Positions 1 through 64,000 of a stretch of 64,000 bases of DNA are shown one piece after another (the stretch's first letter is position 1; the number at the start of each line of letters is the position of its first letter). The notes below the pieces were generated by a model that saw only the letters and a program-made list of their open reading frames with translations, was not told the origin of the DNA and made no database searches. Origin of the DNA: Centroscyllium fabricii (taxonomy: Eukaryota); NCBI GenBank assembly GCA_051313645.2, contig JBNRSN020000003.1, positions 251,472,001 to 251,536,000 of the forward strand, given 5' to 3'. Position numbers and translations under genes: made by a program.

Positions 1-431
1 GGTTGAAATCGCTAATTTTTAAAGTTACATTTGTGAAATTTTTAACTGTCTAGCTAATTTTAAAATAAAAAAAAAACGGAGAAAAAATGGCTGAACTTAC
101 CTGCCTCTGAGCTGCTGCTGTGCCGTCGCGCTGCTGCTGTGCCCCCGCGCTGCTCCCCGCGATTTTGTTATGCAGCTCCGCACTTACCTGCTCTCACTAA
201 GGTCCGACTCGGTATCTCGGCATTTAAATTAGGGATCTGGTGGGCGTTTTTTATTTAAATTTGGGATCTGTGGGCGGGGCTTACACTTCGCACGTAACGT
301 GGCTGGACTGCCACGTTGCGAACGAAGGGGGCACAAGTTTTGAGGAAAAAAAAACTCCGATGTTGCTGGGCTTCGTTAGTGCTTCGCATGTTCATAATGC
401 CCACCAACCGGCAAACCCGAATTTCTGGCCC
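1..431. mobile_element. Right part of a Harbinger-type MITE inserted in Gypsy A pol
   Basis: Ends in GAATTTCTGGCCC (419-431), the same TIR as the complete MITE at 14053-14913. Shares internal blocks with it (GGGCGTTTTTATTTAAAT..GGGATCTGTGGGC, CGTGGCTGGACTGCCACG). Gypsy pol coding sequence starts right after it. Confidence 0.75.
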
Positions 432-1097
432 AATGTTGCGTAAACTCCGGGTAAGCTGATGTACACAGAAGACACGTTGACTAGAGCTGTTGACCCGAGA
501 GAGCCCGCAAACACCAAAATGGATGAAGACATGAACACCTACGTGGACATGATTACAAGTGCACTGCCCATAGCAGATGCAAAAATGGAGCTCATAAAGA
601 CTGAGGCAAACAAAGACGAAACACTGAAACGACTGAGAAAAAACATCTTGGATGGATGGCCCAACATGAAGCAAGACTGCTCACCTGACATTGCAGAGTA
701 CTGGAACTGTAGGGTGGAACTATCTGTGGTTGAAGACATCATCTGCAAAGGAAGTAAAATAGTCATCCCAAAGAATCTGTGAAAAGAGATGCTAAAAAGT
801 ATCCATGAAGGACATCTGGCAATCGAAACGTGTAAGGAAAGAGCACGAGAGGTGATGTACTGGCCAAGAATCAACCATGATATGACAAATGAGGTGTCAA
901 ACTGCACAATATGCCGGAAATATCAAGCAAGCAATCCTGCAGAACCACTAAAGCCACACCCAGCACCAGACAGCCCGTACCAGAAGGTAGGCGCTGACCT
1001 ATTTGTATGTCAATGGAAGGACTATCTTGTAGTCACAGACTATTACTCCCTGTATCCAGAGGTGTGTAGACTGTACACCATCACTGCAGATGCTGTG
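432..1097 (+). pseudogene. Gypsy element A pol fragment (end of RNase H, integrase zinc finger, start of core), 5' half
   Basis: PGKLMYTEDTLTRA, IHEGHL..C..RAREVMYWP..CTIC (HHCC), PYQKVGADLF..YLVVTDYYS. In-frame stop at about 780. Interrupted at ITADAV by element B. Confidence 0.9.
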
Positions 1098-1376
1098 TGT
1101 GGTAAACCACTGTAATATATATCTGTACCCGTTAGCATTGCATGTATGAACCTCAATGTATGTACATAATTCTCCATGTATAACTTGTCTGGGCATGCCC
1201 ATGCTGACTCCGCCTGTGGCTCCTCCTCCCCGGACCCAGGTATAAATGTGACTGTCTCCCTCCCCCCAATCATTCCAGGAGCAGTCGACTAGCTAGGGCA
1301 TGCTTATGTCTTAGTGAATAAAAGCCTTTTATTCACTACATAACTTCTCGTCTCCGAGGTTATTGATAAGGTATCA
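1098..1376 (+). repeat. 5' LTR of element B
   Basis: TGTGGTAAAC...GGTATCA; TATAAA about 1241; AATAAA about 1317; direct repeat of 5330-5608. Confidence 0.95.
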
Positions 1377-1398
1377 ATTTTATTCGCTAAATTTCATC

Positions 1399-2301
1399 AT
1401 GGAGCTAATGCTGAAACCGGCGATGTTAGAACTGGATCCTCAAGCGTCAGGTGCCTCTAACACATTTACGCACTGGTTCAATTGCTTCGAGGCGTACCTT
1501 GAAGCCACCGCTGCGATCGTCCAGACGGACAGAGACAAACTGCGCCTCCTCAATGCACGGGTGGGCCCCCAGGTGTACTCCATAATCGCGGACACTACAT
1601 CCTACACCGAGGCGGTCAGAATCCTGAAGGCCGAATACAGCCGGGCACCGAACATCGTCTACGCCAGACACCTCCTGGCCACCCAAAAGCAGCAACCCGG
1701 GGAATCGGGCGTGGAGTTCCTACGAGCGCTGAGAGTCCTCTGCTGGGCCTGGAACTGTAAATCACAGACGGCCTTGGTGCACGCCGAAGGTCTCATCAGG
1801 GATGCTTACGTCACCGGCCTCAGGTCAGATTATATCAGGCAGAGACTGTTGGAGCAGGATGGCCTGGACCTGCAGGCGACGGCTGAACTTGCGAACTCGC
1901 TGGACTTGGCGTCCCATAATATGGCTGTTTACTCCTCTGACCACGCGGGCACATCGCGGTCGCCGCCATCTTGGACGCAGCCGGCCGCATTGCGACCAGC
2001 GGATGAGCTGACCGCGGCTACAACCTCCAAAGTCCCAAAGTGTTATTTCTGCGGCCAGGCTCAGCACCCCAGGCGAAATTGCCCGGCAAGAGACGCGGCC
2101 TGCTCCAAGTGCGGAAAGAAGGGCCACTATGCTAAGGTATGCAGAGCGGCAGCGCAATCGACCTCCAAACCGGGCAGCGCCGCGTGTGGCCCGTGGGGGC
2201 AGCCATCTTGGACACAGCCATCCTCCACACAGCCCGCCGCGTGGGAGCAGACGCCATCTTGGACACAGCCATCTTCCACACAGCCCGCCACGTGGCGGTA
2301 G
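1399..2301 (+). CDS. Gag of element B (two zinc knuckles)
   Basis: CYFCGQAQHPRRNC-PARDAA-CSKCGKKGHYAKVC; capsid-like IRDAYVTGL..IRQRLLE. Confidence 0.88.
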   Translation: MELMLKPAMLELDPQASGASNTFTHWFNCFEAYLEATAAIVQTDRDKLRLLNARVGPQVYSIIADTTSYTEAVRILKAEYSRAPNIVYARHLLATQKQQPGESGVEFLRALRVLCWAWNCKSQTALVHAEGLIRDAYVTGLRSDYIRQRLLEQDGLDLQATAELANSLDLASHNMAVYSSDHAGTSRSPPSWTQPAALRPADELTAATTSKVPKCYFCGQAQHPRRNCPARDAACSKCGKKGHYAKVCRAAAQSTSKPGSAACGPWGQPSWTQPSSTQPAAWEQTPSWTQPSSTQPATWR

Positions 2302-2399
2302 CCATCTTGGTACCAGGCCCCAGACCCCTCAACCGACTCGACCGACCCGATACTGGCTTCAATCACCCTCGACCAGAGCAGGAGCCAACCACTCAGCAA

Positions 2400-5278
2400 G
2401 TCGATGATGACGGTGCAGGTGAACGGGCAAAGTATGGACTGCCTTTTCGACAGCGGGAGTACGTCGAGCTTTGTACACCCCGATACGGTAAAGCGCTTCT
2501 CCCTAAAAGTTACACCGGCTAGCCAAACATTTCTATGGCTTCAAAGTCCGAATCCGCGGACGTCTGCGGTCGCTGCGTAGTGACCCTGACAGTGCGGGGC
2601 GCGCACTTTCAAAATTTTAAACTATTTGTGCTGCCACAGCTCTGCGCTCCCCTACTGCTGGGCCTCGATTTCCAGTGTCACCTCCAGAGCGTGACAATGG
2701 CTTACGGTGGGCCCCTTCCCCCGCTCACGGTCAGCAACCAGCGCTCCCCGCAGTGCCCACAGCGCGCTACCTGCGGTCTGTCAACCCTTAAGGTCGCCCC
2801 TCCCTAACTCTTCGCCAACCTCACCCCGGACTGCAAGCCCGTCGCCACCAAAAGTAGGTGCTACAGTACCGGGGACAGAGACATTATTAAGTCTGAGGTG
2901 AAACGGCTCCTGAAGGAAGGGGTCATCGAGGCCAGTAATAGCCCCTGGAGGGCACAGGTAGTGGTGGTAAAGACCGGAGCCAAGCACCGAATGGTCGTTG
3001 ACTACAGTCAGACCATTAATCGGTTTACGCAGCTAGACGCGTATCCCCTCCCCCGCATGGCGGACATGGTGAACCAGATCGCACAGTATCGGGTTTTCTC
3101 GACCATCGATTTGAAGTCTGCGTACCACCAGCTCCCCATCCGCCCAGAGGACCGCCACTATACAGCTTTCGAGGCAGACGGCCGCCTCTATCACTTCCTC
3201 AGGGTTCCGTTTGGTGTCACCAACGGGGTCTCGGTCTTTCAAAGAGAGATGGACCGAATGGTTGATCAGTACGGACTGCGTGCCACCTTTCCGTACCTTG
3301 ATAATGTTAACATCTGCGGCCACGACCTGCAGGACCACGACACGAACCTCCAGAAATTTCTCCACACCGCCAAAAATCTGAACCTGACCTATAACACGGA
3401 AAAATGTGTGTTCAGGACAACCCGCCTCGTCATCCTCGGCAGTGTTGTGGAGAATGTGGTCATCGGTCCCGACCCGAACCATATGTGCCCCCTCCTGGAG
3501 CTCCCCTTTCCCCACTCTCTCAAGGCCATGAAAAGGTGCCTGGTGTTCTTTTCTTATTATGCCCAGTGGGTCCCCAACTACGCGGACAAGGCCCGCCCAC
3601 TTATTAAATCAACCTCCTTTCCCCTGTCGGCAGAGGCCCGCACGGCCTTTGCGGCATAAAACAAGACATTGCGAAGGCCGCGATGCACGCTGTGGACGAG
3701 GCCGTCCCGTTCCAGGTAGAGAGCGATGCGTCCGACTTTGCACTGGCCGCCACCCTTAACCAGGCGGGCAGACCCGTGGCCTTCTTCTCGCGCACCATCC
3801 AGGGCCCCGAAACCTGACACTCTTCCATTGAGAAGGAGGCCCAGGCCATTGTTGAAGCAGTGCATCGCTGGAAGCACTACCTGGCCGGCAAACGATTTAC
3901 CCTGCTGACTGACCAACGCTCAGTCGCTTTTATGTTCAACAACAAAGAGCGTGGTAAAATCAAGAATGACAAGATATTGAGGTTGAGAATCGAACTCTCC
4001 GCTTTCAATTACGACATCTTGTACCGGCCCGGGAAATTCAATGAGCCCCCAGATGCCCTGTCCCGCGGTACATGTGCCAGCGCACAAGTGGACCATCTCC
4101 AGACCCTGCACAACGACCTCTGTCACCCGGGGGTCACTAGGTTCGTCCACTTTATTAAGTCCCGCAACCTCCCCTACTCCATCGAAGAGGTCAGAACCAT
4201 GACCAAGAACTGCCAGGTCTGTGCAGAGTGCAAGCCGCACTTCTTCCGGCCGGACCGGGCACACCTGATCAAGGCCACCCGCCCTTTTGAGCAACTCAGC
4301 GTCGATTTTAAAGGGCACCTCCCCTCCTCCAACCGCAACGTGTACTTCCTCAACGTCATTGATGAGTACTCACGTTTCCCCTTCGCCATCCCCTGCCCAG
4401 ACATGACCTCCTCCATGGTCATTAGGGCGCTGCACAGCATCTTCTCCCTGTTCGGTACCCCAGCTACATTCATAGCGACCGGGGGGCCTCTTTCATGAGT
4501 GACGAGCTGCATCAGTTTCTGCTCGCCAAGGGCATCGCCACGAGCAGGACTACCAGCTATAACCCCTGGGGGAACGGACAGGTAGAGAGGGAGAATGCCA
4601 CCATCTGGAAGACCACCCTATTAGCCCTACGGTCTAAAGGCCTCCCAGTCTCCCGCTGGCAGGACGTCCTCCCCGAAGCGCTCCACTCCATTCGGTCACT
4701 TCTCTGTACGGCCACTAACGCCACCCCTCACGAGCGACGTTTTGCCTTCCCTAGGAAGTCGGCTTCAGGGACCTCACTGCCGTCATGGCTATCATCTCCA
4801 GGACCCGTCCTGCTCCGGAAGCACGTGAGGGGCCATAAGTTGGACCCCCTGGTCGAACGGGTCCACCTCCTGCATGCCAACCCCCAGTACGCCTACGTGG
4901 CGTACCCTGACGGGAGGGAGGATACAGTGTCCATCAAGGACCTGGCACCCTCGGGTGCCCCCGAGACCAGTAGGACCCATCAGCCCGCATCCCCCCGCCC
5001 ACCGCCAACTTTGGGGCACCAGCACCACGGTACGTAATACCCCTCGAGGCACCAGCACCACGGTACGCCCACCCAGCACCTGCAGGCAGCACGGTATGAC
5101 CCCCTAACCTACGCACCCGCCAGATGGACGACGAATGGGAGAGCGCGCCAGTGATCATTACCGCAAGGGGCCCAGCGTCAGAGCAAGCACCGCCGCCGAC
5201 TCGTCCGCCGCCGACTCCGCCGCCAACGGTACGCCGCTCTACAAGGCAGACCAGGCCACCCGACAGACTGAACATTTA
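2400..5278 (+). pseudogene. Pol of element B (PR, RT, RNase H, IN) with stops and frameshifts
   Basis: LFDSGS protease; SPWRAQVVVV, IDLKSAYHQ, PFGVTN, YLDN RT; ESDAS..AFFSR..TDQ RNase H; LCHPG..CQVC, VDFKG, SDRG, NGQVER integrase. Confidence 0.92.
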
Positions 5279-5329
5279 ATGGTTGCACAACATTTACCCC
5301 GCCGGACTTTATTTTAAACAAGGGGTGAA

Positions 5330-5608
5330 TGTGGTAAACCACTGTAATATATATCTGTACCCGTTAGCATTGCGTGTATGAACCTCAATGTATGTACATA
5401 GTTCTCCATGTATAGCTTGTCTGGGCATGCCCGTGCTGACTCCGCCTGTGGCTCCTCCTCCCCGGACCCAGGTATAAAGGTGACTGTCTCCCTCCCCCCA
5501 ATCATTCCGGGAGCAGTCAACTAGCTAGGGCATGCTTATGTCTTAGCGAATAAAAGCCTTTTATTCACTACATAACTTCTCGTCTCCGAGGTTATTGATA
5601 AGGTATCA
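5330..5608 (+). repeat. 3' LTR of element B
   Basis: Direct repeat of 1098-1376, preceded by the PPT and followed by TSD CTGTG. Confidence 0.95.
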
Positions 5609-6360
5609 CTGTGATAACATGTATGAAAGCCATATTCTCCAGACATGGCGTGGCAAGCGAGGTCTTCACAGACAATGGACCCCAGTTTTGCAATTCACGT
5701 TTCCGACACTTTGCCAAAGAGTGGGACTTTGTCCACACAACGTCAACTCCTCATTTTCCGCAGTCCAATGGACTAGTGGAAAAATTAGTACAGACAGTGA
5801 AAAGACTGATGTACAAGGCAAAAGACAGTGGAACTCATTTCTACCACAGCATGCTGGTATACCGCACAACGCCGCTCGAGTGTGGTATGTCACCAGCCCA
5901 ACTCCTTATCGGACGTATGCTAAGATCAAACCTACCCATCCTGGAGAACCTCCTGAAAACAAAAGATGAGGAGAAAGTGAGGAAGTTCAAAGAACAACAG
6001 AAAGAAAAGCAAAGGTACTACTTTGACAGAGCAACACAAAACCTACCTGAACTCCACACTGGTGACCAAGTAAGGCTCAAAGACAAAACAAACATATGGA
6101 CTCAGAAGGAAACTGTCCTCAGTGAAGTCCAACTAAGATCAAACACCATTCAGACAGATGAAGGTGCTGTTCTTCAAAGAAATCATCGGGATCTTCTCAT
6201 GGGACCAGCCACAGCAGGAAGAAAGACTGATACTGTTGAACAACCTGATTACACAGCTGAGAAGACATCATCTGAGGCAACAACTCAGATTAAAGGACGA
6301 TCAATCAGGAGATCATCATGACATGTGAAACCCCCTGAGAGACTCATAGAGCAAATTTAA
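5609..6360 (+). pseudogene. Gypsy A integrase, 3' half
   Basis: Rejoins in frame as ..TADAV|ITCMKAIFSRHG..VFTDNGPQF..PHFPQSNGLVEK..YRTTPL..SPAQLL..GDQVRL. Confidence 0.9.
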
Positions 6361-6419
6361 AGACTCTTGTTATAGAATGAAGTAGTGTTATCTTATTCAC
6401 TCTTCAAGTTCTAGTGTAT

Positions 6420-6890
6420 GTACATATTTCATGTGCAAAATGTGCCAAATCATCAGCACAGATACCATCATCACACGTGAGGACACAACACACCAGGTAC
6501 ATGGTACATACTCATGTAACTCAACCAATGTTGTCTACCTCATACGTTGCAGGAAAGGATGCCCCGGGGCATGGTACATCGGCGAGACCATGCAGACACT
6601 ACGACAACGGATGAACGGGCACTGTGCAACAATCACCAGGCAGGAGTGTTCCCTCCCAGTCGGGGAACATTTCAGCGGTCTTTGACATTCAGCTTCCGAT
6701 CTTCAGGTGAGCATTCTCCAGGGTGGCCTTCGAGATACACGACAACGCAAAATCGTCGAGCAGAGGCTGATAGCCAAGTTCCGCACCCATGAGCACGGCC
6801 TCAACCGTGATATTGGGTTTATGTCACGCTACATGTGACCCCGCCTGACGTAGAGTCATCCAGACTCGAACCATCTTCGGCTTGCTCTGC
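6420..6890 (+). mobile_element. Penelope-like element 3' fragment (GIY-YIG endonuclease)
   Basis: YSCNSTNVVYLIRC..C..WYIGET..TLRQRMNGH..PVGEHF, ending ..HGLN. Followed by a degenerate hammerhead-like CTGACGTA-GAGTC..GACTC-GAA at about 6845. Confidence 0.85.
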
Positions 6891-7206
6891 GATTTTAAGT
6901 AAGAAAATTCCTGGTTTTTAAAAAATCTTGATGTGGGATTTAAAGCAGACTAACATTTGACCCTTGGTGACTGGAACCTTTGATATGTTGGAAAGTCTGT
7001 GACTGCTTTGATGTCCCTCAGCTGAGGTGTGATGTGAAACAACTGGAGAGACCACATTGTTATCTCTCTCTATATGTGCTATGCTTAAATGTAACACTTA
7101 AAATATGTTAATAAGCTTTTATGTGTCTGTCTCTACGGAGGTGAGATGGGGGGGATATCAGATTTCTCTCCTCATCGCACATGTGCGTTCTTTAATTCAG
7201 TCTTTT

Positions 7207-7244
7207 TCACCTGAGGAAGGAGCAGAAGCTCCGAAAGCTTGTGA
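7207..7244 (+). ncRNA. Minimal type I hammerhead ribozyme (Penelope-associated)
   Basis: TCAC-CTGAGGA-A-GGAGC-agaa-GCTCC-GAAA-GCTT-GTGA: core CUGANGA/GAAA, 5-bp stem II, 4-bp stem I, palindromic AAGCTT in place of stem III. Confidence 0.7.
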
Positions 7245-7441
7245 TTTAAAATAAAACCGTTGGACTATAATCTGGTGTTGTGTGACTTCTTGCATATTTC
7301 ATGTGAACACACAAAACAAGGTTAAAAAATGTTAATAATGTTAATAATAATGAAAATGTAAGTTCATTAAGTGTTATAGTTAAAATTGTAGGGTAATACA
7401 AAGAAAACATGTTGTTAGTTAAAAGTAAGATACTTTGTTTT

Positions 7442-7601
7442 AAGAAAGGGAGATATATTGATAACAGCAAACAGTGATCATGTTTGCTTGTTTGACTATC
7501 TATGCCTTACTAACAGAGTGATCATAGTTGCCTGTTTGATTATTCATGCCTGGCCAGCAGAGGACATGTGACAAGAAGCAAGTTAGTTTTGGTTTTCAGT
7601 T
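7442..7601 (+). repeat. Probable PPT and start of the 3' LTR of Gypsy A, interrupted by element C
   Basis: AAGAAAGGGAGA followed by TATATTG (decayed TGT) downstream of the A integrase and 3' UTR. Confidence 0.5.
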
Positions 7602-8110
7602 TGTGGTAACCATAATTGTGTATAGTTTACCACTGCAATATTGATGCCAATATTACCTATGTACATAGTTAAAGATGTTGCGACACTGTCGTGGAACCAG
7701 GTCAGCCACACCTCTAACTCCTCCCCCAGGTGAGGTCCTTTATAGGTGAGGACTGACCGGGCTCACTCATTCTGTACCTGTTGTTCGTTCGGAGTATAGC
7801 TCCAAAGTAAGTCAATAAAAGCCTGTAGTTAAGGTCACTACTCGTCTTTGACTTTATTGAGTAAATTGACGATACGTCAATTTTATTGACTTAAAAATTC
7901 GAAATGGAGAGCGGTGCGGTAAAACCAGAGAAGCTGGACATCAGTCCACAGGACCCAGCTGCCGCCACTACCTTCGAACACTGGTTCGGTCTCCTGGAGG
8001 CCTACATGGACGCCGCCAAGGCTACAACCGACGGGAACAAGCTACAGGTTCTCCGGTCTAGGATCTCCAGCTGAGTATTCTCCCTCATCCGGGACGCCAA
8101 AACCTACCCA

Positions 8111-10891
8111 GTGGCAGTGGAGAAACTGCGAAAATGTTACGACAGCCCGGTCCTCTCGGTCTACGCCAGACATGTGCTCGCGACCAGACCACAACTGCCG
8201 GGTGAGTCGAATGAACAATTCGAGCAGGCACTCCAGGCCCTGGTACGGGTCTGTGGCTGCCAACCACGGACAGCAGAGGAGGAGGCGAATCTCCTCATCC
8301 GTGATGCCTACGTAACAGGCCTAAGGTGCGTTGAGGCCCGCCAGCGGCTGCTAGAGAAAGACTCCTTAACCCTAGAGGAGGCGATCTCCATCTCGAACTC
8401 GGTGGAAGGAGCTCGCATCAAGCTGCAGGCGTACAGCGGCACAAACCCGCAGGTCTATGACGCGTGGGCCGCACCACAACGGGCCCAGGTCTGGGCAGCA
8501 CCACAATGGGCCGAGACCCCCACGATGGCAGCGACAGCCGCAAAGACGCAGGCGGACAGACGGTGCTACTTCTGCGGCCAGGGATTACATCCACGGGCGA
8601 GATGCCCAGCGAAGACCGCGACCTGCAAGAGGTGCTCCAAGAAGGGACACTATGCAAAGGCCTGCAGATCAGCACCAGCGCCCAACTCCAGGTACAACAG
8701 CGCAGCCTGTGAAAGCTCCGCCAGGCCTCAGGTAAGCTGCAATTGCAGCGCGATCCAGCAACGGTCCGGGGGTAGAGGAAAAGCACCCCCATATCCCACC
8801 CTGATGCGGCAAAGGGCGGCTGCACCCACGGCACGCCAAGCTCAGCCACGGCCGGCCAAGCGCGACCCCCCAACGCTGGCAGCACGCCTAGCGCGGCCCG
8901 CTGCGTGCGAATCACGGGCACCGCCAACCCAACCACCGCGGCTCGCTGCGTGCGAACCACGGGCACCGCCAACCCAGCCACCGCGGCCCGCTGCGTGTGA
9001 ACCACGGGCGCCGCCAGCGCACCCACAGCGGTGTGCCATGTGCGAACCACGGGCGCCACCATCTTGTGTACAGCCCCAACCAGCAGGGGGCCCCCACACA
9101 CAAACATACACTTCGGCCTCAGCCATACCAAAAGTCGACCAGGCTAGGCCGCACACCCTATCGAGCTCGATCATACCGATCAAAGTTAACGGCGATACTA
9201 CCAATTGCCTGTTCGACACTGGAAGCACAGAGAGCTTTATCCAGCCTGATACAGCGCGGCGCTATGGACTGCAGATCCTGTCCACGCGCTACCAAGTCTC
9301 CCTTGCTTCACAGTCCCACACCGCGGACGTCACCGGCTATTGCTCCGTCACGCTCACAGTCAAGGGTTGTGTGTACCGTAACTTTAAGTTGTACACCCTC
9401 AAGCAGTTGTGCGCCCCAGTCTTACTGGGACTGGATTTCCAGTGCCACCTCAAGAGCGTGACAATGGAGTTTGGCGGGACACTGCCCCCCCTCACCGTCA
9501 GTAGCCGGGACAATCCCTTCCCAAAGCGAAGCCCGTCCTGCGGCCTCTCCACCCTGAAAATCGACCCTCCCTCACTGTTCGCCAATCTCGACCCCAACTG
9601 CAAGCCTATTGCTACCAAGAGTCGGCGGTATAGTGTGGGGGATCGGACATTTATCAGGTCGGAGGTCGGGCGTATGCTGAAGGAGGGGATAATTGAAGCC
9701 AGCACCAGCCCCTGGCGGGCCCAGGTTGTAGTGGTAAAGACTGGCGAGAAACAGCGGCTGGTTATCGATTACAGCCAGACGATTAACCGCTACACCGGGC
9801 TCGATGCCTACCCCTTCCCCCGCATCTCGGACATGGTCAACCAGATCACCCAATATAAGGTGTTCTCCACGATCGACCTTAAGTCGGTGTATCACCAACT
9901 CCCGATCCGGAAAGCCGACCGCCCGTATACCGCCTTCGAGGCGAACGGTCGGCTCGACCACTTCCTCCGGGTCCCCTTCGGCGTGACCAATGGAGTGTCA
10001 GTGTTCCAACGGGAGATGGACCGTATGGTTGACCAGAACGGGTTGCGGGCCACCTTCCCATACCTGGACAACGTGACTATCTGCGGTCATGACCAGCAGG
10101 ACCACGATGCCAATCTGGCCAAATTCCTTGACACGGTGGAATGGCTGGATCTTACGTATAACAAGGACAAATGTGCCTTTAATACAGATCGGCTCGTCAT
10201 CCTCGGATACGTGGTGGAGAATGGGGTCCTCGGCCCCGACCCACAGCGTATGCGCCCATTGCAGGAACTGCCCCTTCCTCACAACCCCAAAGCCTTGAGG
10301 AGATGCCTAGGATTTTTCTCCTACTACGCACAATGGGTCCCACAGTTTGCGGACAAGGCTAGACCACACCTCAAGGCTGCCGCCTTCCCCCTCTCGGTAG
10401 AAGCCCAAACGGCATTCGCCCGGATAAGGGAAGACATCATCAAGGCGACCATGCATGCCGTTGATGAATCCATCCCTTTCCAGGTGGAGAGTGACGCTTC
10501 GGACTTTGCCCTTGCCGCCACCCTGAATCAGGCAGGCAGGCCCGTAGCGTTTTTCTCCCGCACCCTACAGGGACCCGAAATTCGCCACTCCGCAGTGGAA
10601 AAGGAGGCCCAGGCCATCGTGGAGGCCGTGCGCTATTGGCGTCATTACCTGGCCGGTAAGCGTTTTACCCTACTCACCGACCAGCGGTCGGTGGCGTTTA
10701 TGTTTAATAATAAACAAAAGGGTAAAATCAAGAATGATAAGATCCTGCGGTGGTGGATCGAGCTCTCGACTTACGAGTACGACATTCTTTACCGACCAGG
10801 CAAACTCAATGAACCCCCGGACGCACTGTCCAGGGGAACGTGCGCCAGTGCCCAGCTAGACCGGCTGAAGGACCTCCACGATCGCCTCTGA
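8111..10891 (+). CDS. Gag-Pol polyprotein of element C (gag knuckles, PR, RT, RNase H)
   Basis: 926-aa open frame with CYFC..H..C/CKRC..H..C, LFDTGS, YLDN, ESDAS, TDQRS. True start about 7905, behind a premature stop. Confidence 0.9.
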   Translation: MAVEKLRKCYDSPVLSVYARHVLATRPQLPGESNEQFEQALQALVRVCGCQPRTAEEEANLLIRDAYVTGLRCVEARQRLLEKDSLTLEEAISISNSVEGARIKLQAYSGTNPQVYDAWAAPQRAQVWAAPQWAETPTMAATAAKTQADRRCYFCGQGLHPRARCPAKTATCKRCSKKGHYAKACRSAPAPNSRYNSAACESSARPQVSCNCSAIQQRSGGRGKAPPYPTLMRQRAAAPTARQAQPRPAKRDPPTLAARLARPAACESRAPPTQPPRLAACEPRAPPTQPPRPAACEPRAPPAHPQRCAMCEPRAPPSCVQPQPAGGPHTQTYTSASAIPKVDQARPHTLSSSIIPIKVNGDTTNCLFDTGSTESFIQPDTARRYGLQILSTRYQVSLASQSHTADVTGYCSVTLTVKGCVYRNFKLYTLKQLCAPVLLGLDFQCHLKSVTMEFGGTLPPLTVSSRDNPFPKRSPSCGLSTLKIDPPSLFANLDPNCKPIATKSRRYSVGDRTFIRSEVGRMLKEGIIEASTSPWRAQVVVVKTGEKQRLVIDYSQTINRYTGLDAYPFPRISDMVNQITQYKVFSTIDLKSVYHQLPIRKADRPYTAFEANGRLDHFLRVPFGVTNGVSVFQREMDRMVDQNGLRATFPYLDNVTICGHDQQDHDANLAKFLDTVEWLDLTYNKDKCAFNTDRLVILGYVVENGVLGPDPQRMRPLQELPLPHNPKALRRCLGFFSYYAQWVPQFADKARPHLKAAAFPLSVEAQTAFARIREDIIKATMHAVDESIPFQVESDASDFALAATLNQAGRPVAFFSRTLQGPEIRHSAVEKEAQAIVEAVRYWRHYLAGKRFTLLTDQRSVAFMFNNKQKGKIKNDKILRWWIELSTYEYDILYRPGKLNEPPDALSRGTCASAQLDRLKDLHDRL
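8898..9062 (+). repeat. About four copies of a 42-bp tandem repeat in the gag-PR linker of C
   Basis: GCTGCGTGCGAACCACGGGCACCGCCAACCCAGCCACCGCGG units encoding AACEPRAPPTQPPR. Confidence 0.85.
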
Positions 10892-11570
10892 CACTCGGGT
10901 GTCACCAGACTTGCCCACTTCGTTAGATCCCGTAGCCTCCCCTACTCCATCACGGAGATCAAGGCTATGACCCGAGAGTGCCCTGTTTACACCGAGTGCA
11001 AACCCCAATTTTTCCGGCCAGACACGGTGCACCTCATTAAAGCCACCCGCCCCTTTGAACGTCTAAGCGAGGGCTTCAAAGGCCCCCTCCCCTCCACCGA
11101 CCGCAACTCGTACTTCCTCACAGTCGTAGACGAGTTCTCCCGCTTCCCCTTCGCCTTCCCCTGCCCAGATATGATGAGCGCAACGGTGATAAAACACTTC
11201 ACCACGCTGTTCGCCATTTTCGGTCTCCCCAGCTACATTCATAGCGACCGAGGGTCATCGTTCATGAGCGATGAACTGCGCCAGTTTCTGCTCCAGAAAG
11301 GGGTTTCCTCGAGCAGAACGACCAGTTACAACCCCCGGGGGAACGGCCAGGTAGAAAGGGAGAATGGGATCATCTGGAAGGCGGTCTCCCTGGCTCTGAA
11401 GTCCAGAGGCCTTCCAGTGTCCCATTGGCAGGCAGTCCTCCCAGACGCGCTGCACTCGATACGCTCTCTGCTATGTACGGCCACCAACGCCACCCCTCAT
11501 GATTTAATGTTTTCCTTTCCCAGGAAGTCGACTTCAGGGACGGCTCTTCCACTATGGCTCACGACACTGG
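10892..11570 (+). pseudogene. Integrase of element C
   Basis: VVDEFSRFPFA, IHSDRGSSF, NPRGNGQVEREN; lies beyond a premature stop. Confidence 0.88.
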
Positions 11571-11674
11571 GCTACAAAACATTTCTAGCTCAATGCGTTG
11601 AAAACATGTTTGTGAAGCGAAAAATCAGCAAAGAAAGTTTGGGGGCTCATCAAAGTGTTCACACTCCTCACTAC

Positions 11675-12080
11675 TACTATCAGATGTCTCGAATTTAAAA
11701 TCTCAATTTTGTGTTCAAATCACTCCATGGCCTTGCCCCTCTCTATCTCGGTAAACACCTTCAGCCCTACAACCCTCCGAGATCTCTGCTCTACTCCAAT
11801 TCTTGCCTCTTGCGCGGCCTTGATTGATTTCCTTCACTCCACCATTGGCGGCCGTGCCTTCAGCTGCCTGGGGCATAAGTTCTGGAATTCCCTCCCTAGA
11901 CCTCTCCATCTCTGTACCTCTCTCTTCTTCTTTAAGATGCTCCTTTAAACCTACCTCTTTGACCAAGGTTTCGGTCACCTTTCCTAATATCTCTTTATAT
12001 GGCTCGGTGTCAAAAATTTTTGTTAACATCTTGGAACTTTTCACTACATTGAAGGCGACATGTAAATGCAAATTGTTGTC
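11675..12080 (+). mobile_element. L2-type LINE 3' fragment
   Basis: ..FKI..GGRAFS....WNSLP..L..S...FK..L C-terminal RT motif, then a ..TAAATGCAAATTGTTG tail. Confidence 0.7.
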
Positions 12081-14052
12081 TGGGGGAGCAGATGCACCTG
12101 GTTTATATGGGTTTCATTTACCCCAAGTGCAGCAGTGCCGTTAAAGCAGGAAATTCTCATGCACAGCACCACCAGATGATTAGCGCTTTTATGCAAATGA
12201 ATCTATAACAGTGTAACTTAAGCATTACTGCCAAAGATCATGAGGATATTCACCCCCAAAGTTTTAAAACATACCTCTGTATTTCCCAAATTCCAAGAGC
12301 TAAATTTAAAATATTTGGTAGATACAAGGTTATTTGAAATAAATGAAGTGTACAATAGTACAAAATAACTTAAGGTGGATCCATTTTTGTTGGTAAAACT
12401 AAATGGCAAATTCAACTCTTAAAACACCTTTTCCAAGAGTAAATATGAACAATGTAGCACAATAATTGACATTTTTATCCAAATAAACCCTTGCAAAGAG
12501 ATGCTTCCCGACTGCTAACCTGCAGGCTGAATTCACTTATGGATGCTTCTGGCCATGCAGAATGGTCTAATTCACTATACACTGCTGGATTTTCATTATA
12601 AACCACTCAGTTAAATTAACAGCTAAGGGACTTAATGAAAGCATTCTAGCATGTATTCATGGTGTGTAACAATATTGTGCAAGTCATTCAATCAGGTGTA
12701 TATTAAATAAAACTAATTAAAAACTTAACCTTGCCATACACAAAGCTGTGTTAAGTTGTTGAACTTTGAGGGGCAGAATATCAAAATTAGTTTGTGTTCC
12801 ACACAGTATGAAAGATTGGCAATGAATATATTTTGCATTATTAGCATATTTGAGCCTAGACAGTTCTGTGGCCTGAATGCTTTACATATTCTTATAGTAT
12901 TCCTTTGTCTACTATTTCAGTGAATGCAGTGACCTATTTAAAATAAACAAGTTAATGTCTGCGCTGAGAGCAGGCTGAGGAATTTCATATGAACATGTTA
13001 AGCGTCCACTATTATTACCAAAAGTAATTTCTAGACTTTATTTTTTTGAAGTAGTAATTTATTTGTCCCACAGTTTTGAATTGTATGCATGTTACTCCAT
13101 TCAGTGCCGCACAATGCAAATGTGGGAATGGCTACCATCAGGAATTACAAATAGCCTGAGGTTTTATCTGCACCAGCAAAGTCCTATGCCAGACTTACAT
13201 ACAGCAAGGTACAAAGATCACATAGGCTTGTGACAGAAGCAATAAAATTGCAAAAAGAATCAAACATGGTACTGGTGTTAAAGACTCCTGTGAAGCAATG
13301 ACACATCGGAACAACTTTTGGAGTTTGCATAGTATACAACTGGACACAAATACAGTATTGTGGGTGCTTGCCAACAAAAAAAAGTGTGGTGTACAAGAAT
13401 CAATTGAAAGATGACTGGAAATAATTGTTATTGCAGTAAACTGAAACATGAGCAGAAAGAAGTGAGAAACAATTTTTTTAAAGTTTAAACTCCAGAGAAA
13501 ATCGTGAGGCCCATCTCCTCTGCGTGATAATCAAGACACAAGGGTAAAGGCATCCAGGGGCTTTGGCACAATTTTTAATAATATAATTGATTGTGAAGTT
13601 ACTGTAGCTGCTGGTAAAGGGTTTGTCCTGGAACTGTTTGTTCCTTTTTGTTTCAAAATAGCTGGAAAAAATTACAGAACTGCATATAAATGTTAGAAAA
13701 GTCAAAGGCTATAACAACATAGGTTGTGCCAAATGTTGACAGTATGAGGGATTCATTCTATAAACCTGTTCACGCAGTTGAGTATATCCCAGCCCTATCC
13801 TCCCACTGAAGGAAGTATCCTCAAAATTCGATAACAGTTTGTTAAGCTTATCCAGGAAACAAAATAACACATACAGCCAAGGTTTTATTTTTAAAGGGGA
13901 ATGTAAGTTCAGCTCTTCCCAAACCCCACAGGGCCAATTTTCACCTGCAAACCTAAGTCAGTGTCAAATGCCTAAGAACTGCTACAGATCTCATCCAAAA
14001 GATCAGGTAAAAATAGTAGGTCATTCTCTGGTGTAAGCTCATTTGAATTATT

Positions 14053-14913
14053 GGGCCAGAAATTCGGGTGCCTAGTACCACTTGCACCCGCACGGAAGGG
14101 GGCCAATATGCCCCGTGCGATGATCGCACGGGGCATGCCCATGGATCGGAGCTTTCCGATGCTGAGGGAGAAGAGGCCTCAGCATGGAACGCACAAAAGA
14201 ATTGCACCCAAAAATCCCGATGTTTTTGGGTGTGATTCTGTGCGTTCATCTGTGGGCAAATGGGCTTGGAGCTGCACGGGAAAAAAGGAGTTGTAACCTG
14301 TGCGTTGGTGAGAGCAGTGCGTTCCTAAACAAGGTAATTGACTTTTTTACCTTTAATTTTAAGTTTTATAAATTTTTTGGAGTAATGTGGCCAGATCGCT
14401 ATCATTAAATTTGGCTGTTAAAGTTTTTAACAAAATTCTAAAAATCCGAATTTCAATTGTTATACCTATTCCAAATCGCTTATTTTTAAATTTAAAGTTC
14501 TGAAATTTTTAACTATTTCCTTAATTTAAAAAACGAAGAGAACAAATCGCCAAGACTTACCGACATTGAAAAGCTGCTCTGGCCACGGTGCTCACTGCCG
14601 AGTCTGTGGGTGCAGCAGTGGGCGTGGTCCTAATAACGGCCTCACGTCCCTGCTCTCTAAGAAGTCCGACTGTGAAGCAGGGGGCGTTTTTTATTTAAAT
14701 TAGGGATCTGTGGGCAGGGCATCACTGCTACGCATGCACGACGGCAGCGCATATACAGCGCTCCTAGCGTGGCTGGACTGCCACGCAGCCCAGGAATGGA
14801 GCGGAGCCAACAAGAAGTTCTGGCCGTAAAAAATGTGCGATTCTGGTGCGGTGCTAAAGGTGTCCGCATGGTCCTTGCACCCGCACAAACCGGCAGACTG
14901 GAATTTCTGGCCC
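14053..14913. mobile_element. Complete Harbinger-type MITE
   Basis: TIR GGGCCAGAAATTC ... GAATTTCTGGCCC; 3-bp TSD ATT on both sides; non-coding. Confidence 0.85.
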
Positions 14914-15988
14914 ATTATTCACAGCACCAGGTGCAGTCTCAGACAGGTCTGGAGAGAACTTAGTGGTTGGAAAGGAAAATTACAAATAAGTCAAATTCAA
15001 ACGAGGGGGGCAGCTAAAGGGGAGTGTCCCAATGGTGGTGATGGAGATGGATGGGAATTCAGAAAGCCTTTGGAGAGTCTTAATGCATCAGCAGCCCGTG
15101 ATCATTTGAAGAGATAGGCGATTTAGAAGTGGCAGGCAAAAATGAAGGTAAAGGGAACCTAGGTGCAGACCTGAGTCTGTAGAAAAGTAACCAACATTCA
15201 ACCCCACTGTTTCATGGGTGCTGAAGTTGAAATACTGCTGCATGAGGTGCCTGTGAGGAGGGTGCATCTGTGCCATTGAACTGCACCATCACCATGGGTT
15301 AGCACAATAGCAACAACAACAACTTGCATTCATATATCACCTTTATCGTAGTAAAACATCCCAAGTCGCTTCACAGGAGTGTAATCAGACAGAAAATTGC
15401 CTGCAAAAAGCTTCAGCCCAGTTTCAGGTCACAGATGAACTGCCTCTAATGGCTCATCCCTGCGCTGCAGTACAGTCACAGGTATCTCTGAAGCAGATGG
15501 AAAAGCTTTGCAACTGCCTTGCTGCTGACACAGACCCTTAGAAGACGGGTCCCTACCATCATTGGCAGGTGTGCATGCCAGGGCCTCCAGAAATGGTTGG
15601 TGGCATCTTGTGAATCAGCCAACACTAGTTCTTGATCACTCTGGCATGTCGTCTTTCATGCAGTTCCACCTATAGCAGAACATGCTATGATTGGGGTGCT
15701 TCTGAAGACTCATTCATCATAACATTTAGTCATGCATTCACATATCATTGTGTTGCAGTTAAAGATGTGCTGGCACAGCTTCCTTTGGAAAGAAGAGCTT
15801 CCACCGGCATTACATCTGTCAAATCTCTTCACAGATGGAAACCAATTGGTCCAGTAAAGGGAATTGGGGGCAAGAAAATAATAATTAATGATAACTGGCA
15901 CAAAGGCTCATGAAAGTCTAAGTGACAGTAGGAGAAAAAGGAAAATAACAAAACTGGCCTATAAATGGTCTAAGACCACATAAGCCTT

Positions 15989-17008
15989 GGGGCACATTTG
16001 GGGCGGGCGGGGTGTTGGGCAGGCGAGTGTTCCCCTGGGCCATTTTAACTCCTGGGCTCATTTGAATACATTCAGGCGCAAATTGGGTAGCTGCTGAACT
16101 CTCACACACTACTTCCAGGTCCAGCCTTTGAAGAGCATTTAAAGTGACGATGCACCTCTTAAAACTTGTAGGATGAAAAATTCAGTTGCTTTGCACCTCC
16201 TGTTAGCACCCAGGCATGGTGATGTTTGCGCCGCTCACAAAATTGACCAGATATTTTGCAGCGGCGCTAAACTCTACCGCCACGATCTCCTGCACCTGCA
16301 GATCGTGACGTCAGTCAAGCATGCAATGCTCCGTAACACCCTGGACCAGATATTGAGTGGCGCCCCCTGCGTTTCTGCCTGCCGGTAGCAATGACGGGTT
16401 GAGGGGGACGTTTTGCAGTCGGGACTGGGGGAGCGCTATTTAAAGGCGGCCACTTCCTGCCTTTTTTAGGTCACCGACATTTTTGCGCCACGCATTCTGA
16501 GAGAGAGAGAGAGAGACTTCTGGAGAAATTCTTCACTGTGTGAAGGAGTTTTGGGTACTGAGCAGCACTTTGCAGGTTCATTTTGATTTGACCTTCCTTG
16601 CATCAATTTAAAAGAGACTTGAGGGCTGCACTCTGAGCTCTTTCCCTGGGTCTCTCCGTTGTTCTTTCCAGCAGAATTGATGTACAGGTCTCTCCAGGCC
16701 AAGATTCAAGGCTGCAATGAGCAGGGTGATGATGAAGAGCAATATCAACCCACCCCTTTAAGAACTGGCCGGCTCGAGTGTGTCTGTGTTCCACTGCTGA
16801 ACGACATCACATGAGCTCCGCCAGCGCTCTAAGCTCACGCCTCGCTCCTCGGCGTTAGCCCCTTCAAAGAGGTGTGTAGCGCCTGATTTATCGCTCCAGG
16901 GGTTATAGAAGCCAAGTTTGCAGTCAGAAGCGATAATTAACACTAGGCGCTAAACTTCGCGCCCGGCCGATAATTGCCCCCCAAAAGGGGCGATACTGAA
17001 TTTTCCCA
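15989..17008. mobile_element. Probable Harbinger-type non-autonomous element
   Basis: GGGGCA.ATT-like and AATTGCCCC/AATTTTCCC ends, GC-rich, recurrent GCGCTAA motifs; boundaries approximate. Confidence 0.45.
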
Positions 17009-17088
17009 CTGTAAAATTTGGAGCTCATTTGGAGTGTTCTTTTAGGAAGCCTCAACTAATCTTCAGTGGCTGACAGAGTGAGAAAGAG

Positions 17089-17275
17089 ATGAGCAGAAGA
17101 ACTGCCCTCTACCTCTCGAATGGCTTCCTGGAGGTTTTAATTGAGCAGATAAGAACAATGAGGGAGGTCCGCTTCCCCACCACACGCACATGTGTTCAAA
17201 AGATAACAGTGGTGCAGGTTAGGACAGGTGTTGCTGATAGGGTCAGTGCCAAGCACATCGCCCCGGTAGCGCCCC
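17089..17275 (+). pseudogene. Fragment of a Harbinger Myb/SANT-like gene, exon 1
   Basis: MSRR..LS...LEVLIEQI....EVRFP...V...VS......R resembles the exon at 41518-41781. Confidence 0.45.
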
Positions 17276-17917
17276 GGACCTGAAATTGACTTCCGCCCCC
17301 TGCAGCAGCGCTGGGTGAAAACACTGACAGCTGCAGGAGGCATGCATCAGGTGGCTGGCCGCTTCGGGGGCAATGATTAAAGGCGAGGTAGCCGAGGTAA
17401 GCAAAAACACACTTACTTTTCTGGTTCCATTTTTTTTCGTGGGTTTCTGCCCACAATCAATCAGCCTGACACTCTGCTTGATTGCTCGGCTGATCGTGCT
17501 GGATTGCGGCTGCCTTGGTGGTCCAGGTAGGTACTTTTTATATTGCAGAACCTGCAGTGATGGCCCTTCCCTTTAAGGGAGGGAAGGAGCCTTTGAATAC
17601 GGCAGCGCTGCACGGCCCAGTGTGCACGGCCCAGTGTGCATCACTGCTCAGGTCTCCGCCCCGCCTGCTGCTGATTGCGCTCCTAGAAGGAAGTGGAGCT
17701 CTTGATTTTGATCTCCACTTCCTTCTTGGAGTGCATAAACAATTTTTTTTTAAGTCTTGGAACATTTTAGCCTGGCGTTAATTTTGCAAACTTTTAGGGG
17801 GCAAAATTGAGTCACGCAGCATTTGGGGGCTAATTTGCCCGGACAAATTAGCGCCCCCGAAGCCGAAATTGAATGGTAGCTCCCCAAGCGGGGAGTGTTT
17901 TAAAAAAAATAAAAAAA

Positions 17918-20900
17918 TATTCATTGATGGGATGTGGGTGTCGCTGGCTGGCTTGGCCTGCATTTAATGCCCATCCCGAATTGCCCTTGAGAAGATGGTG
18001 GTTGATGTAATAAACGAGTCTGATGAATCAATAACTTTAAAGTAAAGTTTTAAGCCACTATATTGTCACTATTTACAAAGGTGGGTTTTACCATGCTTCC
18101 GGATGAAGCATCTACATCATACTGAGCAGTTCTAGTATTTACACCATCTGGGCACAGGAAGTGACATGTATAGAGTTCACCTTTCAACCTTCCCCCGGAA
18201 GTTTGTTCAATATCACCACATTCTTCCCTCCTGCAAAATTAGAAGGCAGGAATCTTCTTTTTATTCTGGAGTAGCCGAACAAGGAGGAGTCGCACCCATT
18301 TGAGTTCTCGGTGCTGGGTTGATGGTCCGTCCCTATGGACAATGTCTGGGTCTCTGGACCGTTTACCAGCTGTTGGCCACTGGTCGGAACCCGCGTGGCC
18401 TGGATTACCCTGTGAAGGGTCTGGGAGATCATGGCTCCGCGTACGAGCTCCAATAGGGGCAGAGCTGTTCTGTCCCGGATCAGGGGGAGGCACAGAGCTG
18501 GTCTGTGGCCAATTGGCACTTTGGCGTGAGGCACCGGGAGGATCATGACTCCGTGTACGAGCCCCCACGGGCTCAGAGTCGGTTGGTGACTGGTCAGTGT
18601 CATGGAAAGTGGTACTTGGCGGGTCGTACCTTCGAGTGTGGGATTCTACCTGCGCAAAGCTAGTTGGTGTCAGATCAGGGTCCTGGAGAGTGGTACCCGA
18701 TGGGTCCCTCGAGACCCCTGGTAGGATATTATCACTTGGTGTCCCTCTAGGTCCTGGTGGACAGGGTGCCAGGTCCCATAATGATACGGTAGACTCTTGA
18801 CCGTCGGGATATCGTATGTGGGCATAGGTAGGGTTGGTATCGGTTATTTCGATCTCGTCCACGAGAGAGTCATTTTTAGACATTTGAACGTATCTTCGGA
18901 GCAATACGGGTCATGGGGTAGTTAGCCATGACGGAAGAGATGCCCCATGGGATGAGCGACGCTGGAATCTAAAGAACCGTTCATGAGGTATAGTATTTGT
19001 GGCTGTAGAAAGAAGGGACCGGAGAGAGTGTAATGCATCCGGAAGCACTGCTTCCCATTGCTGGTTTGGTATGCCCTGAGATCTTAAAGCAAGACATACA
19101 GAATTCCAGATGATACTGTTATATCTCTCTACCTGTCCATTTCCAATGGGATGATATGGCGTCGTTTTGCTTGTCGCAATTCCCCATTCTGAGAGGTAGT
19201 CCTTGAGTTCGCTTGACATAAAAGATGGACCCCGATCCGAGTGAATGTAGGCCGCCATGCCACAGAGAGAACATACTTGCTCAAGGCAGTTGATTACAGT
19301 GGATGCCAGCATATTGGAGCAGGGGAAGGCAAACGGAAATCGTGAATACTCATCGATCATGGTGAGCAAATATATGTTCCGTATTGAAGAGGGCAATGGG
19401 CCCTTGAAGTCGACACAAAGTCATTGCATCGGTTGGTTTGCATGTATGAGCGCACCATCTGAGGGGCGGAAGAACTGAGGTTTCAATTCTGCACAAATTC
19501 AGCATTCGGAGCACATTTTCTTTATATCCCCAGTAGACAATGGGAGATTCCGCGATCGCACAAAATGTAGCATGTGAGTCACACCAGGATGGCACAAACC
19601 ATCATGGATATCTATGAGAGTAGAGGATGACATGGCAGAGCAGAATGCTCGTGTGAGGGTATCCGGGGCCACATTCTCCTTGCCAGGTCGCTAGTGAATG
19701 GTGTAACCAAAAGAGGCCAATCCCATCCTCTAAAGCTGTATTTTATTGTTCTTAATTTTAGATCGCTTTCGATTATTGAGCATGAAGGTGACTGATCGCT
19801 GGTCCGTGATTAATGTAAAGTGCCGGCGAGCTAGGAAATGGTTCCACTTCCGTACCGCCTCTATGATGGCTGTGGCTTCCTTCTCAACTGGAGGATAATG
19901 TATCTCGGCACCTTGTAAGGCTCTGGGCATAAATGCTACAGGACGGCCTTCCTGATTTAGAGTAGCTGAGATCGCCACCTCCGAAGCATCACATTCGACT
20001 ACAAAAGGGAGGTTCTCATTGATGGAGTGAAGAGTCGCTTCCTCCAATTGTTTCTTGAGAAGGTTAAAGGCTTCAACAGCCACTGTTCCCAACGGAAATG
20101 TTCTAGCTTTCAGTAAGGGATGAATTTTATCTGAATAATTAGGAATCCATTTGGCGTAGTATGCAAAAAGACCAAGGGCCCGATGTAAAGAAGCCGGATT
20201 GTTAGGTGAAGGGAGCTCCTGGAGCGGGCGAAGTCTTTCCGGGTCTGTTTTAATGATACCATTGCCTACGCAGTAGCCAAGAATGTTGATGGTCGGTTGC
20301 GATTCCACAGATTTGGATTCATTTAAAGTTAAGTTATGGTGATGGAGAGCATCCCGAAATCTTCGGAGTTTGATGTCATGTTCCTGCTGGCCTGCAACAG
20401 TAATGTTATCAAGATAGAGAAAAGTATCCCTTAAGTTTTCCTGCTTAACCAGGCCAGCCATTGCCCGTTGGAAGACAGCTACTCTATTAGTGACCCCGAA
20501 TGGGAGGCGACGAAATTGATACAGCTGTCCATTAGCCTCAAAGGCCGTGTGCTTCTTATCTGAGACCCGTAAGGGTATCTGATGATAGACACTCATTAAA
20601 TCAAAGGTTGAGAACACTATGTATTTGGCCAGTTTATTAACCGTGTCACCAATGCGTGGAAATGGGTAAGCATCCAGGTCAGTATATTGATTGACGGTTT
20701 GAGAGTAATCAATGCATAGTCATTTTTTGTGGGGTTTTAGAGGGTTCTTAACCATGACGATTTAAGCCCACCAGGGCGATGAACATGGTTCGATGATATC
20801 CTCTGCTAAAAGTCGAGAGATTTCCGTCTCAATACAAGATTGATCTTCATGGCTGAAGTGCCGAGATTTGATTATTATTGGTTTGCATTGAGGAGGAATA

Positions 20901-22967
20901 CTGGCGAATAATGAGGGTTCATCAAGTGAGGCTGCTGACAGTGCACAAAATGGAAATTTAGACGGTAAATTAAAAATAGAAAGTCCAGGTTTGGATCCGC
21001 CAAGCTCAATGATGAGTTTTTTATGCTGTTTTTGAAAATCCAGTCCGAGGATGAGATCACTACATAAGTCCTTGAGCACCGAGAGCCGAGTAGAGGGATA
21101 CATGCGGCCATTAAGTATCATGTCAATAATACAAAAGCTGGAGATTCTATGACTGAGCCATTGCAATTGCCTGGTCCGATGGGAAGATATGTAGTTTCAA
21201 TTTCTCAACAATCTGTTCTCTCATGAAACTATCAGTACTTCCTGAGTCAATTAAGGCATTAAAGGTATGCCCATTAATTGAAACTTTTGTAGCTGCATGA
21301 AATAAGCTTTGAGGGCAGGCAGCTGTAATTGGTGTGGTTGCACAGAGAGAGGCTGTAACTCTAGGTGTGCTTCTTCGGGAGGGAGCTCGATAGGTCCTAG
21401 CTGGAGCATCTTGATAGGCCCTAATTGGGGCAGTTCGGTAGGCCTTAGCTTGATAGACCCTCGTAGAGGCTCTTGATTGGCAAACTTTTACAAAGTATCC
21501 CTTTTTATTGCAATGACTGCAGATTGCATTTCGAGCAGGGCAGACTTTCCTAGGGTGAAAAAAATCTCCACAAAAGAAACAACTCTTCCTAGATTGCCAA
21601 GAGGCTGCTAAAGTGGGTTCATCGTCCTCCTCATCACTGAACTCATTAGGACTAGATTGTTCCATGATGGGGTCCACCTGAGGCCCCTTGAATGGTCTGA
21701 TTGCAGTTGCAGCAGCAATTCGAGATCTGGGCAGCTGATAGACGTCTGCATTTTGTTTTGTCAAATCCAGAGAACAAGCCAGGTCAAAAGCCTTTTGTAG
21801 CTCAAGCGTTTTTCTCTCTAGTAGACGCTGGCGTATAAATGGAGAGGCAATCCCGCAGATGAAAGCATCTCAAATAATTTCTTCATGGTACACCTCAGCC
21901 GAGGCTGCTTTAAAGTTACAATCTACACTGAGCCTGCGAAGTTCTTGAAGGAATTCGTTAATTGATTGCCCCAGCCTTTGTTGGGCCGTGGACAGTAAAT
22001 ATCTAGCATAGACCTCATTTGGGGTCTTAGTATATAGTTCTTTAAGTGCTTGGATTACAGTATCATAGTTTTCCCATTTATCAACATATTCATACAGATT
22101 TGGAGATACGTAGTTCACAAGTATCTGGAGTTTAGTGGTAGGATCCGTATTACATTCTTCAAGAAAATTCTCAAAGGTATGGTACCAATGCTTCCATACC
22201 TTGGCAGCTGCTGGTACCTTTGGGTCCAGATCAAGACTTTTAGGTTTGTGGATGCTTTCCATGATGGGTGGTTCCCTGGATCCTCAGTTCCGTGTTGTCC
22301 AAATGTTTCAAGAATTTTGAGTGTGAAATCTTTACTCAATTAAATTGATGTAGTAAACGAGTCTGATACATCAATAACATTACAGGAAAGTTTTAATCCA
22401 CTATATTGGCACTATTTACAAAGGTGGGTTTTACCATGCCTCCGGATGAAGCATCTATCCCATACTGAGCAGGTCTAGTATTTATACTATGTGGGCACAG
22501 GAAGTGACATGTACAGAGTTCACCATTCAACCTTTCCCTGGAAGTTTGTTCAATATCACCACAGTGGTGAGCCGACTTCTTGAACCGCTGCAGTCCACAT
22601 GGTGCAGGTACACCCACAATGTTGCGTAGCAGTTGTTTACAACTGAGTGGCTTGCTAGGCCATTTCAGAGGGCATTAAGAGTCAACCACATTGCTGTGGG
22701 TCTGGAGTCACATGTAGGCCAGACCAGGTAAGGACGGCAGATTTTCTTCCCTAAAGGACATTAGTGAACCAGATGGGTTTTTGCAACAATCGACAATGGT
22801 ATCATGGTCGCCATTGCTAAGACTAACATTTAATTCCAGAATTAAATTGAATTGAATTTAAATTCCACCAGCTGCCGTGGTGGGATTTGAACCCATATCC
22901 TCAGAGCATTTGACTGAGCCTCTGGCTTACTAGTCTAGTGACATAACCACTACGCCACCGCCTCCCC
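17918..22967 (-). mobile_element. tRNA-derived SINE split by element D
   Basis: Head at about 22870-22967 (minus: GGTGGCGTAGTGG A-box, GGTTCAAATCCC B-box). The body reads continuously across TSD GTGGT (..GAAGATGGTGGT|GAGCCG..). Confidence 0.7.
18003..22563 (-). mobile_element. Gypsy (Mag-like) LTR retrotransposon D, full length, decayed
   Basis: 218-bp LTRs at 22346-22563 and 18003-18220 (minus TGTGGTGATA..TACATCA). TSD GTGGT. PPT GGAGGGAAGAA. gag (22262-21147, knuckles), LIDSGS protease, RT YLDN, RNase H ECDAS, IN HSDRG/NGQVER. Confidence 0.96.
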
Positions 22968-24327
22968 AAATGCTACTGGAAGCATCCCACCTCCCTCTTG
23001 GGGCGCTTTCAGGGAATATCACAGCGCTACATGCCGCGGTATTGCAGGCCTCCATCCCCTTCTTAAATGGGAGCGGCCTTGCGCAGCATGGCCTGGGGCC
23101 CAGCTGGGCCACCAGGGATCGGAGTGTCGGCAAAAGAGCCTGGCACTCAAGAGAAGTGGCGGGCTCATGGAGTGTAGCCGGCACTCCATGGGGTGGGGGA
23201 TGGGCCAGGAGGCTGGGGACGGCAGCGGAGGCAGGTGCTGGTAGGCGGCCAGCAACAAAAATGGCCGCCCACACCTCACTTTAAAATAGCACTGCCCCGT
23301 CCGCAGGTAGGTCCCCCTGACACTATTGGACATAGCATCTGGCAGTAAGCCAGGGGGAGCTACTGAAGATCGCGGCAGGGGTGCTGCGCACACCGATGAC
23401 ATTATTGCTGGAGGCACCGCGCCATGGGGCGCTAACGGTTACCGCCACAGGTACCCTCCTGCTGAATTTCGCAGGAGACATTGGCGGCACCGCGCACGGG
23501 TGCTAGTTGCTTTGCGCCCCTTTAGTGCCCTCTTAAGATGCTAATGGGAGGTGCAAAGCAACCACATTTTTTCCCCTGAAAATTTAGCACCCCAAACAGA
23601 GCTATAATGAATTTCTCCCACCTTGTGTATTTATATAAATATCAGTCAATCCGGACTCCAATTTGATGGAACATTGACCCATTCTTTTTCCAGACCTTCT
23701 TATTTAATATTTTGATATCCCCTACCCCTTCTCCTTGCTCATAGATTGGTTATTTCCATTTGCCCTCTGATAGTATTTATTTATTATCACTATTTATTTC
23801 AGCTAAGCCTTGTGCTTCTATTCCAATTGCTTTATTAATCTTGCATTTCCTCTCCAGTCTCAAACCTAGCGTAATCCCTCCCACTGCAACTAGTCCAAAT
23901 ACCTAATACACTACTGCAGGAGACCCATGATTTCCAAGACACACCTCGACTTACACTGATATACAATTCTAGCATAGAAAAAATCTAAATGCACTTCACA
24001 GAGGACAAAACAGCAGATGATTAGGGGAACTAGTTGTGTTAAGTACTTTCAGGCACATATTGCCTGGTTTGAAAATGCTACTTAATAATAGAAACAGAGA
24101 TTTTGCTTGATTCTAGTCATTGAACATGTTACTAAATTTCATCGCAGGCTGATGCATTACCATTCACTCTTGAATATCAATTGATTTTTTTTCACAAAGG
24201 CAGACCATGTCATTATACAACCCTGTATTACAGATAAACTTGATTGACTGCCTTATCGTGCTTGTTCCCTTTGTTTCGTACTTTGCCACTGATGTGAAAA
24301 GTTCAATTTTGGAAAAATAGGTCCATG

Positions 24328-26144
24328 TGTGAAGGAATAGCCATATTCAGAAAAATTCACCATCCTATGAAATATTCTGGCTTTAAAACATAACAAACTG
24401 GGCTTGGAAATTTGGAAGCCTCAACAATTTAAAGCTGTGAACAGCATACAGGCTTTTGAGATAAGATAAGTTGTTGACACTGAGACAATAGCCTTATTGA
24501 AGTAGAAGATTAGAGGTTCCAGGAAGTCTGCACCTTGGAAAGAACATAATGATATATACCCTGTTTACGTGTTTTAAACCAACACTTTGGAAAGAAACAC
24601 ATAAATTAAAGAAACATATTCCTTTGTAAAAATAACATCAAATGAAACACAGAGACAGGAGTCTGTAATATAACCAGTCGAGGTGTTCTAAATGCAAAAG
24701 ATACAACAGAAAACCTTGATAAGAATGACATCAACTAGATACATCTGCTCCACATTGTTTTTAGGATAAGCTTTGAACATCTAAAGGCAGAGACACAAGT
24801 CTGCTTGCTACAAGCTGATCTTACAGTAAGCGTAGCAGTGGTCAACAGAAACATTACTATAGATAATTAGCTTACATCAGCAGAAAACTTCAAAGGATAT
24901 ACAGGGACACAGCCCTGTATCCGGAAACCTCGGGGCCTGGCGGGTATTGGTTTTCGGATAATTTTGTTTTTTAGAGTTGGACCAGTGAGCATGCGCATTT
25001 CCGTGTTTGTGGCTCAGTTCGCAGTCGGAATATATATGAAATATCCATGAAAATAACTTTACCAAAGATGACATTTATCAACATACAACGATGGTCCTTT
25101 TTCAATTACTTTTAAACAAAGCGCGGAATCGTAGAGATAGGTACTGATTCTCCCACGGGCCCGGGAATATAGGCAATTCATTCAGAGGAAAATCCATGTT
25201 GTACCTTGGTGGAAAGATTACACAAGTGAAACTGCGGGTTGTGGTGAGCAGGATCGGTGATGCGGGCTGCACGGCTGGGACAATCGTTGCCAGGGAGATG
25301 CATAGCCTCAGCTCACATGGCGCGAGTACGCACGCTCTACAAGCGGGAACGGCATATCGGCCACAACAACAGAAAACGCTGGAGAAACTCAGCAGGCCAG
25401 GCAGCATTGGTGGAGAGAGGAGCAGAGTTGACGTTTCAGGCATGTCGGCCATTTGGAACAGGTGATCGCCCGTTTTTTTCCTGCTGTGGAGGTGCCGGTG
25501 TTGGACTGGGGTGGACAAATGTAAGAAGTCACACAACACCAGGTTATAGTCCAACAGTTTTATTTGAAATCACAAGCTTTTGGAGCACTGCTCCTTCCTC
25601 AGCACGGCATCAACAGCACAAACTCAAGGTAAAAACATATTTTTTCTGCTGCAGCTGGTCACTTCCTTCAATTTATTTAAGAAAAGAATGGTTATTTTGG
25701 CGCAACCCTGGACTTCGGTTTTTGGAGCTTTTCGGTTTTTGGAGTTGCGGATAAAGGATTGTGTACCTGTACCACGGCACAAACAGTATAAAAATTGGAC
25801 TTTCAAATGGGAAGACAGATTTGCTTGAAGGGGCAAAGCGATTCTCAGGCTTCAGAGGCAAGCTCTGTAAGTCTTTAACTCTTTGTATCTCGGAGATCAA
25901 GGTACTTGTATTTGATTTTGGTGGATATCCTGGAATAAGTTTAAGAAATGTAAAAATCTGGAGGATGGTAACATCTTCAGTCTGTTCCTTTCCTTTAGGC
26001 AGAGATAGTCTGGACCTTTAGCCCCAATTAAGCATCTTAAAGAATTCAGCTACCTCTAACTTTAGTTGAAAGTGAACGTCTGGGGAATACACCTGATCTG
26101 GGGTAGCCTGAAAGGGGCTAGGACTAGTAATAATTCCTTTCACA
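24328..26144 (+). repeat. Solo LTR of the foamy-like ERV family, with internal deletions and a MITE insertion
   Basis: TGTGAAGGAATAGCCATATTC ... AATTCCTTTCACA. Colinear with the reverse complement of 45004-46463. TATA at 25787, GTAAGT at 25867. No clean TSD. Confidence 0.8.
24902..25769. mobile_element. Tc1/mariner (Tigger/pogo-like) MITE carrying Penelope end fragments
   Basis: TA-CAGGGACACAGCCCTGTATCCG ... CGGATAAAGGATTGTGTACCTG-TA. The empty site is visible in the other LTR copy at about 45672. Internal 25370-25605 matches the Penelope ends at 7200-7290 and 57240-57320. Confidence 0.8.
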
Positions 26145-26756
26145 TCTGCATTTGATCTTAGCCATTATCTTCTGTCCCTTACTGCCACCAGTGCAACATC
26201 ACATCAGCTGCAATGGTCAAGTGACTCTTTTCCCAAGTCATCATGGTAAATTTTAATTGTTTCCACAAGTATATTATTGGATGACTTATATGTTTGAGTA
26301 TAGACTTAATGGTACTGAAAACAAGGCACCATTGGGTTAAAAGCAACCATACATGCTTACTGCAACAAACCTGTCTAAAATGCTTTTACATTCAACCATG
26401 TAAACTTAGTCCATTGCATTGTTACTTGACTAAGATCACTATGAGCTATTTCAGCTCTGCCCGATAATATCTAAGATTGACCACCACACATTTAGCTGAC
26501 AATCTTTTGAACAGGGAAGGCAAATCTTTATTAGGATGATTTCAAGCAAACAGTAGAAAGTGCATTCAAATTTCTTCCAAAACCCTAATGACTAATTGCA
26601 GCCAGCCACAGGATCTTTCCATCACTTAAGACTTTGCATGAAATGAAATGTTGCTGTCAAGAGTGGTATCTTAGAAGAGTGAAGCTATTCATGAATAAGA
26701 GTTCATTGGCTTGATAATTAAAGTAAAAAAGAAAGGTCATTGATAAAGTCAATCAG

Positions 26757-27000
26757 CAGTAAGAAAGACTTTATATTCATATAGCAACTTTCCTGTCCTT
26801 AGGATGTTCCAAAGCGCTTCACAGCCAATGAAATACTTTTGAAGTGTAGTCACTGTTGTAATGTAGGCAAACACGGCATGAGCTCATTGAATGGCAGAAC
26901 ATGCACAAGGGGCTGAATGGCCTACTCCTGTTCCTATATTCCAGACAATTTGCATTGAGGGAAGTCCCACAAACAGCAATGAGATAAATGATCAGATATC
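26757..27000 (-). mobile_element. Deu-SINE 3' fragment
   Basis: Reverse complement of the 54900-55080 tail (CCTACATTACAACAGTGACTACACTTCAAA..GTGAAGCGCTTTGG). Confidence 0.65.
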
Positions 27001-27968
27001 TGTAGATAAGTAGTTGATATTGTCTTGGCCAGTAGTTATATTAAATAGATGCAAGGAGAGATCATGCAGCAAAAGAAACATGCTCAGAATTGTTGCCAGG
27101 GTGGTGACATTTTTTTATCAGCATTCTTAGCCAGCTTGTCAGGGCCTCGTTCCCCGTTATCTTAGAACACCAATCAGGATAGGACTAAGGATACAAGGAG
27201 AAGACAGGAAAACCAACCGACAGTGCATTGGTAAAAACATGTATTTGGTTGGGGAGAGTGAACAGCATTAGGAGGTGTTTTGGGAGTCAGTATCTGTACT
27301 ACAGGATTGAATTTTTATTTTAGTGTTGTGGCATCATAGAATTATAGAATCATAGAATAATACAGCACAGAAGGCGACCATTTGGCCTATTGTGCCTGTG
27401 CCCACTCTTTGATAGAGCAATCCAATTAGTCCCACTTCCCTGCTCTTTCTCCATAGCCCTGCAAATGATTACTTTTCAAATATATATCCAATTCCCTTGT
27501 GAAAGTTACTATTGAATTTGCTTCCACCATCCTTTCATTGTCAGCTAGAAGCTGGGGCATGAATGAGCAGGACAAAAAGGCTTAGTTTGGTCCTTTGGCT
27601 TTTTTTGTTTTTGGAATGTGGGAAACATTGGCAAGGCCATATTTATTTGCGAGGCCACTTCAGAGGGTATCAAGAGTAAACCACATAATATGAACTGGAG
27701 TCACATGTGGCAGTATCCTTTTCCCATTAGTGAACCCGGTGGTGTTTTATAACAATACGGCTTGGATGGTTAATTTTCTGCTGCTAGCCCATAAATTGCT
27801 GTACTGATTGATTTAAATTTCACAGCTTGCCATAGTAGGATATCAACTTGCAACTTCTAATCATAGATACATAGATACATAGATACATAGATGATAGGAG
27901 CAGGAGTAGGCCATTCGGCCCTTCGAGCCTGCTCCGCCATTCAATGAGATCATGGCTGATCCTTCAGT

Positions 27969-30872
27969 TCAGTATCCCGTCCCTGCCTTCTCTCCGTAAC
28001 CTTTAACCCCTTTTGCCTGCAGAAATATATCTAATTCCCTCTTAAATATATTCAATGAGCTGGCGTCCACTGCCCTCTGTGGTAGTGAGTTCCACAGGTT
28101 CACCACTCTCTGGGTGAAGAAATTCCTCCTCATCTCTGTCCTAAATGGTTTAGCCCTTATCCTTAAACTGTGTCCCCTAGTTCTGCACTCTCCTGCCATC
28201 GGAAACATTCCTTCTGCATCTAGTCTGTCCAGGCCTGTCAGAATTTTATATGTTTCTATGAGATCCCCTCTCAATCTTCTAAACTCCAGTGTGTACATCC
28301 CCAAACTACATAGTCTCTCCTCATAGGTCATTCCTGCCATTCCTGGTATCAGCCTGGTGAATCGCCGCTGCACTCCTTCCATGGCAAGAACATCCTTCCT
28401 CAGATGAGGCGACCAAAACTGCACACAGTACTCGAGGTGTGGTCTCACCAGTGCCCTGTACAGCTGTAGTAAGGTGTCCTTGTTCCTGTATTCTAACCCT
28501 TTTGATATGAAGGCCAGCATACCATTTGCCTTCCTGACCGCCTGTTGCACCTGCATGCTCGCCTTCAATGACTGGTGCACAAGAACACCCAGGTCTCTCT
28601 GTACTTCCCCATCTCCCAATCTATTGCCATTTAAATAATAATTTGCCCTCCCATTTTTGCCCCCAAGGTGGATAACTTCACACTTGTCCACATTATAGTG
28701 CATTTGCCATGTATCTGCCCAGTCCCCCAATTTGTCCAAATCGCTCTGGAGCTTCCTGATCCCCTCCTCTGAGCCTACCCCCCCTCCTAGTTTAGTGTCG
28801 TCTGCGAATTTGGAGATGCTGCATCCGATTCCCTGATCTAGGTCATTAATATAAATTGTGAACAGCTGGGGACCCAGGACAGATCCCTGAGGTACCCCAC
28901 TTGTTACTGCCTGCCATTCAGAAAATGAGCCATTTATTCCAACTCTCTGTTTTCTATCTGCCAGCCAGTTCTCTATCCACGTCAATACTTTTCCCCTTAT
29001 CCCATGAGCCTTGATTTTACATGCTAATCTTTTATGTGGGACCTTATCGAAGGCTTTTTGGAAGTCCAGGTACACCACATCTACTGGCTCTCCCCCATCT
29101 ATTTTACCAGTTACTTCCTCAAAGAATTCCAATAGATTCGTCAAGCACGATTTACCTTTTGTAAATCCATGTTGACTCTGTCCTATCCTGTCCCCATTTG
29201 CCAAGTGCTCTGCTATTACATCCTTAATGATGGACTCTAGTATTTTGCCCACCACCGATGTAAGGCTTACAGGTCTGTAATTGCCCGCTTTTTCCCTACC
29301 CCCCTTTTTAAATAGTGGGGTAACGTTAGCTACCCTCCAATCCATGGGCACTGTTCCCGAGTCTATCGAATTCTGGAAAATTATCCTTAACGCATCTGCT
29401 ATCTCTAGGGCCACCTCCTTGAGTACCCTAGGATGCATGTTATCAGGCCCTGGGGATTTGTCAGCCTTTAGTCCCTTTAGCTTCCCCAACACCATATCCT
29501 TAGAGATATTGATTTTTGTCAGTTCCTCCCTTGCAATTGTCCCTATGGTTCCTGATATCTCAGGGAGGTTTTTTGTGTCTTCCTTTGTGAAGGCAGACCC
29601 AAAATATGCATTTAATTGGTCTGCCATTTCCTTATTTCCCATTATATATTCCCCAGAATCTAACTGTAATGGACCGACTTTGGATTTCACCAGTCTTTTC
29701 CTCTTAATATACTTGTAAACGCTTTTGGAGTTAGTTTTTATGTTTGCCGCAAGCTTACTTTCGTACGCTATTTTTCCCCTCCTGATTAATCCCTTTGCCC
29801 TCCTTTGTTGTATCCTAAACTGTTCCCAATCTTCAGGTCTGGTGCTTTTTTTGGCTATTTTATATGCTCTTTCTTTGGATTTTATGCTGTCCCTAATTTC
29901 CCCTGTTATCCACGGTTGAGTCACCTTTTTAGATTTCTTTTTATGCCAGATTGGTATAAACAATTTCTGCAATTCTGCCATTCTGTCTTTAAATGCTTGC
30001 CATTGTTTATCCACCGCCAGTCCCCCCAGAAACGCTGCCCAATCAGACTTACTTAATTCCCGTCTCATGGCATCATAATTCCCCTTATTTAAATTCAGGA
30101 CCTTAGTCTCTGAGTCAGTTTCTTCGCTCTCCATTTCGAGTGAGAATTCGATCATGTTATGATCGCTCTGACCCAAGGGTCCCCGTACAACAAGATTACT
30201 AATTAGTCCCTTCTCATTGCACAGTACCCAGTCTAAGATAGCCTGATCCCGAGTTGGTTCCTCGACATATTGATCCAGATAACCATCCCTTAAACACTCA
30301 AGGAATTCCTCCTCCTCGTTATTTTTACTAATTTGGCTAGTCCAATCTATATGCAAGTTAAAGTCACCTATGATGACAGCTGAGCTCTTATTGCATGCTT
30401 CTCTAATTTCCCTTTTGATGCCCTCCCCTACCTCCATATTACTATTTGGAGGCCTATATACCACTCCTATTAACGTTTTCCGCCCCTTGCTATTTCTTAG
30501 TTCTACCCATATAGATTCCGTATTAACCGAGTTAATATCCTTCCTTTCAATTGCATTTATCCCCTCTTTTACCAGCAATGCTACCCCTCCTCCCTTTCTT
30601 TTTTGTCGATCCTTCCTAAATATTGAATACCCCTGTATGTTAAGTTCCCAGCCTTGCCCATCCTGCAGCCATGTTTCCGTAATCCCAATTAGATCATATT
30701 TGTTTACCTCTATTTCTACTGCTAATTCACCCACCTTGTTCCTAATGCTTCTTGCATTAAGGTATAAAGCCTTCAGGCTTGTTTTTTGCTCACACTTTTT
30801 ATGAATTACTTTGGCCCTTTGTGTATTTTGTTTTTTGTTTCTCACCCTTTTACCATTTAATTCTGGCTGCAT
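27969..30872 (-). CDS. CR1 ORF2: AP-like endonuclease plus reverse transcriptase, intact
   Basis: 967 aa. Endonuclease: YLNARS, GITETW, YRPP, GDFN, SDH. RT: KSPGPD, NYRPVSL, LDFQKAFD, GVPQGSVLGP, FADD. Confidence 0.97.
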   Translation of the reverse strand: MQPELNGKRVRNKKQNTQRAKVIHKKCEQKTSLKALYLNARSIRNKVGELAVEIEVNKYDLIGITETWLQDGQGWELNIQGYSIFRKDRQKRKGGGVALLVKEGINAIERKDINSVNTESIWVELRNSKGRKTLIGVVYRPPNSNMEVGEGIKREIREACNKSSAVIIGDFNLHIDWTSQISKNNEEEEFLECLRDGYLDQYVEEPTRDQAILDWVLCNEKGLISNLVVRGPLGQSDHNMIEFSLEMESEETDSETKVLNLNKGNYDAMRRELSKSDWAAFLGGLAVDKQWQAFKDRMAELQKLFIPIWHKKKSKKVTQPWITGEIRDSIKSKERAYKIAKKSTRPEDWEQFRIQQRRAKGLIRRGKIAYESKLAANIKTNSKSVYKYIKRKRLVKSKVGPLQLDSGEYIMGNKEMADQLNAYFGSAFTKEDTKNLPEISGTIGTIAREELTKINISKDMVLGKLKGLKADKSPGPDNMHPRVLKEVALEIADALRIIFQNSIDSGTVPMDWRVANVTPLFKKGGREKAGNYRPVSLTSVVGKILESIIKDVIAEHLANGDRIGQSQHGFTKGKSCLTNLLEFFEEVTGKIDGGEPVDVVYLDFQKAFDKVPHKRLACKIKAHGIRGKVLTWIENWLADRKQRVGINGSFSEWQAVTSGVPQGSVLGPQLFTIYINDLDQGIGCSISKFADDTKLGGGVGSEEGIRKLQSDLDKLGDWADTWQMHYNVDKCEVIHLGGKNGRANYYLNGNRLGDGEVQRDLGVLVHQSLKASMQVQQAVRKANGMLAFISKGLEYRNKDTLLQLYRALVRPHLEYCVQFWSPHLRKDVLAMEGVQRRFTRLIPGMAGMTYEERLCSLGMYTLEFRRLRGDLIETYKILTGLDRLDAEGMFPMAGECRTRGHSLRIRAKPFRTEMRRNFFTQRVVNLWNSLPQRAVDASSLNIFKRELDIFLQAKGVKGYGEKAGTGY

Positions 30873-30919
30873 TTTGCTTTCCTCTTTTTCACTACATAGG
30901 TTCCTAGCCCCCTGCCATA

Positions 30920-31866
30920 CTAGTTTAAATGCTCCCGAACTGCTTTAGCAAATATTACCCCGAGAACATCAGTTCCATCTCTGCATAGGTGTAGACCGTC
31001 CCTTTTGTATAGGTCACACCTCCCACAGAACTGGTTCCAATGCCTCAAAAATTTAAAACCCTCCCTCTTACACCACTGCTCAAGCCACGTATTCAGCCTC
31101 TCTATCCTGCTCTCTGTATTCTGACTAGCACGTGGCACTGGTAGTAATCCAGAGATTACTACCTTCGAGGTCCTACTTTTCAGCTTAGCTCCTAGCTCCC
31201 TAAATTCTGCTTGTAGGACCTCCTCCCTTTTTTTGGCTACATCGTTGGTACCAACATGTACCACGACAACTGGCTGTTCCCCCTCCCCCCCCCCAGAATT
31301 TTCTGTACCCTCTCCGAGACATCCTTGACCCTTGCACCAGGGAGGCAATATACCATCCTGGAGTCTCGGTCGCGGCCACAGAAACTCCTATCTATTCCCC
31401 TTACGATTGAGTCCCCTATCACTATAGCCCTGCCACTCTTTTTCCCGCCCTTCTTTGCAGCAGAGCCAGTCATGGTGCCATGAGTCTGGCAGCTGGTGCC
31501 TTCCCCTGATGAGTCATCTCCCCCAACAGTACCTAAAACGGTGAACCTGTTTCGAAGGGAGATAACCGCAGGGGATTCCTGCACTACCTTCCTGCCCTTG
31601 TTCCGCCTTTTGGTCACCCATGCCCTGTCTACACTGGACTTTACCTGCGGTGTGACCAACTCACTGAATGTGCTATCCACAACCATCTCAGACTCGTGGA
31701 TGCTCCAAAGTGAGTCCATCCGCCGCTCAAGGGACACCATGCGGTCCCTCAGGAGCTGCAGCTGGACACACTTCCCGCACACATAGTTGTCAGGGACACC
31801 GGAAGTGTCCCTGATTTCCCACATGGCACAGGAGGAGCATGACACAGGTCTGAGCTGTCCTACCAT
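30920..31866 (-). CDS. CR1 ORF1: zinc finger/coiled coil plus SGNH esterase, frameshifted in a homopolymer run at about 31280-31294
   Basis: CSSC..CGKC; IGDS; LPGA; VHVGTND; DGLH. Confidence 0.9.
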
Positions 31867-32247
31867 GACTTAACCCTTATATTACCTTTTAATTTACTAG
31901 TTTTAGCTTATTTCTTAACTTTTACTTCCTGAAGCTACTTTGGCTTATTTATTAACTTTTACTTCCTGAAGCTTACTTTAGACCGATCTATAGAGTACCC
32001 TTCGTTTCCTTTTTAGATTTACTGAATCCCACTACTTTTAGTAGTTTTTAGAAAAGTTTGAGGAAAGTACTCACCAGTCCCTTGCCTTCTGTTGTGAAGG
32101 CTTTCTATGTCCTGGAACCCTTTCCACCTAGGTTGGGCTCCTGAAAATAAAAATAATTTGAACTTACCTTTTTAAAATCACTCTAACCCCCTAAGGTTAG
32201 AGGAGGATGGAAGGGTGGGAAACACTACCACGTAGTGTTTCGGGTTT

Positions 32248-32853
32248 AGCACACAGCTCCCCTTTTATACTGAAAAGAAAGTCCCGCGAGACTTGCCGAG
32301 ACTTGTCCCACCCCCCGCTCCTCGGCGATGCTGCTGAACGGCTTTTAAAAAAGCCCGCGCTGGCTCAGCTCTCCTGGCTCAGTTCCCCTGAAGCAACGGT
32401 AGCTCAGCTCCCCTGGAAGGAAAGGAAAGTTACCTGTCCTTCTCTCCTGGCTCAGCTCCCCTGAAGCAACGGTAGCTCAGCTCCCCTGGAAGGAAAGTTA
32501 CCTGTCCTTTTATCTGCGCCTCAGGCTCCCAGCTGGCTGGACTCTGCGTTGATCAGCACACAGCTCCCCTTTTATACTGAAAAGAAAGTCCCGCGAGACT
32601 TGCCGAGACTTGTCCCGCCCCCCGCTCCTCGGCGACGCTGCTGAACGGCTTTTAAAAAAGCCCGCGCTGGCTCAGCTCTCCTGGCTCAGTTCCCCTGAAG
32701 CAACGGTAGCTCAGCTCCCCTGGAAGGAAAGGAAAGTTACCTGTCCTTCTCTCCTGGCTCAGCTCCCCTGAAGCAACGGTAGCTCAGCTCCCCTGGAAGG
32801 AAAGTTACCTGTCCTTTTATCTGCGCCTCAGGCTCCCAGCTGGCTGGACTCTG
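32248..32853 (-). repeat. Two near-identical 5' UTR monomers (period 307 bp), each with a TATA box
   Basis: 32248-32546 repeats at 32555-32853. TATAAAAGGGGAG on the minus strand near the 3' end of each monomer. Confidence 0.93.
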
Positions 32854-33502
32854 GTATGATAACTACTACACTATGTTATCCATATGTTCAGAATGTTATT
32901 TAATAGTTACATCGAGTTACATAGAGTTACATAGAAAATAGGAGCAGGAGTAGGCCATTCGGCCCCTCGAGCCTGCTCCACCATTCATAGTTCAGCTTGA
33001 ATCGTAACTGAACCCTAAACCTTTATCACAGTGGTGCCCAAAGTGAGTTATACTGAGAGTCAATTGGGACATGAGTACAAAATGGAATATTACAAAGGGG
33101 CTGTTGTTTCTAAAGCTTTCACTCCTCGGATCTAAATTTTCTAATTAAAAGCTACACCATCAGCTGAAACACTACAAGTGTAATATAACGAAGCACAAGA
33201 GATAAGAAACACACTGACATCAGACCTTGACAACTGTATGGCAAATAATCACAGAGATGTAAACATACTTTGGCAGCTGCTTGCCAACTAATCTTAAAAA
33301 AATGTCTGACGAACAATATTCCAATTACAGAATATTAGCTTATCAACATTATAGAGTATTGCACATGATGCCCCTGAGCATCAAACATGCTACAAAGCAA
33401 ATTAGTATTGTAGTTGGGATATGGAGTTATTCATTCATTTCAGTCAAACTTTATTAATAACTAGTACTATGTTATGGAAATGTGACATTTTCAGTGTTTG
33501 TT

Positions 33503-33710
33503 GTAGCAGCCTGCTTGCATTGCTCGCAATAAGGAGCTCCTGGGTTCGAATCATGCTTGCCCCGGGACCTCTCTGCGTAGAGTTTGCATGTTCTCCCCGT
33601 GTTCGTGTGGGTTTCCTCCGGGTACTCCGCTTTCCTCCCACGACCCAAAGACATGCAGGTTAGGTGAATTGGAGATACTAAAAATTGCCCATGAGTATGT
33701 GTGTGAGACA
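33503..33710 (+). mobile_element. V-SINE
   Basis: GGGTTCGAATC B-box; V-domain GAGTTTGCATGTTCTCCCCGTG..GTGGGTTTCCTCCGGG..TTTCCTCCCAC..CCAAAGACATGCAGGTTAGG. Confidence 0.85.
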
Positions 33711-33739
33711 TAGTTCTTGAGCTGGGGGTGTCGGGGGAT

Positions 33740-36700
33740 ATGCACTTTGGAGTGCTGGCAGGCAATGCAGGAGCTGGCCCAGGCGCGGACGTCTTTGCGC
33801 AGGCCGCGCCATACGAACCGGGCCGAGATAAGTTTGATGGACGCGCGGGTGCTGGGGTGGGACAGGTCATGGAGGGTCTTGAATATGTGTCGCCTCCAAG
33901 CGTGGGGGACGACGGGCCTGGGCTGCGGCAGGGATACGTCGCAGCAGACGACGGAGGCAGCGGGGCCGTGCGCAATATTGGCCAAGTGGAGGCCAGGGAG
34001 ATTTGCTGCTGAGTTGAGCAGGTCGGGGTCGGCCAGCTGGTCTGCGGCCAGCTGGGCGTAATCGAACACCATTTGGGCGGCGTTAATGGTGGGGCGTGAG
34101 AGGCAGTTGGCGACCACGTTGTCGCGGCCGGAGATATGCTGGATGTCGGTCGTAAATTCCGACACGGCCGCGAGTTGGCGCTGCTGCCTGGCCGACCAGG
34201 GTTTGGCGAACTTAGCCATCGCAAACATGAGTGGCTTATGGTCGACGAAGGCTGTGAAGTGGCGGCCCTCCAGGAGGAAGCGAAAATGACGCACTGCCAG
34301 ATGGAGAGCGAGGAGCTCCCTATCGAAGGCGCTGTACTTAACCTCTGGGGGCCGGAGTTGCCTGCTGAAAAAGGCCAGGGGCTGCCACGAGTTGCCGGTC
34401 CACTGCTCAAATACGGCCCCGACCGCGTGGTCGGAGGCGTCGGTGGTGAGGGCTACTCTGGCATTGGGCCTAGGGTGGGCTAGGAGGGTGGCGTTACCCA
34501 GGGCGGTTTTAGTTGCGGTGAAGGCGGTGGCGGCGTCTGCTGTCCACTCAACCGCAGCCTTGTTGGACTGCCCGCGGGTGGCCTGGTATAAGGGGGCCAT
34601 GAGAGCGGCTGCTCCCGGGATAAAGCGTTTATAAAAATTGACCTTCCCCAGAAATTCCTGCAGCCCTTTAATGGAGTGCGGGCGGGGGAATTCTTGTACC
34701 GCCTGCACCTTGGAGGGCAGGGGTATGGCCCCGGTTTGGGAAATGCGGTGGCAGAGGAAGTCAATGGTTTTGAGGCCGAATTTGCACTTGGTAGGGCTTA
34801 ATATGAGGCCGTGTTCGGCCAGGCGCTGGAACAGGGTCCTGAGGTGCAGGAGGTGTTCCTGGGGGGAGATGCTGGCCACGAGGATGTCGTCTAAATAGAC
34901 GAAAATGAACTTCAAGTCCCGTAGGACCGAGTCCATGAGGCGCTGGAAGGCCTGGGCCGCGTTTTTAAGGCCGAAGGGCATCCTGAGGAACTCGAAGAGC
35001 CCGAAGGGAGTGATGACGGCCGTTTTAGGAATGTCCGCCGGGTGCACCGGAACCTGGTGGTAGCCACGCACCAGGTCGATCTTGGAGAAGATCGTACAGC
35101 CCGCTAGTCTGGCGGAAAAATCCTGGATGTGGGGTACGGGGTACCTATCCGGGGTAGTGGCGTTGTTAAGGTGGCGGTAGTCGCCGTAGGGGCGTCAACC
35201 CCCGTCTGGCTTGGGGGCTATGTGGAGAGGAGAGGCCCAGGGGCTGTTGGAGCGCCGGATTATGCCAAGTTGCTCCATGGTGCGGAACTCGGTGCGCGCG
35301 ATCTCCTGTTTAGCCGGGTCGAGCCTACGGGCGTGGGCATGGACGGGAGGGCCTGTGGTAGTAATAAAGTGTTCTACCCTGTGTTTGGCCTGGCGGGCGG
35401 TGAACGTGGGGTTGGTTAGGGCGGGGAACTCTGCAAGGAGTGTGCCGTAGGCATCCGAGTTCCGAGAGCGGCATTGGGCGGCCGCGTGGACCTGGAGTGC
35501 GGGCCCTGTGAAGCATGGGATGGTCGACATGTTATTCATGTTGACCAAGCGGCGCCGGGTCATATCGACCAGCAGGCCGTAGGCGCAGAGGAAATCTGCC
35601 CCGAGGAGGGGTGAGGTGACCTGGGCTGTGACAAAGTCCCAGGTGTACGTGTGGCTTGCGAGCGTAATCGTGAGCTTGCGGGTGCCGTACGTTTTGATAT
35701 TGGAGCCGTTGGCCGCTGCGAGTGGCGGGCCCCGGGTGCCTTGTTTGGTTTCTGCAGGGGAGGCTGGCACGATGCTGTGCTGTGCGCCTGTGTCGCAGAG
35801 AAATTGGAGGCCTGTGCCGCTGTCTGTAACAAAGAGCAGTGCTCATGTGTGTCCTACAGACATAGTGGGGGCTGAGGTGGGCCGTGGCTTGAATGCGCAT
35901 GGCTGGACGCAGCGGTGCGCTTTACTATCAAATCGCGTGTGGTAGTAGCACCAGCCGGTTCTAGAGGGACGCGGTTGCCTGGGTGGGCGCGGGGACCTAG
36001 GTTCAGGCATGAGGTTGGGCCTAGGGGGCGATTGGTTGCGCTCTACCGATGCGGAGTTAGGGTCGCACGTGGTTGAGCTGGTGCGCTGCGCCTCCATGAG
36101 CCTGTCGGCTTCCTCAGCGAGCTCATCGTCGCTCCGTTGGCCAAGGGCCGCCAAGGCCGGTCTGATGGAGCGGGGCAGTTTAAGGAGGAAGACGGTGCGG
36201 AGCAGGGAGGCGGGATTGGCTGTAAGCGCTTGCATCTGACCTAAGAGTTCCGATGGGTCTGCGTCCCCGAGTTCGGGGAGGTCAAGGAGCTGGCAGTCGC
36301 GCTCAAATTGAGAGGGGGTAAAAAAAATTATAAGCGCGGCCTTAAGGGATTCGTACCTGCCTGTAGTGGGCACACGCTGTATTTTTGACCACATCCGATC
36401 GATCGTCGATTGCGGTAGGGCTGAGAACACCAGGTTGTAGCGGTCGTCCCCCTGGATGCCATGTGTGCGGCAGCTGGTCTCGATGCACATAAACCAGGCC
36501 GCTGGCCGTTGCTCCCAGAACTCCGGTAGAGTTAGTCTGTGTCCGAAGTTCTGGCCAAGTCCTTGGGTTCGTGGAGCTTGGTTCCTTGCTCTTGCCATGT
36601 TTTCTGTTTTAAAATGTTCTTTGGCTGGTGATCCTTGATCCTGCGGCAGCTTTTTTTCTTTGGAAGTCGTTCCAATTCGGGGTCACCACTGTAGCGCCAG

Positions 36701-36936
36701 CAAGGCCTAGAAACCACACGTGAGCCAGAGAGCTCGAGAAAACACTAGTTTAATGCATAAGAGTTAAACAGGAAAGAGAGTGAACCCCTCACAACAAGCA
36801 TATTTAAACTGCCCGCCGTTGGTGACGTCATCGCGTAGGCAGACGTGGTGACATCGTCGCATCACCCGGCTGAGCGGGGCTCTGCTCCGCGGAGTTCCCG
36901 TGGCGGATTCGGTGTCCCAGTGGGCGTGCCGCCACA
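33740..36936 (-). mobile_element. Gypsy element E (CsRn1-like clade), 3'-truncated
   Basis: 5' LTR about 36690-36936. PBS TGGTGACCCCGA (tRNA-Trp type). gag LPEFW...WF and CYYH..F...A..C..PC; CDTGA protease; YLDD RT; TDAS RNase H; H..HP..CIAC, then broken off. Confidence 0.92.
36677..36688 (-). promoter_or_regulatory. Primer-binding site of element E (tRNA-Trp)
   Basis: ..CTACA-G-TGGTGACCCCGA directly after the LTR. Confidence 0.8.
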
Positions 36937-37127
36937 GCTCACATTTAATCAGCCATCATTCGCTTCCGCAACCACATTGTTCTCTCAGTCTTGGGGATAC
37001 TTGCAACAGGCTTCAGCACACCTGTGGAAGGTTGCATCCTCAAACACTTCTGCAGTGTGACCTGGGAAAGCCCTCTCACTTCCCCCCCTCAGTCAGTGCT
37101 TCCTCAGCCGAGGCTGCCAGCACAGCC

Positions 37128-38181
37128 ATGGGAGCCATTATCTTCCTTCCCTTCTTGGAATTACATGATCTCTACTAGGAGCAGATGCGGCTACAGCAGC
37201 AACAGCAGCAGCCACACCAGGAGCCACCTCACCAGCAGCAGCCACACCAGGAGCCTGATGCTCCTCCGGACCCTCCGGGGGCAGCATGGGCCAGAAGGCA
37301 TCGGCGCATCCAAGGCCATCACCGCAGAAGATACCCCCCAAACAGGGTCTACAGAGTCCGAGCCACCTACCTCAATATGAGTGAGCGGCGGTGCCAAAGG
37401 CGACTCCGACTTTCCCAAGAGGCAGTCACAGACATCTGCGCCATGCTGCAGCAAGAGCTGGAGCCCAGGACACCAGGTAGACATGCCTTACCAGTGGCCC
37501 TCAAAGTCACCACCGCACTCAACCTCTTTGCCTTGGGCTCATTCCAGGGATCAGCAGCCGACATCAGCGGAATCTCCCAGTCGGCTGCACACTCCTGCAT
37601 CACCCAGGTAACCGGTGCCCTCTTTGCCCGTGCCCACAATTTCATCCATTTTACCATGGATCGCGCAAGTGTGAGGGCCCGAGCGATTGGAATGGCTCAT
37701 CTGGCAGGCTTCCCAAGGGTACAGGGCATCATTGACTGCACACATGTGGCCCTTAGGGCACCCAACAACAACCCAGTAGCTTTTCTCAACCGCAAGGGCT
37801 TCCATTCACTCAATGTTCAACTGGTGTGTGACCACAACAAGGAGATTTTGCATGTGTGTGCCAGGTACCCTGGCAACTGCCATGACTCCTTTGTCCTGCG
37901 CCAATCAACCTTGCCTACGCTCTTCACACCGCCGGACCAGCTTCCGGGGTGGCTACTTGGTGACAAGGGCTATCCCCTCAGGACTTGGCTCATGACGCTG
38001 GTCAGGAGGCCAGCTAATGAGGCTGAGGAGAACTACAACTCCACACACATCTCCACCAGAAGCATTATAGAGCACACCATCGGTGGTTTGCTGTCAACTT
38101 CCCAACATGGCCCAGCGCCGTGGCTTGCAACCTCCTGACCAAGACCTGCCTCCTCGCATACCGTCCTCAGGTGAGGAGGAG

Positions 38182-38216
<35 letters not shown>

Positions 38217-38340
38217 GGAGGAGGTAGAGGAGGATGAGGATGGGGTTGCTGCCGCTCGACCCCAGCCAGCGCCACCATTACGCGAGAACGTTGCTGGCCG
38301 GCAAGCAAGGATGGAGCTCATCCTTGCAAGATTTTATTAG
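37128..38340 (+). pseudogene. Harbinger DDE transposase (HARBI1 family)
   Basis: [53 protein letters not shown]. Early stop at 37176, a deletion/frameshift near 38080, and an acidic C-terminus. Confidence 0.92.
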
Positions 38341-39799
38341 CCTACTCAAGCCAGCTTGTGCTACTCTCCTCATCCTAACAGCGCATCCTCACTGACACAC
38401 TCCAATCAGTTCCACAGCTCATACCTGCATGAGTCCCACTACTGTAACGACATCTGTGTGCCGGGGGGGGCGGTTTGGGGGAGTGAGCTTCTGGGGCTGC
38501 CAAGTGCCTGTGACTGCTTTCTGCACTTGCGCATGCACCCACGCCCCTGACGCACCACACATTTCTTTGATGCACATGGTCCCATCCAAACATCCATCCA
38601 TCCATCACATGCAATAATGAACACAGAAACAATAAAGGTTGCAATTGCAACATGCTGTTTAGTAATGACATTAAGCAAACATGGCCACATGCATGGTTGT
38701 TCAACTGATGACCAGCACTTAGGAATCACTGCATTAATGATGTCCCAGGCATCTCAGCTGAAGACATGCAGGTTCAAACGGTCAAAATGTCATTATCAGC
38801 AATGCTGAACCTCAGCCAGTCCAGTTTTGAGCTTGCAAGTTCATATCCATTGTCAATCATGTTCCCCACCTCTCACGTGGCGCCCCTCCCTTTTCAAGAG
38901 TGACACATTCTGACAAACCATTGACTCTGCTGTGGGGGTCACAGTGAAACCGGGTCCCTGATCAGCCAATCGAAACGTACATCCCCCCGAAGGTTGTCAA
39001 CGCCTTCATTTGAAAAACGGAGAACAATAGCAACCATATATAGAAAAATTATACAAGCGCTGTCGGGTTTCTTTATGCGGGTGGGTCTGCTGTGTTTCCA
39101 AATGTCCTGGAGGTGCTTCAGGGCAATGCATCCGGACATGAGGCAGGAGCTGTGGAGGGCGCTGAGGGTCAATGTCTGGTGGGTCTTCACCCTCCTGACC
39201 TTGTTTGATGTGTGAGAGCTGAGGCATGATGGCACCATGGCTCCTTGACCATTCCATCAGGGTCAGGTGCTGTGAGGGGCCAGCTGCAGCCAGATGATGT
39301 TGGATGCGTGGGTACTTTGGCCAGTTGGCCCATCTTTTCTTTGCCCACCTCCATCCTTTTAAAGTTTTGTTCGTGTTAAAGTTCAACCTTGAGGCATGTT
39401 TGCTGGTGTTGCGAAAACATTAGGTGGTTTGTTCAGTTAAATTGGTCATCGTTTGGACCACACATCATTCATACAGTCCCTCTGTTCGCTGGTGTGCGTC
39501 ACCATGAAGGTAGGCCGATTTCAAGGAGCTTCACTCTTAACCATTGAGCTACAGTCTGTTATTGAACCTCATGCGTCTTGCTGTAAGTCCTTCGGCCATG
39601 TTGCATCTCCATCATTGCATATCTGTGAGGCCTGCCCGATTGCTGTCCAGCCTGCATAAGGCTTCAATGTGGAAGAGCCATTCGCAAGATGTCAGACATG
39701 ACAACTGCATCAGGTGGCACCTGGAGTGGTCTGCTGTCTGCCACAGCTATGGACACCTAAATGTCTGTTACACTAACACCCAAGTGACTCCCGTTGTGC

Positions 39800-41781
39800 C
39801 TAAGGGTGCTTAAGTTTTCTTTTGCGAGTGCTCCTACGTGTCGGTGGCCCTGTGGTGTCAGAAGATGTGGAGGCCCCCTGCTGAGTGCCCTGCTGCTCCT
39901 GTCTGGACACCTTTGGCGGTCGTACTCTGGGCCGGTGAGCCTGTGGGGGCTCGCTACCAGTCTGCTGCTCCTGCGGCTGGGCAGGGTATGAGACATCCAT
40001 CTCAGGTGCATGGGGACTCCGGCGGGCCTCTGACCGAGGGCTTTGCAGTGGTGTGGATGTGGGAGTGCTTGGAGAGGAGCCCCCACTTCCTTCAGCTGCA
40101 CCACCAACCTCCCTCACATGGGTCACCTCCCCCTCAGCACCAGCAAGTGGCTGGACAGCACCTTGCTGCACTTCACGGGGGCCATAGGGACCCGTTTCTG
40201 CAGTGGAAGTCCTACTGAGAGCGACTTCCACGAAGGTCTGGTTCCTCTGCTCAATAGATGCCACTCGCTACTCAAGAGATGTGAATCTATTGTGGACAGT
40301 GCCCATGTCTTCGAAAGGCTGGCGACTTATGTGCTCGATGGCTGTGGCCATCCTCTCCTCCACGGTCGTTATCCTTTCCATGGTGGTTGCCATCCTTTCC
40401 ATGGTGATGCGATCATGCACCACTGACTCCGCAAAAGAGCTTCTCATGCTTGCAACAGACTCCTCCATTCGCATGACACTCGCAGCTACCTGGGAGACAA
40501 AACCTGTCAGAGACGCCTGCATCTGTGTCTGGCGTCCCATCATGTGTCTTCTGCCTGATGGATCCAAAGGTGCTGGGTCGACATGCAGCTTAGCTAAACT
40601 GGCAGAGTCCTGCGTCCTCCGACTAAGACTCTGCAATGCTGTCCCTGTCTCCACAATCTGCTGAGGCTCACTTGTGTTGTGTGAATCACACGGTGACAAG
40701 TCAGATGTAGCTCTAGGGGGGCCCACCGAGGTGCTAATAGCTGCGCTGGTGCCGGGTGGAGTCTGTGGTGCTGACAGTGCACCCTCAGGTTCCTCTGAGG
40801 ACTGAACAGGGGCGACCTCGTCGTCAGATCTGCTTGTCCGTCCAGCTGCGGATGGGCCTGTGGGGCAGTAAAGGAAGAGGTTAGAGATATGTCAGCAAGG
40901 TTACATACAGATAGCATTCAGGAGCTGAGCAGAGCTGCCTCTGCAGTGCTTTTACATTCATCGTGCCAGTCTCATGTGTTAGTTCTGAGAGAAAAAATGA
41001 AACCATGCTGTCACCAGCTTGAGATTGCATGCCTGCCTCGCTGTCATCCACTCCCGGGGCTTGCCCCTCACCAACGAGGTCTAGAACAGCCTCCTCCCAG
41101 GTGGTGAGCTGTTGGATGGTGGGGGGTCCTCCTCCAGTCCCGGCGCTGTGCCGCTTGTTGGAGGCTGTCTTTTCCTGCATTGAGGGAGAGAAGTAGAGGT
41201 TGAGTGAGAAGGAAGGAGTTGGTGCAGCGAGTGACCAGCAAAGTTTGTTGGAGGGTGACAAAGATGCAGTGAGCCTGCAAGACCAAAGGCCCTCCCTGTG
41301 TGTTGCCAGATGTACAGCAAGCATGAGAGTGAGAGGGAGTGTGAGGGCTGAATGGAGGGAAAGGACCGTGAGTGTGAGCATAGATAGAGAGGGAATGGGT
41401 AAGGTTGCTTGGATGTGATGGGCAAGTGGGATGTGCAGGAAGGGAGTGGTGAAGATAAGTTGTGGTGAGGAGAGGTGAGGGGGATGAGATTGAGGGTGAG
41501 GGGAAATGAATACTTACTTTTGCAGTGCAATGAAGGTCATGCAATCTCTTGCGACACTGGAGCCAGGATCGGGGTGTTGCACCCAATGAGCTGACCTCCT
41601 CAGCCACCTGCTGCCATGCAGCCTTGGTCTGTGAGGGAGGTCTCTTCCTCCCTGAGGAGGGGAAGAGAACCTCCCTATGGGTCGTTGCCCCCTCGAGTAA
41701 TGCGTCGAGGGAGGCGTCATCAAATTTGGGGGCGGGTCGTCCCCTCGCGCTGCCCGATGCAGCACCCTCACGCTCTGCCAT
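39800..41781 (-). pseudogene. Harbinger Myb/SANT (trihelix) DNA-binding protein, three exons (41781-41518, 41174-41015, 40857-39800)
   Basis: PKF..ASLDALL...W..VA..VS....R.W.QCRKR..DL; GT-AG junctions; TGGGPP; coiled coil; C-terminal RRSTRKRK; in-frame stop at about 40268. Confidence 0.85.
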
Positions 41782-42169
41782 CCTACTGAAGGCTTGTAGA
41801 ATGCTGAGCAGTGCGGGAGGCGAGCTGTGTTCATTAAAAGAAACCTGAATTCTGACGTCATACTGTGCGACTTTCTGACTGGAAATTGGTGATTGAGAAG
41901 GCTTCCCACAGGCGGGGAATTAATTTGGTACTTAGACAAAAATCTCGTGGGAAACGCAGGCACTTTATCGGGCGGGACAAAACCCCGCCCCGACCAATCC
42001 CCGCCATTCTGGGAAAATTCCGGTCAATGAAACAACTTTCACAACATTGAACTTGAAGATCTCTTCAGCACAACAGCAAACACAGTACTTATGATCTCAT
42101 AATTAGTATTTTCCACCTTACTTTAATAAAAAAATAATCCTTGCCGTCATTGTAGAATTTGTTTCACCC

Positions 42170-45003
42170 ACCTGAAGCTGCACAGGCCAGAAGGCGCCAG
42201 CGCATGGAAGCACATCGCTGCAGGAGATACCCCCAAAACAGGGGTTACAGACAGGATGAGCTACCTCAACATGACTGAGCAGCAGTGCAAAAGGAGGCTT
42301 AGATGTGGAGGTGCCAGTGTTGGACTGGGCTTAGACCTTCGCGAGAGGTAGTGGGTGACACCTGCGCAATGCTGCAGCAAGACCTGGAGCCCAGAGGAAC
42401 GGGTGGACACCCCTTACCAGTGACCGTCAAAGTCACCACTGCACTCAATTTCTTTGCTTCAGGCTCATTCCAGGGATCAACAGCAGACATCAGCAGCATC
42501 TCCCAGGCGGCCGCACACACTTGCACCATGCAGGTAACCAATGCCCTTTTTTCCATCGTGCACAATTACATCAACTTCTCCAAGGATCAAGCAAGTATAA
42601 CTGCGCATGTGGTTGGACTTGCTAATCTGCCAGGCTTTCCAAGGGTGCAGGGCATCATTGACTGCACACATGTGGCCCTTAATCCAGGCATTTTTGTCAA
42701 CCACAAGGGCTTCCACTCGCTCAACGTGCAGCTGGTGTGTGACCACAAGTAGGGAATTTTGCATATTTGCACCAAATACCCTGGCAGTTGCCATTACTCC
42801 TTCATCCTGCACCAGCCTAGTGTGCCTCCGCTCTTCAGTCTGCCAGACCAACTTTTCGGATAGCTACTTGGAGACAAGGGCTATCCCCTGAAGACATGGC
42901 TAATGACAGCATTCAATAGGCCATTCAATGAAGCTGAGCAGCACTACAACTCCAGCCACATTTCCACCAGATCCATAATCGAGCAAACCATCGGCTTGCT
43001 GAAGATGCGATTCAGATGCCTTGATAGATCAAGTTGAGCCCTGCAGTACTCAGCAGCCAGCGCCTCCAGAATCATCGTGCTCTGCTGTGCACTTCACAAC
43101 ATGTAACAGCATCGTGGCTTGCAGCTGCCTGAGGTACAAGTGACTCATCGCATAGCCTCCGAAGATGAGGAGGTGGAGGAGGAGAAGGAGAGTGACAACA
43201 AACAGCTTGCAGAGGCGCATCAACCAGTGCCAGCAGCACACAAGCAAACTGCTGCCCTGGATGCAAGGGACACACTCATTTTGGCCAGATTTGCTTAGCA
43301 TATCCAATCAAACACTTTTGCCTTGCACCTGCTTACCAGAGCATCAACAATGGACAAGAACCTATGGATTCCTATCACTCTGACCACCATACTGACAATT
43401 GCAAGTTGCCCTAAGCCCTCAATGTGGAAGTCCCATTTGCAAAATTACACAGGCCACAACTTCAGCAGTTTGCCATCAAGTCTTTTTTATCACAAACTCA
43501 CAGATGGCTTTTCAAAAATAAACACAACGGAACAACCACGTGACTACCCTTGTGGCTACTTGTGCTTTATCTTCCTCTTACGTGTGCTCCTACATAATGC
43601 TTCCCCTGTGGCTTCAGCAGATTTGGAGGCCCCTTGCTCACTTCCCTGCTGCTCCTGCCTTGACACCTTTAGCGGGCGTCCTCTGGGGTTGTAAGCCCAT
43701 GAGGGCTCGGCAACAGTCTGCTGCTCCTGCGGCTGTGCAGGGGCTGAGACGCCGATCTCAGTTGGGTGAGGACTGTGGTGGAGCTCTGCAGTGGCATGGT
43801 CATGTGAGCACAAGGAGGGGAGTCCCCACTTCCTTGTTCACTGCCACCAACATCCCCCTCATGGGTCAGCCCCACTTCAGAGCTAGCAAGTGACTTGACA
43901 GCACCTTGCTGCTCTTCAGGGGCGCCATGAGGATCTATTGCTGCACTGGCAGTCCTATTCCAGAGGACTTGCCTGAAGCTCTGGTTTCTCTGCTCAATAG
44001 CTGCTCATTGCTCCTTAAGAGATGTCAGTCCATTCTGAACAATTACCATGTTTTCAATACCCTGGAGACTACGTTCCTCCATGACCGAAGCATTCCTTTC
44101 CTCTACCGTAGCCATCCTCTCCTCTATGGTAGCCAGACTTACCACGGAGGTAGACATCCTTTCCACGGAGGTTTCTATTCTTTCTCTGGTGATGAGTTGA
44201 TATGCCAATGCCTCCACAAAGGCCCTGCTCATGTTCATGATGGACTCCCCCACTCTCTCCACACTCATAGTGACCCTGGAGGCAAAACTTGCCAGAGACT
44301 CCTGCATCTGTTCCTGAAGTTGCAACACCGCTCTCGTTCTGGATGGACCCGGAGGCACAGGGTCAACATGCAGCGGCGCCGAGCTGGGAGAGTCCGATGA
44401 GAACTCTCCACTGCTGTTCCTGTCTCCACCATCTGCTGATGCTCAAATATGAGCTGTGATGGTCCAGGTGACTACTCTACTCTATTTCCAGAAGGTCCCA
44501 CTGATGTGTGAGTGACTTTGCTGGTGTTGGGTCCGCTGAATTCTGCTGACGCTATGCCCTCAGAGGTTTCAGCTTCCTCTGAGGAGTCTGTTGGCTCAGC
44601 TGTTCCTCCTGGACAGTGGGGAGGGAGGCTGTTGATGGTCCTGTGGGGGAATAAAGGAAAGAGGTAGACATGTGAGATAAATGTTGCATGCACATTGAAT
44701 TGTGCAGATGATCATAAGTCAATCTGTCAGAGCATCAGAATTAATATGAGTCACTCATGCAATGTCAATGAGAGAGATGAAAAATTATTCTGTCAGCAAT
44801 TTGCTCTGATGCACCCATCTGTCCATCCCCCACTTGCGCTTCCTCCTCCACTCCCATGATATGCAGGGCCACCTCCTCTGCAGTGGTGTGCTGGGCTATT
44901 GAAGGTGGTCTCCTCCTGTCCTTGCCCACTCCCTCTTATTGTGGGCACTCTTTCCCTGCAATGAGGGACACAAGTGGAGTTTGAGTGAAAATGAAGGAGT
45001 GAG
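42170..45003. mobile_element. PIF/Harbinger transposon 2, decayed (transposase about 42200-43299 +, Myb gene 43556-44960 -)
   Basis: [33 protein letters not shown] with stops; HNKREWARTGG and RSTRKRKIK. Cut in the Myb intron by the foamy-like LTR. Confidence 0.88.
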
Positions 45004-46463
45004 TGTGAAGGGATAATTACAAGTCCTAATCCTTTTCAGGCTACCCCAGATCAGATGTATTCCCCAGACATTCACCTTCAACTAAAGTTAGAGATAGCCG
45101 AATTCTATAAGATGCTTAATTGGGTCTAAAGGTCCAGGCTATCTCTTTCTAAAGGAAAGGCATGATGTAAAGATGTTACTGTCTTCCAGATAGCACTTTT
45201 AATAAGTTTAACTAGACTGTAACCTTCTGGATATTATGAGGGTCTGGAAACCCCCATCATGAGAACACTACAACTCCTTACAAAAGATTGTACAGAAATT
45301 GACTTTGTGAGTTTGTTACAGAAGTGCTCTGTGAGACAATTCTAAAAATATATAGATTTATTTAAGAGCCGACATGCAGTTAACAGCTGTTGAGTCAATC
45401 GCAACATTAACAGTTCAAAATACAAATTGCTTACATTTCTTATTCTCAGAGATCCTTATTCTCAAATCTTAATTTCATACATTTTTACATTTCTATTATT
45501 CTTAATCCAGAATATCCAGCAAAATCAAATAAGAGTACCTTTTTGATCCCTGAGCCTTAAAGAATTAAAAACTTACAGAGCGTGCCTCTGAAATTAAGAA
45601 TCGCTTGCCCTTTCCAGCGACCTCTGACTTTCCATCTGAAAAGCTCTATTTTTATACCTTTTTTTAGTGGTTTATCCTTTAAAGTTTTCTGCTGATGAAA
45701 GCTAATTATCTCTCATCATCCTCTGTTGAATTATTTTCTAATCTTATTATCAATTTAGCTGTTGACTCTCGGAATCCTGTCTGCTGTATAAGCGTTTCAA
45801 AACTTATCATACAAAACAATATGACAGTAGTATTTATTTGATGGCATTCTTATCGAAGGTCTTCCATACAATTCTAAAATCACTTCTGCTGTTTGAAAGC
45901 AGACGTCATGTTTACTAACTGTTCCATTTTTAATACAAACACAATGTAATTGCTTGGTGTATCTATTGAAGTAATATCTGCAAAGTCTTCAGTAGGTATC
46001 ATATTTACAACATGTAAATCAGATCCACTTCAACCAGGGTGTTTGTTGCATTTATTAGCTACTTCAAATGGTTGCATATATAATCGTGCTTCCTGTTTCT
46101 CATTTGATGTTACTTTTACAAAGGCACATGGTTTTTTAATATTCTGTGATTCTGTTCGAAGTGTTAGTTTTTAACACTTTACTTGGGCATTGCTATTATT
46201 TTGTTTCCAATGTTCAGGCATAGAGGAACCTCCAACTCTTTGCTGCAATAGGGCTTAGCATTAACAATCAATTCCCATTTCAAAAGCTTGTGTGGTGTTT
46301 AAAGCTTTAGTGTTAACACTTCATTTTATCTCAGAAGCCTGTGTTGACAGCCTGTGTCACCGAGGCTTTCCAGACTTTTAAACCCAATATGTCATGTATT
46401 AATAATATCAGAAATGTGTTCATAAGTTAGTGTATCTCCTGGAATATGGCTTTTTCCTTTACA
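45004..46463 (-). repeat. 3' LTR of the foamy-like element
   Basis: TG..CA with short terminal inverted repeat; TATAAAA at 45656; GTAAGT at 45576; AATAAA at about 45362; homologous to 24328-26144. Confidence 0.82.
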
Positions 46464-47090
46464 CCGCCCTCTTGACCAAAGGATGAGCTCATAACATCTG
46501 GGAAGAGTTTGGTCAATGATACTAATAAGGTTACGATAGCATATTAATTTCATGAGATGCACAATCATATGCTACATCAAAATTACTTTGAAGTCATCCT
46601 GGGACAACGTTTTGCCTTATTTTAAATTGAACACAATTTAGGAGGATGATAAGTACATAGGCTTGTTAAGAGCGAAACAACATGTACTTAGAATGTCCAA
46701 TCGGCAGATGTACGTTCCATAGAGGTGAGTTATTCATACGAGTCAAGGAGACGTCAGTTGAACTAGTTGAAGCTTGACACGCTAACCCTTCGATCCGGCA
46801 TATGTACAGATGCGCATTGTCGTAAAGGTCTTGCCAGGCACTCAGTTGATTCCTTCTTCATCCGTTGTGTCTTCCTCCTTCGTTGAAGTAACTCATTGAT
46901 CTTTCCTTGTTTCGGTCATTGTTTTTCACAAATCGAATTGCTGATGCGTTGCCAAGCAACGTGTGGACGAGCCGGCGACACCATCTGACTGACCGTCGTC
47001 AGTAATTCGATCGCATCCATTTCCTGTGTCGTGCTCCAAACTGGGTCTTTAAAGACAGTGTACGACTGCACCTTGTATTGTTCCTCCTTT

Positions 47091-47790
47091 TCAGTATCCT
47101 GCAGGACATCTTTTGATATTGTCTATGGAGACAGTTTTAAGAATATGCTTGCCATTCAACTGGTTAATATGCATTTGAACTGTTCTTTTGTTAATAACAG
47201 CGTGTATTTTAACAGGTTTTTTCCACTTCAGTCTTAAACCAGGTTTCTGCTTGAGCTTCTTTTCCTGGACCCATTCTCCTACTATGGGTTGCCATGCTTT
47301 ATTTGTCAATTATTTCTGCCTATTTGCTATCCTTATCCTCTGATCAATTTGCCAAATCTCCTTTGTTACTTCTTTTTTTTTCTTTTTCTAACTGTCGCTG
47401 TTGGGTCAAGGACTCAGAGTGTGTAGAGGCAATAAAAGAACTATGGATAAGCGGTGCATGCACCTCAACCCCATGCATCAGATAATATGGAGTTTATGGG
47501 GAAACTGTCCCTGATACAGATGTGAGCACATTATTGAGTGATAGCTGCACCTCCGGAATGATGGTGGTCCACTTAAACCCCTGATTCTCAACAGTTTGAC
47601 CAATAGCTTTTTTCCTTCCAAGTTTTCACATTCCACCAGCCCTGCTGATTGCGGATGACGTGCCGTGCTGTGCACCAAGCCAATCCCCGTTTGATCGCAG
47701 TAGCCTTTGAAGACCTTTGATACAAAGGCTCTGCCTTTATCAGAGTGTAAGATTTTGGCTGCAGTAATTGTTGTGTTTGTACCTTTCTAC
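47091..47790 (-). pseudogene. Foamy-type integrase (core and C-terminal domain), frameshifted
   Basis: KILHSDKGRAFVS..G..HSTARHPQSAGLVE.EN..KKLLVKLL..KWTTIIPEVQLSLNN..TPYYLMHG and WQPIVGEWVQEK..LRLKWKKP..VINKRTV..TVSIDNIK. Confidence 0.87.
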
Positions 47791-48573
47791 ACAACTACAT
47801 AAAATAATAAAGCAGCAGAGACTGAGAGCAACTTCAAGAGGTCTTTACTGGTTAACTGGAACTGCAGTACTGATGATACAAATCATGTGGTCTAACATAG
47901 AAAATAAGAGCAGGAGTAGGCCATTCAGCCCTTTGAGCCTGCTCTGCCATTCAATTAGATCATGACTGATCTTTCAGATTCAGTACCCTATCCCTGCCTT
48001 CTCCCCATATCCCTTTATCCCTTCAGCCTGAAGAAATATATCCAACTCCTTCTTGAATATATTTAGTGAACCGGCCTCCACCGCCCTCTGTGGCAGAGAA
48101 TTCCACAGGTTCACCACTCTCTGGGTGAAGAAATTCCCCCTCCTCTCAGTCCTAAATGGCTTTCCCCTTATCCTTAGACTATGGCCCCTGGTTCTAGATT
48201 CCCCTTTCATCAGAAACATCCTTCCTGCATTCAGTCTGTCCAGGCCTGAAAGAATGTTATAGGTTTCGATGAGATACCCTCTCAATCATCTGAACTCCAG
48301 TGAGTATAAGCCCAATCAACTCAATCTCTCCCCATACGTCATTCCTGCCATCCCAGGTATCAGCCTGGTGAATCTTTGCTGCACTCCTTCAATGGCAAGA
48401 ACGTCTTTCATCAGATGAGACGACCAAAACTGCACAGAATACTCGAAATGTGATCTCACCAATGTCCTGTAGAGCTGCAGCAAGACATCCTTGTTCTTAT
48501 ATTCGAACCCTCGTGCTACGAAGGCCAACATACCATTTGCCTTCTAAACCTCCTGTTGCACCTGCATGCTTAC

Positions 48574-48802
48574 TGTAATGATATTGAGACTTCCGGCAGG
48601 AAATCGGATGAACTCTGCTTATGAACTTCCAGTGACATCACGTCCTGTACATGTCACTTCCTGTGTAGTAGTATAAATTCTGCTACTATTCAGTCTGAGA
48701 TAATGCTTCTCTATGTAAATATGTTAAAACTCTCAAATCTGTAAATAGCTGATTAAAGCTTTGCTTAAGGTATTTGATGTGTAAGTCACTTTTGTCAGAT
48801 CA
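48574..48802 (+). repeat. Solo LTR related to element D, inside CR1 copy 2
   Basis: TGTAATGATATTG..AGATCA; TSD CTTAC on both sides; shares GTACATGTCACTTCCTGTG, TATAAA and GATTAAA with the D LTR. Confidence 0.9.
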
Positions 48803-49972
48803 CTTACCTTCAGTGACTGGTGCACAAGAACACCCAGATCTCTTTACACTTCCCCATCTCCCAATCTATTGCCATTCAAATAATTATCTGCCCTCACATT
48901 TATCCACATTATAGTGCATTTGCCATGTATCTGCCCAATCCCCCATCCTGTCCAAACTGCATTGGAGTTTCTCGACATCCTCCTCACAGCATACCCTCCC
49001 ACCCAGCTTTGTGTCGTCTGCAAATTTAGAGATATTACATCCAATTCCCTCATTCAGATCATTCATATATATTGTGAACAGCTGGGGTCCTGGGACCGAT
49101 CCTTGCGGTACCCCACTAGTCACTGCCCGCCACTCAGAAAATGACCCGTTTATTCCAACTCTCTGTTTTCTATCTGCCAACCAGTTCTCTATCCAAGCCA
49201 ATACCTTGCCCCCAATACCATGAGCCTTAATTTTGCATGCTAATCTCTTATGAGGGACCTTATCGAAAGCTTTCTGAAAGTCCAAATACACGACGTCTAC
49301 TGGTTCTCCCCTATCTGTTTTACCAGTTACATCCTCAAAAAAATCCAGTAGATTAGTCAAGCACGATTTACCTTTTGTAAATCCATGTTGACTCTGTCCG
49401 ATACTGTCACTGTTTTTCAAGTGTACTGCTATTACATCTTTAATAATGGACTCCAGCATTTTCCCCACTACCGATGTCAGGCTTACTGGTCTATAATTTC
49501 CCACTTTTTCTCTACCCCCTTTTTTGAATAGTGGGGTAACAATAGCTACTTTCCAATCCATGGGCACTGTTCCAGAGTCTATCGAGTTCTGGAAATTGAT
49601 CAGCAATGCATCTGCTCTCTCCAGAGCCACTTCCTTAAGTACCCTAGGATGTAGATTATCAGGCCCTGGGGATTTGTCGGCCTTCAATCCCTTCAACTTC
49701 CCCAACACCATATCCCTGCAAATATTGATTTTATCAGTTCCTCCCTCTCATTAGTCCCTGTGTTTCCCAACATCTCTGGGAGGTTATTTGTGTCCTTCTT
49801 TGTGAAGGCAGAACCAAAATATGTATTTAATTGGTCTTCCAGTTCCTTGTTCCCCATTATATATTCCCCTGACTCGGACTGCAAGGGACCAATGCTTGAT
49901 TCCACTAATCTTTTCCTCTAAACATATCTATAAAAGCTTTTGCAGTCAGTTTTTATGTTCGCCGCAAGCTTA

Positions 49973-50375
49973 CATAGAAACATAGAAGATAGGAGCAGGA
50001 GTAGGCCATTCGGCCCTTCGCGCCGGCTCCGCCATTCAATGAGATCATGGCTGATCATCCAAACCCAGTAACCTGTCCCTGCCTTCTCCCCATATCCCTT
50101 GATCCCTATCGCGCCTGCACCGGCACATATCCCACCCTATCCCCGTAACCTCACATATTCAATCCCCCTAACACTAAGGGTCAATTTATCCTGGCTAATC
50201 AACCTAACCCGCACATCTTTGGACTGTGGGAGGAAACCGGAGCACCTGGAGGAAACCCACGCAGACACGGGGAGAATGTACAAACTCCACACAGATAGTA
50301 CCCGAGGCTGGATCTGAACCCGGGTCTCTAGTGCTGTGAGGCAACAGTGCTAACCACTATGCCACCGTGCCGCCC
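49973..50375 (-). mobile_element. HE1-like V-SINE with a CR1-derived 3' tail
   Basis: Head GGGCGGCACGGTGGCATAGTGGTTAGC..CCCGGGTTCAGATCC, V-domain, tail nearly identical to the CR1 3' UTR; splits CR1 copy 2. Confidence 0.9.
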
Positions 50376-51534
50376 TTTCATAATCTATTTTCCCCCTCTT
50401 AATGAATCCCTTTGCTGTATCCTAAGCTGCTCCCAATCTTCAGGTCTGTTGCTTTTTTTGGCCAATTTATATGCCCTCTCTTTGGATTTTATGTTATCTC
50501 TAATTTCCCTTGTTATCCACAATTGAGTCACCTTTTTTGGTTTATTTTTATGCCAAAATGGTATAAACAAGTTCTGTAATTCTTCCATTCGATCTTTGAA
50601 TGTTTGCCATCGTCCATCCACCGTCAACCCCCGAGCGACACCACCCAATCAATACTACCCAACTCGCGTCTGATACCATCATAGTTCCCTTTACTTAAAT
50701 TCAGGACCTTAGTCTCTGAGTCAATTTCTTCAATTTCCATCTTAAGTGAGAATTCGATCATATTATGATCGCTCCGACCACAGGGGCCTCGCACAACAAG
50801 ATTGCTAATTAATCCTTTCTCATTGCATAATACCCAGTCTAAGATTGCCTGATCCCGAGTTGGTTCCTCGACATATTGGTCCAGGAAATCATCTTGTATA
50901 CACTCCAGGAATTCCTCCTCCACAGTATTGTTACTGATTTGGTTAGTCCAATCTATATGTAGATTAAAGTCACCCATGATGACTGCTGTGCCCTTATTGC
51001 TTGCTTCCCTGATTTCCCTTTTTATGCCATCCCCAACCTCAGCATTACTGTTTCGGGGTCTATACACCTCTTCCACTAATGTTTTCTGCCCTTTTGTATT
51101 TCTCAGTTTGACCCATACAGATTCCACATCATCAGAGCCAATGTCTTTCCTTACAATTGTGTTAATCCCCTCTTTAACCAGCAATGCTACCCCACCTCCC
51201 TTTCCTTTTTGCCTATCTTTCCTGAATATTGAATACCCCTGGATGTTGAGGTCCCAGTCCTGGTCACCCTGGAGCCATGTTTCCGTAATTCCAATCATAT
51301 CATATCCGTTAACCTCTATTTGCGCTGCTAATTCATCCACCTTGTTACGAATGCTCCTTGCATTGAGACACAAAGCCTTCAGGCTTGTTTTTCTAATGCT
51401 CTTAGACCTTTTAGAATTATTATTTACTATGGCCATGTTTTATTTCCACCCTTGATTTCTCTGACTGCCACCTTTGTTTCTCTCCTTCCTGTCTTTTGCT
51501 TCTATCCTTGTTTCCCTTTCCTTAGTCTCCCTGC

Positions 51535-52238
51535 TACTTGCTGTCAAGGCAGTGCCAAGAAGGTTCACTAGGTTAATTCCGGGGATGAGGGGGCTGACAT
51601 ATGATGAGAGGCTGAGTAGATTGGGCCTCTACTCATTGGAGTTCAGAAGAATGAGAGTCGATCTTATTGAAACATATAAGATTGTGAGAGGGCTTGATCG
51701 GGTGGATGCGATGAGGATGTTCCCAATGGTGGGTGAAACTAGGACTAGGGGGCATAATCTTAAAATAAGGGGTTGCCATTTCAAAACTGAGATGAGGAGA
51801 AACTTCTTCACTCAGAGGGTGGTGGGGCTGTGGAATTTGCTGCCCCAGAGAGCTGTGGAAGCTACAACATTGAATAAATTTAAAACAGAGATAGACAGTT
51901 TCCTGGAAGTAAAGGGAATTAGGTGTTATGGTGAGCGAGCAGGTAAGTGGACGTGAGGCTAGGTTCAGATCGGCCATGTGATCTCCTGGACCAGTTTTTG
52001 ATCGCCTAGATGGGTCGGAGAGGAATTTCCCAGATTTTTTCTCCCAAATTGGCCACTGGGTTTTTTATCTGGTTTTTCACCTCTCCCGGGTGATCACATG
52101 GGTTTGGGCGGGATGGAAAGTAAAAATAAAATTGAGGTTAGGATCAGATCAGCCATGATCTTGTTGAATGGCGGAGCAGGCTCGAGGGGCCGATTGGCCT
52201 ACACCTGCTCCTATTTCTTATGTTCTTATGTTCTTATG
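51535..52238 (+). mobile_element. 5'-truncated CR1 3' fragment
   Basis: RRFTRLIPG..DLIETYKI..TRGH..RNFFTQRVV..WN; (TTCTTATG)n tail. Confidence 0.9.
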
Positions 52239-53731
52239 ACCCGCTTGTCCTCCGCAGTCAGGCCATCAGGGATCGATGACCCACTCTCCCTCTGGGCAAC
52301 ACGCTTTGGAGCTGCCCTCCCCGCCTTGCTTTGCAGCACCCCGCTGGGGCCTGGAGCACCCTACACCTCCCACCACTCGTCACTCCCCTGCATGGAAGGC
52401 GGCCTCCCCCTGTCTCCATGGCCTTCGTCGGCAGATGGTGGCCGTCCTGCTGCTTCTTCCTCTTCCTCCTCCTGGCCTTCTGACTCTGTCTCCTGGGAAT
52501 GTTGAGGGGCCACCACCTCAGCTGATGATTCACCATCTGAAACAACAGAGGTACAAGACTGAGTTTAGCGTGAGGACAAGGTGGTAGTGTGAGGACAAGG
52601 TGGCAGCAAGGGGGCAATGAGTGCAGGCACTGACTTCTTTGGATGGAAAGTGCAAAGGCTGCTGTTGTGAGGAGCAAGAGGAAGGAGAGAGGAGAGGAAG
52701 ATCGGCAGAATGGTGTCGGCATCTCCTGTGGCGACAGGAGCACTCAGGCAGTTGCCCATAATCCACTGCACGCACACTTCCAGGGGACTTAGCTCCACCA
52801 GATCAGGTGGACCGCCACCCGTGCGGTCTTGCTCACGTCGGTTGTGAGCCAGTTTCGCCTGCAAGGAAAAGGACAGAATCTGAGTTACAGGACAGCAAGT
52901 ATTTAATCTGAAGTGCCTGCTATGGCTGAATAGCCCTTACTGCATGCAAAGTGTCTTTCAGGAAAAGCCTATGCAAAACCCTGCAGCAACAGGCTGTTCA
53001 AGGACAGTGACCCTGAGGAATATTATGTTCTTGCTGAGTGTTCTGCATTGGGGATTTAGAACCCTCTGGCCATACAGTTACGTTGAGATGGAGAGATATA
53101 CAAAAATATACTCACCCTGACACCCGTAGTGAGGTCGTTGAATTTTTGTCAGCACTGATAGAGGGTCCTGGGCACCATGCTCTGGCTGCTGAAATGGCAA
53201 ACCACTTCCCTCCACAGTCACCTGCACTCCTGTGGCACAGGTTTCCTGCCACTTTCAGCAAACAAAATGGCTCTGCGAGCCTCCACTGCAGTGAGCAGGG
53301 CCTTCAAGGCCCTGTCACTAAATCTTTCAGCCCTCTCCCTGGGACGCCTCTCCATTTTATCAACGTTGGGGCACAGGTGTGGCCACAGCAGCAGTCAGAG
53401 AGGAAGTCAGCAGGATGTGCCTGGAATCGGAGGAAGTCCCTCCCCCTTTAAGAGCTGGCCGGCGCCAGCGTGTCTGGCCAGCCGCTGACTCACAGATGAA
53501 GCGCTGCGCCCGTGCTGCACCCGCGCTCGCCGCTAGCATCGCCGCTAGCATCTGCCTTTTCGCCGTTTGCACCCTAAGAGTGCTGTGCAGTGCCTGATTT
53601 AGTTCTGCAATCTCCTACCAGGGCGCAAAAGCCAAATATTGCGGAGCCGGGTGCAGCTTTGCACCCAGCGCTAATTTTAGCGCTACGCCCACTTTACCAC
53701 CCGGAAACGTGCACGACCCAATTTTTCCCCC
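52239..53731 (-). mobile_element. Harbinger 3 fragment: terminus plus Myb/SANT pseudogene (exon 1 53355-53116, exon 2 from 52858)
   Basis: MERRPRERAERFSDRALKALL..QC*QKFNDL|AKLAHNRREQDRTGGGPP, with the same intron position as Harbinger 1; terminal CAATTTTTCCCC. Confidence 0.8.
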
Positions 53732-54119
53732 ATAGAATCATAGGGCAAAAAATTGGCGCCTTAGCGCCGGCCGATTAGCGCCAGAAAATGGGCACAGGAG
53801 TGTTTTGCGCCGAGGGCTGAACGGCCGACTTCTGTTCCTGTGTTCCTATGTGTGCACCAGCAAGTTTCATTTTCTTGGACACATTGGAGGAGAAAAGCCC
53901 AAATTTTCCCAATTGCAAGTAGGAGCATGCCTGCTTGACATCATGAGGGCTGATTCTTATTATATTTGGGGTTGCTGCTAAGTAATGTACTACATGTATG
54001 GATCATGTAGCAAATCATGAAGCAGGAGAGGGCTTCAGAGGCTTCAGCCTACATGTGATACCATTGCCTGCCGATCCAGATTGTTCTGCATGTATAGCCT
54101 GTCCTAATTCAGCTGAGCA

Positions 54120-54305
54120 GCTCACCGCCTCGCTACCTCTCTGTCCTCCGTTAAGACACTCCTTAAAACCTACCGCTTTGACCAAGCTTTTGGTCATCTG
54201 CCCTGGCTCGGTGTCAAATTTTGTTTTATAACACTCCTGTGAAGCACCTTGGAATGTTTTACTACGTTAAAGGCGGTATATAAATTCAAGTTGTTGTTGT
54301 TGTTT
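54120..54305 (+). mobile_element. L2 3' end
   Basis: Matches 11920-12080; (TTG)n tail. Confidence 0.65.
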
Positions 54306-54639
54306 CCGGCCTGTGTGCTTTGAAGACCGCTCATGTTACTTGGCCATAGGCAGATGTAGCCAAGGAGCTAATGGTAACTTGCCAGTCACTGCTTGTTTCT
54401 GGATTTCTGCACTGATGTCATTGTTGGAGGCAGAATCCATAAGACTGCTATTGATCTTCATGAACAGAGACTGTGACACTGGTACAAGGACTCTGACCTT
54501 CCTCCTACCAAGGTTGCCGTGATTGTTTTTCAAGCTGACTATAAACTGGACTTCAGTAACTCAGTATGATCAGTGGCAGTATTCCAAAGAGATGCTAAAT
54601 TGTGCTCACCACCTGCATGCTCAATGTTTCACCATGGTG

Positions 54640-55080
54640 TCTAAATAGCACTCTCACCTTTGAGTCAAAATGGCATGGATTTAATGACTACTCCAGGTAC
54701 TTGAGCACATAATCTAAGCTGACACCAGTGCAGTACTGAAGCAGTGCTGCACTGTCAGAGCTGCTATTTTTTAAAATGAGATGTTAAACTGAAGTCCTGT
54801 CTGCCTTCTCGGGTCGACGTAAAAGATCCCACGGCACTATTTGAAAAAGAGCAGGGGAGTTGTCCCAGTATCTTGGCCAAGATTTGTCCCTCAACCACCT
54901 TCACTAAAACAGATTATTTGGCCATTTATCTCAATCTTGTTTGTGGGACCTTGTTGTGTGCAATTTGACTGCCACGTTTCCCTACATTACAACACTGACT
55001 GCACTTCAAATCTACTCAATTGTCACTGAAGTGCTTTGGGATGGCCTGATGATGTGAAAGGCACTAAGTGAATGCAGGTT
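54640..55080 (+). mobile_element. Deu-domain SINE (SacSINE1-like)
   Basis: CAGTGCAGTACTGA..TAAAAGATCCCA.GGCACTATTT..AAGAGCAGGGGAGTT Deu core with an L2-type tail. Confidence 0.75.
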
Positions 55081-56109
55081 ATTTTTTTTCTTTAATGGCA
55101 CTGTGTACATCAGATATCTCTTACTGCATGGAATTGCTCAACTGGTAGTAGAATTGGTAATTCTGGCATAGACAGTTTGTAGCACAGTCTGTAAAGAAGC
55201 AAATGATTGGCACACCCATTCATGCTTATAAAGCACCTACCATTTCATAGCTGTTAGGTCAATTTCAACAGATACCACTGTTATTCTGTGCCTCCACTCT
55301 GCAGTGGCCAGTCCTTCTCAATCCTTCTTCAGCTACCTTTGGTTTGTCTATAAAACTTGAAAAGTAATTAATTGGCCTCAATATTTACGGGAAGGTGGGG
55401 AGGGTGCAGGTCAGGCTGAAAACGGCCAAAGAACCCATCAAGGGCAGGGACACGGAGGTGCTGCTGATCTTAATGACAGGTCTTCAATACTACCTTGTAG
55501 GTCGGTCTCCAGCTTGGCAGCCAGCCAAATAGACAGCCTGACCAGAGGACGAGAGGGCATAGCAGCGACAGGAGGCCACAGCCAGGGATCCTTGGGGTCC
55601 AACTCCGACAAACGGGAGAGGGGAGGGGGAGAGGCCCACAATCTGGAGGGCCGGCCGGAGGTCAACAATTGGGTTCGATGGATGTCAGCAATCGGGGCTG
55701 GCCGGAGGTCACTAATTGGGGCTTGGGGAGGTCAGCAATCAAGTGGGGCTGGGGGAAGGTCAGCAATTGGGGATAGGGGGAGTTTTGCAATTGGGGCTGA
55801 GGGTGGGGGAAGAGGCTTGTGATTGGGGTGGGGGGAGGCTGAAGGCTTCCTTGAGGGGTCCAGGGGCAGCATTCCTGTTCCTCCGGGACCACAAGGAGTG
55901 CTGAAAGAGGCACATACCATGTGGAACCGGCAGCTTCTGCTTCCGTTTCACTGTCGAGTTTCTTGTCCCCAGAAAATCCGTAGAAAAGCAGTAACTTTCA
56001 AATCGAGCTTCCACTTGCACGATAGGAGCCCGATTTAAATATTTAAATTAAGCATCCACCTCTCCATGGCGAGACACTCGGACAACCCGATATCTGGCAG
56101 CGTAAAAAT

Positions 56110-57325
56110 GGACTCTATTCCATTCTTCCAGTTTCTCCATCTCCGCCGCATCTGCATTGACGATGCCACCTCCCACATCAGTGCTTCCAACACGTCTCCC
56201 TTTTACCTCAACCGAAGATTCCCCTCTACTGTGGTTGACATGGCCCTTGACAGTGTCCGTTCTAACTCCCGCACTTCTGCCCTCACCCTGCCCCTCCCTC
56301 CCAAAACCAAGATAGAGTTCCCCTTGTCCTCACCTTTCACCCCACCAGCCTCCACATTCAATGGATCATCCTCCGCCATTTCGGCCACCTCCAGCGTGAT
56401 CCCACCACCAAACACATCTTCCCCTCACCTCCCCTTTCAGCATTCCGAAGGGACCACTCCTTCTGCGACACCCTGGTCCACTCCTCTATCACCCCCAATA
56501 TCCCTTCCCCTTCACCCGGCACCTCCCGTGCAAGTGCAGGCGATGCAACACATGCCCTTATACCTCCCCCCTTCTCACTGTACAGGTCCCCAAACACCCC
56601 TTCAGGTGAAACAGAGATTTACTTGTAGTTCTTGCAATTTAGTATACTGTATTCGTTTTACATTGGGGAGACCAAATGCAGATTGGGTGACCGCTTTGTG
56701 GAACACCTCCGTTCAGTCCTTAAGGGGAGCCCTGAGCTTCCTGTCTGTCGCCTGACACTTTAATTCTCTGCTCCACTCCCACTCAGACCTCACCGTCCTC
56801 GGACGCTAGCATTGTTCCACTGAAGCTCAGCATAAGCTTGAGGAACAGCACCTCATCTTTCAATTAGGCACTTTACAGCCTTCTGGACTCAACATAGAGT
56901 TCAACAATTTCAGATCATATCCTCGGCCTCTATCATATATATATTTTTTACCCACACTTTTTTTTTGTGTCTTCTTTTCTTCTCTCCCACATGACAGCTC
57001 TCTTTCATTTTGCCAGCGCAATTTACACTTCATCTTGAACCATGCTTTGTTTTTTAACCTGTCCCATTACCATCTCCTTTTGCCTTGAATATCTCTAAAT
57101 TTCTCTTAACCTCTCCTGCCTTCCATCCTATCACAGACCTTCCCTTTTGTTTTTCATCCACTCCCCCTTTCCCGGCCCCTTCACTTGCTTAAAAATCTGT
57201 TCCATTTCTTGCTTTCTTCCAGTTCTGACGAAAGGTCATCGACCTGAAACATTAACTTTGTTTCTATCTTTACAGACACTGCCTGACCTGCTGAGTATCT
57301 TCAGCATTTTCTGTTTTTATTACAG
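56110..57325 (+). mobile_element. Penelope-like element 3' portion (RT thumb, GIY-YIG, 3' end)
   Basis: SIPFFQFLHLRRIC..; VPLVLTFHP; AFRRD; FTC.S.NLVYCI; IGET; EEQHLIF.LGTLQP.GLN. Confidence 0.85.
57221..57257 (+). ncRNA. Minimal hammerhead ribozyme of the Penelope end
   Basis: AGTT-CTGACGA-A-AGGTC-atc-GACCT-GAAA-CATT-AACT. Confidence 0.72.
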
Positions 57326-57579
57326 AAACAGGCCATTCAGCTCAACTAGTCTATGCTGGAGTTTATACTCCACGTGAGCCACCTCCCATTTTATCGACCT
57401 CATCTTAGCCTTTCAATATATCTTTCTGTTCCCTTTTCTCTTATGTTTCCTTTTGGAAGCATCTAAGCTACTTGACTCAACTACTTCCTGCGGTAGCAAG
57501 TTCCACATTCTAACCACTCTTGAGTAAAGACATTTCTCATTTCCCCATTGGATTTATTTGTAACTACCTTGTATTTATA

Positions 57580-57840
57580 GGCCGAAAAATTGGGCAGCAC
57601 ACGGATTGGGGCACTAACCTCGGTGCAGCGCTAAAATTAGCGCCGGGTGCAAATTAGCGCCGGAGCCCCCAATATTCGCTTTAGCGCCGGCCTTGCAGAT
57701 TGCAGCACTAAATCAAGTGTTGCACGGGTGCAAATGGCCAATATTCAGGCGCTAAGTGGTGAGTGCGGGTGCAGGGCTCCATCTGCCACCCCTGTGCTTC
57801 CCAGCAATGCCGGCGCCGGTCAGCTCTTAAAGGGGGAGGG
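57580..57840. mobile_element. Harbinger terminal fragment homologous to 53445-53731 (inverted)
   Basis: Shared GCGCTAAAATTAGCGC and GGCGCCGG.CAGCTCTTAAAGGGGGA. Confidence 0.6.
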
Positions 57841-57854
57841 GAAACAGTATTTGA

Positions 57855-58183
57855 TGTCTCCTCACCTCCCTCTGTCTCTCTCTGTATCTCTACTTACCTC
57901 TCTCTCTCTGTAACTCTCCTAGCCTCCCTCTGCATGTCTCCGATCTCCTCTCACCTCCCTCTGTCTCCCTCTGTAACTCTCCTAACCTCCCTCTGTCTGT
58001 CTCCGATCTCCCCTCACCTCCCTCTCTCTCTGTATCTCTACTCACCTCCCTCTATCTCTGTATCTCTACTCACCTCCCTCTTTCTCTGTATCTCACCTCA
58101 CCTGCCTCTCTCTCTCTCTGTATCTCTCCTAGCCTCCCTCTGTCTGCCTCCGATCTCCCCTCACCTCCCTCTGTCTCTCTCTG
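57855..58183. repeat. CT-rich degenerate minisatellite
   Basis: Repeated CTCACCTCCCTCTGTCTCTCTCTGTATCTC units. Confidence 0.9.
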
Positions 58184-61100
58184 TTCAATCTTTTCCGATA
58201 GTTGTAATCTCTCAGTTCTGGTACCACCCTTGTAAAAAAAAATTGCACTTTCTCTAGTGCTTCTATGTCCTTTTTATAATATGAAGACCAGAACTGTGCA
58301 CAGTGCGGCCTGACCAGGGTCCTATAAAAGTTTAACATAACTTAACTACTTTTGAAGTCTATGCACCTAGAAATAAATCCCAGTGCTTTGTTAGCATTTT
58401 TAATTGCTTTGCTGACCTGCAATGTTGCTTTTAATAATTTGTTTACCTGTATCCTTAGATCCCTTTGCTCTTCTATCCCATTCAGTTTCATGGGGGGGAT
58501 TTTGCTCGGGCCATGGGGGTGTGTTTCCAGTGGGGCGGGGATTAAAAAGCCTGAAACCGGGGGTCCCGACCCTTCCCGCCGGTTCCCCACCGCTTTGCAG
58601 TTTTCGGAAGGCGTGTCTAGCTGGCCCGAATCTTTCCTGCATGCCACCGGCGGGGTTGATCGTTGTGCTTGTTAGGGGCCCTTAATTGCCATGGGTAATC
58701 CCATTTTAAGGGCCCCTCATGATTTTTGAGCCCTTCCCACCCATACCCCACCATCCTGAAACCCCGCCAGTGAAACCTAGCGGGATCACTGTTGGTATGC
58801 TCACTTGCACCTTCAAGGCATTGAAGGACCTGTAGCAGAATGCCTTCCAGGCCTTCAACACCCTGAAGGTGTAAGTGACTCTCTTGTCTGAGGAGCAGCT
58901 GTGGAGAAAACCTTCCAGAAACTTACCTGACAGATGAATGGAAATGCTTCACAGGGAGATGTCCCCTAACTGTGAGCTTTCAAGCGAGTCCTTAGACCTG
59001 TCACTCAACCCACTTGGGCTTTGAGATTGGTTGCACTCCATTGTGATGTCACAATGCACTGTTTCCATAGAAACTAACAACACACAGTCCTTACTCCTGT
59101 CAATCAAGCCTTCGGCTGTCAACTGCAGCTCTGCCGTTTTCTAACTGGAATCAGTCAATTGGCAGGGGTTCTGACACATGGGCAATTAATTGGCCAATTA
59201 AGCCAACATTGTGTGGGGCTCCCAGGCCCTTGAACATTGGTGTCAGAAACCAGATCCGCCCAAAACCCACCAGCTTCCCACACCTTTGAAACCCCCCTCT
59301 TATTTTCTAAGTTGTAGGTGATGTTTCTATTTTTCCTACCAAAGTGCATCACCTCACATTTATTTATGTTAAAGTTAATTTGCCACTTAACTACAAAGTC
59401 TGCAAGTTTTCTAATGTCTTCTTGTATTATGTTGAATTCTTTTTCAGTGTTGGCTGTACCCCCAGTTTGGTATCATCTGCAAATTTTGACATTGAGTTAC
59501 TTGTTCCTAACTCCAAATCATTAATGTTAATTATGAATAATAGTGGTCCCAGCACTGATACTTGTAGAATACTGCTTTCTACCTTCCTCCAATCTGAGCA
59601 ACTACCTTTTACCCCTACTCTCTGCTTTCTTTTATTTGATTTTTAGCCAAATTGCCATCCATTTACCAGCTATTTGTCCCCTGACTCCACATGCCCTAAC
59701 CTTTGTCAAGAACATACCCTGTGGTACCTTATCAAAGGCCTTTTGGAAATCCAAGTATATGATATCTACTACCTTACCCTTGTCTACTCTTTCGTTACCT
59801 CTTCAAAGTATTCTATCAGGTTAGTTAAGCATGCCTTTGCCTTTCAGAATTCATGCTGACCCATTTTAATGATATTTTCTGTCTCTAGATGCTCTTCTAT
59901 CACTTCTTTTATTATAGGTTCCAGTGTTTTCCTATCCCTGATGTTAAACCAACTGGTCTATAATTCTATTTCCCTTTTTGAATATAGGAATAACATTAGC
60001 TGTCCGCTACTCCTCTGGCACTGTCCCCTCTTCTATGGAGCATTTATATATATAAACTGGTGCCTCTGCTATCTCCTCCCTAGTCTCCATTAGTATTTGT
60101 GGGTGCATGCCATCCAGACCTGGGGTTTTATCCTCTTTTAGTTTTGCTAGTTTGTCACTTATTTTCTCCCTTTCTATCCCAACTGTATTAATATTCATTT
60201 TAAACTCATTATCTAGTGAAGTGTCTATTTTATTATTTTCTTTAGTAAACCTGAGGTGAATTGGGTATTCAATACTTCTGCCATTTCTCTGTCATTACCT
60301 GTGAGTTTATTTTGCTCATATTTAGTGACCCTATTCACTAGTGGTCACCGCACTTCAGGAAGGATGTGGTTGCCCTGGAGAGGGTGCAGAGAAGGTTTAC
60401 CAGGATGATACCTGGTCTGGGGGACTTATGCTACGAGGAAAGGCTGGACAGGCTGGGGTTGTTTGCCTTGGAGAAGAGAAGATTGAGGGGTGACAATGAT
60501 CGAGGTATACAGGATCATGAGGGGACACGATAAGGTGGATAAAGGGGCATTGTTTCCCTTGGTGGGAGAGTCAAGTACCAGGGGACATAGATTCAAGATT
60601 AGGGGGGGGAGGTTTAGGGGGGAGGTAAGGAGAAATTTCTTTACTCAGAGGGTGGTGGAAGTGTGGAACTCCCTGCCTGTAAGGGTGGTGGAGGCAGAAA
60701 CCATCGCAACATTTAAAAAATATTTGGACCAGCACATGAAGGACCGTAACATACAGGGTTATGGGCCAGATGCGGGCAAATGGGGTTAGTATAGGGAGGA
60801 GTTTCCTGGGCTGGTGCGGACTGGATGGGCCGAATGGCCTTTATCCGCACTGTAAAGTTTCTATGATTCTATGATTCTATGATTCTATTCCTACTTTAAT
60901 GTTCCTTTTGTTATTTAAGTGTCTATAGAACACTTTATTATTTATTTTATTACCTGTACTCCTTGATAATTTGATTTCATAATTTCACTTTGCCTTCTGA
61001 ATTTTTTATAACTTCTCCCCTAAACTCTTCATGTTCCCTTTTGTCCTCCTCTCCTTTAGTATCTTTATGTCTCTTTTTTTCAATTCAAATTTCCCTTTAG

Positions 61101-61990
61101 TTCTTTATTCATCCATGATGCCCCATAATTAACTTGCTTGTTTTTGGCATTTAATGGAATAAATTTCTTTTGAACTCTGCTGATTACCCGTTTAAAGATT
61201 TCCCACTGTTCAAGATTTTCTCCCAGTTTATATTCTTTAGTTCTACCATTTCCTCATAATTCGCTCTTTTCCAATCTATGACCTTAGTCTTTGTCCTACT
61301 TATGTCACTCTCGATCCTAACCTTGAACCTTACTATGTTGTGATCACTACTACTGAGATGCTCTTCTACTCTTACTTCTCCTATCTGTTCTGGTTCATTA
61401 CCCATTACAGGATCCAGCAGTTATTATTTTCTTGTTGGACTTCTTACATTCCATGTGAGAAAGGTATCCTCTATCAACTGTGAACACCGGATTCCTTTTA
61501 CTTCTTTCACTACTTCTTCCTGCCAGTTTATTTGGGGGCAGCTGAAATCTCCCATGATTATTATTCTACTCACCTCATAGATGTGCCTACATATTTCTTC
61601 CTCTAATTCCTTTCCATTATTTGGTGGAATTTGTTTTTGTTTATTGTAGTTATTTTACCTTTCTGCTTTATGACTTTATCTGATTTCTGGCCATTCATAT
61701 TATCCTTATTTCTTCCTTTAGTTTGTCCATTATTCTCTTTTCCTGATTCTTTTATTGTTAGGTTTTTAACATTTCTAGCAGTTCCCTCCTCCCGTGCCAT
61801 TAGTTTAAAGTGTTATCCACAGCCCTAGTTGTCCTTTCCGTTAGGAACTTAGTCCCAGACCAGTTCAGCTACAGCCCATCCCAAAGATACAGCTCCTTCC
61901 TGTCCTAGTACTGGTGCCAATGTTTCATGAAATTGAGCCCCTTCTTTCCACACCCATTCCTTTAGCCACAAGTTAACTTCCCTAATCTTA
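58184..61990 (-). mobile_element. Old fragmented CR1 LINE (with an inserted GC-rich MITE-like block at about 58490-59290)
   Basis: YRTLVRPH, DKTPGLDGMHP, SSDHNIV and GDF motifs scattered across frames. Confidence 0.75.
60337..60884 (+). mobile_element. 5'-truncated CR1 insertion
   Basis: TRGHRFKI..RRNFFTQRVV..WNSLP; (CTATGATT)n tail; flanking CTATTC duplication. Confidence 0.88.
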
Positions 61991-61999
61991 AAAGAATTG

Positions 62000-63800
62000 A
62001 GAGAGTTGTAGGGATTTAGGGCAAGAATTGCAGACCATGAGTCCTAAGCAGCTGAAGGTACAGCTACCAATGGTCAAACAAAAGGAGGAGGCTGACCAAA
62101 AGGCCAGAATCAAAAGAACAGAGAGATGAGGGAGCTTGTCGGCCTAGAGGAGGCTACAGAGATGGCAGGGGCATGGGGGTGGTGGGGTGGCGGGGGGTGG
62201 GGGGGGAGTTGGGGGTGGGGGAGGGCAAGTGGCATTGAGGCCCTGAAGGGATTTAAAAACAGGGATAAGATTTAACATTTAAAGTGTTGGGGGTGGGGGG
62301 TTTGCAGGAATCAATGTAAATCATCGAGATTAGGTTTAATGGATGAGCAGAACTTGGTTCAAGATGGGATATGGGTTGCAGAGTTTTGGATTAGCTGGAG
62401 TTTACAGAGGGTGCAGAATGGAAGACCAGCCAGGAGAGCACTGGAATAATCGAGTCCAGAGAAGACAAAGGCATAGCTGTAGGTTTCAGCAGCAAATGGG
62501 CTGAAATAGGAACAAAGGCAGACGGTGTTATAGGATGGAAGTAGGTGGTCTCCGTGATGGCAAGGATACAGAGTTGGAAGCGCAGTTCAGGGTCGCTTGG
62601 ACGCTGAGGTCGCAAACAGTCTGGTGCAGCCTGGGAGAGTGGCCAGGGAGAAGAATAGAATTGGGGACAAGGGTATGGAATTTCTGAAGGTGTGAAAGAT
62701 CATGCGGGGAAGAATAGGACCTCGTTGCACCTGTTTTCCAGGCAGAAATTTAAAAAAGACGTTGAATTTCACAGGGCTATGTCCTGCACCCTAAGGATGC
62801 ATGAAAGACATCCAATTCATATTAGGACGGGTGATTTTTCAGGCATTACTGGTGGCTTCCTAAAACAGCCATTAGGCTCCTTGCCTATGTTAATGAGTGG
62901 CCCAACGTCGGCCTGAGCTGCTCAGTATTACTCAGTACATGCGGCCTAACCAGCAGTCCTTAAAGGTCACCACCAAAAAGGCAAGTTTTTTTTCATAAAC
63001 TTACCTTAATGTGGAGCACTTCTTTCTCGCCCCTCTGTCTCTATTCTCCTCCTCCCACAGGACTTAACTTAGGTCCACTACCAGCAAGACATCCAGCCCA
63101 AATTGGAGTGCATCACAGCAGCAAGCTGCCTCTGTAAGCGCAACGGCCCTCCTGAATTATTAAGATGAGGCCCACAGATCAATTTTGTGTGGTATCAGCT
63201 GCATGCAGCCCAATTCATGTCTGATAAAAGGTGTGAACAAATTTATCCCTGACGACTTTGGTTTTTCTGATGTTTAACGGGAGTAAATTGCAGCTCATCC
63301 ATGAGTGAAAGTTACAGAAGCAGTTTGACAAAGGAAAGGCTCTGGAGGGATTGCGAGATGGTGAAGATGATGCACATGTACACTGATGGGTGCCATCAGT
63401 GTACATGTGCAAGCTGACCCCATGTAGTTAATGTTATTAAGAAGCAGCATGTCGATGAGGAAGAGGTGAAGGCCAAGGACAGATCCTTGGGAGATTCCAC
63501 CAATGATGGAGCACGGGTGGGAAGAGAAGTCATTAGTCGCAATGCTCTAGATACAATAGTATAAGTAAAAGTGAAATGAAGGAAAGGTGATCTCATCGAA
63601 CTGTCTGCCAGAGAAGAGGATGATATGGTCAAGCAGGACAGAGTTCTAGGAGGAATATATGGACAATGGTTACAGTCACAGAGAATGTTTTTTATGACTT
63701 TGGTTAGGGCCATTTCTGTGCTGTCAGAGGAGTGAAAACCGCATTGGAGGGATTCAAACAGAGAGTTGAGGGAGAGATAGGCAAGGATCTGTGAGGTAAC
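62000..63800 (-). mobile_element. Decayed L2-type LINE fragments
   Basis: Remnants of AFV.SGLDYS, NFLQLN..KT and GISQGSV RT motifs on the minus strand. Confidence 0.6.
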
Positions 63801-64000
63801 TGTTACCGAATTAACGACCTCGGAGATGAGTTATTAAGAGGTGAAAACTATAGGCTTTTATTAGCTAAAGGTGGACATGCACCAGCTAGTCGACCGTCCC
63901 CAGGAATGGCCGGGGAGAGGCAGACGGCCGCTTATGTACCTGGTCCTGGGAGGGAGGAGTCACAGGCAGGGCCAGCATGGGCATGTCCAGGTGATCACAT
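63801..64000 (-). repeat. LTR related to element B (3' end; runs out of the window)
   Basis: Minus strand CATGCCCATGCTG..GTCGACTAGCT..TAATAAAAGCCT..TCTCCGAGGT..GGTAACA. Confidence 0.85.

What the first reader, a model, noticed from the sequence alone, without database searches (positions are those of the whole stretch)
45004..47790. Endogenous foamy-virus-like element in a probable shark genome
Seen: the minus strand encodes KILHSDKGRAF..HSTARHPQSAGLVE.EN..KKLLVKLL..KWTTIIPEVQLSLNN..TPYYLMHG and WQPIVGEWVQE..LRLKWKKP..VINKRTV..TVSIDNIK. Known (recalled, not looked up): prototype foamy virus IN reads PKVIHSDQGAAF..STPYHPQS..KVERKN..KRLLTKLL..KWYDLLPVVQLALNN..TPHQLLFG and WSPVVGQLVQER..LRPRWHKP..VLNPRTV..TVSIDNLK. 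The C-terminal match is spumavirus-like and unlike the Gypsy integrases nearby. The long 1.46-kb LTR and purine-rich PPT fit. Foamy-like ERVs are known from some fishes, but this lineage may be undescribed (inference). It is hidden in the ORF track as three short ORFs.
Basis: partly seen in the sequence, partly recalled or inferred. Interest (0 to 1): 0.88.

Follow-up and report, generated by a model that had tools for sequence, protein, structure and literature searches.

The report
Envelope-less shark foamy retrovirus family
This is the broken tail end (integrase plus terminal repeat) of an old, many-copy foamy-virus relative in a probable shark genome; no copy examined has an envelope gene and its gag and pol genes lie in one reading frame on either side of a stop codon, so it likely spread inside germ cells and likely made its enzymes by reading through that stop, unlike known foamy viruses.

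Summary
Observation confirmed. The minus strand holds a 5'-truncated, broken foamy-type integrase (47763-46842), a short non-coding stretch, a polypurine tract and a 1458-bp TG...CA LTR (46463-45006). It belongs to an abundant family ('A') whose fuller copies show a Lys-type PBS, spumavirus Gag domain, protease, YVDD reverse transcriptase, RNase H, integrase and 4-bp target duplications. RT and IN trees place it next to mammalian foamy viruses (UFBoot 100 and 99). Foamy-related ERVs in sharks are already published, so the headline is not new. Not found in the papers I could read: (1) no env in 47 of 47 copies spanning integrase to LTR; (2) gag and pol in one frame, separated by a TGA followed by a hairpin in 74 of 100 listed copies, pointing to readthrough instead of the foamy spliced pol mRNA; (3) that codon is TGG in 25 of 100, on both main haplotypes; (4) sub-lineages with shared in-frame RT and RNase H deletions, with which the window copy groups. 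A younger env-bearing family ('B') in the same genome has the same TGA/TGG switch. Readthrough and retrotransposition are inferred. The key shark paper (CFEFV) was unavailable.

The parts
47577..47763 (-). Integrase catalytic core, 3' half (second Asp and the Glu of D,D-35-E); first Asp and everything upstream are missing
47370..47576 (-). Integrase core end and core-CTD linker, frameshifted against the first piece, in-frame stop at 47496-47494
47094..47309 (-). Integrase C-terminal SH3 domain (Pfam SH3_11, 40.8 bits)
46842..47093 (-). Hydrophilic tail of Pol, broken by stops here; ends at the stop shared by 32 of 37 copies
46474..46841 (-). Non-coding stretch where env and accessory genes would lie in a foamy virus
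46464..46473 (-). Polypurine tract abutting the LTR
45006..46463 (-). 3' LTR, 1458 bp, TG...CA; TATA-like box at 45656 (14 matching copies) and AATAAA at 45362 (28 of 30 aligned copies)
45002..45005 (-). Four flanking bases, the expected 3' target-site duplication; its 5' partner is lost
   Evidence: family TSD is 4 bp
24328..26142 (+). Separate solo LTR of the same family (other sub-type), split by an insertion at about 24903-25786; 4-bp flanks agree at 3 of 4 bases

Best explanation
The window holds the decayed 3' end of one copy of an old, abundant foamy-lineage endogenous retrovirus family that has no env in any copy examined and that likely multiplied by retrotransposition inside germ-line cells. 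Shown: the layout LTR - Lys-type PBS - gag - pro - RT - RNase H - IN - about 0.35 kb non-coding - PPT - LTR; 4-bp target duplications; gag and pol in one frame with a single junction codon 29 codons before the protease Asp, TGA in most copies and followed by a predicted hairpin; sub-lineages sharing in-frame deletions of RT and part of RNase H. Inferred: Gag ended at the UGA and Gag-Pol came from readthrough (as in gamma/epsilon-like retroviruses), not from a spliced pol mRNA; RT-less copies were packaged and reverse-transcribed with enzymes supplied in trans; the TGG form (always-fused Gag-Pol) arose repeatedly and was probably carried along by complementation and recombination with TGA copies. 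The window copy probably descends from the RT-less, RNase-H-deleted branch.
For: Foamy identity: RT 251 bits to PFV RT against 92 for Ty3 and 69 for MLV-type; IN 168 against 33; Gag passes Pfam Gag_FV_central (36.7 bits, cut-off 30), with 135 matches in the genome, and the 10 loci fetched are all family A; trees. No env: integrase CTD to LTR is 564-653 nt in 40 of 47 distinct copies and 756-1289 nt in 7, and none of the 47 stretches matches the family B env or accessory ORFs. Abundance: 1058, 286, 111 and 9210 first-look candidates for IN, gag-PR, RT and LTR DNA (not copy numbers); 158 genome-wide matches to the junction motif. Replication-era selection: shared variants are mostly synonymous in capsid (1 N/4 S), PR (0/3), RT (2/7) and connection (12/9), while singletons have w 0.75-1.19. 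One frame: commonest spacings 219 and 414 nt across the gag-PR interval; the other two frames are closed by 5 and over 20 near-fixed stops. Junction codon: 74 TGA, 25 TGG, 1 TGC among 100 listed matches (counted by hand); hairpin z -3.3 to -4.6 in four copies; no in-frame Met between it and the catalytic Asp in the copies printed. Deletions: RT deletion in frame in 7 of 9 stretches, RNase H deletion in 7 of 7; window copy groups with such copies, support 0.91.
Against: No RNA or protein data, so readthrough is untested and a spliced pol message cannot be excluded. Only tens of copies out of probably more than a thousand were read, chosen by similarity to env-less queries, so a rare env-bearing parent could be missed; the PF03408 search used a strict first look and scored 47 of 725 candidates. 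An env-bearing foamy-like family in the same genome could have supplied Env. Selection was not significant for Gag N-terminus, GR region, RNase H, IN CTD (p 0.08) or Pol tail, and counts are small. The third shared deletion is out of frame in 2 of 3 copies. Copy trees are star-like and weakly resolved. The protease does not match the foamy protease family.
Confidence: 0.7

Rival explanations
1. The TGG form is made by site-selective A-to-I editing of the gag stop in the element's RNA (as at the hepatitis delta virus amber/W site, recalled), and edited RNAs were reverse-transcribed into TGG copies; editing, not ribosomal readthrough, would then set the Gag:Gag-Pol ratio.
For: In 74 distinct copies the site is not associated with the markers of the two main haplotypes on either side (p 0.2-1.0), while 23 of 25 other non-CpG markers have a partner at p <= 1.3e-5. 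Other TGG-A and TGA-A sites switch in at most 2 of about 33 copies. The A faces a C at the foot of the hairpin and pairs when it is G. Neighbouring A's show 0-1% G.
Against: A 5' G neighbour is disfavoured by ADARs and the hairpin is short (my knowledge). One sub-group is almost all TGA (marker +75, p 3.5e-4), and TGG is commoner in RT-bearing (17 TGG/13 TGA) than RT-deleted copies (5/15) although they share the hairpin (sample enriched for TGG by design). In family B the switch follows lineage (9 of 9 copies with a 9-nt insertion are TGA, 16 of 16 without are TGG) and has no hairpin.
Confidence: 0.2
2. The family spread as infectious particles pseudotyped with Env from an env-bearing foamy-like helper, or from its own env-bearing parent not yet sampled, rather than by purely intracellular retrotransposition.
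For: An env-bearing foamy-like family exists in this genome. Shared RT deletions already prove complementation in trans. Foamy budding normally needs Env (my knowledge).
Against: Family B is far younger (LTR pairs 98.9-99.9% identical against 87-92% for A), shares no DNA similarity with A's element and no Gag similarity. No env remnant at the A locus in 47 copies.
Confidence: 0.2
3. The ancestral state was a stop-less fused gag-pol (TGG), and TGA copies are Gag-only derivatives that out-multiplied it through cis-packaging.
For: Intact family B copies have one 1741-codon gag-pol ORF, an unrelated public protein P0014 is a 1687-aa Gag-Pol, and RT-deleted A copies are mostly TGA.
Against: TGA is the majority (74 of 100) and occurs in RT-bearing copies on both haplotypes; it is followed by a hairpin in A and by C in B, both readthrough-type contexts; UGA separates gag and pol in several aquatic retroviruses (PMC13517186 section 4.1.2; PMC8278194 passages).
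Confidence: 0.15
4. It is a Ty3/Gypsy, lokiretrovirus or ERV-L/S-type element with a convergent or recombinant foamy-like integrase.
For: No env, same-frame gag-pol and a non-foamy-type protease signature are features of such elements. No named lokiretrovirus was in my trees.
Against: Gag, RT-connection and IN all point independently to foamy viruses; RT is 46-49% identical to PFV; separate connection and RNase H domains; 4-bp TSD.
Confidence: 0.03

Closest known systems
Mammalian foamy viruses (PFV, simian and feline FV; Spumaretrovirinae)
   Same: Gag central domain, GR/Q-rich Gag end without Cys-His box, YVDD RT, connection plus RNase H, IN with SH3 CTD, Lys-type PBS, 4-bp TSD, GGGTG-type PPT/LTR border, long LTR; nearest named relatives in both trees.
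   Different: No env, tas or bet; gag and pol in one frame around a UGA instead of a separate frame with its own start; protease not matched by the foamy protease family; very high copy number with non-autonomous derivatives.
CFEFV, cartilaginous fish endogenous foamy virus (Wang, Chen, Cui 2023, J Virol 97:e0181622)
   Same: Title seen in reference lists: shark-group endogenous foamy virus rooting vertebrate FVs, which fits the tree position found here. Content recalled only.
   Different: Unknown: text and sequences not held. Family A may be a member; whether env loss or the in-frame stop was reported could not be checked.
ERV-Spuma.0-Sca (small-spotted catshark; PMC10699275)
   Same: Shark spuma-like ERV with 293 elements; its table labels gag and pol ORFs both 'frame 3'.
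   Different: Has an annotated env and 866-bp LTRs, and groups with teleost FLERVs; family A falls outside the teleost clade.
CmiFLERV, NviFLERV, AciFLERV/AliFLERV and teleost foamy-like ERVs (PMC5512871, PMC5210030)
   Same: Foamy-like Pol, Lys/Asn PBS, 4-nt TSD, no zinc finger.
   Different: Full-length ones carry env and accessory ORFs; newt NviFLERV-2 has overlapping gag and pol by its coordinates; only pol is known for CmiFLERV; reported copy numbers are 9-23.
ERV-L (env-less class III) and XtERV-S, SSSV, ZFERV (UGA between gag and pol)
   Same: Works like them: env-less amplification (ERV-L) and in-frame UGA junction (PMC8278194 passages; PMC13517186 section 4.1.2).
   Different: Different clade: the frog class III proteins fall well outside the foamy group.

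Membership tests
Spumaretrovirinae / foamy clade | RT and Pol group with foamy viruses | tested here: met
   RT-connection tree, UFBoot 100 for A + B + P0014 + a catshark protein + mammalian FVs; FastTree 0.91; no coelacanth, caecilian, CFEFV or named loki sequences included
Spumaretrovirinae / foamy clade | Foamy-type integrase | tested here: met
   168 bits to PFV IN; SH3_11; sister to FVs at UFBoot 99
Spumaretrovirinae / foamy clade | Spumavirus Gag central domain, no Cys-His box, GR/GQR-rich end | tested here: met
   PF20672 over cut-off; no CCHC in one natural frame, G+R 20% and Q 12% in its last 110 residues
Spumaretrovirinae / foamy clade | 4-bp target-site duplication | tested here: met
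   8 of 17 solo LTRs perfect, 16 of 17 within one mismatch at 4 bp; none perfect at 2, 3, 5, 6 or 7 bp
Spumaretrovirinae / foamy clade | tRNA-Lys-type PBS | tested here: met
   9-12 of the first 12 bases match the intact family B PBS in 7 copies; assignment of that motif to tRNA-Lys is from my knowledge; bases 13-18 match less well
Spumaretrovirinae / foamy clade | GGGTG at the PPT/LTR border | tested here: met
   Seen by eye in 5 of 7 borders checked; the window copy differs by one base; the scripted count failed
Spumaretrovirinae / foamy clade | Pol in a separate frame, translated from its own start on a spliced mRNA | tested here: not met
   Same frame as gag, one TGA/TGG junction codon; splicing itself not testable
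Spumaretrovirinae / foamy clade | env gene | tested here: not met
   0 of 47 copies spanning IN to LTR have room for it or match env
Spumaretrovirinae / foamy clade | Accessory genes (tas/bet) and internal promoter | tested here: not met
   All three frames of the 3' non-coding stretch carry shared stops
Spumaretrovirinae / foamy clade | Foamy-type protease (Spuma_A9PTase) | tested here: not met
   Only weak generic retropepsin hits
Spumaretrovirinae / foamy clade | Late reverse transcription, DNA-containing particles, uncleaved Gag | not testable with these tools
   Needs virology
CFEFV | Sequence identity and clustering with published CFEFV | not testable with these tools
   Paper not held
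Ty3/Gypsy or lokiretrovirus | RT grouping with these clades | tested here: not met
   Gypsy proteins are outgroups; Ty3 RT 92 bits against 251; no named loki sequence available

The most novel reading that the evidence does not exclude
A shark foamy lineage next to mammalian foamy viruses became an env-less genomic superspreader and controlled its Gag:Gag-Pol ratio with a UGA/UGG switch at the gag-pol junction, set by site-selective RNA editing and frozen into a quarter of its copies; with family B it would show that Gag-independent spliced Pol, the hallmark of foamy viruses, is not ancestral to the clade.
Probability: 0.2. Interest if true: 0.88.

Novelty: new variant of a known kind. Interest (0 to 1): 0.62.

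Why it matters
Endogenous foamy viruses are described as rare and low-copy (PMC8922424 passage) and foamy viruses are defined by a Pol made independently of Gag. Here a close relative has no env, left at least hundreds of internal copies and probably thousands of LTR pieces, spawned RT-less parasites, and keeps gag and pol in one frame around a stop, like gamma- and epsilonretroviruses. Two foamy-like families in one genome show the same Asp-TGA/TGG junction. This makes the order in which foamy viruses acquired spliced Pol and Env-dependent exit testable, and the recurrent stop-to-Trp switch is a natural record of selection, or editing, on the Gag:Pol ratio.

Tried and rejected
1) LINE-mediated 5'-truncated retrocopy: suggested by falling upstream coverage, rejected for the window copy because its LTR runs through U5 to CA. 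2) A frameshift between gag and pol was an alignment artefact of a 67-nt gap in the ruler copy. 3) My interim reading of one stop-less gag-pol ORF was wrong: one search masked the junction column as CpG-like, and exposed the TGA majority. 4) Long stop-free +1 frame over the GR region as a hidden gene: explained by 5% T at codon position 2; a similar span over the Pol tail is not explained that way (23%) and shows no selection. 5) Family B env as A's env: no DNA match. 6) Shared deletions as splice products: junctions read as short repeats, and no consensus donor is shared by half the copies. 7) Gag fold: pLDDT 46.5, not searched; PDB sequence searches blank for Gag; Atlas hits uninformative. 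8) Protein database: IN 'longer' gave one Gypsy protein, RNase H-IN 'near' none; IMG/VR gave 0 loci. 10) Earlier scan notes: nothing. 11) Paper searches for env-less or readthrough foamy ERVs in sharks found no such report; four relevant papers were not held.

Full report
1. Observation. The three-frame translation shows every quoted peptide on the minus strand, split by two frameshifts and several stops. The window piece aligns to PFV Pol (77 bits) and feline foamy Pol (87 bits) far better than to the class III (38) or Gypsy-side proteins tried (29 or less), and its C-terminal part is a Pfam SH3_11 domain. Family homology begins at 47763; upstream lie about 130 unrelated bases and CR1-type LINE DNA. 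The LTR is 46463-45006, TG...CA, 1458 bp, preceded by a polypurine tract, with a conserved AATAAA (28 of 30 aligned copies) and a TATA-like box. No upstream part of this copy was found in about 46 kb. A second, solo LTR lies at 24328-26142.

2. The family. Searches of the window's own 7.2-Gb genome gave 1058 first-look candidates for the integrase DNA, 9210 for the LTR, 286 for gag-protease and 111 for RT (40 scored each; not copy numbers). Copies are about 83-93% identical and riddled with later insertions. The least interrupted copy (L074) has a 5.9-kb interior: PBS, gag, protease, YVDD RT, connection, RNase H, integrase, short non-coding stretch, PPT. Solo LTRs have 4-bp target duplications (8 of 17 perfect, 16 of 17 within one mismatch). 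Four LTR pairs differ by K2P 0.079-0.131, or 0.066-0.104 without CpG sites: 150-236 Myr at the 2.2e-10 rate assumed in PMC4422223, 22-35 Myr at the 1.5e-9 used in PMC10699275, so the age is uncertain sevenfold.

3. Placement. Natural open frames match PFV RT at 251 bits (Ty3 92, MLV-type 69) and PFV IN at 168 bits (next 33). A natural Gag frame passes Pfam Gag_FV_central; the genome holds 135 matches and the 10 fetched are family A. With tool-fetched references, IQ-TREE puts A in a UFBoot-100 clade with mammalian foamy viruses, family B, P0014 and one catshark protein, apart from teleost foamy-like and frog class III proteins; order inside that clade is unresolved (34). On integrase, A including the window copy is sister to mammalian foamy viruses (99) (12 of the chosen proteins lacked IN and were left out). 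The protease gives only weak generic hits.

4. No env. In 47 distinct copies spanning integrase CTD to LTR the distance is 564-653 nt in 40 and 756-1289 nt in 7; about 280 nt of it is Pol tail. Those longer ones I inspected carry insertions at different places, and none of the 47 matches family B's env or accessory ORFs. One further locus has a LINE inserted there. The foamy Env profile finds a different family, B.

5. Replication history. Copy trees are star-like with two main sub-lineages. Singleton changes are neutral (w 0.75-1.19); variants shared by 20% or more of copies are mostly synonymous in capsid, protease, RT and connection (p 0.02, 0.009, 0.003, 0.02), weakly so in IN core, and not in Gag N-terminus, GR region, RNase H or Pol tail (small counts; RNase H and IN counts inflated by shared deletions). 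Independent loci share the same RT deletion (in frame in 7 of 9 stretches, two of them duplicates of one locus), the same RNase H deletion (7 of 7) or a second RT deletion (1 of 3 in frame). Such copies can only have been made with RT supplied in trans (inference). The window copy groups with them at support 0.91.

6. Gag-pol junction. Spacings between Gag and protease landmarks are multiples of three in the commonest class and the other frames are closed. All frequent stops in the coding frame are CGA decay products except the Pol terminator and one codon, 29 codons before the catalytic Asp. Among the 100 listed of 158 genome-wide matches it is TGA in 74, TGG in 25, TGC in 1 (hand count). A hairpin follows (z -3.3 to -4.6), with the third base facing a C. 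UGA-separated gag and pol are known from SSSV, a zebrafish ERV and XtERV-S, whereas spumaviruses use a separate start in another frame (PMC13517186 section 4.1.2; PMC8278194 passages); newt NviFLERV-2 has the overlapping arrangement (PMC5512871 supplement). I therefore infer readthrough (about 0.7). In 74 distinct copies (enriched for TGG by choice) the codon is unlinked to the main haplotype markers, one sub-group is nearly all TGA, RT-bearing copies are 17 TGG/13 TGA and RT-deleted ones 5/15, and no general A-to-G excess is seen. Recurrent mutation with selection and recombination is my first reading; site-selective editing the second (0.2).

7. Family B. A young, env-bearing foamy-like family (about 13.5 kb; LTR pairs 98.9-99.9% identical) has Pol 36% identical to PFV and a stop-less 1741-codon gag-pol in several copies, yet 9 of 25 copies chosen by ORF length carry TGA-C eight codons before the protease Asp, tied to one sub-lineage. 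P0014 is a related 1687-aa Gag-Pol from another public source. The published catshark element lists gag and pol in the same frame without comment in the parts I read.

8. Literature seen. PMC10699275: part 1 of text, passages, supplement rows. PMC5512871: passages, section 6, supplement passages. PMC5210030: passages, section 14. PMC4422223: part 1 of 2. PMC8278194, PMC8922424, PMC2717909, PMC6001957, PMC10581153, PMC11468914: passages. PMC13517186: passages, section 4.1.2. CFEFV (PMC9972966), Chen 2021 (PMC8223930) and Magiorkinis 2012 (PMC3358877): titles in reference lists only; content recalled. Ten searches found no report of an env-less or readthrough-type foamy ERV in sharks, but the CFEFV paper and its supplements may bear on this.

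9. Verdict. A real foamy-lineage ERV fragment. Its kind is known; it fails canonical foamy membership on env, accessory genes and Pol expression; it works like an env-less, readthrough-using retrotransposon derived from the foamy clade. New variant of a known kind, interest 0.62.

Noticed in passing
G000 family B, e.g. L197-L198 (C811), L199-L200, L081-L086: Young high-copy foamy-like ERV: gag-pol, then a 570-codon ORF and a separate 436-codon ORF with a signal-peptide-like start matching the TM half of foamy Env (split env), then a 340-codon hydrophobic ORF and a 601-codon ORF; 725 first-look candidates. Its Gag does not hit Gag_FV_central.
   Followed up: partly
L247-L266 and loci: Family B has the same Asp-TGA/TGG junction as family A, but lineage-linked and only eight codons before the protease Asp; many B copies also carry deletions in pol.
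   Followed up: partly
P0014 (Logan, unnamed): 1687-aa single Gag-Pol related to family B, from another public source; context unknown.
   Followed up: partly
P0028 (Scyliorhinus torazame GCB66461.1): Predicted protein joining a foamy-like RT to a PRDM PR/SET domain; probably a gene-model artefact over an ERV.
   Followed up: no
window 37400-44800: Repeated Harbinger/PIF-like pieces: nuclease-like ORFs near 42303-42891 and Myb/SANT-like ORFs on the minus strand near 41068-41919 (names recalled, not tested).
   Followed up: no
window 27880-30320 and 47890-52240: Nested CR1-type LINE copies with endonuclease (50624-51439) and RT (48884-49747) frames.
   Followed up: no
C667 (L002-L004, L007), C1311 (L093-L095), C1045 (L237-L238): Family A copies multiplied by segmental duplication; counted once.
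   Followed up: yes
family A gag, 213 nt upstream of the junction codon: A second A/G dimorphism with weak, inverse association to the junction codon; lies in a purine run and may be an alignment effect.
   Followed up: partly
L166 (C711:247790001-247800000) and L160 (C1): Copies in which the interior jumps straight into the LTR, giving very short two-LTR elements.
   Followed up: no

Follow-up and report, generated by a model that had tools for sequence, protein, structure and literature searches.

The locus raises the question whether an integrase of foamy type, followed almost directly by a polypurine tract (PPT), marks one damaged provirus or a whole lineage that multiplied without env. 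The window analysed here, a stretch of 64,000 nucleotides from Centroscyllium fabricii, carries on its minus strand the 3' end of a decayed member of a large and old family of foamy-like endogenous retroviruses (ERVs), which we call family A.

Layout of the window copy and foamy identity of family A

On the minus strand, the integrase (IN) extends from its core to the C-terminal SH3 domain at 47093..47763 (PF00665 weak; PF18103 SH3_11, E 2.5e-10) and is interrupted by stops and frameshifts. It is followed by the Pol C-terminal tail (46842..47092), where the pol frame of the family stops at 46844-46842, then by the PPT (46464..46473), a purine run and then TG found at the same place in other copies, and by the adjoining 3' LTR (45006..46463), which is 1458 bp long, is bounded by TG...CA and matches a solo LTR end to end. 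The 5' LTR copies at other loci have the identical end point, after which the PBS follows, and the longest open run in the LTR of the window copy is about 75 codons. The element sequence 5' of 47763 is missing from the window, which holds no further internal family A sequence. Just upstream of the integrase fragment, and outside the element, sits CR1-type LINE sequence (47890..51439, minus strand; ORFs with endonuclease and RT motifs), an 82-84% repeat of the LINE at 27969-30944. The latter is a CR1-type LINE ORF2 on the minus strand, open for 991 aa. A solo LTR of family A, broken by an insertion, was found by blastn at 24328..26142 on the plus strand.

The original prediction held that no env lies between integrase and PPT, and this was borne out: a foamy-type integrase, a short spacer, the PPT and the LTR follow one another, and no env-sized ORF was seen. 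The measures that came with it need revision. The stop at 47093, taken for the end of IN, occurs in 13/70 copies, the pol frame stops at 46844 in 63/70, and the alignment to the PFV integrase tail runs past 47093. Because the pol frame stops at 46844 and not at 47093, Pol ends at 46842 and the distance from the pol stop to the PPT is ~370 bp instead of the ~630 bp proposed. The stop and motif tallies, here and below, were made on 70 non-duplicate copies, 9 of 79 long matches having been dropped as duplicates.

The RT of family A scored 225 bits against primate foamy Pol, 80 against Ty3 and 72 against MLV-type RT, and it is ~44% identical to primate foamy RT as counted on the alignment. Gag_FV_central (PF20672) matched above cut-off in two of the four gag fragments scanned, which came from other family A copies; fragments of other copies also matched the RT, RNase H and IN zinc finger profiles. 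PFV integrase was the only PDB match for the family A IN, and a search of longer proteins with this IN returned no hit at 1e-20, which is a weak negative. Both outer ends were read in a single copy, which has an exact 4-bp target-site duplication; the flanks agree at 3/4 bases at the window solo LTR and at 2/4 at a second solo LTR, and a GGGTG-like motif was seen at the PPT/LTR border of many family A copies. Both the 4-bp duplication and the GGGTG-like border are described as features of foamy-like ERVs in the available part of PMC5210030. Judged by the sequences of its Gag, RT and IN, family A is a foamy-like ERV. It is not a foamy virus proper (Spumaretrovirinae) by env and tas/bet: env (LP-SU-TM), which in foamy viruses also contains an internal promoter, is missing, and with only ~370 bp separating the pol stop from the PPT no tas/bet-sized ORF was found there.

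A gag stop is common to 48/50 copies, and pol appears to continue after it in the same frame (L125 ~1574; L050 ~4546, oriented coordinates), an arrangement with which read-through and a separate pol mRNA may both be compatible. About ten copies carry a TGG-initial motif directly after the 5' LTR, and the PBS may resemble the Lys type (tRNA-Lys1,2). Of two copies scanned, one has a weak Aegerolysin match in the N-terminal part of Gag that does not reach the cut-off (L033:5024-5455; E 7e-4) and is probably due to chance.

Foamy viruses (PFV/SFV) and the foamy-like ERVs known from fish and amphibians (FLERVs: AciFLERV, DrFV, NviFLERV, CoeEFV) share with family A the Gag central domain, RT, RNase H and an IN with SH3 tail, as well as a long LTR, a 4-bp target duplication and a purine run with TG at the PPT/LTR border. 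Full-length FLERVs, however, carry env and accessory genes according to the available parts of the reports (PMC5210030, PMC5512871, bioRxiv 2020.12.18.423569), whereas family A has one fixed env-less junction and a non-autonomous RT-deleted sublineage.

Recurrence of the junction and absence of env

The 7.2-billion-base genome was searched at the DNA level with the integrase-spacer-PPT junction, and 40 of 1655 candidates were scored; the first-look candidate counts of 1655 and 1565 take in LTR words as well and cannot be read as copy numbers. Recurrence of the junction was confirmed at 40/40 scored places (83-89% match), and the stretch equivalent to 47100-46464 measured 618-639 bp in all 30 loci fetched, although in both figures the sample had itself been selected by the junction. 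To offset this bias, two more samples were drawn, one by IN and one by gag. The IN SH3 domain served to select 70 loci out of at least 150 listed, some of which repeat loci of the junction sample or are segmental duplicates. In 33 of the 70 the sequence is contiguous to the PPT, in 14 it resumes after an insertion, and in 23 it is broken off at various points, in most cases by a change to LINE or Gypsy sequence. These 70 loci yielded no env: the best match to the Env query from a second foamy-like family, family B, was an accessory ORF at E 0.43, and Pfam detected no foamy Env when run on the 10 break segments for which repeats account least. The gag-selected sample comprised 40 loci out of at least 135 gag matches in the genome; all 40 belong to family A, and env matches among them numbered 0. 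The IN end could be placed in 12 of these 40 loci (2 contiguous, 5 resumed, 5 broken); for the other 28, the sequence analysed was classed as not including it.

Env loss is thus real and family-wide among the examined copies, with one fixed short pol-to-PPT junction. It is shared by many independent insertions in a family with at least 135 gag-bearing loci. About 150 loci were examined in total; a rare env-bearing member of the family may exist. A deletion specific to the window copy, one of the two readings originally offered, is refuted: the same junction and length recur at 30/30 fetched loci on many contigs, the spacer sequence was matched in sequencing runs of other organisms, and we leave this explanation practically no chance. 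Relatives of the spacer and LTR were found in the public runs X5, X16, X18, X22 and X23 of other organisms, mostly at 80-95% identity, so that the env-less form probably either predates several host species or is common to them.

Open frames in the spacer

Two frames in and around the spacer are open across copies. The longer has 119 codons (47122-46765; 46763..47122 with its end, minus strand), is open by the stop tallies and overlaps the end of pol. Only 2/5000 shuffles stay open as long, and the off frames along ~3.4 kb of pol have no comparable open run, the one 96-codon gap spanning a frameshift of the reference copy. The frame contains the peptide of ~60 codons on which the original prediction had built its accessory exon. 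This peptide is present in the window copy (ORF 46916-47122), but its stop at 46918 occurs in only 4/70 copies, and the frame of the family is the one of 119 codons. An ATG at 47020 stands in good context in 59/70 copies, and another at 47089 in 22/70, mostly of one clade. In the alignment, the latter lies opposite the NGT of the PFV IN tail, the place at which PFV env presumably begins in the overlapping frame; our literature search did not confirm a start of PFV env inside the IN tail. The first env-like ORF of family B likewise starts at the pol end. No membrane helix was predicted in the 119-codon frame. Because this frame sits where env begins, a remnant of env fits better than a novel accessory gene, and the frame is likely the 5' stub of env.

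The second frame, of 82 codons (46841-46594, minus strand; 46594..46841), stays open in 0.3% of shuffles and ends in a hydrophobic C-terminal stretch followed by a short tail. Its best alignment to family B Env falls on the membrane anchor, at a non-significant E of 0.22, and it may represent the 3' end of either env or an accessory gene. The simplest reading of both frames would be an out-of-frame join of two env ends between 46841 and 46765.

The statement that the spacer peptide has no recognised homology was upheld, as profile, protein and PDB searches gave no credible homologue. For the spacer frames nothing significant was found in Pfam, in longer-protein searches (no hit), PDB (none), the Atlas (no usable hit) or comparisons with family B Env (E 0.047-0.24), each of which is a weak negative. 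One hit in the representative library, at E 5.7e-5, was to a tandem-repeat protein and was judged spurious. Selection tests were not significant in any spacer frame, while a same-length IN control was marginal with 70 copies (p=0.02); for synonymous excess the 119-codon frame gave p=0.36 and 0.26, and a positive control of equal length also failed in subsets.

The proposed splicing did not stand up to the comparison of copies. The CCTGCAG motif taken for an acceptor is present in the window copy, but CTGCAG occurs in 8/70 copies and is not preceded by a pyrimidine tract; the acceptor and both stops of the supposed exon are confined to few copies. From two RNA runs of a related organism, 1129 and 2974 reads matched the window stretch with a likeness of at least 80%, and both strands were represented. 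With thin coverage and 101-base reads, which makes the test a weak one, the runs contained no spliced joint on this stretch including the whole LTR and no junction from an LTR donor, and on a copy with leader and gag none besides two 2-read items. The spacer is probably the scar of an env deletion and not a spliced accessory exon.

RT-bearing and RT-deleted copies and the history of the family

Among 100 loci of ~10 kb, RT is kept in 17, and a single deletion of 1.27 kb in RT, with an identical junction, recurs in 28; in the remaining loci the RT region is absent from the sequence or other deletions are present. RT-deleted copies outnumber RT-bearing copies in our samples. Further deletions are nested among the defective loci, namely one of 108 bp in RNase H (23 loci, 15 of them with the RT deletion and 0 RT-bearing) and one of 320 bp near the gag/protease border (7 loci, 0 RT-bearing). 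Since the shared nested deletions occur at separate places, the copying of defective genomes relied on RT provided in trans. The RT-deleted form keeps the 5' leader and gag, PR, RH and IN, and lacks RT only. Many copies start matching 75-89 bp downstream of the RT-deletion junction (L034, L040, L043, L103, L111, L114, L115, L118, L129, L131, L132, L134 and L140), which suggests further shared, larger deletions.

The env-less junction was seen in 13 of the 17 RT-bearing copies. Their pol has a synonymous/nonsynonymous ratio of 44/43 among shared variants, i.e., those in three or more copies with CpG-prone columns left out, versus 237/768 among singletons (p=1.8e-7), and the off-frame control gave p=0.68. 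RT alone was also under purifying selection (p=1.2e-5), whereas RH-IN of the RT-deleted copies showed no selection (p=0.26) and their gag a mild synonymous excess (p=0.016). Only these subset tests were relied on, because the test of RH-IN over all copies also lit up the off-frame control. Pol is under purifying selection among the env-less RT-bearing copies. The shared synonymous variants might date from before env was lost and have been brought in through recombination with a virus that carried env; the copy tree is nearly star-like, which indicates a short internal history.

We consider it fairly probable that family A multiplied by retrotransposition inside germ-line cells and that the spacer is the scar left by the deletion of env. 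Of the second reading originally offered, an env-less lineage that retrotransposes intracellularly, the env-less, multi-copy and foamy-like nature holds, and the spread inside the cell is a plausible deduction to which the purifying selection on pol lends weight. An env-bearing ancestor would have lost nearly all of env together with any accessory genes, so that a 5' env stub overlapping pol and a short piece from the 3' side remained. We infer this deletion and its join point, as no env-bearing family A parent was found among the 70 IN-selected and 40 gag-selected loci. Copies with gag and full pol would then have kept replicating, with pol under the purifying selection described above. The available part of PMC3705263 states that foamy Gag is without a membrane-targeting domain and needs Env to bud, and also that primate foamy virus retrotransposes inside cells, an ability which may be special to PFV according to what is available of PMC3814592. 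With budding dependent on Env, new copies of an env-less element would land in the same cell. Afterwards one copy lost 1.27 kb of RT and gave descendants with the further nested deletions, all of which must have used RT in trans. The parts which they retained, the 5' leader with gag and the 3' region of pol, may be those that foamy viruses need in cis: they correspond to the cis-elements of foamy viruses, among them CAS-II, which the accessible text of PMC5035957 places within ~1.8 kb of 3' pol. All examined copies have since decayed by ~5-9% and are riddled with other transposons.

The same genomes could also have travelled between cells in particles furnished with Env by a co-infecting helper virus, which we regard as unlikely. 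That complementation in trans took place is proven by the RT-deleted copies, a foamy genome can be packaged in trans as long as it retains the CAS elements (available part of PMC5035957), and family B, which is foamy-like and env-bearing, resides in the same genome. Yet no env-bearing helper of family A turned up in the 70 and 40 loci, and budding requires an interaction of Gag with Env (PMC3705263, in the portion available). Family B (at least 47 env matches; loci L051-L060 and L091-L099) is a poor helper candidate because it is distant, with 38% RT identity and no DNA similarity to family A, and younger, its copies being 96-99% identical against 86-93% for the LTR pairs of six family A copies. 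A lineage that never had env, as a primitive sister of the foamy viruses, would account for the lack of env-bearing members and of Env homology in the spacer; we hold it to be very improbable, since the open frame overlaps the pol end and since RT identities of ~44% to primate foamy viruses and 38% to the env-bearing family B do not make family A an outgroup by distance.

That the env-less element still used the 47122-46765 frame as an accessory protein, such as a Gag-binding peptide derived from the Env leader or the product of an acc3-like gene situated between pol and env, appears to us quite improbable. Its 119 codons are open across copies where the off frames of pol have no such run, its ATG at 47020 is widely kept in good context, and fish FLERVs have accessory genes directly after pol in the available descriptions (PMC5210030, PMC5512871). 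An open frame would, however, be expected just as much if the stretch had until recently coded for Env, the proposed acceptor is limited to 8/70 copies with no spliced reads, and no synonymous excess was detected, though at a length at which the positive control failed as well. In its wider form, the history of germ-line retrotransposition after env loss has a virus of the foamy clade turn into a germ-line retrotransposon, autonomous and without env, that reached at least hundreds of copies in related fish and spawned an RT-less parasite mirroring the cis-elements of foamy vectors; in this form it may just as well prove wrong as right. A bolder addition, retention of the Env-leader stub as a peptide that binds Gag, is a long shot.

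Among beta- and gamma-type ERVs, it is well known that elements lose env and then spread in the genome. MusD/ETn and IAP of the mouse, intracellularized betaretroviruses, resemble family A in env loss, high copy number and defective partners that outnumber the autonomous form, as described in the available parts of PMC6466679 and PMC10536682. They differ in being class II and still active, and no coding remnants are left in ETn, while the partner of family A keeps gag, PR, RH and IN. Magiorkinis 2012 is a further reference cited on this mode of spread. The RT-bearing and RT-deleted copies with their nested deletions resemble the MusD/ETn pair, here in a foamy lineage. ERV-L is env-less and only distantly related to spumaviruses. 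Family A is set apart from ERV-L/MaLR by an RT score that is far higher against foamy viruses than against MLV or Ty3 and by matches to foamy-specific Gag and IN profiles; as a spuma-related class III group with a non-autonomous partner, ERV-L/MaLR is otherwise similar (PMC6466679, in part). Among chondrichthyan FLERVs, CmiFLERV of the ghostshark has a foamy-like pol, with pol alone detected (available part of PMC5512871), and ERV-Spuma.0-Sca of the catshark had no Gag or Env domain detected. As far as these accounts are available, they report non-detection and not a conserved env-less junction, selection after the loss or RT-deleted partners. Family A may be identical with one of these elements. 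An env-less ERV with a non-autonomous partner is already known, but for the foamy clade we found no earlier report of an env-less lineage with an RT-less partner in the main texts; the supplements of PMC5512871 and PMC10699275 may contain related shark elements, and the available portions of PMC12690878 and bioRxiv 2021.11.23.469661 added nothing.

If the history proposed for family A is true, the intracellular retrotransposition seen in PFV culture would have operated in a natural germ line, and the spread of an element without a Tas-sized gene would mean that LTRs can evolve activity independent of Tas. The series of nested deletions would be a natural map of the genome parts that a foamy-like element needs in cis, and family A may be the reason that pol alone turned up when cartilaginous fish were surveyed earlier.

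Family B differs in layout, with a single long gag-pol frame and an env apparently split into two ORFs by stops common to all 18 copies aligned. The first env-like ORF (573 aa) has an N-terminal membrane helix, the second (436 aa) has a signal-peptide-like start and matches the TM part of PF03408, and ORFs of 340 aa and ~600 aa without Pfam match follow them. Separately encoded SU and TM would be unusual, and the first ORF could instead be an acc3-like gene. As for the other repeats, a Gypsy-like LTR element lies on the minus strand of the window at 18002-22563, with 219-bp terminal repeats that are 91% alike, and similar elements are found at 1318-5037, 8075-11698 and 33551-36682. Several Harbinger-like remnants (transposase and Myb-like frames, read from motifs; repeats D7, D9, D11 and D13) occupy 37179-44442 and 52000-53500, and the 3' LTR of the window copy terminates within a Harbinger-like transposon remnant. 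At another locus, L107, a reversed solo LTR of family A is inserted in the spacer of another family A copy.
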